This document shows positions 1-64,000 of a DNA stretch of 64,000 nt, one piece after another; within the stretch, counting starts at the first letter, position 1; every line of letters begins with the position of its first letter. The stretch is from Eledone cirrhosa (lineage: Eukaryota), in assembly GCA_964016885.1 (NCBI GenBank), contig OZ024741.1, positions 266,724,001 through 266,788,000 of the forward strand. Direction: 5' to 3'. The position numbers were made by a program, and so were the translations under genes. The notes under the pieces are model-generated. The model did not search any database. It was given only the letters and a program-made list of their open reading frames with translations, and had not been told where the DNA came from.

Positions 1-137
1 AGAAATAGCCGTCGAAACGGCTTGAGCTCTGCCGTCGGGGTCATACATTTTCCTATTACCCACTCTACCACCCTAAGTATTGAGTACTCTGCTCTGATGC
101 GTTATGGTTCATCTGGTTCCTTACCACAACTCCTTCG

Positions 138-138
<1 letters not shown>
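1..138 (+). mobile_element. 3' part of a short PLE-associated repeat (family H1) with the 3' half of a putative hammerhead
   Basis: gtc-GAAAC-ggc-ttgagctct-gcc-GTC|ggggtcatac gives helix III plus a GUC site at 34-36. The same sequence recurs at 34243-34340 (-), 50600-50765 (-) and 51830-52004 (+). It ends ttcgt then (TA)n. The CUGANGA core would lie upstream of the window. Confidence 0.7.
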
Positions 139-233
<95 letters not shown>

Positions 234-235
<2 letters not shown>

Positions 236-527
236 TACATGAATCAAAGTTCAGTTTAAATCATTTATTTGCTTACAATTGTTTCCTCCAAACCGAGGTT
301 TGGATTCTTCGGAGCAACTATTTAGTGATTTTTCACATACTTGACCTCCTTATCAACACAAGAGACATGCAAAAACATATGTATGTTTTTGCATGTCTCT
401 TGTGTTGATAAGGAGGTCAAGTATGTGAAAAATCACTAAATAGTTGCTCCGAAGAATCCAAACCTCGGTTTGGAGGAAACAATTGTAAGCAAATAAATGA
501 TTTAAACTGAACTTTGATTCATGTAAT
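234..527. repeat. Near-perfect fold-back palindrome of a hammerhead-bearing element
   Basis: 234-380 is the reverse complement of 381-527; flanked on the left by (TA)n. Confidence 0.95.
444..492 (+). ncRNA. Minimal type I hammerhead ribozyme, CCGAAGA core variant (mirror copy 269-317 on -)
   Basis: ttgct CCGAAGA a tccaaacc-tc-ggtttgga g GAAAC aatt GTA agcaa: helices I and II and a palindromic helix III all pair. Confidence 0.75.
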
Positions 528-815
528 CTCTATATAACTGCTCTGTAGAACAACTGATGTTATTACATTGAGCTATTTATCTTACTGGTAATAAGATAGT
601 AATGAATTACTGTCTCTCACTATTTAGAGTTTAAATATATATAACCATAAAAGGTTTTATTATATACGTAACCATAAATAGTATCCTTAATACTATATAT
701 ATATTTATATATATATATGTATATATATGTATATATATATATGTATATATATATATATGAGATATATATGAGATATATATGTATATATGTATATATAAAT
801 ATATATAAATATATA

Positions 816-877
<62 letters not shown>

Positions 878-1262
878 ATATGTATGTATATATATGTATG
901 TGTGTTTGTGAGTCAGTGTACATAGAGGGATTACAGAATTAATCCTATGACATACGGTCTCATTTCATGGAGACAATAATAAAAGTAAAAGAAAGCAGTA
1001 AGGATGTAGAAGTTATCCATGTTTCCACTTAATACAGGATATAATAAGTAGGTAATCGTGAGGCAGGTGACGGGAGCAGATCTGTTGCTTGGTATCTCTG
1101 TCATTCAGCTGTAGAGGATGGGTGGGCGTATAGATGTATTACTGTGGATATTGCTAGATGAAGTTATATATACATACATATGTGTGTGTGTGTGTGTGTG
1201 TGTGTGTTAGTATGTGTATGTATATGTGTGTATATATATATATGTGTGTGTGTATGTGTGTG

Positions 1263-1313
<51 letters not shown>

Positions 1314-1366
1314 GTATGTGTATGTATATGTGTGTATATATATATATGTGTGTGTGTATGTGTGTG

Positions 1367-1407
<41 letters not shown>

Positions 1408-1481
1408 TATGTAAATATAAATATATATATATATGTATCTATGTATGCATATGTGTATACTCATATAAGTATATGTGTGTG

Positions 1482-1525
<44 letters not shown>

Positions 1526-1551
1526 GTATAAAAATCAATACAATATAATGA

Positions 1552-1621
1552 CCTCATTACCAGAGGTTTCCCGAATGAGGCGAATACGAAATAAACGACT
1601 TCATTCGTTCGTCAGACGAGG
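1552..1621 (-). ncRNA. Type I hammerhead ribozyme
   Basis: Minus strand: cctcgt CTGACGA a cgaatga...tcattcg g GAAAC ctctg GTA atgagg. Confidence 0.8.
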
Positions 1622-1697
1622 CAATAAATTTTGCTCTGATACTTACATAGAGCACTCTTCATTTCTATGACCTTTTCTGTTTCCAACGGAAATTTCA

Positions 1698-1789
<92 letters not shown>

Positions 1790-2003
1790 ATAATAATAAA
1801 TTTGAAGACTAAAATCCAAAGAGGGCTCGATAAGGATAAATATATATCAAATATATAAGAACCGTAGAGCAAAGTTATTTTAATAAATATATATATATAT
1901 ATACAGAAATATCTCAAGTAAATCAATTGCACCTATACATAAGCACAAACTCATCACAACATCACAACCACAAGCGCATACAAACGCGCAGCAGCAAAAC
2001 CCC

Positions 2004-2498
2004 ATGGGGCATATATCACAACCCACTTATAACAGGGTACTAAATAGGAATGTAAAAGCTGCACAAAATAGCGCCTCAAACTGCAACTGTCACCTCCCAA
2101 ATAGGTGCCCATTGGCGAACAGATGTCTCGATTCGAGCCTGGTGTACATGTGCACTGTCATCTCGGGTAACTCCACCTGGAATTACATAGGATCCACCGC
2201 GGGTTCTTTTAAGAAAAGATGATATGTGCACAGGCACTCAATGAAAAATCGAGCACTTATGGGTTCCACCACCCTCGCCAGAAAAATATGGGAATTGAAG
2301 GACAGCAACGCTAGCTACACTATCAACTGGTCGAAGTTGTCGGCTGCTAAAACCTATAGTACAGGGATGTCCTATTGCGGGCTGTGTGATCTTGAGCTAT
2401 TGTATATCCTTAGAAATGTTAAAAGGCTACTTAATAATAAGTTAGAAAGATCTATCTTCTGCAGACATAGAATAGCCACTAAATTCATAAGATTCTAA
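2004..2498 (+). pseudogene. Penelope-like retroelement GIY-YIG endonuclease remnant
   Basis: CNC..CPL..C..LVY..YIGST..FKKR*Y.H..S..T.LA..IWELK..I.W..Y..CGLC..E..CRH. ORFs 2004-2222 and 2226-2498 are in frame and separated by one TGA. Confidence 0.85.
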
Positions 2499-2835
2499 CC
2501 TCCGTGAATCGAACCAACTTAACATAGCTTTAAATTAGGATACCTACTACCCACAGAAATATATTCATTAAGTATACTATTTCCTTCATAAGTCTATACC
2601 ACACAATAGCCTGTAAATACCTCATCTACCAACAATCTTACTCCTTCTCAGCTGCTGCAATCATTTGATCCTAGATCCTAGTTTTTCTCATTTCACTACT
2701 ACGATGTTACTTTACCTTCTTTTTGCCATAACTACAATTAGCACGCTTTTCTCTTTGCATGTATGTATATTTTTGTACGAGTGTATATTGATGTGTATGT
2801 ATGTGTCTATGTACACATATATGTGTATATATATT

Positions 2836-2951
<116 letters not shown>

Positions 2952-3310
2952 CGTAGATATATGCGTATATTAATTCGTTAACCTCTGTATTAACTCTACA
3001 ACTATTGAGCTTTGACAGTGGTCCCACTCATGTATACTGTTGAAGATGAAGAGAAAAATTGTAAAAACTAGCTTATCTTTATAATTTAAAATTGATACAC
3101 ACTACGATACTTTTTGCCTTATGACAGCTGATTTTCACGCCGTAACATTAGATACATTATATACCCCCCACCTAAGTAATGTCAGGGTCTCCTTAAATAG
3201 TTTATTGATAGCATTGTTGTAATAATTGTTGTTGTTATTGTTCTAATTGAATGCCATAACTACTCCATATTTTCTTTTCTTTTCTTGCCTGTGTATTTTC
3301 TTCATTCTCG

Positions 3311-3423
3311 CATGCTCCGAAGATCTGACTGGTTATAATTCTGTATTGGCGATCGAGTGACGCAAAATTAGGCGGATAGCGATCTCTAGACAGACCAGTT
3401 CAGTGAAACAAATGTAAGCTATG
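3311..3423 (+). ncRNA. Type I hammerhead with long helix II insertion, downstream of the GIY-YIG remnant
   Basis: catgct CCGAAGA t ctgactggt..(about 60 nt)..accagttcag t GAAAC aaat GTA agctatg. Confidence 0.65.
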
Positions 3424-3504
3424 TGATTAAAAACTTTTTTGTATAGCAAACCATGTAAACCTTCTTTCCTGATTTATATCTATATATATATATATATATA
3501 TATA

Positions 3505-4344
3505 CTAGCAGCAGTACCCAGCGTTGCCTGAGTAGGTAAAATAATATTTGCTTTGATGAAAAGGTGTTGATCTTAGCGACTGCTTCTCGATGACTCATCT
3601 ATGGCCACACACAGGCCATGCGGGGGAGGGTGGTGATGACCTCTATCACTGAGAAACGCGGGTGACTGACGAAGGGGCATATTGGGGGAGGGAGTTTCGA
3701 ATTTGAACAAAATCGGTTGAAAAAGTGGGAGCTAGAGCCGAAAAGGTGGTATTTTCGATTATTTAAGCGGGTACCACGCGGTTCCTGAACAAAAAATCCA
3801 AAATGTAAAGCCACTTTAAGGCGTGAAATAGTCAGATCTAGCGTAGTGTAGAATTTGAAGAAAGTAGGTTGATTAATGTGGGAGCTAGAGCCGAAAAATT
3901 AGAGTCTCAAAGTGGTATTTTTGAATATTTAAGCGGCTGCCACGCCGTCCCTGAACAACAAATACAAAATATAAAGCCATTACATTATTTGGCTTAGGGC
4001 CTAAGTCGGGGGACAGTTGTGGCTTGGAAGACTATAATCAACAAGAGCGGGCTGAGGACCGAACCTTTGAACGAAATCGGTGGCAAAATGTGGGAGCTAG
4101 AGCCAAAAATCTTATTTTTCGATACCTAAAAAAAGTAACCCCCCCCCCCCCCCCCCCCATCGATTTTTATCTGCAGAATGACCCAGGAATAAAAAAAAAA
4201 CGATACGCTGATATATATAAAACACTCCCCAATGACTAATCTATGAGCCTGTAAAGTTTCATGAAAATCGGTCGTAAGATGTAGACCCCTATAGGTAATA
4301 CAGACACACAGACACACACATACTTAATTTTATATATATACAGA
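3505..4344 (-). mobile_element. Non-autonomous Helitron-like element
   Basis: Minus strand starts TC, carries a (CTGT/GT) microsatellite and ccgattttcatgaaactt, and ends in GC-rich sequence then CTAG|T. Internal duplications of gggagctagagccgaaaa. Confidence 0.6.
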
Positions 4345-4418
4345 TATATATATACAGATATATATATATATATATGCTAGCAGGGAAAGTAGGCATTAAA
4401 ACGACAATGATGATGATG

Positions 4419-4506
<88 letters not shown>

Positions 4507-4583
4507 ATATATATATAAATATATATATAAATATATATATGTATGTATATGAGTGTATATGTGTATATATCTATATACATATG

Positions 4584-5340
4584 GCGACATGACAAAAAGT
4601 ACCCAGTACTTACTGTAAAGTGGTTGTGTAGGTGCCACGGAAAAAAGTACCCAGTCCACACTGTAAAGTGGTTGTGTAGGTGTCACGGAAAAAAGTACCC
4701 AGCCCTCACTGTAAAGTGGTCGTATAAGTGCCACGGCAAAAAGTACCCAGTCCACACTGTAAAGTGGTTGTGTAGGTGCCACGGAAAAAAGTACCCAGTC
4801 CACACTGTAAAGTGGTTGTGTAGGTGTCACGGAAAAAAGTACCCAGCCCTCACTGTAAAGTGGTCGTATAAGTGCCACGGCAAAAAGTACCCAGTCCACA
4901 CTGTAAAGTGGTTGTGTAGGTGCCACGGAAAAAAGTACCCAGTCCACACTGTAAAGTGGTTGTGTAGGTGTCACGGAAAAAAGTACCCAGCCCTCACTGT
5001 AAAGTGGTCGTATAAGTGCCACGGCAAAAAGTACCCAGTCCACACTGTAAAGTGGTTATGTAGGTGCCACGGAAAAAAGTACCCAGTCCACACTGTAAAG
5101 TGGTTGTGTAGGTGTCACGGAAAAAAGTACCCAGCCCTCACTGTAAAGTGGTCGTATAAGTGCCACGGCAAAAAGTACCCAGTCCACACTGTAAAGTGGT
5201 TATGTAGGTGCCACGGAAAAAAGTACCCAGTCCACACTGTAAAGTGGTTGTGTATGTGTCACGGCAAAATGTACCACGTCCACACTGTAAAGTGGTCGTG
5301 TAGGTGTAATGGCAAAAAGCACCCAGTCCACACTGTAAAT
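4584..5340. repeat. 48-bp minisatellite (about 16 units, 3-unit 144-bp higher-order repeat) inside a dispersed repeat
   Basis: Unit cacggaaaaaagtacccagtccacactgtaaagtggttgtgtaggtgt. The flank 5340-5500 matches 7015-7270 and 33225-33400 in reverse. Confidence 0.92.
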
Positions 5341-5543
5341 GAGGTTGGCACTAGGGAGGGAATCCAGCTGTAGAAACCAAGCCAAAATTGGTTCTGTATG
5401 AACAAGATATGGTCACCTGACCTGGCATTGCCCACAACAGGACAACTTGTCTAACCCATGCTAACGTGGAAGAATGGACATTAAACTATGATGATGATGC
5501 TGATGATATGTATGTATATGTGTGTGTATATATATATATATAT

Positions 5544-5646
5544 AATTGTTTCTATTTTTGGCACAAGGCCATCAATTACTCAGTACATTACTGGTACTTT
5601 ATTTTATCGACCCCGTAAGGATGAAAGGCAAAGTTAACCTCGGCGG
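5544..5646 (-). mobile_element. tRNA-derived SINE family A, 3' fragment
   Basis: Matches the gcctttcatccttacggggtcgataaaataaagtaccag core of the full copies at 54766 and 56184. Confidence 0.85.
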
Positions 5647-5778
5647 TATATATAATATGTGTTTGTATGTATTTGTGTATATATATCTGTATGTATATGT
5701 GTATATATATATATGTGTGTGTGTATGTGTGTATTTAAATATGTATGTATATATGTTTAAATGTGTATAAATATATTC

Positions 5779-6381
5779 TGAACGCCTTGCTTCCCTGGGC
5801 ATGGATTCATTGAAACTCCGACGTCTGGCAATGGACTTGGTGAATACCCACAAAGTTTTTAACCATCTCGCCAACTGCAACCCTGAGCGCCTCTTTGATC
5901 TCCATGTGTCTAACACACGTGGACATGCCTACAAGATAAGAAAACAGCACAGCTCCCATGACTTTCGCAGACAATTTTTCACGCTCAGAGTTGCTGAAGC
6001 ATGGAACAAACTGCCTGCGTCAATTGTTAGCTGCCGAGACACTGCATCCTTTAAGACACTCATGCTTCCCGAAATACGCCCAAACTACACCTGATGTCCC
6101 CCTTCCATACACATGCACACATGTGTGTATCATGACTCGTGCACTGTTCATTTTACTGATGTTTGTGCATTGCCCTATGTACTGTACATGCACTTTTTTG
6201 ATGAGTTGTGGTGCACCTGGGCACTGTACACAATATTTCATTATTGTTATTATTATTATATCATGACTCATACACTGTTTATTTTCCTGACATTTGTACA
6301 TTATTCTATGTACTATACATGCACCTTTGATGAGTTGTAGTGCACCTGAGCACTGTACACAATAATTTCATTATTATTATT
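5779..6381 (+). mobile_element. CR1/L2-group LINE 3' end (ORF2 C-terminus and duplicated 3' UTR)
   Basis: ERL..L..DSL.LRR..DL....K...TRGH..KI......R..FF..RV...WN.LP motif to the stop at 6094. The 3' UTR is duplicated (6130-6260, 6260-6381) with (ATT)n tails. Confidence 0.85.
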
Positions 6382-6444
6382 TATATATATATATATATAT
6401 ACACTCACATTTAAACATACATACATACATATTTATATATATAT

Positions 6445-6510
<66 letters not shown>

Positions 6511-6790
6511 AGTGTATGTATATATTTATATTTAATATTTTTCTTAGATACATATTTCACCTGGTGTGGATTAGAAAGATGAGAGATCTACTTAATTAAA
6601 TGACTAAACTTAGTGGACATCTTCTATCATGCTATTATAAATGTAAGCTCTCTGTGTGTATATGTTCTGTACGTGTCCCTGTGATTGCGTGTGCGCACAT
6701 TTCTAGAACACTATTTCTGGTAACTCACACTTCTTAATACCTTCCTAACAATAAAAGACAAAACAGCTGCTATATTTCTAATTGATAGGA

Positions 6791-6828
<38 letters not shown>

Positions 6829-6908
6829 CGTGGAAGATGGACGTTAAACGATGGTGATGATATATATATCCACCCTCCCACCATATATATATATAAAGAT
6901 ATATATAT

Positions 6909-6970
<62 letters not shown>

Positions 6971-7014
6971 ATATATATATCTTTATATATATATATATAT
7001 ATCATCATCATCAT

Positions 7015-7270
7015 CACCAATTTACGTCCGTTCTTCCATTCTAGCATGGGTTAGACGGGTTGTCCTGTTGTGAGCAGTGTCCAGTCGGCTGACCTTGTAT
7101 TTGCTCGTACAGGAACTGATTCTGGCTTGATTTCTACAGCTGGATGCGCTTCCTAACACCAACCTCATTTACAGTGAGTGCTGGGTGCTTTTTTTTCGTG
7201 GCGCCTACACGTCCATTTACAGTGTGAGCTGTGTGCTTTTTTGGCGTGGCACCTCCACAACCACTTTGCA
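7015..7270 (+). mobile_element. Dispersed repeat fragment (catgggttaga...tttctacagctggatg family)
   Basis: Similar to 33225-33540 (+) and 5340-5500 (-). Class not determined. Confidence 0.6.
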
Positions 7271-7375
7271 GTGGGAGGGGGTGGGGGCATATTGTCTATA
7301 TACTTCAGCTTCAGCTTGTTCCCGTGGGAAGTCGGGTCATATATATATATATATATATACAGGAAGAAATGAGGT

Positions 7376-10300
7376 GATCTGGTGATCAGCTCCTTTCTTC
7401 TGCCAGGAGTTGTGACTGACAGATAGTATCAGTAATGGAAAGACCTATGGAAACATGGCTTCTATGGTCAAATCTGGTGATCAGCTCCTTTCTTCTGCCA
7501 GGAGTTGTGACTGACAGATAGTATCAGTAATGGAAAGACGTATGGAAACATAGTTTCTATCGTCAGATCTGGTGATCAGCTCCTTTCTTCTGCCAGGAGT
7601 TGTGACTGACAGATAGTATCAGTAATGGAAAGACCAATTGAAACATAGTTTCTATGGTCAGATCTGGTGATCAGCTCCTTTCTTCTGCCAGGAGTTGTGA
7701 CAGACAGATAGTACCAGTAATGGAAAGACCTATGGAAACATGGCTTCTATGGTCAAATCTGGTATTCAGCTCCTTTCTTCTGCCAGGAGTTGTGACTGAC
7801 AGATAGTATCAGTAATGGAAAGACCTATGGAAACATAGTTTCTATGGTCAGATCTGGTGATAAGCCCCTTTCTTCTGCCAGGAGTTGTGACTGACAGATA
7901 GTATCAGTAATGGAAAGACCTATGGAAACATAGTTTCTATCGTCAGATCTGGTGATCAGCTCCTTTCTTCTGCCAGGAGTTGTGATTGACAGATAGTATC
8001 AGTAATGGAAAGACCTATGGAAACATAGTTTCTATGGTCAGATCTGGTGATCAGCTCCTTTCTTCTGCCAGGAGTTGTGACTGACAGATAGTATCAGTAA
8101 TGGAAAGACCTATGGAAACATAGCTTCTATGGTCAGATCTGGTGATCAGCTCCTTTCTTCTGCCAGGAGTTGTGACAGACAGATAGTATCAGTAATGGAA
8201 AGACCAACGGAAACATAGTTTCTATGGTCAGATCTGGTGATCAGGTCCTTTCTTCTGCCAGGAGTTGTGACTGACAGATAGTATCAGTAATGGAAAGACC
8301 AATTGAAACATAGCTTCTATGGTCAGATCTGGTGATCAGCTCCTTTCTTCTGCCAGGAGTTGTGACTGACAGATAGTATCAGTAATGGAAAGACCTATGG
8401 AAACATAGTTTCTATGGTCAGATCTGGTGATCAGCTCCTTTCTTCTGTCAGGAGTTGTGACTGAGAGATAGTATCAGTAATGGAAAGACCAATTGAAACA
8501 TAGTTTCTATGGTCAGATCTGTTGATCAGCTCCTTTCTTCTGCCAGGGGTTGTGACTGACAGAAAGTATCAGTAATGGAAAGACCAATGGAAACATAGTT
8601 TCTATGGTCAGATCTGGTGATCAGCTCCTTTCTTATGCCAGGAGTTGTGACTGACAGATAGTATCTGTAATGGAAAGACCAATTGAAACATAGTTTCTAT
8701 GGTCAGATCTGGTGATCAGCTCCTTTCTTCTGCCAGGAGTTGTGACTGACAGATAGTATTAGTAATGGAAAGACCAATGGAAACATAGTTTCTATGGTCA
8801 GATCTGGTGATCAGGTCCTTTCTTCTGCCAGGAGTTGTGACTGACATATTGTATCAGTAATGGAAAGACCAATTGAAACATAGCTTCTATGGTCAGATCT
8901 GGTGATCAGCTCCTTTCTTCTGCCAGGAGTTGTGACAGAGAGATAGTATCAGTAATGGAAAGACCTATGGAAACATTGCTTCTATGGTCAGATCTGGTGA
9001 TCAGCTCCTTTCTTCTGCCAGGAGTTGTGACTGACAGATAGTATCAGTAATGGATAAACCAATTGAAACATAGTTTCTATCGTCAGATCTGGTGATCAGC
9101 TCCTTTCTTCTGTCAGGAGTTGTGACTGACAGATAGTATCAGTAATGGAAAGACCTATGGAAACATAGTTTCTATGGTCAGATCTGGTGATCAGTTCCTT
9201 TCTTCTGCCAGGAGTGGTGACTGACAGATAGTATCAGTAATGGAAAGACCAATTGAAACATAGCTTCTATGGTCAGATCTGGTGATCAGATCCTTTCTTC
9301 TGCCAGGAGTTGTGACAGACAGATAGTATCAGTAATGGAAAGACCAATGGAAACATAGTTTCTATGGTCAGATCTGGTGATAAGCTCCTTTCTTCTTTCA
9401 GGAGTTGTGACTGACAGATAGTATCAGTAATGGAAAGACCTATGGAAACATAGCTTCTATCGTCAGATCTGGTAATCAGCTCCTTTCTTCTGCCAGGAGT
9501 TGTGACTGATAGATAGTATCAGTAATGGAAAGACCTATGGAAACATAGTTTCTATGGTCAGATCTGGTGATCAGCTCCTTTCTTCTGCAAGGAGTTGTGA
9601 CTGACAGATAGTATCAGTAATGGAAAGACCAATTGAAACATAGTTTCTATCGTCAGATCTGGTGATCAGCTCCTTTCTTCTGCCAGGAGTTGTGACTGAC
9701 AGATAGTATCAGTAATGGAAAGACCTATGGAAACATAGCTTCTATGGTCAGATCTGGTGATCAGCTCCTTTCTTCTGCCAGGAGTTGTGATGACAGATAG
9801 TATCAGTAATGGAAAGACCAATTGAAACATAGCTTCTATGGTCAGATCTGTTGATCAGCTCCTTTCTTCTGCCAGGAGTTGTGACAGACAGATAGTATCA
9901 GTAATGGAAAGACCAATGGAAACATAGTTTCTATGGTCAGATCTGGTCATCAGGTCCTTTCTTCTGCCAGGAGTTGTGACTGACATATTGTATCCGTAAT
10001 GGAAAGACCAATTGAAACATAGCTTCTATGGTCAGATCTGGTGATCAGCTCCTTTCTTCTGCCAGGAGTTGTGACTGACAGATAGTATCAGTAATGGAAA
10101 GACCTATGGAAACGTAGCTTTTATGGTCAGATCTGGTGATCAGCTCCTTTCTTCTGCCAGGAGTTGTGACAGAGAGATAGTATCAGTAATGGAGAGACCT
10201 ATGGAAACATAGTTTCTATGGTCAGATCTGGTGATCAGCTCCTTTTCTTCTGCCAGGAGTTGTGACTGTAAGATAGTATCATTAATGGAAAGACCTATGG

Positions 10301-13300
10301 AAACATAACTTCTATGGTCAGATCTGGTGATCAGCTCCTTTCTTCCGCCAGGAGTTGTGACTGACAGATAGTATCAGTAATGGAAAGACCAATTGAAACA
10401 TAGCTTCTATGGTCAGATCTGGTGATCAGCTCCTTTCTTCTGCCAGGAGTTGTGACTGACAGATAGTATCAGTAATGGAAAGACCTATGGAAACATAGTT
10501 TCTATGGTCAGATCTGGTGATCAGCTCCTTTCTTCTGTCAGGAGTTGTGACTGAGAGATAGTATCAGTAATGGAAAGACCAATTGAAACATAGTTTCTAT
10601 GGTCAGATCTGTTGATCAGCTCCTTTCTTCTGCCAGGAGTTGTGACTGACAGAAAGTATCAGTAATGGAAAGACCAATGGAAACATAGTTTCTATGGTCA
10701 GATCTGGTGATCAGCTCCTTTCTTATGCCAGGAGTTGTGACTGACAGATAGTATCTGTAATGGAAAGACCAATTGAAACATAGTTTCTATCGTCAGATCT
10801 GGTGATCAGCTCCTTTCTTCTGCCAGGAGTTGTGACTGACAGAAAGTATCAGTAATGGAAAGACCAATGGAAACATAGTTTCTATGGTCAGATCTGGTGA
10901 TCAGCTCCTTTCTTCTGCCAGGAGTTGTGACAGACAGATAGTATCAGTAATGGAAAGACCTATGGAAACATTGCTTCTATGGTCAGATCTGGTGATCAGC
11001 TCCTTTCTTCTGCCAGGAGTTGTGACTGACAGATAGTATCAGTAATGGATAGACCAATTGAAACATAGTTTCTATCGTCAGATCTGGTGATCAGCTCCTT
11101 TCTTCTGTCAGGAGTTGTGACTGACAGATAGTATCAGTAATGGAAAGACCTATGGAAACATAGTTTCTATGGTCAGATCTGGTGATCAGTTCCTTTCTTC
11201 TGCCAGGAGTTGTGACTGACAGATAGTATCAGTAATGGAAAGACCAATTGAAACATAGCTTCTATGGTCAGATCTGGTGATCAGGTCCTTTCTTCTGCCA
11301 GGAGTTGTGACAGACAGATAGTATCAGTAATGGAAAGACCAATGGAAACATAGTTTCTATGGTCAGATCTGGTGATAAGCTCCTTTCTTCTGCCAGGAGT
11401 TGTGACTGACAGATAGTATCAGTAATGGAAAGACCTATGGAAACATAGCTTCTATCGTCAGATCTGGTAATCAGCTCCTTTCTTCTGCCAGGAGTTGTGA
11501 CTGATAGATAGTATCAGTAATGGAAAGACCTATGGAAACATAGTTTCAATGGTCAGATCTGGTGATCAGCTCCTTTCTTCTGCCAGGAGTTGTGACTGAC
11601 AGATAGTATCAGTAATGGAAAGACCAATTGAAACATAGTTTCTATCGTCAGATCTGGTGATCAGCACCTTTCTTCTGCCAGGAGTTGTGACTGATAGATA
11701 GTATCAGTAATGGAAAGACCAATTGAAACATAGCTTCTATGGTCAGATCTGGTGATCAGCTCCTTTCTTCTGCCAGGAGTTGTGACAGACAGATAGTATC
11801 AGTAATGGAAAGACCTATGGAAACATAGTTTCTATGGTCAGATCTGGTCATCAGGTCCTTTCTTCTGCCAGGAGTTGTGACTGACATATTGTATCAGTAA
11901 TGGAAAGACCAATTGAAACATAGCTTCTATGGTCAGATCTGGTGATCAGCTCCTTTCTTCTGCCAGGAGTTGTGACTGACAGATAGTATCAGTAATGGAA
12001 AGACCTATGGAAACATAGCTTCTATGGTCAGATCTGGTGATCAGCTCCTTTCTTCTGCCAGGAGTTGTGACAGAGAGATAGTATCAGTAATGGAGAGACC
12101 TATGGAAACATAGTTTCTATGGTCAGATCTGGTGATCAGCTCCTTTCTTCTGCCAGGAGTTGTGACTGTAAGATAGTATCAGTAATGGAAAGACCTATGG
12201 AAACAGAGCTTCTATGGTCAGATCTGGTGATCAGCTCCTTTCTTCCGCCAGGAGTTGTGAGTGACAGATAGTATCAGTAATGGAAAGACCTATGGAAACA
12301 TAGTTTCTATGGTCAGATCTGGTGATCAGCTCCTTTCTTATGCCAGGAGTTGTGACTGACAGATAGTATCTGTAATGGAAAGACCAATTGAAACATAGTT
12401 TCTATGGTCAGATCTGGTGATCAGCTCCTTTCTTCTGCCAGGAGTTGTGACAGACAGATAGTATCAGTAATGGAAAGACCTATGGAAACATTGCTTCTAT
12501 GGTCAGATCTGGTGATCAGCTCCTTTCTTCTGCCAGGAGTTGTGACTGACAGATAGTATCAGTAATGGATAGACCAATTGAAACATAGTTTCTATGGTCA
12601 GATCTGGTGATCAGCTCCTTTCTTCTGCCAGGAGTTGTGACTGACAGATAGTATCAGTAATGGAAAGACCAATGGAAACATAGTTTCTATGGTCAGATCT
12701 GGTGATCAGGTCCTTTCTTCTGCCAGGAGTTGTGACTGACATATTGTATCACTAATGGAAAGACCAATTGAAACATAGCTTCTATGGTCAGATCTGGTGA
12801 TCAGCTCCTTTCTTCTGCCAGGAGTTGTGACAGACAGATAGTATCAGTAATGGAAAGACCTATGGAAACATTGCTTCTATGGTCAGATCTGGTGATCAGC
12901 TCCTTTCTTCTGCCAGGAGTTGTGACTGACAGATAGTATCAGTAATGGATAGACCTATGGAAACATAGTTTCTATGGTCAGATCTGGTGATCAGTTCCTT
13001 TCTTCTGCCAGGAGTTGTGACTGACAGATAGTATCAGTAATGGAAAGACCAATTGAAACATAGCTTCTATGGTCAGATCTGGTGATCAGGTCCTTTCTTC
13101 TGCCAGGAGTTGTAACTGACATATTGTATCAGTAATGGAAAGACCAATTGAAACATAGTTTCTATGGTCAGATCTGGTGATCAGCTCCTTTCTTCTGCCA
13201 GGAGTTGTGACAGACAACTAGTATCAGTAATGGAAAGACCAATGGAAACATAGTTTCTATGGTCAGATCTGGTGATAAGCTCCTTTCTTCTGTCAGGAGT

Positions 13301-14984
13301 TGTGACTGACAGATAGTATCAGTAATGGAAAGACCTATGGAAACATAGTTTCTATGGTCAGATCTGGTGATCAGTTCCTTTCTTCTGCCAGGAGTGGTGA
13401 CTGACAGATAGTATCAGTAATGGAAAGACCAATTGAAACATAGCTTCTATGGTCAGATCTTTCTTCTGCCAGGAGTTGTGACAGACAGATAGTATCAGTA
13501 ATGGAAAGACCAATGGAAACATAGTTTCTATGGTCAGATCTGGTGATAAGCTCCTTTCTTCTGCCAGGAGTTGTGACTGACAGATAGTATCAGTAATGGA
13601 AAGACCAATGGAAACATAGTTTCTATTGTCAGATCTGGTGATCAGCTCCTTTCTTCTGCCAGGAGTTGTGACAGACAGATAGTATCAGTAATGGAAAGAC
13701 CAATTGAAACATAGCTTCTATGGTCAGATCTGGTGATCAGCTCCTTTCTTCTGCCAGGAGTTGTGACAGACAGATAGTATCAGTAATGGAAAGACCAATT
13801 GAAACATAGCTTCTATGATCAGATCTGGTGATCAGCTCATTTCTTCTGCCAGGAGTTGTGACTGACAGATAGTATCAGTAATGGAAAGACCTATGGAAAC
13901 ATAGTTTCTATGGTCAGATCTGGTGATCAGCTACTTTCTTCTGTCAGGAGTTGTGACTGAGAGATAGTATCAGTAATGGAAAGACCAATTGAAACATAGT
14001 TTCTATGGTCAGATCTGGTGATCAGCTCCTTTCTTCTGCCAGGAGTTGTGACTGACAGATAGTATCAGTAATGGAAAGACCAATGGAAACATAGTTTCTA
14101 TGGTCAGCTCTGGTGATCAGCTCCTTTCTTCTGCCAGGAGTTGTGACAGACAGATAGTATCAGTAATGGAAAGACCAATTGAAACATAGCTCCTATGATC
14201 AGATCTGGTGATCAGCTCCTTTCTTCTGCCAGGAGTTGTGACTGACAGATAGTATCAGTAATGGAAAGACCTATGGAAACATAGCTTCTATGGTCAGATC
14301 TGGTGATCAGCTCCTTTCTTCTGCCAGGAGTTGTGACTGACAGATAGTATCAGTAATGGAAAGACCAATGGAAACATAGCTTCTATGATCAGATCTGGTG
14401 ATCAGCTCCTTTCTTCTGCCAGGAGTTGTGACTGACAGATAGTATCAGTAATGGAAAGACCTATGGAAACATAGTTTCTATGGTCAGATCTGGTGATCAG
14501 GTCCATTCTTCTGCCAGGAGTTGTGACTGACAGATAGTATCAGTAATGGAAAGACCAATTGAAACATAGCTTCTGTGGTCAGATCTGGTGATCAGCTCCT
14601 TTCTTTTGCCAGGAATTGTGACTGAGAGATAGTATCAGTAATGGAAAGACCTATGGAAACATAGTTTCTATAGTCATATCTGGTGATCAGCTCCTTTCTT
14701 CTGTCAGGAGTTGTGACTGAGTGATAGTATCAGTAATGGAAAGACCAATTGAAACATAGTTTCTATGGTCAGATCTGGTGATCAGCTCCTTTCTTCTGCC
14801 AGGTGTTGTGACTGACAGATAGTATCAGTAATGGAAAGACCAATGGAAACATAGTTTCTATGGTCAGATCTGGTGATCAGCTCCTTTCTTCTGCCAGGAG
14901 TTGTGACTGACAGATAGTATCAGTAATGGAAAGACCAATTGAAACATAGCTTCTATGGTCAGATCTGGTGATCAGCTCCTTTCC
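7376..14984. repeat. 95-bp tandem satellite array, about 80 units
   Basis: Unit gatctggtgatcagctcctttcttctgccaggagttgtgactgacagatagtatcagtaatggaaagacctatggaaacatagtttctatggtca. Unit starts at 7376, 7471, 7566 and so on. Confidence 0.98.
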
Positions 14985-15434
14985 TTTAACTTTCTTCTTG
15001 AAACAGATCCATTCAGTCACCCTTTCTTTCGGGAGCCATTTTTTTTTTACTAAACATTTGTGCTTCACTTCACCTTGACTTAAGGAAACCATTTGATATA
15101 CATAGTTCCCTTTCAGTCTTTGCCATTATTCACCTTGCTTTGTATTCAAGTTGAAAAGGTTCCAGTGTGTATATTGTGTATATTCTGTACATTTACTCTC
15201 ATAAACCACTGTACATAGTTCAGACAGCCGACTGGCATATTTCTATAGATGTGTGTCTATGACTCTGTGTGTGTGTATACATATGTATATGTACATATGT
15301 ATATATATATATTATATTATATTATTTATGCACATGTATGTTATACTATATGAAATTTGAATTGAATTAGTAGCTTTCACTCTATGTTTGACTACAGAAA
15401 ATAGTCTACAGAATGGAAAAATGTTGGTATGGAC

Positions 15435-15577
<143 letters not shown>

Positions 15578-15621
15578 TATACGTTATTAACAAATGGAAA
15601 CTATATTTATAAAACCATATT

Positions 15622-15686
15622 TATTTCATTATACATATTTCAAGGATACCAAGTTAAATTATGGTATGCCTTCATCAGACAAAATA
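15622..15686 (-). ncRNA. Type I hammerhead ribozyme (family shared with 53982, 54142, 58080)
   Basis: tattttgt CTGATGA aggcatacca-loop-tggtatcctt GAAAT atgt ATA atgaaata. Confidence 0.8.
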
Positions 15687-15909
15687 CAATATATACCAGT
15701 TTTATAAATAAAAATTGACGTACCCTTTCAAAATGCAACCGTTACTTTTGGAAGACATCAGGATATATAGATATATATCAGGATATATATATATAGATAT
15801 ATATATAGTTCAAGAATAGACAAGACAAACAGAGATGCAAAAACACAATCTTTTATTAATTCACACATAAGAAACGGAGAATCAGTGGTGCGACGAATAA
15901 AATTTATTA

Positions 15910-16004
15910 GACATATTACAATCGTTTCTCTGGCGACCAGCTCGTGGCACGATCGATGTAATGATTGAACCTGACTCTGAAATCGCAAGGTCCTCAGATA
16001 CGTC
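15910..16004 (-). ncRNA. Type I hammerhead with extended helix II (family shared with 49394)
   Basis: gacgtat CTGAGGA ccttgcga...tcgccaga GAAAC gatt GTA atatgtc. Confidence 0.75.
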
Positions 16005-16125
16005 TGATTGTGGTTGTAGTTGCAGGGTGGTGGTGATTGCTGTTGTGTTTGCTTTATGGGGGTTATGTATATATATATGTGTGTGTGTGTATATACATAA
16101 ACATACTTACAAATATGTATATATA

Positions 16126-16160
<35 letters not shown>

Positions 16161-16163
<3 letters not shown>

Positions 16164-16743
16164 GTTATATAGTAAGGTGCATTATTGGTTGTGTAAAATG
16201 GTCCAATAACTTTATGTTAGCAATATTAAGTTCTCCACGCTTTTGTATATCTCCAATTCCATTCGAGGGAACAGCTAGATGATGTAAAACGGAGTATAAG
16301 TATCAACATGAAAATCCGAAGGCAATGTAAAATTCCAATCATTTAATCACGACACATGTTTCAATAAGAGATAGATCGATTGTGAAGCCATGATCGATTA
16401 TCACTGATCTCATCAGGTGAAAATGAATTGTCTTCAAATTCTTGACATGAGGGAGAAAAATAACGATGTTCTCTCACAGAATTCATTCCCTCATATGAGG
16501 TGATAATCGATCATGGCTTCACAATCGATCTATCTCTTATTGAAACACGTGTCGTGATTAAATGATTGGAATTTTACCTTGCCTTCGGATTTTCATTTTG
16601 ATACTTATACTCCGTTTTACATCATCTAACTGTTCCCTCGAATGGAATTGGAGATATACAAAAGCGTGGGGAACTTAATATTGCTAACATAAAGTTATTG
16701 GACCATTTTACACAACCAATAATGCACCTTACTATATAACAAC
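16161..16743. repeat. Long inverted repeat (arms 16161-16404 and 16500-16743)
   Basis: The arms are reverse complements with few mismatches, bounded by (TA)n on both sides. Confidence 0.95.
16347..16420 (-). ncRNA. Type I hammerhead ribozyme
   Basis: tcac CTGATGA gatcag...atcgat hairpin...cttatt GAAAC atgt GTC gtga. The base of helix II is imperfect. Confidence 0.65.
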
Positions 16744-16754
16744 TATATATATAT

Positions 16755-17189
16755 ATTCTATTTCATTTATCGTTTTCGGTGCGCCCAGCCGACTGAACTC
16801 ACTCGATATGCAAATTAGGCTGCTCAGCCGTTAATATGCATAAGGAAAGTATATACTTTCAGACGTTCAACCATCTGGCAGAAAGGTATACGATGCTGAC
16901 GATAGCTAATAAGGTTGAAACTAGTACATCGTTCCTGTGTCAGTGTTGAATAAAAAGGTGACTTGGTTGCCTAAACACTGTACGGCGTAATTCGGGGTGT
17001 TTGTTTGTTTACAAACAAACAAACCGAGCATTATAATAAATGTTCGGTAAACCGATACGTGCATGTAGGTATATGTATACATACTACTGTACGTGTGTAT
17101 ACATATATGTATGTACGTATACATACATACATACTTGCATTTAAGTAAGTGCCGTACTAACAGTGAGAAATGAAATTTCGTTTCATTCT

Positions 17190-17192
<3 letters not shown>
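16755..17192 (+). mobile_element. About 430-nt hammerhead-bearing retrozyme-like element (family R)
   Basis: Other copies at 18045-18375, 21400-22122 and 28413-28744. No coding capacity; one HHR per unit. Confidence 0.7.
16890..16932 (+). ncRNA. Minimal type I hammerhead (family R)
   Basis: acgatg CTGACGA tagctaataaggtt GAAAC ta GTA catcgt, with a perfect 6-bp helix I. Confidence 0.85.
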
Positions 17193-17234
<42 letters not shown>

Positions 17235-17470
17235 TATATATACATATTTGTAAGTATGTTTATGTATACACACACACACATATATATATATACATACCCC
17301 CCCCCCCATAAAGCAAACACAACAGCAATCACCACCACCCCACAACCACAATCACAACACTTCCACTCCGCCACCACCAAATAGCAAGTCATTTCTCTCT
17401 TTTATTATAACGTTGCTTATTTTCAAGTTACTACATTATATTTCATATATGTACTGAACTGGACTAGTTT

Positions 17471-17558
<88 letters not shown>

Positions 17559-17592
17559 GGAAAATGAATGCTAAACAATTATAATGATGATG

Positions 17593-17665
<73 letters not shown>

Positions 17666-17846
17666 CCCGAATCTTCCTGATCGTAATTTTTCGGTCGTAT
17701 GGTTGATTTTAGACATAATCTATGTGTGTTGGTATTTTAACGATAGTTATAGCTCTGATTTCTCTGAATTATTGAGCCCTCTGCCACTCATGTCGAATTT
17801 TGTTTATCGTGAACTCGTGCGCCGATTTTTCGATACTCGATTATTC

Positions 17847-17884
<38 letters not shown>

Positions 17885-17911
17885 AGGGAGTGTAACTTGG
17901 AGTATCTTATT

Positions 17912-17968
<57 letters not shown>

Positions 17969-18044
17969 CCATAAATATTCAGACCAATTCATATCTGAAT
18001 GTTAGCTAATGGGAATATAGAACAAAAGATTATATATATATAGA

Positions 18045-18375
18045 AACAATGAAACGAAATTTCATTTCTCACTCTTAGTACTTAAATATAAGTATGTATA
18101 CGTACATACATATATATATACAGACGTACAGTAGTATGTATATATATACATACATGCACACATATATATATGTACGTATGGATGGTTGGTAAACACTGTA
18201 CGACTTAATTCGGGATGTTTGTTTGTTTACAAACAAACCGAGCATTATGATAAATGTTCGGTAAATCCATACGTATATATACATATATATGTGTGCATGT
18301 ATGTATATATATATATACATACTACTGTACGTCTGTATACATATATATATGTACGTATACATATAAAAACATACT
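18045..18375. mobile_element. Family R fragment in fold-back arrangement
   Basis: 18045-18182 is family R on the minus strand; 18183-18375 is family R on the plus strand. Confidence 0.75.
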
Positions 18376-18433
<58 letters not shown>

Positions 18434-18450
18434 TGTGTATGTATCCCCCC

Positions 18451-18512
<62 letters not shown>

Positions 18513-18984
18513 CATGAATTATCACCTACATACAAAAATTAGCAAAACATGAAAATCTGACAATGTCAGTTTACACAGTAAATATACATACATATACACA
18601 TTCATAAATACATACACATACATACGTATATATACACATGCATAAATACATACACATAGATACGTACATACATACATACACACACAATCATGTATATATA
18701 TCTGATGCCCACGCACACACAAACATATGTATGTATGAATATTAAACTGACATTGGTACATTTTCTTGTTTCCCTTATTTGTCTTTGTATGTATGTGTTT
18801 TTGTAGTAAATATATATACATTCTCTCCTTATCTTAATTTATATTCCTTTGAAGTTCCGATGAGCCGCTCTGTTTTTAGAGTAGCGAAACAATTGTACGC
18901 TTTGGCTTCTAACTTATTCACCAATCTCTCCTCTCTTATCTCCTTTCCTCTCCATCTCTCTCTTTAAGATTGGTTACTCTTGAA

Positions 18985-19045
<61 letters not shown>

Positions 19046-19607
19046 CAGGTTTAGCAAATAATGAAAAAGTTTCAAAATAAATTTTAAAAAATTGACTTTA
19101 CTTACTATAGTTACCTTATATATATATATATACATTTAAAGTATATGATAAACACGAAATGTGTTTACATTGCAACAGACAAAGTTAGCTATTAATGAAA
19201 TAAACTAATAAAAGTGAATACAATTTGTCTGTCTCGATACAAGTCAATAAAGACAAGGTTATATTGGCAACTGCCATAATTCCTGGACATATTTAAATTT
19301 CAAAATTCAAACCTGTTCTGTAGACGAATTTGAACCTCGAAACCCAAATAAGTTTCGCAATGGTGGAATGTGAATTGAAAAATAAAGAGAATCGAAATGG
19401 AATAGAAATAAAAGAGTGAAATGTCCAAATCATCTGTGCATATCAACAGGAATCCAGAAAGATTAGTCTATCACACATCAACAATTTTGCAGGACTGACT
19501 ACACGTGGGTAGGCAGGCCAAAACTAGCTATCCCACATTCACGGTGCTAGAAATAACAGCCGCTTATGCAGGATTAAAGATCAGCTCTTACAATAAAGGA
19601 GCTATAC

Positions 19608-20012
19608 ATTATATTATATTTTGAGAATAAACTCTCAGTCGTTTACAATAATTAAGCTCCAGGAAGGGGCTCTTCCGAGCAGTTAAATACATTTAAAGTA
19701 TATGATAAACACGAAATGTGTTTACATTGCAACAGACAAAGTTAGCTATTAATGAAATAAACTAATAAAAGTGAATACAATTTGTCTGTCTCGATACAAG
19801 TCAATAAAGATTTTATTGACTTGTATCGAGACAGACAAATTGTATTCACTTTTATTAGTTTATTTCATTAATAGCTAACTTTGTCTGTTGCAATGTAAAC
19901 ACATTTCGTGTTTATCATATACTTTAAATGTATTTAACTGCTCGGAAGAGCCCCTTGCTGGAGCTTAATTATTGTAAACGACTGAGAGTTTATTCTCAAA
20001 ATATAATATAAT
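19608..20012. repeat. Near-perfect palindrome centred at about 19810
   Basis: 19608-19808 is the reverse complement of 19812-20012. Part of the left arm is also directly repeated at 19130-19252. Confidence 0.95.
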
Positions 20013-20028
20013 ATATATATATATATAT

Positions 20029-20060
<32 letters not shown>

Positions 20061-21380
20061 TTCGTTTCTGAATCTGTCTAGCAAGATTCTTTATCTGAAA
20101 ACGTGTGTTGAAACCGATATTGTTATACTTTGGGAGGGTCATGTTGCTAATAAGAAACACACGCACCAGTTGCTTTCACTTCAATTTATTATAAATTAAA
20201 TTTATAAATTTCTGGTTGGTTGGTTGGTTCCACAACCAGATGATTGTTCATATATTGTCAAAGTTCTTTCGTCACACATTCTGTGACCTCTTTTCTTTGT
20301 TTTTGTGCCTCTCCTTTGTTCAGCCCTACGCCATCTTGTTTTTAAAAAAAACAAGATAGCGTAGGGCTGATCGCATTAGGCGATTTAGCGATCTCTTTCT
20401 CTCTCTCTTAGTCTTTCTCTTTTTAGATAGATACATAGATATTACGTTGCGCCCTTATAATTGTTTCTACGTTTGTTTCTACGTTAGGCACAAGGCCAGC
20501 AATTACCCAGTGCATTACTGGTACTTTATTTTATCGACCCCGTAAGGATGAAAGGCAAAGTTAACCTTGGCGGGATTTGCGCCCTTATAATCTCTGTCTG
20601 TATGCCTGGCTGTCTGCATTACGTCATTATGACGCTGTGTGTGTGTGTGTGTGTGTGTATATAGTGTGTGTATATATATATATAGTGTGTAACGTTTTTC
20701 GAAATATTTACTTTTGCGTTCACAGATTTTTTTATTTTAATTTCAGAAGATCCCGTTAAGGGTGAAAGCAGCGATTCTTTGCTTAAACTTTAATCTGTCA
20801 TTTTAATATATATATGTATATATATTGTTATACTTTGGGAGAATCATGTTGCCAATAAGAAACACACGCACCAGTTGCTTTCACTCCAATTTATTATAAA
20901 TCAAATTTATAAATTTAAGGATTTATAAATTTCCGATTGGTTGGTTGGTGGTTGGTTCCAAAAAACCAACCAGTAACATATAAATAAACAAATAAATAAA
21001 CAAATAAAAACACATACAGACACCCGGATGTAACACATGCGCAAACGAAACACACAACACACACAAAAACAAGATGGCGTAGGACAGAACAAAGGAGAGG
21101 CACAAAACAAAGAGAAGAATCCCCAGTCACTGAAGAGGTCACAGAATGTGTGACGAAAGAACTTTGACAATATACGAACAACCGTCCGGTTGTGGAACCA
21201 ACCAACCAACCGGAAATTTATAAATCCTTAAATTTATAAATTTAATTTATAATAAATTGGAGTGAAAGCAACTGGTGCATGTGTTTCTTATTGGCAACAT
21301 GACCCTCCCAAAGTATAACAATATCGGTTTCAACACACGTTTTCAGATAAAGAATCTTGCTAAACAAATTCAGAAACGAT
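20061..21380. repeat. Dispersed repeat family in direct and inverted copies (20061-20370, 20825-21380; also 33830-33960)
   Basis: Shared gttatactttgggagggtcatgttgc...ggttggttgg. 20825-20945 is inverted against 21200-21325. Confidence 0.8.
20459..20578 (-). mobile_element. SINE family A, 3' fragment
   Basis: Same core and tail as the full copies. Confidence 0.85.
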
Positions 21381-21399
21381 ATATATATGTATATATATA

Positions 21400-22122
21400 C
21401 ATACATACACACATATGTATATGTACGTATGGTTTTACCGAGCATTTATTATAATGCTCGGTTTGTTTGTAACCAAATATCCCGAATTAAGCCGTACAGT
21501 GTATAGCAACCATCGTTGCCCTTTTGTTCAACACTGACAAAGGAACGATGTACTAGTTTCAAGCTTATTAGCTATCGTCAGCACCGTATAGTTTCCCAAA
21601 CCAAAACCATACGTACATATATATGTGTGTGCATGTATATATATATATATACATACTACTGTACGTCTGTATACATATATGTATGTACGTATACATACTT
21701 ATATTTAAGTAACAGCCGTACTAAGAGTGAGAAATGAAATTTCGTTTCATTTTTTTCCATTTATCGATTTCGGTACGCCCGGCCGATTAACTCACTCGAT
21801 ATGCAAATTAGGCTGCTCAGCCGTTAATATGCATAAGGAAAATATATACTTTCAAACGTTCAATCATCTGGCAAGAAGGTATACGTTGCTGACGATAGCT
21901 AATAAGGTTGAAACTAGTTCATCGTTCCTTCGTCAGTGTTGAACAAAAGGGCAACGATGGTTGCTAGACACTGTACGGCTTAATTCGGGATATTTGGTTA
22001 CAAACAAACCGAGCATTATAATAAATGCTCGGTAAAACCATACGTACATATATATATGTGTGCATGTATGTATATATATACATAGTACTGTATACATATA
22101 TGTATGTACGTATACATACTTA
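21400..22122. mobile_element. Family R: inverted partial copy followed by a partial tandem (more than one unit)
   Basis: 21400-21590 on -, then 21603-22122 on +, with ccatacgtacatatat repeated about 430 bp apart. HHRs at 21545-21587 (-) and 21883-21925 (+). Confidence 0.8.
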
Positions 22123-22417
22123 AGATATATATATACTTATAAAGTGTTTATTGAAATTTGTATTCTATACTTAAGGAAAATTGATAATTAATTTCACATT
22201 TGCTGTAAAAATCGTATAAGCTTACCCGTTCGGTAAAGCTAATAATAATGATTTCTTTATTAGTTACTCAGGGCTGACATTAAACAAACAATAGAGATGA
22301 CACAGGATGATACAGTGTAGGGGTTGTGGGTAAAAAAGGAGGTTATAACAAAAACTAAAAAATAAACATTTAAAAAAAACAAAACAGATTCCCCAATGGG
22401 GGGGGGGGGGGGAGGGG

Positions 22418-22935
22418 CTCTGAGGGTCACTTGTGGAGAAAGTCCACAATAAGCCATGGTCACTCTGATTGCCAGGGGAGGGACCTCTGAGAGTCACTTG
22501 TGGAGAAAGTCCACAATAAGCCATGGTCACTCTGATTGCCAGGGGAGGGACCTCTGAGAGTCACTTGTGGAGAAAGTCCACAATAAGCCAGGTCACTCTG
22601 ATTGCTAGGGGAGGGACCTCTGAGAGTCACTTGTGGAGAAAGTCCACAATAAGCCAGGTCACTCTGATTGCTAGGGGAGGGACCTCTGAGGTTACCTTGT
22701 GAAGAAAGTTCACAATAAGCCCCCGTCACCCTGATTGCTAGGGGAGTGACTTCTGAGGGTCACTTGTGGAGAAAGTCCACAATAAGCCAGGTCACTCTGA
22801 TTGCTAGGGGAGTGACCTCTGAGGGTCACTTGTGAAGAAAGTCCACAATAAGCCACCGTCATCCTGATTGCTAGGGGAGGGACCTCTGAGGGTCACTTGT
22901 GAAGAAAGTCCACAATAAGCCCCTGATTGCTAGGG
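22418..22935. repeat. 66-67-bp minisatellite, about 8 units
   Basis: Unit ctctgagagtcacttgtggagaaagtccacaataagccaggtcactctgattgctaggggagggac. Confidence 0.95.
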
Positions 22936-23419
22936 CAAGTGTCCTCTGCTAGTTATCCTCCTCCAATATACAGACATATACTCAAAGCAGGTCATTCACT
23001 CAGACCCTTCTCCCCACTCTCACCCACCTTTCAACTCATTGGAAGGCAGCACTTCTCGCACCATCCTGGTTTTCCTTTTCAAGTGAGACCTGAAAAAATT
23101 AAATAGGCCTTTTCCAAAGCAGAAAGTGCTTGTCTTCGACCCTTTTAAACATGTCCACCACACGACCTCTTTTGCCATGGCCACCTGGCAGATAAAAACT
23201 ACATGTCCTTCCTGGCTAAAAGAAGGAAGTTGAGCAAACTTCACAATGGACTCTGCTGATAACTGGATCCATTCTACATGTGACAGCAGGTGTTCAACAT
23301 AAACCCACAAGTCAATACTCGGACACTCAACAAGTGTTTGCAGGATGGTTTCCTAGCCCTGAGCACATCTCAGACACACTTGGCCGATGGCACTTTCCAA
23401 ACAATTTTGTGGGGGGGGG

Positions 23420-23755
23420 GGTCGATTATATCAAACCCAGTATATTACTGGTACTATATTTTATCAACCCCTTAAGGATAAAAGGCAAAAGTAACATTGG
23501 CTGGATTTGAACTCAGAATCTAAAGGAACAAAACTATATGCTGTAAAGCATGCCTGGTGCTCTAACGGTGCTGCCAATAATAATAATTGTTTCTACTTTA
23601 GGCACAAGGCCAGCAATTACCCAGTACATTACTGGTACTTTATTTTATCGACCCCGTAAGGATGAAAGGCAAAGTTAACCTCGGCGGGATTTGAACTCAG
23701 ATCGTAAAGGGACGTAACTACGCTGGAAAGCATGGCGTCCGACCCTCTGCCAATA
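23420..23755 (-). mobile_element. Two tandem SINE family A copies (diverged 23420-23580, younger 23586-23755)
   Basis: Both carry the B-box complement ggatttgaactcag and the central core. Confidence 0.85.
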
Positions 23756-23869
23756 GTGAATTATAGGTGCAAGGCTAACAATTTGGAGGAGGGCTGAATA
23801 CATCAACCCCAGTATTTAACTGGTACTTTATATGTGGTGGTAGTGATGGTATACGCAGTATTGATAGTA

Positions 23870-24013
23870 GCGGCTGTGGTGTTGATGTATACATAAGTAG
23901 TAGTAGTTGTAGTAATAGTAGCAGTACTGTTGTTGTTGTGGTGGTGGTGGTGGTAGTTGTGTTGTTGATGTTGTGGGAGATGGTGTGTAGTGGTAAAACT
24001 GGTGTTGTTGTTG

Positions 24014-24049
<36 letters not shown>

Positions 24050-24129
24050 GTATTGTTTGTGGTGATAATAGTAGTGTTGTTATTGTGGGAGATGGTGTGT
24101 AGTGGTGGTGGTAGTAATAGTAGTAGTAA

Positions 24130-24179
<50 letters not shown>

Positions 24180-24180
24180 A

Positions 24181-24216
<36 letters not shown>

Positions 24217-24228
24217 CAGCAGCAGCAT
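23870..24228. repeat. (TAG)n/(TGG)n/(TTG)n trinucleotide tract
   Basis: Direct reading. Confidence 0.95.
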
Positions 24229-24399
24229 AACATTTTTTTTAAATCCCCGGTGCAAGCAGACCCCCCCCCCACATGTCTCACACACCCACGCATATGTTCA
24301 CACCTTGTCACTTTTCAAAAACACAAACACACACACTCTATTACACATACACAATCACACACACAAACACATACACATACACAACCACACCCACAAACA

Positions 24400-26790
24400 C
24401 ATACACACACTTTCACATATACACAATCACATGCACACACACACAACCACACACACACTTTCACATATACACAATCACATGCACGCACACACACAACCAC
24501 ACACACACTTTCACATATACACAATCACATGCACGCACACACACAACCACACACACACTTTCACATATACACAATCACATGCACGCACACACAACCACAC
24601 ACACTCTTTCACATATACACAATCACATGCACGCACACACACAACCACACACACTTTCACATATACACAATCACATGCACGCACACACACAACCACACAC
24701 ACACTTTCACATATACACAATCACATGCACGCACACACAATCACACACACACTTTCACATATACACAATCACATGCACACACACACAACCACACACACAC
24801 TTTCACATATACACAATCACATGCACGCACACATACAACCACACACACACTTTCACATATACACAATCACATGCACGCACACACACAACCACACACACAC
24901 TTTCACATATACACAATCACATGCACGCACACACAACCACACACACATTTTCACATATACACAATCACATGCACGCACACACAACCACACACACAATTTC
25001 ACATGTACACAATCACATGCACGCACACACACAACCACACACACACTTTCACATATACACAATCACATGCACGCACACACACAACCACACACACACTTTC
25101 ACATATACACAATCACATGCACGCACACACACAACCACACACACACTTTCACATATACACAATCACATGCACGCACACACAACCACACACACACTTTCAC
25201 ATATACACAATTACATGCACACACACACAACCACACACACACTTTCACATATACACAATCACATGCACGCACACACACAACCACACACACACTTTCACAT
25301 ATACACAATCACATGCACGCACACACACAACCACACACACACTTTCACATATACACAATCACATGCACGCACACACAACCACACACACACTTTCACATAT
25401 ACACAATCACATGCACGCACACACAACCACACACACAATTTCACATGTACACAATCACATGCACGCACACACACAACCACACACACACTTTCACATATAC
25501 ACAATCACATCCACGCACACACACAACCACACACACACTTTCACATGTACACAATCACATGCATGCACACACACAACCACACACACACTTTCACATATAC
25601 ACAATCACATGCACGCACACACAACCACACACACACTTTCACATATACACAATCACATGCACGCACACACACAACCACACACACACTTTCACATATACAC
25701 AATCACATGCACGCACACACAACCACACACACACTTTCACATATACACAATCACATGCACGCACACACAACCACACACACACTTTCACATGTACACAATC
25801 ACATGCACGCACACACACAACCATACACACACTTTCACATATACACAATCACATGCACGCACACACAACCACACACACACTTTCACATATACACAATCAC
25901 ATGCACGCACACACACAACCACACACACACTTTCACATATACACAATCACATGCACGCACACACACAACCACACACACACTTTCACATATACACAATCAC
26001 ATGCACGCACACACACAACCACACACACACTTTCACATATACACAATCACATGCACGCACACACACAACCACACACACACTTTCACATATACACAATCAC
26101 ATGCACGCACACACACAACCACACACACACTTTCACATATACACAATCACATGCACGCACACACAACCACACACACACTTTCACATATACACAATCACAT
26201 GCACGCACACACACAACCACACACACACTTTCACATATACACAATCACATGCACGCACACACAACCACACACACACTTTCACATATACACAATCACATGC
26301 ACGCACACACAACCACACACACAATTTCACATGTACACAATCACATGCACGCACACACACAACCACACACACACTTTCACATATACACAATCACATGCAC
26401 GCACACACAACCACACACACAATTTCACATGTACACAATCACATGCACGCACACACACAACCACACACACACTTTCACATATACACAATCACATGCACGC
26501 ACACACACAACCACACACACACTTTCACATATACACAATCACATGCACGCACACACACAACCACACACACACTTTCACATATACACAATCACATGCACGC
26601 ACACACAACCACACACACACTTTCACATATACACAATCACATGCACGCACACACACAACCACACACACACTTTCACATATACACAATCACATGCACGCAC
26701 ACACAACCACACACACACTTTCACATATACACAATCACATGCACGCACACACACAACCACACACACAATTTCACATGTACACAATGACAT
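24400..26790. repeat. 48-50-bp CA-rich minisatellite, about 48 units
   Basis: Unit actttcacatatacacaatcacatgcacgcacacacacaaccacacacac; length varies by CA slippage. Confidence 0.97.
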
Positions 26791-27527
26791 GCACACACAC
26801 ACACACACATACTCACACAACCATACACACAACCATACACACACACACACACACACAATCATACAGACACACGCACAATCACATACCAACAATCACATGC
26901 ACACACACACACAACCATATATGCACGACCGCACGCACACACACATACACAACCACACACACACACACATAAGCGTGTAACAAACGACCTTCCACATGAG
27001 TGGCGGATAGATGGTGACTAGGATGTTAATCCCACCCCGTCCCCGTCAACAGCAACAACAACAGTACGTGCTCTCTCTCTCTCTCTCATTCTATCTATCT
27101 ATCAGTCTCTCTCTCTACTCTATTCTACTCTATCAGTTACAGAGGCCACTGCAGTGTTAGTGTGTGGTGCCGTGTTGGGACATGAATCTATTTTACCACC
27201 ACCACCACCACCACCATCATCATCATCACTGTAATAATCACCGTCACTATATGTAAAGTCTTGCAGATGGAGGTATATATACATGTATATTTATTTATTT
27301 ATTTATAGTTTTATATGTAGATATATCATTTTTTGACCGGTGTTTTGTTTGTGTTCTATCTACCTGTCCGTCTGTCTCTTTATCTATCTATCTATCTATT
27401 TATTGGGCAAAATCGATTAATTTTTAAATTACATTGGTGATAATATTTTACGCGTTTTTATTGTATGTAAACTTCCCCCTTTGTATTTGTCCCTTTCTTT
27501 TGTGCCCCTGTGGCTAATAAAGAAACA

Positions 27528-27570
<43 letters not shown>

Positions 27571-27997
27571 TTGTGTGTTTATCTGTCTGTCCGTTCGTCT
27601 GTCTGTTTACCTGCCTTTCTGTCTATCCATATATCTAGTTTGTGCGCTATCTAGGAGCATGTTGTGAAAGGAGCACTTGCACAACATGCTCCTGGAGTTG
27701 AGGGTTGTTCTATCTACGGGGTATAAAACAACCCCTTTGTAACGCCTCCCCACTATTGGGGATTTCGATTGTTGAATTTTTTTTTTTTTTTACACGATTG
27801 TATGTAAGATCTCCGGCATATGTCCTTGTATTGTCCCCTTTTCTTGAGCGCCCTTGTGGCAAATAAAGAAATATATCTATCTGTCTGTCCTAACTATTTA
27901 TCTACCTGCCTACCTACCTATCTATCTGTCTGTGCGACTGTCTGTTTACCTGTCTTTCTGTTTATCTATCTATCTGTCTATTTATCCAACTGTCTCT

Positions 27998-28045
<48 letters not shown>

Positions 28046-28083
28046 ATACATGTACCCATACAAACACACAGATAGAAAGAATA

Positions 28084-28113
<30 letters not shown>

Positions 28114-28118
<5 letters not shown>

Positions 28119-28413
28119 TCTAAAGTCTGTCTTAAGCCAGAAGGCTCATTTGGCCGGTGCTTGTCCCGGTTTCATCGCGTGAAGCGACTGAGAGTACAAG
28201 ACCCCCCCCCCCCCCCCTGGACAGGACACCAGTCCATCGCAGGGTTAAACCCCGAGTTATTGCTGGTACTCATTTTCAGCTGAGTAAACTAGAGCAACGT
28301 GAATTAAAGTGTCTTGCTCAAGGAAACAACACATCACCCGGTCCGAGAATTGAACTCACAACCTTTTCGATTGCAAGCCTGATGTTCTAACCCCTAAGCC
28401 ATGCGCCTTCACA
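28114..28413 (-). mobile_element. tRNA-derived SINE family B, full length
   Basis: Minus strand: A box tggcttaggggttag, B box gagttcaattctc, then ttgagcaagacactt and cctgcgatggactgg. Matches 60373-60652. Confidence 0.88.
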
Positions 28414-28494
28414 CACTGACACAGGAACGCTGCTACTCAGCCGTTAATATGCATAAGGTAAGTATATACGTTCAACAATCTGGCAGGAAGGTAT

Positions 28495-28537
28495 ACGTTG
28501 CTGACGATAGCTAATAAGCTTGAAACTAGTACAGCGT
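28495..28537 (+). ncRNA. Minimal type I hammerhead (family R copy 28413-28744)
   Basis: acgttg CTGACGA t agct-aata-agct t GAAAC ta GTA cagcgt. Confidence 0.85.
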
Positions 28538-28740
28538 TCCTGTGTCAGTGTTGAACAAACGAGCAACGATGGTTGCTAGACACTACGGCTTAATACGGGA
28601 TGTTTGTTTACAAACACACCCAGCATTATAATAAATGTTCGGTGAATCCATACGTACATATATATATATGTGTGCATGTATGTATATATATATACATACT
28701 TCTGTACGTCTGTATACATATATGTATGTACGTGTACATA

Positions 28741-28805
<65 letters not shown>

Positions 28806-29863
28806 TTAGGTTTGTTGGTTCACCACTGGATAGAATTCCGTATGGTCAATCTTGGTGTAATATTGTGGCGAGTACTCAACGTACCCGGCTGCGCGATGGG
28901 CGCTCAGAAAGTTCAGCCTTCCTTGAATGCTTGGAAAAATAAATTTCCCCTCTTTCGGTAAACGAAATTACTCGAAGCGGCTTACTTTGCCCCGTGCCCG
29001 CCGCACCACCTGTTTTGGCCGCCATATTATACTTATCCCTATAAACTCTAGGCTTAGGCATAACTGTTAGCTGTATCATGCCTCTGCTGGCACGTAAATA
29101 AACCCCTCATGTGTGAATTAATAGTATTCGTTTGGTATTGACGATGGCCTGTTGAAATTGTAGACTTCCCGCTAGCACACCCGGGTCCTAGGGTAGCTAC
29201 GTTCCTAGAGTACTCGGAAAAATTAATTTCCATTTCTTTCGCTGGACGATACCACTCGAAACTGACTGACACGTGGTTAGGAGGTGCTGGCTGGGATTCA
29301 CAATCGAAGGCTTTAATCTTTACTCTATTATCCCACCCTATCTTATCGAGAGTAGCTTTTTCATATAAGACTCTCTCTGTAAGTTCATTAAATAAATTTT
29401 TTTAATTTATTTTCCAATTTTCAATTTATTATTTTTTAATTTAATTTCATCCTATAACTCGTAACATAAGTTTAACGTTCCAATTTTCTGTTCACACATT
29501 AGACCATACAGACACCCATATATATGCCTTTGTTAAAATATAGATTCTTTAGAATAACATTTTTCGCGGCGTTTTCTAGCTTGACTGTAGTGTGACCCTT
29601 ACGCTGACTTCTTTCTTTTCAGTGGCGAAACGCGCGTCACCTACTAATAAATGTAATGAAGGAGTAACCAATCGTCCTTGTTATCTTTTCAATATATATA
29701 TATATATATATATATATTTTGAGTATATGTTGGTTGTATACCAACACTTCAGTATGCAGGCTGGAGCACTCGACGAAGTGCGCAGGTTGGTTTGGTTACT
29801 CCGGAGTAATGTAAAATAAAGTTAGATAAAAAGTCAAATGTTTAAAATTTAGCTTCGTTTATT

Positions 29864-29918
29864 ACTGCTATATATATTTCATTGACAGCCATTTTTGGCT
29901 GTGACCTCTTCAGGCAGT
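29864..29918 (-). ncRNA. Type I hammerhead ribozyme
   Basis: actgc CTGAAGA ggtc acagcca-aaaa-tggctgt caat GAAAT atat ATA gcagt. The flank 29813-29868 is inverted at 30082-30140. Confidence 0.75.
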
Positions 29919-30132
29919 CCGAATTAGTATGGTATAGACAAATACATATGTTGTTGAGGTGTATAATATTGTCAATACTCTGATATGCCCAGTTCCTGGT
30001 TGGGTTGTTATTTCACTGAGGAACTGGAATCATATGATTCCAGTAATAAACGAAGCAGTAATAAACGAAGTAATAAACGAAAGCAGTAATAAACGAAGCT
30101 AAATTTTAAACATTTGACTTTTTATCTAACTT

Positions 30133-30180
<48 letters not shown>

Positions 30181-30399
30181 GATAACAAAATATCGTTATA
30201 GGTAATCCAGTTAGAGGTTGTGAATACTTCTTATTATGGATAGTTTTAGCGTACGGCGTTGTTTGACTCAACAAAAGGTTTACGTAGTCGACGAGTTTAT
30301 GATTTCCCTTGTATGCCTATGTAAGTTTATCTTGGAGTAATAAAATTGAAAAGTGGTCAACAGTACAAAAAAGGGAATTTATTTACAGGGGATTTATCA

Positions 30400-30511
30400 A
30401 CAGTTTCTGATGATCTGATCGAGCTAGCATCGTATTTGAAATTGTGTGGCACTGCTTCTAGTGTTCAGCAATTTTTAGACAACTTTATCAGAGAAACAAT
30501 TGTTAGACTGT
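30400..30511 (+). ncRNA. Type I hammerhead with long helix II insertion
   Basis: acagttt CTGATGA tctgat..(about 65 nt)..atcaga GAAAC aatt GTT agactgt. The downstream tail is shared with 50945-51000. Confidence 0.8.
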
Positions 30512-30561
30512 AAATAAATCCCCTTTTTTGTACTGTTGACCATGTTATTCTCCACTTTTTC

Positions 30562-30631
<70 letters not shown>

Positions 30632-30901
30632 TTGTATGTATGTATATAAGAAATTTTGAGAGAAAACTCATATATTCGAACTGTTCATAGAATACACGAA
30701 AAACATTTTTCTAAAATATTTAATATTTAATATTTGATAAGATTGTTATACCGATCGAAACCGGTTATATTTAATGCCACAATTATAAAATTGTTTATTC
30801 TGTCGGATTAAAGAAAAAATAATCTTCAAATATACTTCTGTGCATTTTCACCTTCACTTTTTAACTATATACACACACACACACACATATATGTGTGTGT
30901 G

Positions 30902-30971
<70 letters not shown>

Positions 30972-30983
30972 TACATATATATA

Positions 30984-31579
30984 CAATGGCGGACTGGGTC
31001 TAAAAATATCAGGTGCCAGGAGATGAAGGGGGCTCACCTACATATAGAATGCTCTCATTTAATTTTGATTTTGAAAGTAGGTTTATAATTATTAACTTTC
31101 ATCATACTTTTGTAGCTGTCTCGGCGGCCTAGTTGGAGGAATCATAGACGGTGGTGATCCTGGTCTGAAGTTCGGGCGTAGGGTACCCGGTAAACCTTTT
31201 CAGTTTTTATTTTACATCCCATAGAAAAAAAATGGATTACATGTATCTCTTAACCAGGATTGAACCCAATGCCAGGATCTCCACCGTCTCTAGTACCTAC
31301 CGCTAGGCCACCGAGACAACTGCGAAAAACTTATGAAAATTCATACTTATAGACCTACTTTCAAAATTTTCAAAACAAAATGATGTGGTGTCGTTGACCA
31401 AATGCTTTGCTTAATTGTTTTATTTATTTTTTTTTTAAATGTTATTCTTTCTCTTATTTCTTCAGGTATTTTTTGAAAGCTAAGCATTGGCCCCTAAAAT
31501 ACTACAGTGGGCCTTGCACTGCCACCTTGGGCCCCCTGGGGCCCACTTGCCATTGGGCAACCTGGCCAGTCCGCCACTG
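30984..31579. mobile_element. MITE with CA(A/G)TGGCGGACTGG terminal inverted repeats (hAT-like)
   Basis: caatggcggactgg ... ccagtccgccactg. Target-site duplication not clean (TA-rich flanks). Confidence 0.7.
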
Positions 31580-31690
31580 TAAATAAATATATATATATTT
31601 ATATATATATACGGAAAATAAGAAAAAAAATAGAAAATGCAAATAGGATTTTCTCATAGAATAACAGCAAAACATTTTTTAAAAGTAATT

Positions 31691-31738
31691 TATAGTACCG
31701 GTTTCAGCCGATAATTATTTCGGCTTCTTCATGCTATA
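31691..31738 (-). ncRNA. Hammerhead with a 1-nt insertion in the core (probably inactive)
   Basis: tatag CATGAAGA agccga-aataatta-tcggct GAAAC cg GTA ctata. Confidence 0.65.
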
Positions 31739-31924
31739 GGAAATATGATAAAAAGTATATAATAAAATTAAGGTGTATATTAATTAGAAGAGGGTATTAG
31801 AGAATATAGTTTACATATATATAAAAGTTTACATTTTCGTTTATCTCTTTCTCTCTTTCTCTCTTCTTTGGTGGCTTGGTGGCAGTAGCAGCTAAAATAG
31901 AAGTTGTCTTGTTCCCTGTTATAG

Positions 31925-31986
<62 letters not shown>

Positions 31987-32056
31987 CACGCACGCACACA
32001 CACGCACGCACACACACACACCACGCACGCACACGCATGCACACACACACACACAT

Positions 32057-32089
<33 letters not shown>

Positions 32090-32154
32090 GCCAATAAAGG
32101 AAACAAAACAAAAACATACAAATGCGAGAAGGAAGAATAACCAGGATTTAAATT

Positions 32155-32324
32155 TACTGATTACATAAGACAGTGTAACATAGACCGTTCAATTTCTGTG
32201 TATATTGTCAATTACGATTTTATTTGATGTATCATATCTACATGCATATATATTTGTGTATAATATCAATATACACACTACACATGCTAGAAGAAAACCA
32301 CCCGAAGGGTGGTTTTTCTGCTAG
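32155..32324 (+). mobile_element. Helitron-like 3' end fragment
   Basis: Hairpin aaaaccaccc-gaa-gggtggtttt then ctgCTAG|T. Same family as 41910-42399 and 52012-52445. Confidence 0.55.
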
Positions 32325-32468
32325 TAATTATAATGATTAAACGATTTATGTAACTTCAGCATCTTATTTTGTTATTTCTATAAAAATCTCCATCGTAACT
32401 AAAAACTGCGATTGTTGTGATCGTTCTCCTGCTTGCTCCTGTTTTTAACAAAACAATCTCTTCGGAAC

Positions 32469-32573
<105 letters not shown>

Positions 32574-33021
32574 AACAAGGGGAGAAGAATACTGCATGGT
32601 TGCACATGGATTACATATTATAAAATTAGTCCCTCATCAGTGATTTGCCAACCATCATTGGTATTTCATCGCATTAAAAATCATACACCTCAGGTTGGTG
32701 CGAGCAATAACTAAAATAAGCTATTGGGACAAGTGAAACGCGTAAAGCGAGTGAGACAAGTAAACAACAGAAGGAAAAGCAAACCGAAGGTTGGGAAAAC
32801 AGCAAGCAACATGATAGTTATCCGATCAGCATACGCTGGGTGAATTTCATGAGCGGTCAGAGAAGCAGACCGTACGCAGTGAATGGGGTGTAAGAAAGAA
32901 GGAATCCCACTACTAGCTAACGGGAGGAAGTGAGAAGGGGAGAAACAGAGAGTGAGTGAGTGGAAGTGCGAGGAAGAGGTCAGTCGAGAGAAAGTGTTAA
33001 CTGACACACAGTATATATATC

Positions 33022-33190
33022 CAGGTAAAATTCCGTTATAACGAATACCATTATAACAAATTGTTCAGTATAATGAATTTTCAATCCCCGGCCACACGCT
33101 CGATGTGTTTCGGTCGATCTCGTTATAAAGAATTTTTCGTTACAATAAATTTGTTTATATTCCGTGAATTTCGTTATAACGGAATTTCAC

Positions 33191-33192
<2 letters not shown>
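33022..33192. mobile_element. Small MITE with pogo/Tigger-like terminal inverted repeats
   Basis: cag..aaattccgttataacgaa / ttcgttataacggaatttcactg, plus internal cgttataa repeats. Confidence 0.7.
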
Positions 33193-33224
<32 letters not shown>

Positions 33225-33559
33225 ACATCATCGGCATAACCATTTAACATATTTCCTATGTTTGCATGGGTTAGATGGGTTGTCATGTTATGAGACAAGT
33301 TAGGTCAGGTGACCAAATCTTGTTCATATGGAACTGTTTCTGGCTTGGTTTCTACGGTGGAATGCCCTCCCTAATGCTAACCATATTACAGTGTAGTCTT
33401 AGTACTTTTGATCATAGCACCAAAACAACCATCTGACAAGGTGGGCTGGATGCTTTCTCACCGTACTACTAGAACGACACAGTGAACTGGGTGCTTTTGG
33501 CATGTCACCAGCATGAACACCTTACAGAGTAGACTAGGTGGTTATATATATATGTGTGT

Positions 33560-33808
33560 GAGTGACAGCTCACACCTATGCAGGTTTAGCTGGCCTCCTC
33601 CAAGGTATATCTCGTTGGAGGTGTCTTGGGTAATTTAATGATAGGGAGCCCAGTCCCTATCATCTCATTTGTACAGCTGAGTAAACTGGAGCAACGTGAA
33701 ATAAAGTGTCTTGCTCAAGGAAACAACACATCACCCGGTCCGAGAATTGAACTCACAACCTTTCGATTGCAAGCCCAATGCTCTAACCACTAAGCCATGC
33801 GCCTTCAC
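33560..33808 (-). mobile_element. SINE family B (same head as 28114-28413, different tail)
   Basis: gtgaaggcgcatggcttagtggttagagc...gagttcaattctcgg...ttgagcaagacactt. Confidence 0.85.
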
Positions 33809-33959
33809 ATATATATACATACTTTGCTTTGCAAGATTTCTTATCTGAAAAGTGTCTTGAAACAGATACTGTTATACTTTGGGAGGGTCATGCTGGCAAT
33901 AAAAACACAATTAATCATAAATGTCTAGTTGGTTGGTGGTTGGATAACCGGATGTTCAA

Positions 33960-34019
<60 letters not shown>

Positions 34020-34054
34020 AAGATTTGAATGGATACAGTTTAGTTGAAAGGAAT

Positions 34055-34175
34055 TTATTGACACGTGTTTCTATAACAGTTACATAACCTGAAAACAGCT
34101 GCTATCTACAAAGTTTTAGTTATGCAGACATTCAATATTTCAATGTTATTATTTACTGTCATTTCATCAGAATAA
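34055..34175 (-). ncRNA. Type I hammerhead with long helix II insertion
   Basis: ttatt CTGATGA a atgacagt...actgttat a GAAAC acgt GTC aataa. Confidence 0.75.
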
Positions 34176-34242
34176 TATTACTGAGGACCTATTTAGTTTT
34201 TATAGAGAATATTGGAATATATATATATATATATATATATAT

Positions 34243-34340
34243 AACGAAGGAGTTGTGGTAAGGAACCAGATGGACCAAAACACACCAGAGTACTCAATAC
34301 TTAGGGTAGTAGAGTGGGTAATAGGAAAATGTATGACCCC
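34243..34340 (-). mobile_element. Family H1 3' segment starting at GGGGTCATAC
   Basis: Near-identical to 37-138 in reverse complement. Confidence 0.9.
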
Positions 34341-34394
34341 AAAAATATGGAACGCTTCACGAATTTGCGTGTCATTCTTGCGCAGGGGCCCTGC
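34341..34394 (-). pseudogene. U6: U6 snRNA 3'-half retrocopy
   Basis: Minus strand GCAgGGCCCCTGCGCAAGaATGACACGCAAATTCGTGAAGCGTTCCATATTTTT. This has two mismatches to the metazoan U6 3' half as I recall it. 5'-truncated. Confidence 0.95.
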
Positions 34395-34407
34395 ATATAT
34401 ATATATA

Positions 34408-34836
34408 TTTAATTGTAGAATTAAATCTAACTGTCCTTTAAATAATAACTGTTTAGTTAAAAATGTGGTTTACAAATGTAATGTTAAAACCAACGATAAT
34501 TCTTTCAATTATGTTGGCTCTACTTCTATTGACTCCAAATCTCGTTTCAACAACCATAAATGTTCGTTTAGGAATATTGGTAAAAAATCTTCAACTTCTC
34601 TATCCAACTTATTATGGAACTTAAAATCCAAGAATATAAACTATTCTTTATCTTGGAATATTGTTTCGAATGAACATGCCTACATAAACACCTCTTTATC
34701 CAAATTTTGCAACCTATGCGTTGAAGAAATATTCTTTATACTTAAATGTAAGAACTCCATTAATTTACGTAATAATTTATTTAGTTCTTGTAAACATCAA
34801 TTAAATTCAACTTTTAGATATATATATAAAATGTAA
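34408..34836 (+). pseudogene. Penelope-like GIY-YIG endonuclease fragment (5'-truncated)
   Basis: NC...NCPL...C....VVYKC.V......YVGST....KSRF..H..SF......TSLS..LW.LK......SW.I......Y......CNLC.EE...I......N.R......CKH. Same motif order as 2004-2498. Followed by a very AT-rich tail to 35862. Confidence 0.88.
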
Positions 34837-35862
34837 TAACACGTATAATCTTCCTTACATAATGCTTACTCTATCCAAACACCTATAATCTCATTTCTTA
34901 AATTATATACATATATATTCAGAAATTTAATTGTAATTTTAATTACTTCTTAAATATATAATACACTTCTTAAATTTCTAATATTTCTTCATATATACCT
35001 TACCTTTACTTCCAAAAATATCTAATAATCCTTCTGGATTGAATACTTGAAAATTTTTAAATGGTATCTTAAGATGTTTTTGGAAATGTTTTTGAAAATG
35101 TTTTGAAAGTTTTTTAAGAGTGTTATTGAAAATTATAAAATTATTCCTTTAGGCTAACTAATATTTTAATATTTTCGAAATTAATATTTTTTGAAATTTA
35201 TACTTTCCAATACTCTAAACCACTTTTAAATATTTTAAATATTTTTAATATTTTAAATATTTAACTACTTCCAAATAATTCTGAATACTTCTTTATATTT
35301 CGAATAATTTAGGTTCTGATTATAATTTACAAATAGGTTGTAAACATTATAAATGATTTGTGTATATTAGGAGTTTTCTGAGATTTCTAAAAAAATTTCT
35401 AAAAATCTCTTAACACTTCTTTATAGGTTTTATAATCTTAATTTTTATAGTCAGAATTTCTAAATGGTTTTAGTATATACTTTTAATTAAGTAATTTTTC
35501 GTAACCTTGGTAATTTTTCCTAAGTACGTAAGATTTGACTTACAACTGGTAATAAATTCTGGCTAAATATATTTTTGTCAAACCCATCTCATAATAACTA
35601 ATAAATAAACAAATCTTGATTCTCAATATTTTTTCCAATGTAAAACATAATACAGTTAAATAATTTATCATCTATAACATGACATATAATTTAAAATGCA
35701 TCTTTAATGTAATATATCCGTATTTTGGAACTTAACACTATTTTTAATTTATCATTATCATTAATTTATCATTTTTATCTTATCATATTTTTTAATCTAA
35801 ACATAACAAAAAAAATGTATTTACGAAATATGGATTCATCCCTTGATAAGCTTATTTCGTTC

Positions 35863-36061
35863 NNNNNNNNNNNNNNNNNNNNNNNNNNNNNNNNNNNNNN
35901 NNNNNNNNNNNNNNNNNNNNNNNNNNNNNNNNNNNNNNNNNNNNNNNNNNNNNNNNNNNNNNNNNNNNNNNNNNNNNNNNNNNNNNNNNNNNNNNNNNNN
36001 NNNNNNNNNNNNNNNNNNNNNNNNNNNNNNNNNNNNNNNNNNNNNNNNNNNNNNNNNNNNN
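35863..36061. other. Assembly gap
   Basis: Run of N. Confidence 1.
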
Positions 36062-37602
36062 NCTTACACTTGGCCAACCTCTGCACCTCCAAAACTTACA
36101 CTTGGCCAAGTTCTGCACCTCCAAAACCTAGACCTGGCCAACTTCTGCACCTCCAAAACTTACACTTCGCCAAGTTCTGCACCTCCAAAACTTACACTTG
36201 GCCAAGTTCTGCACCTCCAAAACTTACACTTGGCCAAGTTCTGCACCTCCAAAACTTACACTTGGCCAACTTTTGCACCTCCAAAACCTAGACCTGGCCA
36301 ACCTCTGCACCTCCAAAACTTACACTTGGCCAACCTCTGCACCTCCAAAACTTACACTTGGCCAAGTTCTGCACCTCCAAAACTTACACTTGTCCAAGTT
36401 CTGCACCTCCAAAACTTACACTTGTCCAAGTTCTGCACCTCCAAAACTTACACTTGGCCAAGTTCTGCACCTCCAAAACTTACATTTGGCCAACCTCTGC
36501 ACCTCCAAAACTTACACTTGGCCAACCTCTGCACCTCCAAAACTTACACTTGGCCAACCTCTGCACCTCCAAAACTTACACTTGGCCAACCTCTGCACCT
36601 CCAAAACTTACACTTGGCCAACTTCTGCACCTCCAAAACTTACACTTGGCTAACCTCTGCACCTCTAAAACTTACACTTGGCCAAGTTCTACACCTCCAA
36701 AACTTACACTTGTCCAAGTTCTGCACCTCCAAAACTTACACTTGGCCAAGTTCTGCACCTCCAAAACTTACACTTGTCCAAGTTCTGCACCTCCAAAACT
36801 TACACTTGTCCAAGTTCTGCACCTCCAAAACTTACACTTGTCCAAGTTCTGCACCTCCAAAACTTACACTTGTCCAAGTTCTGCACCTCCAAAACTTACA
36901 CTTGGCCAAGTTCTGCACCTCCAAAACTTACATTTGGCCAACCTCTGCACCTCCAAAACTTACACTTGGCCAACCTCTGCACCTCCAAAACTTACACTTG
37001 GCCAACCTCTGCACCTCCAAAACTTACACTTGGCCAACCTCTGCACCTCCAAAACTTACACTTGGCCAACTTCTGCACCTCCAAAACTTACACTTGGCTA
37101 ACCTCTGCACCTCCAAAACTTACACTTGGCCAAGTTCTGCACCTCCAAAACTTACACTTGGCCAACCTCTGCACCTCCAAAACTTACACTTGGCCAACTT
37201 CTGCCAACTTCTGCACTCCAAAACTTACACTTGGCCAACCTCTGCACCTCCAAAACTTACACTTGGCCAACCTCTGCACCTCCAAAACTTACACTTGGCC
37301 AACCTCTGCACCTCCAAAACTTACACTTGGCCAAGTTCTGCACTTCCAAAACTTACACTTGGCCAACCTCTGCACCTCCAAAACTTACACTTGGCCAAGT
37401 TCTGCACCTCCAAAACTTACACTTGGCCAACCTCTGCACCTCCAAAACTTACACTTGGCAAGTTCTGCACCTCCAAAACTTACACTTGGCCAGTTCTGCA
37501 CCTCCAAAACTTACACTTGGCAAGTTCTGCACCTCCAAAACTTACACTTGGCCAAGTTCTGCACTCAAAACCTTACACTTGGCCAACCTCTGCACCTCCA
37601 AA
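36062..37602. repeat. 32-bp minisatellite, about 48 units, abutting the gap
   Basis: Unit cttacacttggccaacctctgcacctccaaaa. Confidence 0.97.
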
Positions 37603-37948
37603 CCGTAAACCTAGCCAACTTCTATTTTTGTTTTTGTTTCTGTTTAATGTAAGACCAACAGTTACCACGTGTGCCAGTCTCCCTTCTCCAAGGCACCAAT
37701 GTTGTCAAAAAAAAAAACAGGCAATATATAATACACGCTTGGTATCTATGTAATTGGGGGGGGGGGGGGGGGGGGCTCTCGAAACTTTAATAATCTTATA
37801 AATTTGGGATGCTATAGTTCCAACCAAACAGGATAAAACTTAATAACGGAATACAGAAGGTTCATACTGTAAAAAAATAGATCAAACTTGAACACAGTAA
37901 TACTTTTAATATAACCCCCTCACACACATACGTATAAATACACACACA

Positions 37949-38056
<108 letters not shown>

Positions 38057-38179
38057 GTGTGTGTGTGTATTAAGTATTTGCGTAGAAAAGGTAAAGGTAA
38101 GAAGAGTGCTGAATGTATTGTACAGAGCTATTTAATTATGTAATAAACAACACAGTAAATATAATTATAAGTAAAAGAT

Positions 38180-38252
38180 ATTTCATCTGATGACCGAAAC
38201 AGACGTTCCTGTTAGAAAACGTCTAACTTCGTGAAACCTTGGGTAATGGAAT
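38180..38252 (+). ncRNA. Type I hammerhead ribozyme (related to 1552-1621)
   Basis: atttcat CTGATGA c cgaa..agacgtt-loop-aacgtct..ttcg t GAAAC cttgg GTA atggaat. Confidence 0.8.
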
Positions 38253-38976
38253 AATTATATTGTGTTGTTTATTACATAAATAAATTAAAAATAAAATATA
38301 TATATACACACACGCGCACACATATATATATACACATATATTAGACACACACACGCTATATAGATACATACATACATACATATATATATATGTATATATA
38401 TATACATATACCATACACCACACACACACACACACACCACACACACACACACATACACACACACACATACACGCACACATATATATATGTGTGTGTATAC
38501 ACACACCCTGCAGCTGGTACATCCTGTACACGGATTTCAGCTTAAGGACCCATATCGTTGTTTTATCTCTCACCTGTCCATAAAGGTATTATGTCATATT
38601 TTAGGGAGATTTAACGGATAAAAAAGGGAGGTGGCAGGGGTGGCAGATAAGTTTGTTTCTTACGATTGGTTACTCAAGTTATAAAGGATCAAAGGGTGCA
38701 GTTCCTGGATCCTGTTAGAATTTCGTGTCCATCATGGAATGCTTACACCACACCATACCAGTTCACACCAGAATATCGCACCACCTCACCACACTACACC
38801 ACGCCACAACGCACCATACTATAAAGTATCACAGAATACCGCACTAGACAACACCACACCACACCACACCACACCATGTGCCACCATCCAGTACCTTAGA
38901 TACTACGTCACGTATACAATACTATAACCTCCTGATATGTTCTACCGTATCCTATGATACAATATCACATATTTTC

Positions 38977-39605
38977 CCCACAGTTCTACGTTATATCTAC
39001 CACACTTCCAACACAGTTCTACTCTATATCTACTACACTACACACTTCTACGTTATATCTACCACACTTTCCAACACAGTTCTACTCTATATCTACTACA
39101 CTACACAGTTCTACGCTATATCTACCACACTTCCAACACAGTTCTACTCTATATCTTACTACACTACACAGTCTACGCTATATCTACCACACTTCCAACA
39201 CAGTTCTACGCTATATCTACCACACTTCCCCCACAGTTCTACTCTATATCTACCACACTTCCAACACAGTTTCTACTCTATATCTACTACACTACACACT
39301 TCTACGCTATATCTACCACACTTCCCCCACAGTTCTACTCTATATCTACTACACTACACACTTCTACGCTATATCTACCACACTTCCAACACAGTTCTAC
39401 TCTATATCTACTACACTACACAGTTCTACGCTATATCTACCACACTTCCAACACAGTTCTACGCTATATCTACCATACTTTCCACACAGTTCTACTCTAT
39501 ATCTACCACACTTACCCCACAGTTCTATTCTATATCTACCAGACCTACCACATAGTTCTACGCTATATCTACCATACTCACCACATAGTTCTGCACTATA
39601 TCTAC
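38977..39605. repeat. Mixed 29/33-bp minisatellite
   Basis: Units cacagttctacgctatatctaccacacttccaa and cacagttctactctatatctactacacta. Confidence 0.92.
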
Positions 39606-40051
39606 ACAACACCCTACTATACTGTATGGAGTATGTTATATTGACCATTCACTATAATCTCATTAAAAACCATATCACATCATGTTGTAACACAGACTTG
39701 AAACTTTGAGCCCCTCCACACACAAACAAACACACACAACTTCCCATTACATCACCTTTTTAACACACTGCTCTACATAAACCAAACTATATACCATACT
39801 ATATACCATACTATATACCATACTATATAGCACATCATACCATATGATGCGATAATATTTACCACACCTTATCATACTAAACATCTATTGAGTTCTTGTG
39901 GATATCACTGAGGAGAAATATGGCGAAGATTTCCACAAGAAAGCTTAGGAAGTGGTGGCGGTTTTACACTGAGGACATATTGGATGAAGAAGTCATGTGG
40001 TCAGTTCTTATATCATCATCTCTTCTTTTGTTGATGGATTCTTTTGTTATT

Positions 40052-41440
<1,389 letters not shown>

Positions 41441-41909
41441 AAAGAAAAAGAGATGAAATCGAAAATGCAACTGGAGTCTTATTTTTTTTAAAAATATATA
41501 TATTTATTTGGTTCCTTTACCGGTTTTGCAGTTCTTCTGCTTTTCAAAAGGTGAGTTGAGATGGAGGGTCTGTGGTTTTTCTCAATATATATTTATATAT
41601 TAGTATAGTTGATATGAAGCATTATAAGATATGTAATATATGACTAAGTTCCAGAAAGCCGATACAATGGAGGTAGAAATATATAAAGGACAAAGGATAA
41701 CAAATAAAACAAAACAAAGTAATGTTTTACCCAGTATATTTCAACATGATATTTCAGGGCTAACACCCCTTTTTCAAATGTAAAAATGAAAACAGTTCAA
41801 AACAAAACGAACGGTCTATATGTTCTTCCCTATCTGGTCTAAGTGTCTAGACTTCGCATGCGTGGAGCAGTCATAGTAGCCACTCTACTCCGCGGAGTTT
41901 TAATTTACT

Positions 41910-42399
41910 ATCTTAACTATAATAAAGTAAGGAGTGCGGGATTGCGTCCAGAATATATTTTTTTTAATCCCATTTGTAAAATAAGTTCGATTACTTTGAA
42001 AAAATAATGAATGAATATTACATAATTTATCTACAAAATTTCGTTATTCTTGATTAAATATAAATAATTTTGTTGTTTATTTTAAGATTCACTTCTTTAA
42101 AATTTTCAAATGACAACACTTCCGGTTAGCGGTCGCTTAAATAAACATTCATATATTTCCGTCACTAATTTTCTTCTAATGCAGTTTATATATAATATCG
42201 TCTTTTTGTTAATGTATCATGGATTACTTTACTGATTACATAAGATAGTGTAACGCAGTCTTCTTTAATTTCTGTGTATATTGTCAAATACGATTTATTT
42301 GATGTATCATATCTACATGTATATATACCTGCGTATAATATCAATATGCACACTACACAGGCTAGCAGAAACCCACCCGAAGGGAGGTTTTTCTGCTAG
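41910..42399 (+). mobile_element. Non-autonomous Helitron-like element (copy at 52012-52445 on -)
   Basis: Collinear with 52012-52445 in reverse complement. 3' hairpin plus CTAG|T. Confidence 0.6.
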
Positions 42400-43232
42400 T
42401 TTATTTAATAGATTAAACCTGCCTGGAGCAACGTGGCTACTATGACTGCTCCATGCATGCATATTTCCACTTAGACCAGTTAGACCGTTCATTATATTGG
42501 GGGGGGCGGTGAGATGATGATGATGATGATTGCAATGTGGATGATAGTGGTTATATTGGAGGAGGTGGTGGCGGTGGTGGTGGAGGTGTTGGTGGTGGTG
42601 GTGGTGGCGGCGGTGTTGGTGGTGGTGGTAGTGGTGGCGGCGGTGTTGGTGGTGGTGGTGTTGGTGGTGTTGTTGTTAGTGGTGTTGTTAGTGGTTTCGT
42701 TTTTATATTTGAAGAGAGGGTTATAACCCTGAAATATTATGTTGAAATATACGTGGTAAAAACATTACTTTGTTTTGTTTTATTTGTCATCCTTTGCCCT
42801 TTATTTGACGTGTTTTCTGAAATTTATCAGTCATATATATATATAAACAAAATAAAACTGTAGATAGATTTACTTTTGAAATAATTACCACTGTTGGACT
42901 CCTGGATTAGCCAGAAACACTCTATATAATACTATGGTAGAAAACATTTGGCGCAGGGCCCCCAGGAAATGTGGGGTCCTAGAAATTTTCTACTTTTGTT
43001 TGTAGGTTAATCCAACAAAAGTCTGTGGAAGACGTCTACAGTTGTAAAGATTCTGCTGGTATGTTTGTCTATCTGTCTGTTTGTCTCCTTGTTTCGCAAG
43101 TGTAAGTCGCCGTCTACATGGTCATTGATGAGTACATGATGTTAAAATATATCTTATTTCTCTTACTTTTGTGTTCCCGTTTTGAACCAATGAATGAAGC
43201 GTCGTCCTGTGCCATTGTGTGTGTGAGAGAGT

Positions 43233-43263
<31 letters not shown>

Positions 43264-43417
43264 GGAGAGAGAGAGAGAATGTGGAAACCCTTTGAAGGAA
43301 GATAGCAAGAAATAAAGGAAGTGGTGGTGGTGGTGGTGGTGGTGGTGGTGGTAATGGTGGTGACGGTGGGAGAAAAGGGTGGATGTAAAGAAAATTAAAC
43401 TAAAAAAGTAAGAGATA

Positions 43418-43454
<37 letters not shown>

Positions 43455-43542
43455 CTCTCTCTTTCTCTCTCTCACCCTCTCTCTCTCACTTTCTCCCTCT
43501 CTCTCGCTCACCCTCTCTCTCTGTGCAGCTAGATAGATGCCC

Positions 43543-43800
43543 ATGAAGACGCGTGGCTTAGTGGTTAGAGTGTTCGGCTCACGATCATAAAGCCGTGCGT
43601 TCGATACCCGGCTGCGCGTTGTGTCCTTAAACAGGACACTATATTCCACTTCGCTGGCAAAAAGGTGATTCAGGGTATTATCGCGCTGAATCTCCCTGAG
43701 AATTACTTTAAGGGTATAGAATGCTCGGCCACTTCCCGTTAATCTCTCGAGCAGGCAATTCTGTTGTTTTTAACAGCTGGAACACTCATCGTCGGAACCG
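43543..43800 (+). mobile_element. SINE family B-related copy
   Basis: tggcttagtggttagag A box, gttcgatacc B box, gtgtccttaaacaggacact. Confidence 0.75.
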
Positions 43801-43837
43801 ACGGAGGTCCCTCCTCCCATTATAACTACTATTTTCC

Positions 43838-44355
43838 ACACCACCTCCACCATCATCATTATTATCATCACCACCACCACCATCATCCTCACCACCACCA
43901 CCACCACCACCACCACCATCATCCTCACCACCACTATCACAACCACCACCACCATCACCACCACCACCATCACTACTACCATCACCACCATCACCACCAC
44001 CACCATCACCACCATCATGATCATCACCATCTCTACCATCATCCTCACCACCACCACCACCACCACCATCATCCTCACCACCACCACCACCACCACCATC
44101 ATCCTCACCACCACCACCACCACCACCATCATCCTCACCACCACCAACACCACCACCACCATCACCACCACCACCATCATCATCATCCTCACCACCACCA
44201 CCACCATCACCACCATCACAACAATCCTCACCACCACCACCACCACCATCCTCACCACCACCACCACCACCACCATCATCCTCACCACCACCACCATCAT
44301 CATCCTCACCACCACCACCAACACCACCACCACCATCACCACCACCACCACCACC

Positions 44356-44389
<34 letters not shown>

Positions 44390-44420
44390 TCATCATTACC
44401 TCCAGTACCATCATTATTAT
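43838..44420. repeat. (CAC/CAT)n trinucleotide tract
   Basis: Direct reading. A second degenerate (CAC/CAA)n tract lies at 44800-45450. Confidence 0.95.
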
Positions 44421-44421
44421 T

Positions 44422-44608
44422 TGGATTGGTAGTGTCGGTAGAGGCTCTGACGCCATGCTTTGACGCATAGAGTTACGGCCCTTTCCATTCTGAGTTCAAA
44501 TCCCGCCGAGGTTAACTTTACCTTTCACCTTTACGGGGTCGATAAAATAAAGTACCAGTAATACACTGGGTAATTGCTGGCCTTGTGCCAAAAGTAGAAA
44601 CAATTATT
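44422..44608 (+). mobile_element. SINE family A
   Basis: tggattggtagtgtcggtag A box, gagttcaaatcc B box, core and gaaacaattatt tail. Confidence 0.88.
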
Positions 44609-45774
44609 ATTATCACCACACAACTCTATATAACCACTATCATCCACACCCATCATCATCATCAACATCATCATTATTATCCACACCACTCTCGTTCTAA
44701 TCTCTACCTATCACCCACACCCGCTCTATATATAGATAGAGAAGCATCCCCACCATCACCACACCCCTCCAATATAACCATTATTATTCACACCCATATC
44801 ATCACCACCACCAACACCACCACATAAAACAACGACACCACCAACACCAACGCCAATAACACCACCAACACCACCACCACAACCACCACCATCAACAACA
44901 ACACCACCACCATCAACAACAACACCACCACATCAAACAACAACACCACCAATAACACCAGCACCACCAGCACCAACACCAACACCACCACCAATAACAC
45001 CACCACAATAACACCACCACAACCACCACCATCAACAACGACACCACCACATAAAAAAACGACACCACCAACACCACTACCATTAACACCACCAATAACA
45101 CCACCACCACCACCAACAACAACAACACCACCACCACCATCAACACCACTAACAACACCACCACCACCAACACCACAAACAACACCGCCGCCAACACCAC
45201 CATCACCACGAACACCACTACCACCACCACCACGAACACCACCACCACCATCACCACCAACACCACCACCACCATCACCACCAACACCACTACCAACACC
45301 ACCACGAACACCACTACCAACACCAACACCACCAACACCGCCAACACCACCAACACCGCCACTACCACCACCACCACCACCAACAACAACAACACTACCA
45401 CCAACACCGCCACCACCACCACCACCACTGCCACCACCTCCACCTCCTCCAATATAACCACTATCATCCACATTGCAATCATCATCATCATCTCACCCCC
45501 CCTCCAAATATAACTCCTGTCCCTTGCATCACCATCCCCGGCCCCACCCAGCTATAACCGCTGTCCCCTACACCTACGTCATCTCCAACACCACCACTAT
45601 CTCATCCCAGCTCCCTATTACACATCACAACATGACATCCCAATAAATGACACCCCACCCCACCACCCCTTCCTAACCACCCAAGCCAACCAACCGGCCC
45701 ATCTACATTTATTATAACCACATGTTCAGACGAACATGTCACCACCAACCCACATATATATATCCATATATATG

Positions 45775-45817
<43 letters not shown>

Positions 45818-45828
45818 CCATATATATG

Positions 45829-45862
<34 letters not shown>

Positions 45863-45880
45863 TAAATACATATACACATG

Positions 45881-45911
<31 letters not shown>

Positions 45912-45912
45912 A

Positions 45913-45973
<61 letters not shown>

Positions 45974-46008
45974 GTATATATATATATATGTATATATATA
46001 TGTATATA

Positions 46009-46084
<76 letters not shown>

Positions 46085-46091
46085 GATATAG

Positions 46092-46122
<31 letters not shown>

Positions 46123-46124
46123 TG

Positions 46125-46203
<79 letters not shown>

Positions 46204-46223
46204 GTATATATATGTATATATAT

Positions 46224-46283
<60 letters not shown>

Positions 46284-46292
46284 GTGTATATG

Positions 46293-46330
<38 letters not shown>

Positions 46331-46402
46331 TATGTGTATATATCATATATATATATATATACATATATATATACATATATATATACATATATACATATAT
46401 AT

Positions 46403-46453
<51 letters not shown>

Positions 46454-46722
46454 TACATACATATACACACACATATATGCGTGTGTGTGTGTGTGTATAA
46501 CAATTGGTATATTTATATAATCAAAGAAGGGGCGCTTAACGTTCCAGTAACAATAAAATAGTAAATAAATACCAAAGTTGCACACAAAACGAAATACGCC
46601 GGATTGCAAACAAAAAGCATCTAACTTCCTCACCAGCCAATATCCAGGTGATGCAATTTTGTGCATAAGATTAGTATTGCACAGTATTTGGACCAGGCTG
46701 CACAACGACTGAGAGAGGGAGA

Positions 46723-46787
<65 letters not shown>

Positions 46788-48146
46788 TGAGAGAGAGAGA
46801 AAGAGAGAGAGGGTGTAATGGCAAAGTCGTTAGTTAGTACATCGGATAGAATACTTTGTGGTATTCGTTTCGGCTCTCTGTTCTCTCAGTTCAAATCCTG
46901 CCGAGGTCAATTTTGCCTTTCACCCTTTCAAGGGAGATAAAAAGAAGTACCAGTCAAGTACTGGGGTCGATTCTTCCTCCATATCTCTTTCTTACTTCCA
47001 TTCTCTCACTCTCTCTGCCCTCCTCTGGAAGAAATCTGCTGTGTTCAGACCTGGAGAGAGATGGGTTCCGTCAGGTTTTAAATGCCCAAGAAACACCGTA
47101 TGTCAGTTTGATGCCCCCTGCGTCTCCCCCGGATGTTACGGAACCATGCATGCATTTGTGTGTGTGTCTGTGTGTGTACATAACATATACTGTAAAGAAA
47201 CATGGTAGTGGGGGTTCAGTCTTTTTCTACGATGACTTTTCCAGTTGTTCGATTAACTGGCCAGCCTGTTCGTGAAATTAACATGCAAGTAAGTGATTGA
47301 GCATCCGATAAAAAAGTGTAACTAACTCTTAACACAATCCCCGCGGAGATTGTGTGTGCCAAAGTGTGCGATAAAAACAGTCCATCTGACAAGCTCCCCC
47401 CAAATTACCGTCTACCCAATTTCACTGACAAGGTGGAACCGAAGTTATGGTAAATGACATACTTACCCGAGATGTGACTAGTGAGATTGAACCCTGATCC
47501 TTGTGAATGCGAAGAGAACTCCTTAACCACTGAGCTACTCTCGGATCCCAAATCATAGGGGAGTGGGTTGGAATAAGCGAGTGGGGTTTGGAATAAGTGT
47601 GTGAGTTGAAATAAGCGGTGGAGGCGGCTTTGGAAAATCGGTAATTTTTCTAGTTTGCCACAGTCTGACCACAGAACCCAGTGGAGAAGCAGTACTCCAG
47701 CATGGCCACAATCTAACGACAGACACCAGCAAGAGAGTAGTGGGGGTCGATATGATCGGCTAAAACTCCTCCATGGCGGTGCCTCACTATAGCCGCCGTC
47801 AGATGACTGATGTCAGTAAAAGAGCGTGGTGCCCCAGCATGGCCGCTGTCTAATGCCTGAAGCCAAGTAACAGAATATAGAAATAAACAAGGCAATTATT
47901 GAATGAGATAAATAAATAAATGGCAGAATGTGAGAGGAAAGGGAAAGACTTGAAAGTCTTCTCACAGACTTCTAAGAACGTGGATACACACACATATACA
48001 CACACATATATATATATGTGTGTATGTATGTATATATGTATGTATATATATATATGTATGTATGTATGTTTATATATATATATGTATATATATATATATG
48101 TATATGTATATATATGTATGTATATATATATATATGTATATGTATA

Positions 48147-48196
<50 letters not shown>

Positions 48197-48366
48197 TACA
48201 TATATATATGTGTGTGTGTATATATATGTATACATATATATATATATGTATATATATGTATACATACACACACATATATATATAAATATATATCTATATA
48301 TATGTACACACACACATATATATATATACATATATATATACACACACACATATATATATATATATA

Positions 48367-48419
<53 letters not shown>

Positions 48420-48445
48420 ATATATATATATATGTGTGTGTATAT

Positions 48446-48535
<90 letters not shown>

Positions 48536-48558
48536 ATATATATATATATATGTGTGTG

Positions 48559-48612
<54 letters not shown>

Positions 48613-48788
48613 GTGATCTATATTCTTCAGTTACACCATTACCTAATTCTTGAGGGATATATTTCCACTCTAGTTGAAGTATTTACACACAAGCTGACAT
48701 ACACAATCATTGCCTTAGTCTTTCTTTCTATCTTTCGTTCTTGGAATATGTATACATATATATATAGATGCGCGCATGTGTGTGTTGA

Positions 48789-48892
<104 letters not shown>

Positions 48893-49393
48893 TTCGGCTC
48901 TGTTTAATTACATTGAGCTATACTTTTACTGTCATTTCTATAATACGAAGAGGGTGTGTAACTCCAACACACTCTAGTATTTTAATTCTTATATATATAT
49001 GACGATGTTGCAGATGTGCAACGAAAGATTTATGTAAATTATGTAAACTATATATATGTGTTTATGTCTATATTGTATCTGTATTATTTTTGACCGTCGG
49101 TCAGTCAATGGCAACATTGAGGACCGAGTAAGTTAGATCGCAGATATAAAAGACAGCGAGAAGCGAAAACCAACCAAACAGTGAGTGTGTTCTGTTATTA
49201 ATTCTGGCAATATTACACAAATATGATCCTCCCCAAGTATAACAATATATATATATATATATATATACATATATATAATTGGTGTGGGATGCTTTAAGCG
49301 GTAGGCCGTTTGAGCATTCGATGCTGTTACACAGCAGAGTATAATATCCCATAAGAAACGGAGAATCAGGGGTGCGACGAATAAGATTTATTA

Positions 49394-49488
49394 GACATAT
49401 TACAATCGTTTCTCTGGCGACCAGCTCGAGGCACGATCGATGTAATGATCGAACCTGACTCTGAAATCGCAAGGTCGTCAGATACGTC
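49394..49488 (-). ncRNA. Type I hammerhead with extended helix II
   Basis: gacgtat CTGACGA ccttgcga...tcgccaga GAAAC gatt GTA atatgtc. Confidence 0.78.
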
Positions 49489-50080
49489 TCGATTCTACGA
49501 AGCAGAGTTTCCAAATCTCCAGTTACACCCGCGGCCCTCACTCGGCAGCTTAGATCCTGTTGTCCTTCTATGAGTGGTCAAGTATTGTACACGTCATCAG
49601 TATTTTTGGCCACTCAAGGCCGTCCTATATTTGGTTCCTTTCATTCACCACCTGTCAATCAAAGTTGTTTCTTAACTCGGAATTACTACTGTGGGAGGTA
49701 AGGGGTTGTATGATTGAACCGCTCGCGCCCTGTCGCCGCCCTCTCAACCTGTAGTCGCCCTCACCCATGTCCATGTTTCGCGCAGGCGTGATACATACGG
49801 ACACTTATACACCCACAGCGATCACGTACACACCCGCAACTGTATTACATGCGACAATCACAGTAGATATTGAATGTGCAGCGAATACTTATAAAGAATC
49901 TTTTGAAAAATGGAAAAACATTTAACAAAACATTTCAGGAAAACATACCCTCAAAATACCTTAAAACACACATTTCAAAAAGAAAAACCCTGTAAAAAGA
50001 ACGTTTTTAAAAGAATGGTTGAAATAGCCTTTTAAAAAAGTTAATTCAAAGGTATTTTTGATAAATATACACATCCACAC

Positions 50081-50112
<32 letters not shown>

Positions 50113-50599
50113 TGTACTCGGGAAAGCATATATAGTTAAGACGCTGCACATATATACAGGTGAACAAACGGAAGATCTACACATACACATGCATATATTT
50201 ACACAGACATGTTCATACATGTACATCCACCCAGACATGTATACACATGCATGTATGCATATGTGCGTGGACACACATACATGTACCCGCGCATGGTCAT
50301 GCTAATAGATCTCAAAAAAAGCACATACTAGATGAATACCTACATATCCACACACACACGCAACTGTGCACACGGCGCATAAAATATTACATGAGACAAC
50401 ATTCTTGAGGCTTGAACCCAACCCATTCATGTGGCAATATAAGCCTGAAGGTGTATGCACAATATGCATAAATGTAAAAGCTACGTAGTAGCCATGACAT
50501 AACCACAGATAACATGGGTGGCACCTATATATAACCTGTGTAGTGTGCATATTGATATTATACGCAAGTATATATACATGTAGAGATGATACATCAAAT

Positions 50600-50765
50600 A
50601 AGGAAGGAAGTGTGGTAAGGAACCAGGCGGACCATAACGCACCAGAGTACTCGATACTTAGGGTAGTAGGGTGGGTAATAGGAAAAGAGTCAGGACCCCG
50701 ACGGCTGAGCTCCGGCCGTTTCGACATCCGGCTTTCAGACCTAGCTGTCGAAACGGCCGGAGCTC
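50600..50765 (-). mobile_element. Family H1 copy with fold-back 5' end
   Basis: Minus strand: gagctccggccgtttc-gaca...tgtc-GAAACggccggagctcagccGTC|ggggtcc. Confidence 0.85.
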
Positions 50766-50833
50766 AATAAGGGGCTTTATTTCAAGTTCTGACAATTGTT
50801 TCATTGATCAGGTGAGTCTAGAGGTCGCTAATC

Positions 50834-50944
50834 GTACTCTGATGTGTTGATCAGAGGTAAATAATGTATTGGAGATCGAGTGACGCAACTTCAAGCGATT
50901 ACCGTCCTCTAGACTCACCTGATCAATGAAACAATTGTCAGTAC
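50834..50944 (+). ncRNA. Hammerhead with long helix II insertion and mutated core (CTGATGT)
   Basis: gtact CTGATGT g ttgatcag...ctgatcaa t GAAAC aatt GTC agtac. A partial inverted copy lies at 50769-50833. Confidence 0.7.
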
Positions 50945-50993
50945 TTGAAATAAAGCCCCTTTTGTACTGCCAACCATGTTACTCTTCATTCTT

Positions 50994-51082
<89 letters not shown>

Positions 51083-51091
51083 ATAAATATC

Positions 51092-51137
<46 letters not shown>

Positions 51138-51163
51138 TGCACACACACACACACACACACACG

Positions 51164-51200
<37 letters not shown>

Positions 51201-51317
51201 TAGAATTGGCGCTCTGAAATACACTATATATGAATGAATGTATATACAGTGTATTTTGCAATACACTGTATGCTTAATTAAAAGCATTTCTATATATATA
51301 TAGCATATATATATATA

Positions 51318-51440
<123 letters not shown>

Positions 51441-51552
51441 TATATATATATAGAAATGCTTTTAATTATATATATGTGTGTATATGTATATATATGTATA
51501 TGTATATATATGTATATATATATATGTATATATATGTATATATATATGTATA

Positions 51553-51637
<85 letters not shown>

Positions 51638-51638
51638 G

Positions 51639-51695
<57 letters not shown>

Positions 51696-51766
51696 GTATA
51701 TATATATATGTATATATATATATGTATATGTGTGTATATATATATGTATATGTGTGTATATATATA

Positions 51767-51829
<63 letters not shown>

Positions 51830-51833
<4 letters not shown>

Positions 51834-52004
51834 CGGCTGAACTCCGGCCGTTTCAACAGCTATGTCTGAACGCCGGATGTCGAAACGGCCGGAGTTCAGC
51901 CGTCGGGGTCCTGACTCTGTTCCTATTACCCACTCTACTACCCTAAGTATCGAGTACTCTGGTGCGTTATCGTCCGCCTGGTTCCTTACCACACTTCCTT
52001 CGTT
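51830..52004 (+). mobile_element. Family H1 copy with fold-back 5' end
   Basis: gacggctgaactccggccgtttc...tgtc-GAAACggccggagttcagccGTC|ggggtcc...cttcgt-(TA)n. Confidence 0.85.
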
Positions 52005-52548
52005 ATATATACTAGCAGAAAAACCACCCCTGCGGGTGGTTTTTCTGCCTGCTTGTGTAGTGTGTATATTGATATTATACGCAAGTATATATACATGTAA
52101 ATATGATACGTCAAATAAAATCGTAATTGACAATATACACAGAAGTTGAACGAAGACTGCGTTACACTGTCTTATGTAATCAGTAACGTAATCCATTGAG
52201 GGATATATATGACTGTTTATTTAAGGTATCGCTAACCGGAAGTGTTGACATTTGAAAATTTTAAAGAAGTGAATCTTAAAATAAGCGACAAAATTATTTA
52301 TATTTAATCAAGTATAACGAAATTTAGTAGATAAATTATGTAATATTCATTCATTATTTATTCAAAGTAATCCAACTTATTTTACAAACGGGATAAAAAC
52401 AAAATTCTGGACGCTGTCCCGCACTCCTCCCTTTATTATAGTTTAGATATATGTAACACAAGAGCAAGAGGGGCCCATTGAGGGGCCCATTCTGCTGACG
52501 TGGCTTTAAAAATGAGGTTTGTTTGCATAATTGCAAACGAATCGAATA

Positions 52549-52705
52549 TTGGATTGGCAATATCGGTAGATATCGGTAGAGTTACGGCCCTTTGCCATTC
52601 TGAGTTCAAATCCCGCCGAGATTAACTGTGCCTTTTCCTTACGAGGTCGATAAAATAAAGTACCAGTAATGCACTGGCCTTGTGCCAAAAGTAGAAACAA
52701 TTATT
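52549..52705 (+). mobile_element. SINE family A
   Basis: A box, B box and core present, with an internal deletion. Confidence 0.82.
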
Positions 52706-52755
52706 AATATTCGAAAAACTCAGATTACATTTATTGTATTCAGCCATGTAGACCG

Positions 52756-52850
<95 letters not shown>

Positions 52851-53295
52851 GAGCCAAAAAAAACAAGTCAAGCTAAACAGGTCAGACAAAATAAATGACA
52901 TATTCATATATATATATGTAGGAGGTGAGTTTTATTGTAGCACAATAAAGCAATGCATAAACCTCATTAACTTTTAATTTCAAATTCTTTTAAATTATAT
53001 ATTATCTTCCAACGGCTTTTTAACTTCTCTCTGTGAGACAATATATATTTTTTTTCTCAGTTGTAAAAGCTATCTCTCTCTCTCTCTATCACCCATCTCT
53101 CCTCCCCTCTCATCCTTCCTTCTTATACTCCTCCGCCACCATTCTTTACTCTCATCTCCTCCTCTTCCTTACCTTTTCCACCCCACCCCCCTCACTTTTT
53201 CCCAATCTCATACATCAATCTTAAATTATTTTTCATATGTTGATTTAAAACTTCACTATTCACAAGTGTTTTTTAAGCTTCATATCATGTATCGC

Positions 53296-53366
53296 TATTT
53301 TATCTGATGAGAACGCAGATATCATCCCATGATGATATTTGTTTTTGAAATGCGCATAATAAAATA
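53296..53366 (+). ncRNA. Type I hammerhead ribozyme
   Basis: tattttat CTGATGA gaac gcagatatcatc-ccat-gatgatatttgt tttt GAAAT gcgc ATA ataaaata, with a perfect 8-bp helix I. Confidence 0.85.
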
Positions 53367-53396
53367 CTTGGAACTCTTTTAACCATCTTTTGATCT

Positions 53397-53447
<51 letters not shown>

Positions 53448-53597
53448 ACAAACCTGGACCCTTGGAATTGATGGTAAAATGCAATACAGGGTTTCTGTGA
53501 CACCTAAATCAATAATACTGTCTGCTTAAAACAATAAGCTGTTGGTATAATGATGGAACGAGGAATATCACGTTATCAACAGGTATTTTGTTCTGCG

Positions 53598-53635
<38 letters not shown>

Positions 53636-53854
53636 TATACATATATATAATTCTTTTATTCTGTTACTGGTTTCAGTAATAAGACTGTGGCCCTGTTGGG
53701 GCATCACCTTCATTTTTAATCATTCATATTGATTCCAGTAGATCTCTTTCTGGTCTTCTACTTATTTTATTAATTTCATTTTTATCCAACCGCTAAGTTA
53801 CTGGATATACATACGCACATGTGTATATGTATATTTGTGTGTGTGTGTGTGTAT

Positions 53855-53913
<59 letters not shown>

Positions 53914-53934
53914 ACAATATATTAATATATATAT

Positions 53935-54255
53935 ATATACAATATATTAATAAATGGAAACTATATTTATAAAACCATAATTATTTTATTATATATATTT
54001 CAAGGTCGACCAAGGTAAATTATGGTGCGCTTTCATCAGATAAAATACAGGTTTGTTTTATAAATAAATATTGAGATACCCGGAAAAAAGACAACCTTAA
54101 CGGTTGAAATTCGCTGGATATTTATTTATAAAACAAATCTGTATTTTATCTGATGAAAGCGCACCATAATTTACCTTGGTCGCCCTTGAAATATATATAA
54201 TAAAATAATTATGGTTTTATAAATATAGTTTCCATTTATTAATATATTGTATATT
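53935..54255. repeat. Inverted repeat carrying two opposed hammerheads (53982-54047 on -, 54142-54207 on +)
   Basis: Plus copy: tattttat CTGATGA aagcgcacca...tggtcgccctt GAAAT atat ATA ataaaata. Arms about 53935-54080 and 54115-54255. Confidence 0.88.
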
Positions 54256-54542
54256 TACTCCACTAACTTGTTGAGTGCTTTATATCAGTTATAAAAATGT
54301 TTAAGCTTGTTGAATTCCAACAAATTAAATATAATCTCTGCATATATATATATAATAAATAAATTATTGTCGGCTATTAAATGATTTGAACACAACTTTG
54401 ATAATTGTATAATATATTTATTTTCCTGCTCTGTAAAACAACTGATGTTCATACATTGAGCTATTTCTCTTACTGGTAATAAGGTAATAGGAAATTACTG
54501 ACCTTCCTGTTTATAGTTGTTTATACTATATACATAACTATA

Positions 54543-54722
54543 TGGATTGGCAGTATCGGTAGAGGGTCGGACGCCATGCTTTCCAGCATAGTTACGTCCC
54601 TTTACGATCTGAGTTCAAATCCCGCCGAGGTTGATTTTGCCTTTTATCCTTACGGGGTCGATAAAATAAAGTACCAGTAATGCACTGGAATAATTGCTGG
54701 CCTTGTGCCTAAAGTAGAAACA

Positions 54723-54765
<43 letters not shown>

Positions 54766-54956
54766 GGGCGGTGTATTGGCAGTATCGGTAGAGGGTCGGA
54801 CGCCATGCTTTGACGCATGGAGTTACGGCCCTTGCCATTCTGAGTTCAAATCCCGCCGAGGTTGACTTTGCCTTTCATCCTTACGGGGTCGATAAAATAA
54901 AGTACCAGTAATGCACTGGATAATTGCTGGCCTTGCGCCAAAAGTAAAAACAATTA
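54543..54956 (+). mobile_element. Two tandem SINE family A copies (54543-54760 with (ATT)n tail; 54766-54956)
   Basis: gggcggtg(g/t)attggcagtatcggtag...gagttcaaatcccgccgagg...gtcgataaaataaagtaccag...gaaacaatt. Confidence 0.92.
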
Positions 54957-54985
54957 TATATATATATATACATATACATATATGC

Positions 54986-55041
<56 letters not shown>

Positions 55042-55460
55042 GTATATATATATGTGTATATATATATGTATATATATAGGTATACACACACACACAAATA
55101 TATATATATATATATGAATGAAACTGGGAACGTTTACACATTCATACACATATATATATGGGAGTGTTTATGTGTGTGTGGGTGGATGGGTGTGTATATG
55201 TATGGATAAATACACATATATGTAATATGTGTGTATGTATAATGTGTATAAAAGTACAAACAATGAATGTATATATGTATGTATGTATAATGTGTATATT
55301 TATGTGTATATGCAAATATATATATATATGTGTGTGTGTGCAATGTGTGTATTTATGTGTATATACACATAAATATACACATCATACATACATATATATA
55401 TATGTATGTATGTGTAATGTATGTATTTATGTGTATATACATACATATTTATGTGTATAT

Positions 55461-55524
<64 letters not shown>

Positions 55525-55530
55525 ATATTA

Positions 55531-55603
<73 letters not shown>

Positions 55604-55852
55604 TAAATATGTTGCAGTTTCCTCCCCCCATTCTCAGTGTGTAAGGCGTCATTAAAAATTATCAGTTGTTTCCGGTGGGAAGCAAAGTGGTGTGGTGGTG
55701 GGAGATGTTTATTAGGACTCCCTCGAGAGAAAGGTTTCCCTGTAAAAGATACCCTTATCTCTTAGTCACTATCCGACCCCTCAATACACACACTCACATA
55801 TATATATAGAAACGGTCATGCTCATATAAACACATACATATATTTACATATA

Positions 55853-55899
<47 letters not shown>

Positions 55900-55900
<1 letters not shown>

Positions 55901-56383
55901 ATTGTTTCTACTTTAGGCACAAGGCCAGCAAATTACCCAGTGCATTACTGGTACTTTATTTTATCGACCCCGTAAGGATGAAAGGCAAAGTCAACCTCGG
56001 CGGGATTTGAACTCAGATCGTAAAGGGACGTAACTATGCTGGAAAGCATGGCGTCCGACCCTCTACCTTACTGCCAATCCACCGCCCTTATATATATATA
56101 TATATAATGATATATATACACACACATACATCTTTAATTAAGTCTAAACATGCGTATCTATAAATTTAAAATAAATATACACGTATATTATATAGGGCGG
56201 TGGATTGGCAGTATCAGTAGACGGTCGGACGCCATGCTTTCCAACATAGTTACGTCCCTTTACGATCTGAGTTCAAATCCCGCCGAGGTTGACTTTGCCT
56301 TTCATCCTTACGGGGTCGATAAAATAAAGTACCAGTAATGTACTGGGTAAGTGCTGGCCTTGTGCCAAAATTAGAAACAATTA
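55900..56383. mobile_element. Head-to-head pair of full-length SINE family A copies (55900-56087 on -, 56184-56383 on +)
   Basis: Both start gggcggtggattggcagta and are highly similar. Confidence 0.92.
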
Positions 56384-56693
56384 TATATATATGTATATAT
56401 ATATATGACGATGATGATAGCTGCAACTCGATTTCGAGTAATGCTAAGCTTGAGTATCACGGACGTGGGTTTTTAAACCTGTTAGGAACTTGCCTATGGC
56501 TAGCAATATTATACGTCGCAAAAAATGTCACATATCAAGCGATGCCCGTGCTTGAAGCTTTTATAAGTGAAGAAAAGCTTTGAAAGGGGCCAATCCCACT
56601 CTCTGAACATTGAACCCAAAAAGCAGAACTGGTCTACATCATTGGATGCAAACAAAGTCGCAAGTTTTATATCAGAGTGACATTCTCCTAGAG

Positions 56694-57016
56694 TAGGGGT
56701 CCCCAATCCTCGGACAGCGGGTCACATCCGGCCCGCGAAGGCCTTTATCCTGCCCGCGAGGGTTCTAAAAAGGGTACAGTTTGCAATAAATTCGCTCCCG
56801 ATATATCGATATTGCCGAATAAAACAATGTTTAAATGTATTTGTTCTGCTTGGGACAGCTCTAAGTATCAATATTGAATTTTTTTTCAAATCTAACATAA
56901 GAGATAAATAAATGATTACTTATTTGTATTTAAGTAGTATTAATTGCGCATCCGGCCCGCGGAGCCACAGCTGCATAGCTATCCGGCCCGCGGACCCAAA
57001 ATGTTGGGGACCCCTG
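56694..57016. mobile_element. hAT (Charlie/Buster-type) MITE
   Basis: Terminal inverted repeats taggggtccccaa / ttggggacccctg. 8-bp target-site duplication tcctagag / tcttagag with central TA. Subterminal ccggcccgcg repeats. Confidence 0.88.
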
Positions 57017-57082
57017 TCTTAGAGAAATGTCTTAATGAAGACTAGGAGTCTCTCGCCCCATCCCCAAAAGTACATATATATA

Positions 57083-57883
57083 TCTATATATGATACATAA
57101 ATGGCAATTTCTGTCTGTTTGTTTGTGAACCTAAAACTCAAAAACTACCAAACCGATCTTGATGAAACTTGACACGCGTGTGGGGGCTCATGCCCATTTC
57201 ATTTCTTACGTATATTTCATTTTAATCAAAGAGTTCCTTCCCCGGGAGTTCAAACCCCCGCTTAATTTTTTCCTTTCGATTTATATGAAATTTAAACCTC
57301 AGGTAAATGACAAGATATGATGCCTATTCACAAAATTTCAGCAAATTTCACTAATATTTAGACACCCAAATTGGGGTTAAACCCCCTATAGTGAAAATTT
57401 TGCCAAATAAATGGAACAAGATTTCACGAACTCCTCCTATGGCTTTGGAGATAGATCCCCATAACCATATATATTGTGAAACTAGATTGCCCAGGGTACT
57501 TGGATAAGTATATTTAATTTTAATCAAAGGGTTCCCCGGTGGCGCAAAACCTCCGCTGAAAATGTTTTCCCTTCGATTTATATGGACTGTAAACCATAGG
57601 TAAATGACAAGATATGATGCCTATTCACAAAATTTCAGCAATGAAGCCCCCTAATAGGGGTTCTATTTTTCCTTATAGCAGCATTCAACTTCTCTGACAA
57701 ACATGTTCTCGCCTGACCAATGCAATCAACAATATTTGTTTGTATTATTGTTTCGTAAATGAATTTGTCTTCGCTTTTGATTATCTGTAGTATATTTTGA
57801 TTTCATTTTTGGTCTGAGAGGCATTGGGCATTTTAATGGGAACTGGGAATACCCTCGCTCCCGGGTATTACCGGGTACCTCAG

Positions 57884-57887
<4 letters not shown>
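57083..57887 (+). mobile_element. Non-autonomous Helitron-like element
   Basis: 5' TC, (CTGT/TTGT) microsatellite, ccgatcttgatgaaactt, internal duplication of about 300 bp, 3' GC-rich segment then CTAA|T. Confidence 0.6.
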
Positions 57888-57943
<56 letters not shown>

Positions 57944-58079
57944 CAAAAGGGATATTTAATTTGTTGGTAAATCAACAAATATATATGTTTATAACTGATT
58001 CGAAACACTCGACAAGTTTTTTGGAGTATAATATTCAATGATATTAAATAAATGGAAACTATATTTATAAAACCATATT

Positions 58080-58140
58080 TATTCTATTATATATATTTCA
58101 AGGGTACCAAAACTTTGGTACGCTCTCATCAGATAAAATA
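58080..58140 (-). ncRNA. Type I hammerhead ribozyme
   Basis: tattttat CTGATGA gagc gtaccaaa-gt-tttggtac cctt GAAAT atat ATA atagaata. Confidence 0.82.
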
Positions 58141-58348
58141 CAAAGTTTGTTTTATAAATATTGACATATCCAGGAAGAAAATCTTAACGGTTCAAGTTTT
58201 TCCAGGAAAAAGATCTTCTTCTTGGATATGTCAATATTTATTTCCCACATTGTTGTATGGTGATGTATAAATATATAGGGAGTTATTTTAGCAGGAGAGG
58301 TGGTTTTGGAGGTCTGTGGGAAAATCCATTTATACAATATATATATAT

Positions 58349-58764
58349 AAGTAAGTAAGTATGTTTGTTTTGAAACAGTGAGCAAGTTTGAAATTAGAAA
58401 TTGAAGCTTTCACCGTATTTTTGACCTAAGAAATTTTAGCCTGATAGTGGAGTTTAGAACTCTCAGATGAATGGAAAAAGATGAGTATTGACGTACATGG
58501 GATTCGAACCCACATCTTTGGTTATCCAGACCACTGTGCTACCATTACACCAACACATCTCCTTCCATCCAGACCACTGTGCTACCATTACACCAACACA
58601 TCTCCTTCCATTCAAATTAGAAGCTACATCCTTAGCAAGTATAATGACAAGTAAGTAAGTTTGTTTTGAAACAGTGAGCAAGTTTGAAATTAGAAATAGA
58701 AGCTTTCACTGTATTTTTGACTAAAGAAATTTTAGCTTGATAATGGGGTTTAGAACCCTCAGAT
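58349..58764. repeat. About 118-bp direct repeats (58349-58468, 58649-58764) around a tRNA-like segment
   Basis: Minus strand 58487-58555 has the A box tggtgtaatggtag and the B box ggttcgaatccc. No clean acceptor stem. Confidence 0.75.
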
Positions 58765-58765
58765 A

Positions 58766-58809
<44 letters not shown>

Positions 58810-59757
58810 CTGTAACCTCGTGTGGAGTTGTAGGAAGGTTGTCGTGACCCAAGGCGTGTCTTGGCCATTTTAAGCCTAGCGGAACCCATCTCTTTAGATC
58901 AGAACACAGCTGATTTTTTTTCCGGAGTGAGAGAGAAAATCAACACAAGTACTGGGGCCTGGTACTTTATTTATCGACCTCGAAAGGATGAAAGACAAAA
59001 TTGACCTCAGAAAGTCGAAACGAATGCCGCGAAACATTCTATCCGATCTTCTAACGACTCTGCTAATTCACCGTATATGGTGGTAATAACAACGAAAAGA
59101 TTCAAATATTTATATTTAGAAATGAATAGATACACAATAGCGTGTGCATGTTATGTTGTTTGGTTTGGTTTTTAACAAAGTACTTGAAATATTGAACTCA
59201 GCTCAGGGACCTCATCAGTAAAAGTTGGTGAGGCTCCAAGTTTAACCAAGTTTGGAGGTTCCTCGTTAAAAAAAATTTACACCAAGAAGACTTCAAGAAA
59301 AATGGAAACATATGAGATACATTTAAATTATTTTCAACACCTTCCTTATTTGAGGCCCTAAACACAGTGGTTAGTGGCTAATTGAGGGCTGGATCCTAGA
59401 GTGGATACCACTGACCTAGCGGCATGTAATGAGGCAGTTTCGTCAACTCCTTTGTGGAGCATTTAGTGAAGAACGGGGCTGGACTGGAACCTTATAATTC
59501 TTGTTTATGTTTTTATATTACATGACATAATCATGTCATCTGACAATTTTCATGTTTGGAGACTGAAACTCCCGGTCTAACTGGTTGCCAACTTCCGGAC
59601 AGTAGTGTGTGTGTGTGTGTGAGAGAGAGAGTGAATGTGTCTGAATGTCTATATTTGTATACATATGTATTTACTCGTTTATATATCTACGTACTCGTAT
59701 GTATCTACACACACACACACACATATATGTCTGCATCTGAATATGTTTGATTGTATG

Positions 59758-59788
<31 letters not shown>

Positions 59789-60317
59789 GCTTTTATATGA
59801 TATGCATGTGTGTGTGTGTGTCAAAGAAAACATAGAGCAATATTATGCAAATGTGCTCTCCCCCCCCCCCCCCACCATACCCTAGCCGTGACGTTGTATG
59901 TTTTTCTGTTTCGTTGGTGGTGAGATGTGTTGTGAAACTGTGTGAAGGCCGTGAGAACATAGTAGACCCACAAACAAGCCAGGCCACATGTTAGGGTTTC
60001 TTAACATGTGGCTAAGACATTCCAGCTAATATTGGAGAGAAAAGGGTGGTGGAGTTTACGTCGTATGTGTGGAAGCACACGTGTGTATCTGTGTGTGCAT
60101 GTGTGTGTGTGGGGGGGGGTTTGTTCGTACACATGTAGTACGTGTTTGTATGTGTAGGTATGCATGTATGTGTATATGTACGTGCTTTTAATGTATGTAT
60201 ACACGTATATAATATATATATATATATATATATGTGAAGTAATTCCGTCGGAAAAGTCCAGGAAAAAAGAGTGCTCTATGAAGGTAACATAAATATATAT
60301 ATATATACATAAATATA

Positions 60318-60372
<55 letters not shown>

Positions 60373-60373
<1 letters not shown>

Positions 60374-60652
60374 GTGGAGGCACGTGGTAAGGGTGTTGGA
60401 CTTACGATCATAATGTCGTGGGCTCGATTCCTGGGTTGCGTGTTGTGTTCTTGAGCAAAACACTTCATTTCACGTTGTTTCAGTATACTCAGCTGAAAAT
60501 GAGTGCCAGCAATAGCTGGAGGTTTAACCCTGTGATGGACTGGCGTCCTGTCCAGGGGGGAGTCTTGTACTCTCAGTTGCTTCATACCATGAAACCGGGA
60601 TAAGCACCGGCCAAATGAGCCTTCTGGCTTAAAACAGACTTTAGACTTTTAG
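60373..60652 (+). mobile_element. SINE family B, full length
   Basis: Collinear with 28114-28413; tail ttagactttt. Confidence 0.85.
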
Positions 60653-61652
60653 ATATATATATATACACGCATGTATATGTATGCATGAACGTATGTACGC
60701 ACGTATATATGTATATATATGTTCTATTTGTTGTTGGCAGAGTCGTTAGAGCGTCAGCTTAAATGCTTTGTAGTATTCGTTTCAGCTGTCTGCGCTTTGG
60801 GCTTAAATGCAGTTGAAGTCAACTACTTTGTGATAAATAAAGTATCAGTCCAGATGCAGTGGAATGGCAACATCTGTTTCGCATCTGTATGCTTTGAGTT
60901 CAAATTCCGCCCCAGTTCCAAAGAACTGACTCTAAATGAATAACAACCGAAAACAAGGAAATACAGTAATACTACCAATGTTTACACACATTCAAACACA
61001 ATTCCCACTATCAAAACACATCAATAAATCTCCGTAGCTCTTATAAATATTTTCACTTGAATAAATCAGATTTACAAATGTTGATCTGTCTGTAAAATAA
61101 ACTAGGGTTAAGTTTTACATAAGATACATAGAACATTTCAAATTTCGGAAGGCAAAAGGTAGTGGTAGTGGGGTGAGTGACTTTTACACGAGTACACACA
61201 GTATATTTATATGTATATTCATACATACACACCCAGAAAAGGCTACACATACATATACACGCATAGAAGCAATCAGATGTAGGCTGATAAAATCTCTACT
61301 ATGTTTATAATTTCAATGAATAAAGAAGTTCAGACAGACAAATATGATGACAGACCGATAGTGAAATGATCCAATATGGCTGACATAGTGAAGTAGTATC
61401 ATAGAGAAGTAAGACTGATATACTTTCTTTCCTCCAATGGTGAAGAGCGGCATTGTTTAAACAACAGCCGCCATTACTTTCAATGTGTTACAAAGTTGAT
61501 TTTTATCGTGTACACACCATTCAGTAATGAAGTGTGTGTTTTGTGTGTTCATATATATGTGTATATGTTGTGAATGTATGTTTGTGTATATGTAGTGTGT
61601 ATTTTTTATGATTGTATGTTGTGTGTCCGTATGTGTATATGTTGTGTGTGTA

Positions 61653-61708
<56 letters not shown>

Positions 61709-61792
61709 AAAGGTAAACAGAAATAACGACACAATCGGTACAGTATATGGAAGGGATATATTAGCTTAACGCTTGATATAGCAGGAAGAGAG

Positions 61793-61828
61793 TCTTAACG
61801 TTTCGGACGCTAGTCCTTCATCAGAAGA
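61793..61828 (-). ncRNA. Minimal PLE-type hammerhead
   Basis: tctt CTGATGA a ggac-tagc-gtcc GAAAC GTT aaga. Confidence 0.85.
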
Positions 61829-61999
61829 AAGAATGAGAAATAAGATAGATTGAGGGGACGGGCGGGTTGGAATTGGAAAATGTGTATATATGTGTATGTG
61901 TGTTTGTATGTATGTGTGTATATATGATTATCCGTTTCTGATTTGTGCATGTTAATATTTGTATGTGTGTATCTGGACTCCGACATGACTGTGGTTAAG

Positions 62000-62598
62000 A
62001 TGTTCGCTTCGTAACAATGAGGTCCCGGTTTCGACCTCAGGACATAGCATCTTGAGCACCTTTACCATAGCAATGTAAAGTGATATACCTATGGTAAAGT
62101 GATATACCTATGGTAACGTGATATACCTATGGTTGCTATGATAAAGAGATATACCTAAGGTTGCTATGGTAAAGAGATAGACCGATGGTTGTTATGGTAA
62201 AGAAATACACCCAAGGTTGTTATGGTAAAGAGATATACCTATAGTTGTTATGGTAAAGAAATAGACCCAAGGTTGTTATGGTAAAGAGATACACCTATAG
62301 TTGTTATGGTAAAGAAATAGACCCAAGGTTGTTATGGTAAAGAGATACACCTATAGTTGCTATGGTAAATAGATATACCTATGGTTGCAATGGTAAAGAG
62401 ATTTACCTAACGTTACTATCGTTAAGAGATATACCTAAGGTTGCTATGGTATAAAGATACACTTATGGTTGCTATGGTAACGAGATATGCCCAAGGTTGC
62501 TATAGTAAAGAGATGTACCCAAGATTGCTATGGTAAAGGTGCTCAAGATGCTATGTCTTGGGGTCGAAACCGGGACCTCATTGTTACGAAGCGAACAT
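62000..62598. repeat. 75-bp inverted SINE-head arms enclosing a 28-bp minisatellite
   Basis: 62000-62074 is the reverse complement of 62524-62598. The unit between them is ggttgctatggtaaagagatatacctat. Confidence 0.9.
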
Positions 62599-62867
62599 CA
62601 TTTTACCTCGGGTTGACGCAAACCTTATAAGTGAAGCTCAGTAGGCAGAAACTGCGTGGAAGCCCGTCGTGTTGATATTGCATTTGCTACTTGGGACTTT
62701 ATAAACATATACGTTGATCTTATAACTGTATACACACAAGCATATAGTAGACTATATATTGATATCGTCAGCGGGTGATTATATATACCCACAGGTGCCT
62801 TGGGGTATATATTACCTTGTACCAGTTTACAAACACACGCGATTTATATATATATATATATATATAT

Positions 62868-63655
62868 ATGGTGCAGTGTGGTGTAGTATGGTGTAGTGTG
62901 GTGTAGTGTGGTGTAATATAATGTGGTGTGGGGTAGTGTGGTGTGGTGTAGTGTGGTGTAGTGTGGTGTATACATCACACTACACCACACTACACCACAC
63001 TACACCACACTACACCATACTACACCACACCACACCACACTACACCACACCACACTACACCACACTACACCATAACACATTATATTACACCACACTACAC
63101 CATACTACACCACACCACACTACACCACACTACACCATACTACACTACACCACACTACACCATAACACATTATATTACACTACACCATACTACACTACAC
63201 CATACTACACCACACCACACTACACCGCACTACACCATACTACACTACACCACACTACACCATAACACATTATATTACACTACACCATACTACACTACAC
63301 CATACTACACCACACCACACTACACCGCACTACACCATACTACACTACACCACACTACACCATAACACATTATATTACACCACACTACACCATAACACAT
63401 TATATTACACCACACTACACCACATTACACCATACTACACCACACTACACCACATTACACCATACTACACCACACTACACCACATTACACCATACTACAC
63501 CACACTACACCACATTACACCATACTACACCACACTACACCACATTACACCATACTACACCACACTACACCACATTACACCATACTACACCACACTACAC
63601 CACATTACACCATACTACACCACACTACACCACATTACACCATACTACACCACAC

Positions 63656-63657
<2 letters not shown>
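62868..63657. repeat. Pentanucleotide (CACTA/CACCA) repeat with strand switch and a 30-bp higher-order unit
   Basis: (GTGTA/GTGTG)n at 62868-62968, then its complement. cacattacaccatactacaccacactacac is repeated over 63421-63650. Confidence 0.92.
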
Positions 63658-63704
<47 letters not shown>

Positions 63705-64000
63705 ATATATACATATATATAAATGAAGTAATTCCGTCGGAAAAGTACAGGAAAAAAGAGTGCTCTATGTACACACGCACGCACACATATATATATGCAT
63801 ATATTTGTAAATATGTATACACACACACATATATATATGCATATGTATATATATATACACACACACACACATAGATATGCATACAATCACGAAGATATAT
63901 ACATAGATATACACACACACGTGAATAATGTTTGAGTTATTTGTCCGGTTCGACTCCCTAACTGTTGTTGCCCCTAAATCTCTCCCCCCCGCCCCGCCTA

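What the first reader, a model, noticed from the sequence alone, without database searches (positions are those of the whole stretch)
16755..28744. About 430-nt non-coding, circularly permuted hammerhead element (retrozyme candidate)
Seen: four loci share one unit that carries a compact HHR. The copy at 16755-17192 starts and ends near tttcatt. The copy at 21603-22122 reads through that point and repeats its own start about 430 bp later. Other copies end at catactta. Helix I differs between copies (acgatg/catcgt versus acgttg/cagcgt) yet still pairs. Established: animal non-LTR retrozymes are short tandem HHR repeats that yield circular RNAs and are proposed to be mobilised by PLEs. Inference: this is such a family, copied from circular or multimeric RNA.
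Basis: partly seen in the sequence, partly recalled or inferred. Interest (0 to 1): 0.7.

Follow-up and report, generated by a model that had tools for sequence, protein, structure and literature searches.

The report
Hammerhead mini-retroelement with Penelope-type insertion scars
A 430-base non-coding repeat carrying a self-cutting RNA motif is scattered through this animal genome with the insertion scars of Penelope-like retrotransposons, so it is most likely a new member of a known class of parasitic RNAs (retrozymes) that borrow a Penelope enzyme to copy themselves.

Summary
Largely confirmed, with corrections. Four loci share a 430-nt ORF-less unit. Three of them carry a type I hammerhead (four motifs, one on the minus strand); locus 18043-18377 has none. 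Copy A is exactly one unit plus a 7-nt overlap. Copy B reads through the end-to-start junction (about 1.2 units), so the template was circular or head-to-tail. No head-to-tail hammerhead dimer occurs in the window.

There are also two recurrent 3' ends separated by a 46-57-nt tail, and the copies sit in (TA)n. These are published footprints of Penelope-like element (PLE) insertion. The hammerhead has the canonical retrozyme layout (6-bp helix I, 4-bp helix II with a U-U base, palindromic helix III), not the minimal PLE form. The unit folds far better than shuffles (z -7.6 and -8.8).

Best reading: a non-autonomous, PLE-mobilised, retrozyme-like element (0.8). A circular RNA template is plausible but not shown; a partly cleaved tandem transcript fits equally well. 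New member of a known kind; its value is junction-level support for the proposed PLE-retrozyme link.

The parts
16756..17193 (+). Copy A: one full 430-nt unit plus a 7-8-nt terminal overlap, between (TA)n runs; includes the 3' tail (17137-17193)
16890..16932 (+). Type I hammerhead of A: helix I 6 bp, CUGACGA core at 16896, GAAA at 16917, palindromic ACUAGU helix III, cut after 16926 (GUA); helix II has a G-G mismatch in the canonical register or pairs in a shifted register
18043..18183 (-). Locus C inverted arm: 3' part of the unit including a 46-nt tail; no hammerhead
18181..18377 (+). Locus C forward arm, unit position ~207 to the CATACTTA end, no tail; 3-nt microhomology (GAT) with the inverted arm
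21379..21590 (-). Locus B inverted arm, unit ~132-357; 7 differences in 205 nt from the forward arm
21545..21587 (-). Hammerhead of the B inverted arm (core at 21581, cut after 21551, GUA; helix I 6 of 6 paired)
21591..21602 (+). 12-nt filler at the B inversion junction; its last 6 nt match the sequence just 5' of the hairpin at whose base the forward arm begins (possible RT skip)
   Evidence: inference
21603..22122 (+). Locus B forward arm, about 1.2 units: 3' part, tail (21702-21757), end-to-start junction (21750-21757), then unit start to the CATACTTA end
21883..21925 (+). Hammerhead of B forward (core at 21889, cut after 21919); GUU triplet and a U-U mismatch in helix I, probably weakened
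28408..28432 (-). Locus D short inverted arm, unit ~172-195, joined to the 3' end of a SINE-like repeat; its inner end lies at, or within 5 nt of, the first base after the hammerhead cut site
28432..28744 (+). Locus D forward arm, unit ~64 to the CATACTTA end, followed by (TA)n
28495..28537 (+). Hammerhead of D (core at 28501, cut after 28531, GUA); the best-formed copy, aligns weakly to Rfam HH9

Best explanation
The unit is a non-autonomous retroelement of about 430 nt, a retrozyme-like mini-PLE, copied in trans by the RT and GIY-YIG endonuclease of an autonomous Penelope-like element. Steps: (1, inferred) a locus with head-to-tail copies is transcribed into more-than-unit RNA. (2, inferred) The hammerhead cuts it, probably as a double hammerhead through the ACUAGU palindrome, and a host ligase may close monomers into circles. 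(3, footprints shown, enzyme inferred) The PLE protein cuts both strands of a (TA)n target and starts reverse transcription from one or both ends, mostly at two preferred internal sites: after CATACTTA and 46-57 nt further on. (4, shown as structure) The cDNAs stop at variable points and are joined head to head by microhomology or filler, giving inverted arms with the tail on one side. (5, shown) The RT can run across the unit junction, giving 1.02- and 1.2-unit copies. A cut-to-cut linear monomer cannot be the template for A, B or D, because these read through the cut site. The template is a ligated circle or an incompletely cleaved tandem RNA; I put it at 0.5 that circles are made and about 0.3 that they are the template.
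For: Inverted arms at 3 of 4 loci, two recurrent 3' ends (3 and 2 of the 7 arms) and a partial tandem at B match the PLE structures described in PMC8557442 (passages) and the two-site internal initiation with extension of both strands shown in vitro in PMC11167929. 6 of 8 locus ends lie within 15 nt of a (TA)5+ run against 15% of the window. A different hammerhead family in the window shows the same fold-back with a longer 3' end on one arm (53932-54257). Two C-terminal GIY-YIG fragments of RT-EN proteins show that this genome has hosted EN+ PLEs. There is no ORF: the longest sense ATG frame is 37 aa. GC is 38%. Circular folds have z -7.6 and -8.8, with 0 of 60 shuffles as low; without the TA-rich stretch z is -4.3 and -3.5. 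The hammerhead layout matches the canonical metazoan type of PMC4209133, and a U-U base of helix II occurs in axolotl HHR_Amex2 (PMC7229834).
Against: No head-to-tail hammerhead dimer in the window (0 of 4 loci). The tail is longer than the 30-40 nt described for PLEs. Two of the 7 arms (B inverted, D inverted) start away from the two preferred sites. The unit has no detected homology to the PLE fragments in the window. The hammerhead is not significantly more conserved than the rest of the unit (4 of 43 against 31 of 173 variable columns, p 0.25), and RNAalifold found 0 of 32 pairs with compensatory change and did not recover the hammerhead fold. In B the helix I pairs have probabilities of only 0-0.56, and in A and B-forward the canonical helix II register is not favoured. 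A competing dimer through helix II is predicted more stable than the double hammerhead (-20.7 against -17.6 kcal/mol). The element's own 3' part is TA-rich, which inflates the (TA)n count. Copies are only 88-90% identical, so these loci are old.
Confidence: 0.8

Rival explanations
1. The copies are 5'-truncated pseudo-LTR ends of a long coding PLE, and the read-through at B is a one-off template jump or deletion.
For: Every footprint is also that of autonomous PLEs, most of whose copies are ORF-less 3' ends (PMC4209133; bioRxiv 10.64898/2026.07.22.740005). The junction is read through only once in the window.
Against: A begins exactly where B's junction lies, so two loci agree on a 430-nt period. 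There is no PLE coding match beside any locus: best tblastn E 0.009, about 1 kb from C; the profile hits only 1.9-2.5 kb and 34.1-34.8 kb. The hammerhead is not the minimal PLE form. Caveat: the queries were 150 relatives of one endonuclease, only 2 of them full length.
Confidence: 0.12
2. A Helentron/HINE-type non-autonomous rolling-circle DNA element, with internal microsatellite and 3' hairpin, that happens to carry a hammerhead. The features of that class are recalled, not looked up.
For: A 3' hairpin followed by a T-rich end, an internal TA/TGTA microsatellite, a 9-nt subterminal inverted match (16760 with 17176), and a head-to-tail junction, which rolling-circle copying can also give.
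Against: Variable 5' truncation, inverted arms joined by microhomology, a tail on one side only, and a full hammerhead are not expected. The 9-nt match follows from a short duplication at the junction.
Confidence: 0.04
3. A MITE-like fold-back DNA transposon, or local DNA duplication and inversion in unstable microsatellite DNA.
For: TA flanks, and inverted arms of 96.6% identity at B. The region is full of fold-back repeats.
Against: The arms cover different parts of the unit at each locus, A has no inverted arm, and copies 88-90% alike share 3' ends, which points to independent insertions.
Confidence: 0.04

Closest known systems
Metazoan non-LTR retrozymes (coral, mussel, axolotl; PMC7229834)
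   Same: ORF-less unit at the upper end of the 150-450 bp range, GC below 50%, canonical-layout type I hammerhead with a weak palindromic helix III, U-U at the base of helix II as in HHR_Amex2, highly self-paired predicted circle, more-than-unit genomic copies.
   Different: Here the copies are dispersed 0.5-1.2-unit insertions with inverted arms rather than dimers to multimers. No expression, cleavage or circle has been shown.
EN+ Penelope-like elements (PMC8557442; in vitro mechanism in PMC11167929)
   Same: 5' truncation, partial tandem, inverted 5'-truncated arm, tail at one end, (TA)n targets, hammerhead about 200 nt upstream of the first 3' end.
   Different: No RT-EN ORF; tail 46-57 nt rather than 30-40; hammerhead canonical rather than the minimal PLE variant (helix II 7-8 bp, helix I 4-5 bp).
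Vertebrate retrozyme families related to PLE pseudo-LTRs (bioRxiv 10.64898/2026.07.22.740005)
   Same: Non-autonomous PLE derivative; that study also finds dispersed monomers, in some families all copies.
   Different: That study defines an active retrozyme by two consecutive hammerhead units, which no locus here has. Its case rests on co-occurrence and homology, not on insertion junctions.
Non-autonomous Chlamys elements such as MRC1 (PMC8557442, passage)
   Same: ORF-less PLE passengers that form pseudo-LTRs and head-to-tail insertions.
   Different: Algal; most Chlamys lack canonical hammerheads; they share 3' sequence with a known autonomous partner, and none is identified here.

Membership tests
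Metazoan non-LTR retrozyme | Type I hammerhead of canonical layout (helix I 6 bp, helix II 4 bp, short palindromic helix III) | tested here: met
   layout from PMC4209133. Below Rfam gathering score; 2 of 4 motifs have a G-G mismatch in helix II; loop-loop contacts not tested
Metazoan non-LTR retrozyme | Unit of 150-450 bp, GC below 50% | tested here: met
   430 nt (A), 421-431 (B), GC 38%
Metazoan non-LTR retrozyme | No coding region, no LTR structure | tested here: met
   longest ATG frame 37 aa sense, 67-82 aa antisense; no PLE protein match. PBS and PPT not searched
Metazoan non-LTR retrozyme | Head-to-tail tandem repeats with two or more hammerheads | tested here: inconclusive
   0 of 4 loci in this 64 kb; one 1.2-unit copy has a head-to-tail junction. 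This is a family-level feature and the rest of the genome was not available, so membership is probable, not established
Metazoan non-LTR retrozyme | Highly self-paired circular fold | tested here: met
   predicted only: 64-67% paired, z -7.6 and -8.8
Metazoan non-LTR retrozyme | Self-cleavage and accumulation as linear and circular RNA | not testable with these tools
   no RNA data; one ambiguous footprint at locus D
Autonomous EN+ PLE | RT plus GIY-YIG ORF between pseudo-LTRs | tested here: not met
   none in or beside 4 of 4 loci; not filed as an autonomous PLE
Autonomous EN+ PLE | Inverted 5'-truncated copy at the 5' end; partial tandem | tested here: met
   inverted arm at 3 of 4 loci, partial tandem at 1 of 4
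Autonomous EN+ PLE | 30-40-bp tail, often at one end only | tested here: inconclusive
   tail pattern present (one arm of C, upstream lap of B, end of A) but 46-57 nt long
Autonomous EN+ PLE | Insertion bias for (TA)n or AT-rich DNA | tested here: met
   6 of 8 ends against a 15% background; partly inflated by the element's own TA-rich end
Autonomous EN+ PLE | Minimal hammerhead variant (helix II 7-8 bp, helix I 4-5 bp) | tested here: not met
   helix II 4 bp, helix I 6 bp; the shifted register in A and B-forward leaves one unpaired base before helix II, a PLE-like trait
Helentron/HINE non-autonomous element (features recalled) | Fixed ends with subterminal inverted repeats and a 3' stem-loop | tested here: not met
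   5' ends differ among arms; only a 9-nt inverted match
MITE | Conserved terminal inverted repeats | tested here: not met
   inverted arms differ at each locus and are absent at A

The most novel reading that the evidence does not exclude
These loci record a PLE reverse transcriptase copying a ligated circular retrozyme RNA. A is one complete lap that stops 7-8 nt past its own start site; B is a lap plus about 95 nt of strand displacement; and D's inverted arm marks a 5' end made by self-cleavage in vivo. That would be junction-level genomic evidence for the circle-to-genome step, which the papers I read propose as a model without showing it.
Probability: 0.3. Interest if true: 0.68.

Novelty: new member of a known kind. 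Interest (0 to 1): 0.42.

Why it matters
Which machinery mobilises animal retrozymes is open. PMC7229834 names PLEs only as a strong candidate, PMC7761336 notes that the repeats show no motif pointing to a partner, and the 2026 preprint argues from co-occurrence and homology. Here an ORF-less unit with a retrozyme-type hammerhead shows PLE-type insertion scars. Mapping all copy ends on the unit in this genome would therefore test both the partner and whether the template is circular. The family itself is one more member of a widespread class. My searches found no paper describing such scars for retrozymes or a cephalopod retrozyme, but the library lacks most subscription journals and Repbase/Dfam, and the supplements of PMC7229834 and the preprint could not be read.

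Tried and rejected
Rfam whole-window and regional scans gave no hammerhead at threshold; the miRNA-family hits are TA-rich or fold-back artefacts far below gathering score.

Covariation tests gave no support beyond chance, and the excess conservation of the hammerhead is not significant.

An snRNA-type promoter idea was not adopted. An octamer (motif name recalled) lies in A and B, 233 nt upstream of the point where two arms start, and newt satellite 2 has such a promoter (cited in PMC2220036). But the window holds 5 octamers against 5.4 expected, two of 7 breakpoints fall within 4 nt of each other with probability 0.37, and the filler at B suggests an RT stall at a hairpin instead.

D's breakpoint at the cut site has a 5-17% chance among 7 breakpoints and can be explained by microhomology, so it is kept only as a hint.

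Protein and DNA searches that led nowhere: the word-index search for longer relatives of the endonuclease fragment found none; Pfam did not recognise the fragment or its relatives (0 relevant families for 1 and 8 proteins); the unit has no match in the phage collection. Names for the protein hits could not be obtained, so the PLE clade (Neptune/Nematis-like by the cysteine linker) is my inference.

No eukaryotic genome or transcript collection was available. PMC5785218 (dimeric PLE hammerheads) was not held; I saw only its title.
Full report
SETTING. The window is microsatellite-rich animal genomic DNA. Its SINE-like repeats look to me like those of octopuses; this is recalled and was not verified by any search. 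No animal genome or transcript collection was available, so all sequence evidence comes from these 64 kb.

OBSERVATION. BLAST with three copies as queries finds seven segments of the unit at four loci and nowhere else, apart from low-complexity TA matches. A (16756-17193, +) is one unit of exactly 430 nt with its first 7 nt repeated at its end. C consists of an inverted arm (18043-18183) and a forward arm (18181-18377), and has no hammerhead. B consists of an inverted arm (21379-21590), 12 nt of filler and a forward arm (21603-22122) that runs from unit position ~294 through the end, across the junction without a gap and on to position ~373, with a period of 421-431 nt. D consists of a ~25-nt inverted arm (28408-28432) and a forward arm (28432-28744). 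Outside the microsatellite, A, B and D are 88-90% identical.

THE RIBOZYME. My type I descriptor gives 14 hits in the window against a mean of 0.06 in 100 shuffles; four are this family (16896+, 21889+, 21581-, 28501+). All four have the CUGACGA and GAAA core, a 6-bp helix I, a 14-nt helix II region and ACUAGU as helix III. Three have GUA and one GUU at the cut. Helix II reads U-U, A-U, G-C, C-G around a hexaloop in D and the B inverted arm. A and B-forward have G-G in place of G-C and are predicted to pair in a register shifted by one base. Rfam HH9 aligns in the canonical register, but weakly (17.5 and 13.3 bits against a gathering score of 52), and no hammerhead family reaches threshold. 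PMC4209133 (parts 1-2 of 4 read) defines canonical metazoan type I motifs as helix I 6 bp, helix II 4 bp and a 1-2-bp helix III with a palindromic loop that works as a dimer; it gives the minimal PLE motifs a 7-8-bp helix II. This motif is of the first kind. PMC7229834 (parts 2-4 of 6 and passages; supplement unreadable) reports a U-U base of helix II in an axolotl retrozyme. Against function: the single double-sided change in helix I is within chance (242 of 500 shuffles); the motif is not significantly more conserved than the rest of the unit (p 0.25); RNAalifold found 0 of 32 pairs with compensatory change; and a competing dimer is predicted more stable than the double hammerhead. Activity is therefore inferred, not shown.

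THE UNIT. It has 38% GC and no sense ATG frame above 37 aa, even when concatenated. As a circle it folds at -135.6 (A) and -132.9 (B) kcal/mol, z -7.6 and -8.8, with 0 of 60 shuffles as stable. Without the TA-rich stretch z is still -4.3 and -3.5; the antisense strand of A gives -2.7. Helix I sits at the end of a long rod.

INSERTION FOOTPRINTS. Of seven arms, three end at CATACTTA (B-forward, C-forward, D-forward), and two end 46-57 nt further on, just past a terminal hairpin (A, C-inverted). The other two begin elsewhere. C thus has the extension on one arm only, and B has it in the upstream lap only. PMC8557442 (passages) describes PLE insertions as 5'-truncated partial tandems, often with an inverted 5'-truncated copy, a 30-40-bp tail at one end and microsatellite targets. 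PMC11167929 (parts 1-2 of 4) shows that a purified PLE protein cuts and extends both strands of AT-rich DNA, starts at two internal RNA sites that delimit the tail, and mainly uses uncleaved RNA. Six of eight locus ends are within 15 nt of a (TA)5+ run against 15% of the window. The exceptions are C's right end, followed by a shorter TA run, and D's left end, which abuts a SINE end that is followed by TA at another copy. Inversion junctions show 3-nt microhomology (C), filler (B) and 1-4-nt microhomology (D). An unrelated hammerhead family at 53932-54257 shows the same fold-back with a longer 3' end on one arm. Two GIY-YIG fragments at 1908-2579 and 34270-34830 match 150 of 150 fetched relatives; the two longest of these are RT-EN proteins of about 700 aa. 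No such match adjoins any locus of the unit, within the limits of that query set.

WHAT TEMPLATE. A, both B arms and D-forward read through the cut site, so a cut-to-cut linear monomer is excluded for them. A circle explains why A stops one lap from its start, but an RT stall at the terminal hairpin explains it too, since two other arms begin at the base of another hairpin. The two laps of B differ by 2 substitutions and 10 gap positions in 99 slippage-prone columns, and its two arms by 7 of 205 nt, which does not separate one molecule from two. D's inverted arm ends at or within 5 nt of the first base after the cut site. That would suit a partly cleaved linear multimer, but the chance among seven breakpoints is 5-17% and microhomology can account for it. 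Circle and tandem transcript remain about equally open.

COMPARISON AND VERDICT. The element works like a non-LTR retrozyme moved by a PLE. It meets the size, GC, non-coding, ribozyme-layout and folding features. The tandem-array feature is not seen in the window (0 of 4 loci), and expression, cleavage and circles are untestable here, so membership is probable rather than established. It is not an autonomous PLE (no ORF). The preprint 10.64898/2026.07.22.740005 (parts 1-3 of 5 and a term search; supplements not seen) already argues that animal retrozymes are non-autonomous PLE derivatives, and non-autonomous Chlamys PLEs are known. The class is therefore known. My searches and a recent octopus repeat annotation (PMC13282606, passages and supplement search: no mention of ribozymes) showed no description of this family or of PLE-type junctions in retrozymes; Repbase and Dfam were not searchable. 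Other papers seen as passages only: PMC7761336, PMC8969392, PMC6962438, PMC2220036, PMC8490949. Novelty: new member of a known kind. Interest 0.42.

Noticed in passing
window 1615-, 15678-, 16416-, 21130+, 38187+, 53304+, 54039-, 54150+, 58132-, 61824-: Ten further type I hammerhead descriptor hits from several other families (14 in 64 kb against 0.06 by chance), mostly beside (TA)n. If typical, this genome is extremely rich in hammerheads.
   Followed up: partly
window 16148-16756, 20016-21425, 53932-54257: Fold-back inserts with a hammerhead hit in one or both arms; the first two directly abut copies A and B. They look like MITEs but are probably inverted PLE-type insertions. (TA)n runs act as nested insertion hot spots.
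   Followed up: partly
window 16008-16160 and 17200-17357: An older inverted repeat pair encloses both the 16148-16756 fold-back and copy A, so both landed in its central (TA)n.
   Followed up: no
window 1908-2579 + and 34270-34830 +: Two C-terminal PLE GIY-YIG endonuclease fragments with a cysteine linker (Neptune/Nematis-like by inference); the first is interrupted by a stop codon.
   Followed up: partly
window 34240-34395: The 3' half of U6 snRNA (minus strand; Rfam hit 34341-34441, 52 bits) is joined directly to a repeat with other copies at 37-142, 50598-50686 and 51920-52007: a possible U6 template-switch chimera.
   Followed up: partly
window 16808-16815 and 21801-21808: Octamer motif ATGCAAAT (name recalled) in both copies that cover the site. 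Newt satellite 2 uses an snRNA-type promoter, but the window-wide count is at chance level.
   Followed up: partly
window 19603-20017 and 225-536: Near-perfect long palindromes (98%) of unknown origin, bordered by (TA)n on at least one side.
   Followed up: no
window 7376-14983, 22409-22921, 24367-26917, 36063-37623: Minisatellite arrays with periods of 95, 67, 50 and 32 nt; the second and third lie inside the finding's span but are unrelated to the unit.
   Followed up: no
window 58489-58559 -: tRNA-like sequence (Rfam 51.7 bits), possibly the head of a SINE.
   Followed up: no

Follow-up and report, generated by a model that had tools for sequence, protein, structure and literature searches.

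U6 snRNA retrocopies joined to Penelope-like elements at predicted hammerhead cleavage bonds in the genome of Eledone cirrhosa

In a 64,000-nucleotide stretch of the 3.0-Gb Eledone cirrhosa genome (hereafter, the window; contig OZ024741.1, positions 266,724,001–266,788,000), a U6 snRNA copy is fused to a dispersed repeat, here termed H1, at a position that an earlier note had read as the cleavage site of a hammerhead ribozyme, raising the question of whether the chimera records self-cleavage of the element's RNA and capture of a cellular RNA. The insertion (34217..34408, minus strand) consists of a (TA)7 target tract on its 5' side (34395..34408), a 5'-truncated U6 copy of 54 nt that ends in five T (34341..34394; approximately U6 nt 54–107), a 97-nt piece of H1 whose first base directly follows the predicted GUC cut (34244..34340), and a 27-nt (TA)n tract at the primed (3') end (34217..34243). 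The U6 copy differs from the U6 genes by two substitutions and is named as U6 by Rfam (52.3 bits compared to a gathering threshold of 44), and its five-T end is joined to GGGGTC of H1 (34340) without an extra base; the minus-strand sequence and the Rfam assignment thus agree with the direct fusion reported previously. The H1 piece stops at the usual internal end point of the family (CTTCGT, then TA), and with (TA)n on both sides a target-site duplication is unreadable. A second independent U6-GGGGTC locus, involving another H1 subfamily, occurs in the genome and eight more families have the same pattern, so the junction in the window is not a chance arrangement.

All three of the other H1 copies reported for the window are present, each with GAAAC, helix III, and GTC preceding GGGGTC. 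The copy at 1..138 (plus strand) carries the 3' half of helix II, GAAA, helix III, and GUC, with the cut predicted after base 36, while the copies at 50600..50765 (minus strand, partial inversion) and 51830..52004 (plus strand, 5' inversion) belong to another subfamily, with cuts predicted between 50700 and 50699 and between 51904 and 51905, respectively. The catalytic core that had been predicted directly upstream of window position 1 was not found there; the copy at 1..138 is one arm of an inverted duplication that extends left beyond the window (L031). Cut-site regions of intact hammerheads from three other families, H2, H4, and H7, lie at 41511-41526 (minus), 30757-30771 (plus), and 58081-58099 (minus). 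The window also holds a tandem satellite with a 95-nt unit (from 7298 onward) and a tRNA-like sequence (58489-58559, minus).

A search with the 138-nt copy as query gave 2522 first-look candidates, and a very rough copy number of ~26,000 was obtained from four exact anchors counted in 464 kb around the window. H1 copies share one internal end point followed by (TA)n, and 5' inversion is frequent, such that the family has the traits of a Penelope-like element: terminal repeats with a hammerhead, 5' inversions, a tail end, and (TA)n targets. Long copies run into a broken open reading frame in which YRDD, a CxC..CPLxxxC linker, and a VIY..YIG / GIY-YIG-like end were recognised by eye, and no significant match was returned for four H1 frames in Pfam or for the H1 protein in a PDB search. 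From this anatomy and the linker described in the available text of PMC8557442, H1 is placed among the Penelope-like elements and likely within the Neptune/Nematis type, as the linker precedes a C-terminal nuclease. Of the Penelope/retrozyme host proposed earlier, the Penelope-like part therefore stands and the retrozyme part falls, since H1 is an autonomous coding element with reverse transcriptase and GIY-YIG-like motifs. The other eight families are termed Penelope-like from their hammerhead type and, where visible, from (TA)n ends and inversions.

The H1 hammerhead was read from thirty loci with upstream sequence, out of 659 matches, and in these long copies the order is ACCCC, core, long helix II, GAAA, helix III, GUC, and then GGGGU. 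This is the hammerhead expected from the earlier reading, with its cut at the junction and ACCCC as the helix I partner, though the core is UUGANAA (U3-A8) or CUGANAA (C3/A8) and not the anticipated CUGANGA. The C3/A8 core occurs in 22 of 43 retrieved H1 copies, and the H1 partner in the window belongs to a subfamily whose long copies (L082, L093) carry the U3-A8 core. In two of four long copies the unconstrained minimum-energy fold is a type I hammerhead with all three helices (-26.2 kcal/mol), and in the remaining two the constrained hammerhead lies within 1.5 and 4.6 kcal. On these folds, the junction with U6 coincides with the predicted scissile bond of a type I hammerhead. Counting covariation within H1 was abandoned, as most differences among its copies reflect decay.

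Genome-wide, 112 exact U6 3' ends were found, or 212 when up to three mismatches over 29 nt were allowed. At least 29 U6 genes form a tandem array on C19 (G000:C19:31778863-31840329, L232) with a spacing of ~1.8 kb, and the three array genes that were read all end in seven T. Eighty-eight dispersed U6 insertions were read in listing order, with the two arms of an inversion merged. Visual sorting placed 18 of them at a hammerhead site and one probably so, 38 at SINE 5' ends, 19 inside other repeats, and four directly in (TA)n, with eight left unassigned. The earlier note held that independent U6 ends should be followed by sequence from directly behind the NUH triplets of different hammerhead families, and this is the pattern observed: wherever the U6 partner could be traced to an element with an intact hammerhead (18 insertions), the joint lies immediately behind the triplet, in nine unrelated families (H1, n = 2; H2, n = 3; H3, n = 4; H4, n = 1; H5, n = 3; H6, n = 1; H8, n = 1; H9, n = 2; H10, n = 1), and no U6 joined elsewhere in a traced hammerhead element occurs among the 88 insertions read. 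The triplets (GUC, GUA, GUU, CUU), helices, and sequences vary among the nine families. A loose cut-site descriptor matches 2.2e-4 times per base in 464 kb of genome. Worst case, the eight unassigned partners could hide off-site junctions, lowering the proportion to 18/27 with the probable case counted. In 15 of the 18 joints, A or C precedes the cut and microhomology is consequently absent, while in three (H4 and both H9) a T precedes the cut and the register is ambiguous.

Several assignments depended on related copies or were made in hindsight. The partner in L018 was assigned to H5 through related copies (the pattern search alone matched only L018 itself), and the probable 19th site joint, L024, has a 71% match to family H7, the pattern search again matching only the locus itself. 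The two H9 loci (L027, L160) were first scored as off-site because the descriptor limited helix III to 22 nt, and were reassigned after the joint had been seen; they were rejected as counterexamples, since a hammerhead fold of H9 puts the joint at its cut site. H10 provided a blind test, in which the family of the L022 partner was fetched after the prediction, and eight of nine other copies have CUGAAGA, GAAA, and GUA before the joint, with a helix I of 9 bp. Reading U6 ends thus pointed to two hammerheads, H9 and H10, that the first descriptor would have missed.

The families differ in how closely they follow a standard hammerhead. The core is canonical in H5, H8, and H10 and of the U3-A8 type in H2, H4, H6, H9, and part of H1, and the best copies of H5, H9, and H10 also fold as three-helix type I hammerheads. 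Helix II is present in H2, H3, H6, and H8, where helix III is a 2-bp palindrome that is not formed as a monomer, and helix I is only 2 bp in H6 and H8. In all H3 copies retrieved (L156, L074, L044, L090, L171) GCAA replaces the conserved GAAA, yet the family has four U6 captures. None of the Rfam hammerhead models matched among the best 150 of 170 hits (E<=10, 8 loci). The atypical cores (C3/A8 in H1, GCAA in H3) and the short helix I of H6 and H8 would weigh against a ribozyme reading, and together with the low activity that minimal Penelope hammerheads have in vitro, according to the available text of PMC4209133, they favour the idea that the cut site is a hot spot produced by a stalling structure or a protein nuclease, without ribozyme activity. 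Mammalian U6/L1 joints are attributed to nuclease breaks (PMC6789731, as far as its available text goes), and three insertions (L008, L016, L138) have one exact joint in common, with five T, inside a non-Penelope repeat, a recurrent 5'-OH site. Stalling, however, would spread ends across a few bases, and in nine families that differ in sequence, helix length, and triplet the joints all fall on the single bond given by hammerhead geometry, making a hot spot of this kind very improbable.

Equally, the eighteen joints could be descended from a few old chimeric master copies, or could reflect DNA rearrangement or an assembly artefact; three of the four H3 partners are similar in sequence, and the junction in the window is known from assembly sequence alone. 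This explanation is already largely refuted by the nine families, to which are added different subfamilies within H1, H2, H5, and H9, U6 lengths and flanks that vary, and a T run of five where the genes have seven, and its probability is close to nil. From the different subfamilies, U6 lengths, and flanks, at least nine independent events can be argued.

With 18 of 18 traced joints at the site in nine families, five T at 17 of these joints, and only ~1% of ordinary H1 copies starting at the same bond (a rough estimate), some RNAs of Penelope-like hammerhead elements very probably cleave themselves in germ cells, as read from this one genome. The uncut motif is present in most H1 copies, in agreement with uncut RNA being the main template in PMC11167929 (available text). 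Among H1 copies without U6, 238 breaks occur at the cut site compared to 66 at offset -5, a ratio somewhat overstated because the pattern for this single control offset demands exact matches at five additional bases, two CpG among them. Of 50 site breaks read in order, 26 lack sequence from upstream of the cut and 24 still carry some, the latter being deletions or slippage and not RNA ends, while 10 of 20 control breaks at offset -5 lack upstream sequence. The excess of breaks at the cut site appears to be real but modest.

Cleavage leaves two ways in which U6 could have been added. Under the first, the 5'-OH of the self-cleaved RNA is ligated to mature U6 by RtcB before reverse transcription; under the second, which was absent from the earlier note, cleavage is real but U6 is added at the DNA stage, when the reverse transcriptase jumps from the cut 5' end onto the U6 3' end. 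The position of the joint alone does not separate them, as ligation and a jump at an RNA 5' end predict the same bond. For U6/L1 chimeras, the competing explanation still under consideration is template switching (PMC11838501, available text), and the 38 U6 joints at SINE 5' ends, with variable T runs and some extra bases, make jumping onto U6 likely in this genome. Internal pieces of H1 are themselves joined to the cut site at two loci. In one (L326:2850-3900; G000:C2, near 113335800), an insertion is composed of two pieces, each starting at the cut site, the first of ~925 nt and the second of 97 nt, with seven unaligned bases between them and a fold-back at the first site; in the other (L327), a short internal piece is joined at the cut site. 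Either self-ligation or a template jump could account for these joints, though the seven unaligned bases suggest that the enzyme can jump. Four further U6 copies (L006, L157, L222, L229) run directly into (TA)n, one of them with an inversion; a Penelope-like enzyme likely acted on them in trans, and the element's enzyme therefore likely accepts a U6 template.

Against a jump, 17 of the 18 hammerhead-site joints have no extra base (L231 has one extra TA within the U6 tail), and the T run is nearly constant at five. Five T were found in 17 of 18 hammerhead-site joints and in 13 of 38 at SINE 5' ends (Fisher p=2.6e-5), a contrast that sets a Penelope-type against a SINE-moving reverse transcriptase, which are different enzymes and hence not a clean control. 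A second comparison is with H1 cDNA ends that lack U6 but fall on the cut site: of 69 such breaks read outside the window (50 in listing order and 19 chosen for unusual flanks), eight are fold-backs with 4–6 extra bases, such as are missing from the U6 joints. Extra bases are thus a frequent product of the enzyme at the H1 cut end when U6 is absent. Further, no traced joint involves another RNA end of these elements, and no other Rfam RNA was present in the 13 non-U6 site loci scanned. A template jump is, on this evidence, rather unlikely. The hammerhead-site joints have the form of U6 chimeric retrocopies of the RtcB type, with a complete U6 3' end, approximately five T, sense orientation, and no extra bases.

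We presume on general grounds (cf. PMC13247085) that U6 in this animal carries a cyclic-phosphate end and that RtcB is present. Five U is the mature cyclic-phosphate form of U6 in human cells, and RtcB ligates U6>p to RNA with a 5'-OH (both in the available text of PMC6789731). In vitro, the ligase also closes retrozyme RNA with hammerhead-cut ends into circles (PMC7229834, likewise). With the near-constant five T, the lack of inserted bases, and both partial reactions of RtcB known in vitro, ligation of the element's 5'-OH to mature U6 by RtcB is probable. Ligation catalysed by the ribozyme itself was rejected, as the type I catalytic core belongs to the 5' product, which is absent here. Among the 80 cases listed (first 13 bases), no H1 5' product joined to the 3' product of another family was recognised, which counts against the ligation scheme.

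The chimeras may be explained as follows. The type I hammerhead of each family places the NUH triplet directly before the junction, as is visible in the sequence. Some element transcripts would, very probably, cleave themselves in germ cells, and RtcB would then, with moderate probability, attach the 3' product to U6>p, a by-product of end-joining. From the anatomy of the copies and the available text of PMC11167929, the element's enzyme would nick a (TA)n tract and begin at an internal position of the RNA, 97 nt past the cut in the case of the window, and copying would cross the joint into U6 and then stop or fold back. More broadly, we lean slightly towards a reading in which Penelope hammerheads, atypical cores included, cut in the germ line and pass 5'-OH ends to RtcB, with the U6 chimeras as mis-ligations of a normal end-joining that yields the proposed circular intermediate, and U6 retrocopies as natural tags by which cut sites could be located to the base in any assembly.

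Each component of this scheme is known separately, in U6/L1 ligation, Penelope hammerheads, and retrozyme circles; in the mostly open-access literature searched, which included PMC4494074, PMC8782182, and 10.64898/2026.07.22.740005 in their available text, a joint between U6 and a ribozyme site was not found described. What is likely new, judging from the assembled sequence, are U6 chimeric retrocopies with a break point set by the element's own ribozyme. The following comparisons refer to the available text of each source. The U6/LINE-1 chimeras (Moldovan et al. 2019, PMC6789731) also have sense U6, approximately five T, and a clean joint to the retroelement, though there an unidentified nuclease is suggested as the possible source of the 5'-OH and the truncation of L1 varies, whereas here the partner is Penelope-like, each family is joined at a single fixed bond, and the element's own ribozyme would generate the 5'-OH. 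The Penelope pLTR hammerheads (Cervera and de la Pena 2014, PMC4209133) share the type I fold in a terminal repeat, the minimal palindromic helix III (as in H2, H3, H4, H6, and H8), and the U3-A8 variant, but differ from H1, H5, and H9, in which helix III is stable, and from H1 and H10, which have a long helix II insert; in that work in vivo evidence is stated to be absent, and cleavage and ligation are only proposed. Animal non-LTR retrozymes (Cervera and de la Pena 2020, PMC7229834) similarly have hammerhead-cut ends that are RtcB substrates in vitro, yet are short tandem non-coding repeats that circularise, while H1 is coding and the joint links two RNAs. The Anolis Poseidon element (Frangieh et al. 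2024, PMC11167929) resembles H1 in its internal start shortly behind the hammerhead, its AT-rich targets, and in most copies being derived from uncut RNA, and H1 differs from it by the CxC..CPLxxxC linker. For this lizard element cleavage was unnecessary in vitro and no RNA-seq read started at the cut site, which speaks against the proposed mechanism.

Cleavage by Penelope hammerheads in living cells has so far been inferred only from test-tube work, and eighteen heritable insertions at the predicted bond in nine families are likely a sequence record of in vivo self-cleavage, and in vivo activity becomes directly testable. If the joint is a ligation, it also indicates that RtcB has access to these ends, a requirement of the model in which Penelope tandem copies arise through a circular intermediate. 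The approach is cheap and portable: the U6 3' ends of an assembly are listed and the sequence that follows is read.

Three minor observations concern other U6 joints and the H1 cut site. A short repeat starting near AAGGGCGGTGCCCC is repeatedly joined to U6, with differing T runs and 0–7 extra bases (20 of 24 copies; including L001, L007, L009, L012, and L028-L030), and could represent either a site of repeated jumps or a SINE-like family headed by U6. At L159, the two arms of an inverted U6 insertion, with seven T and five T, lead into different sequences. Finally, in a full H1 hammerhead copy (L341; G000:C4, near 34269900), a purine run of 9 nt has been inserted precisely at the predicted cut.
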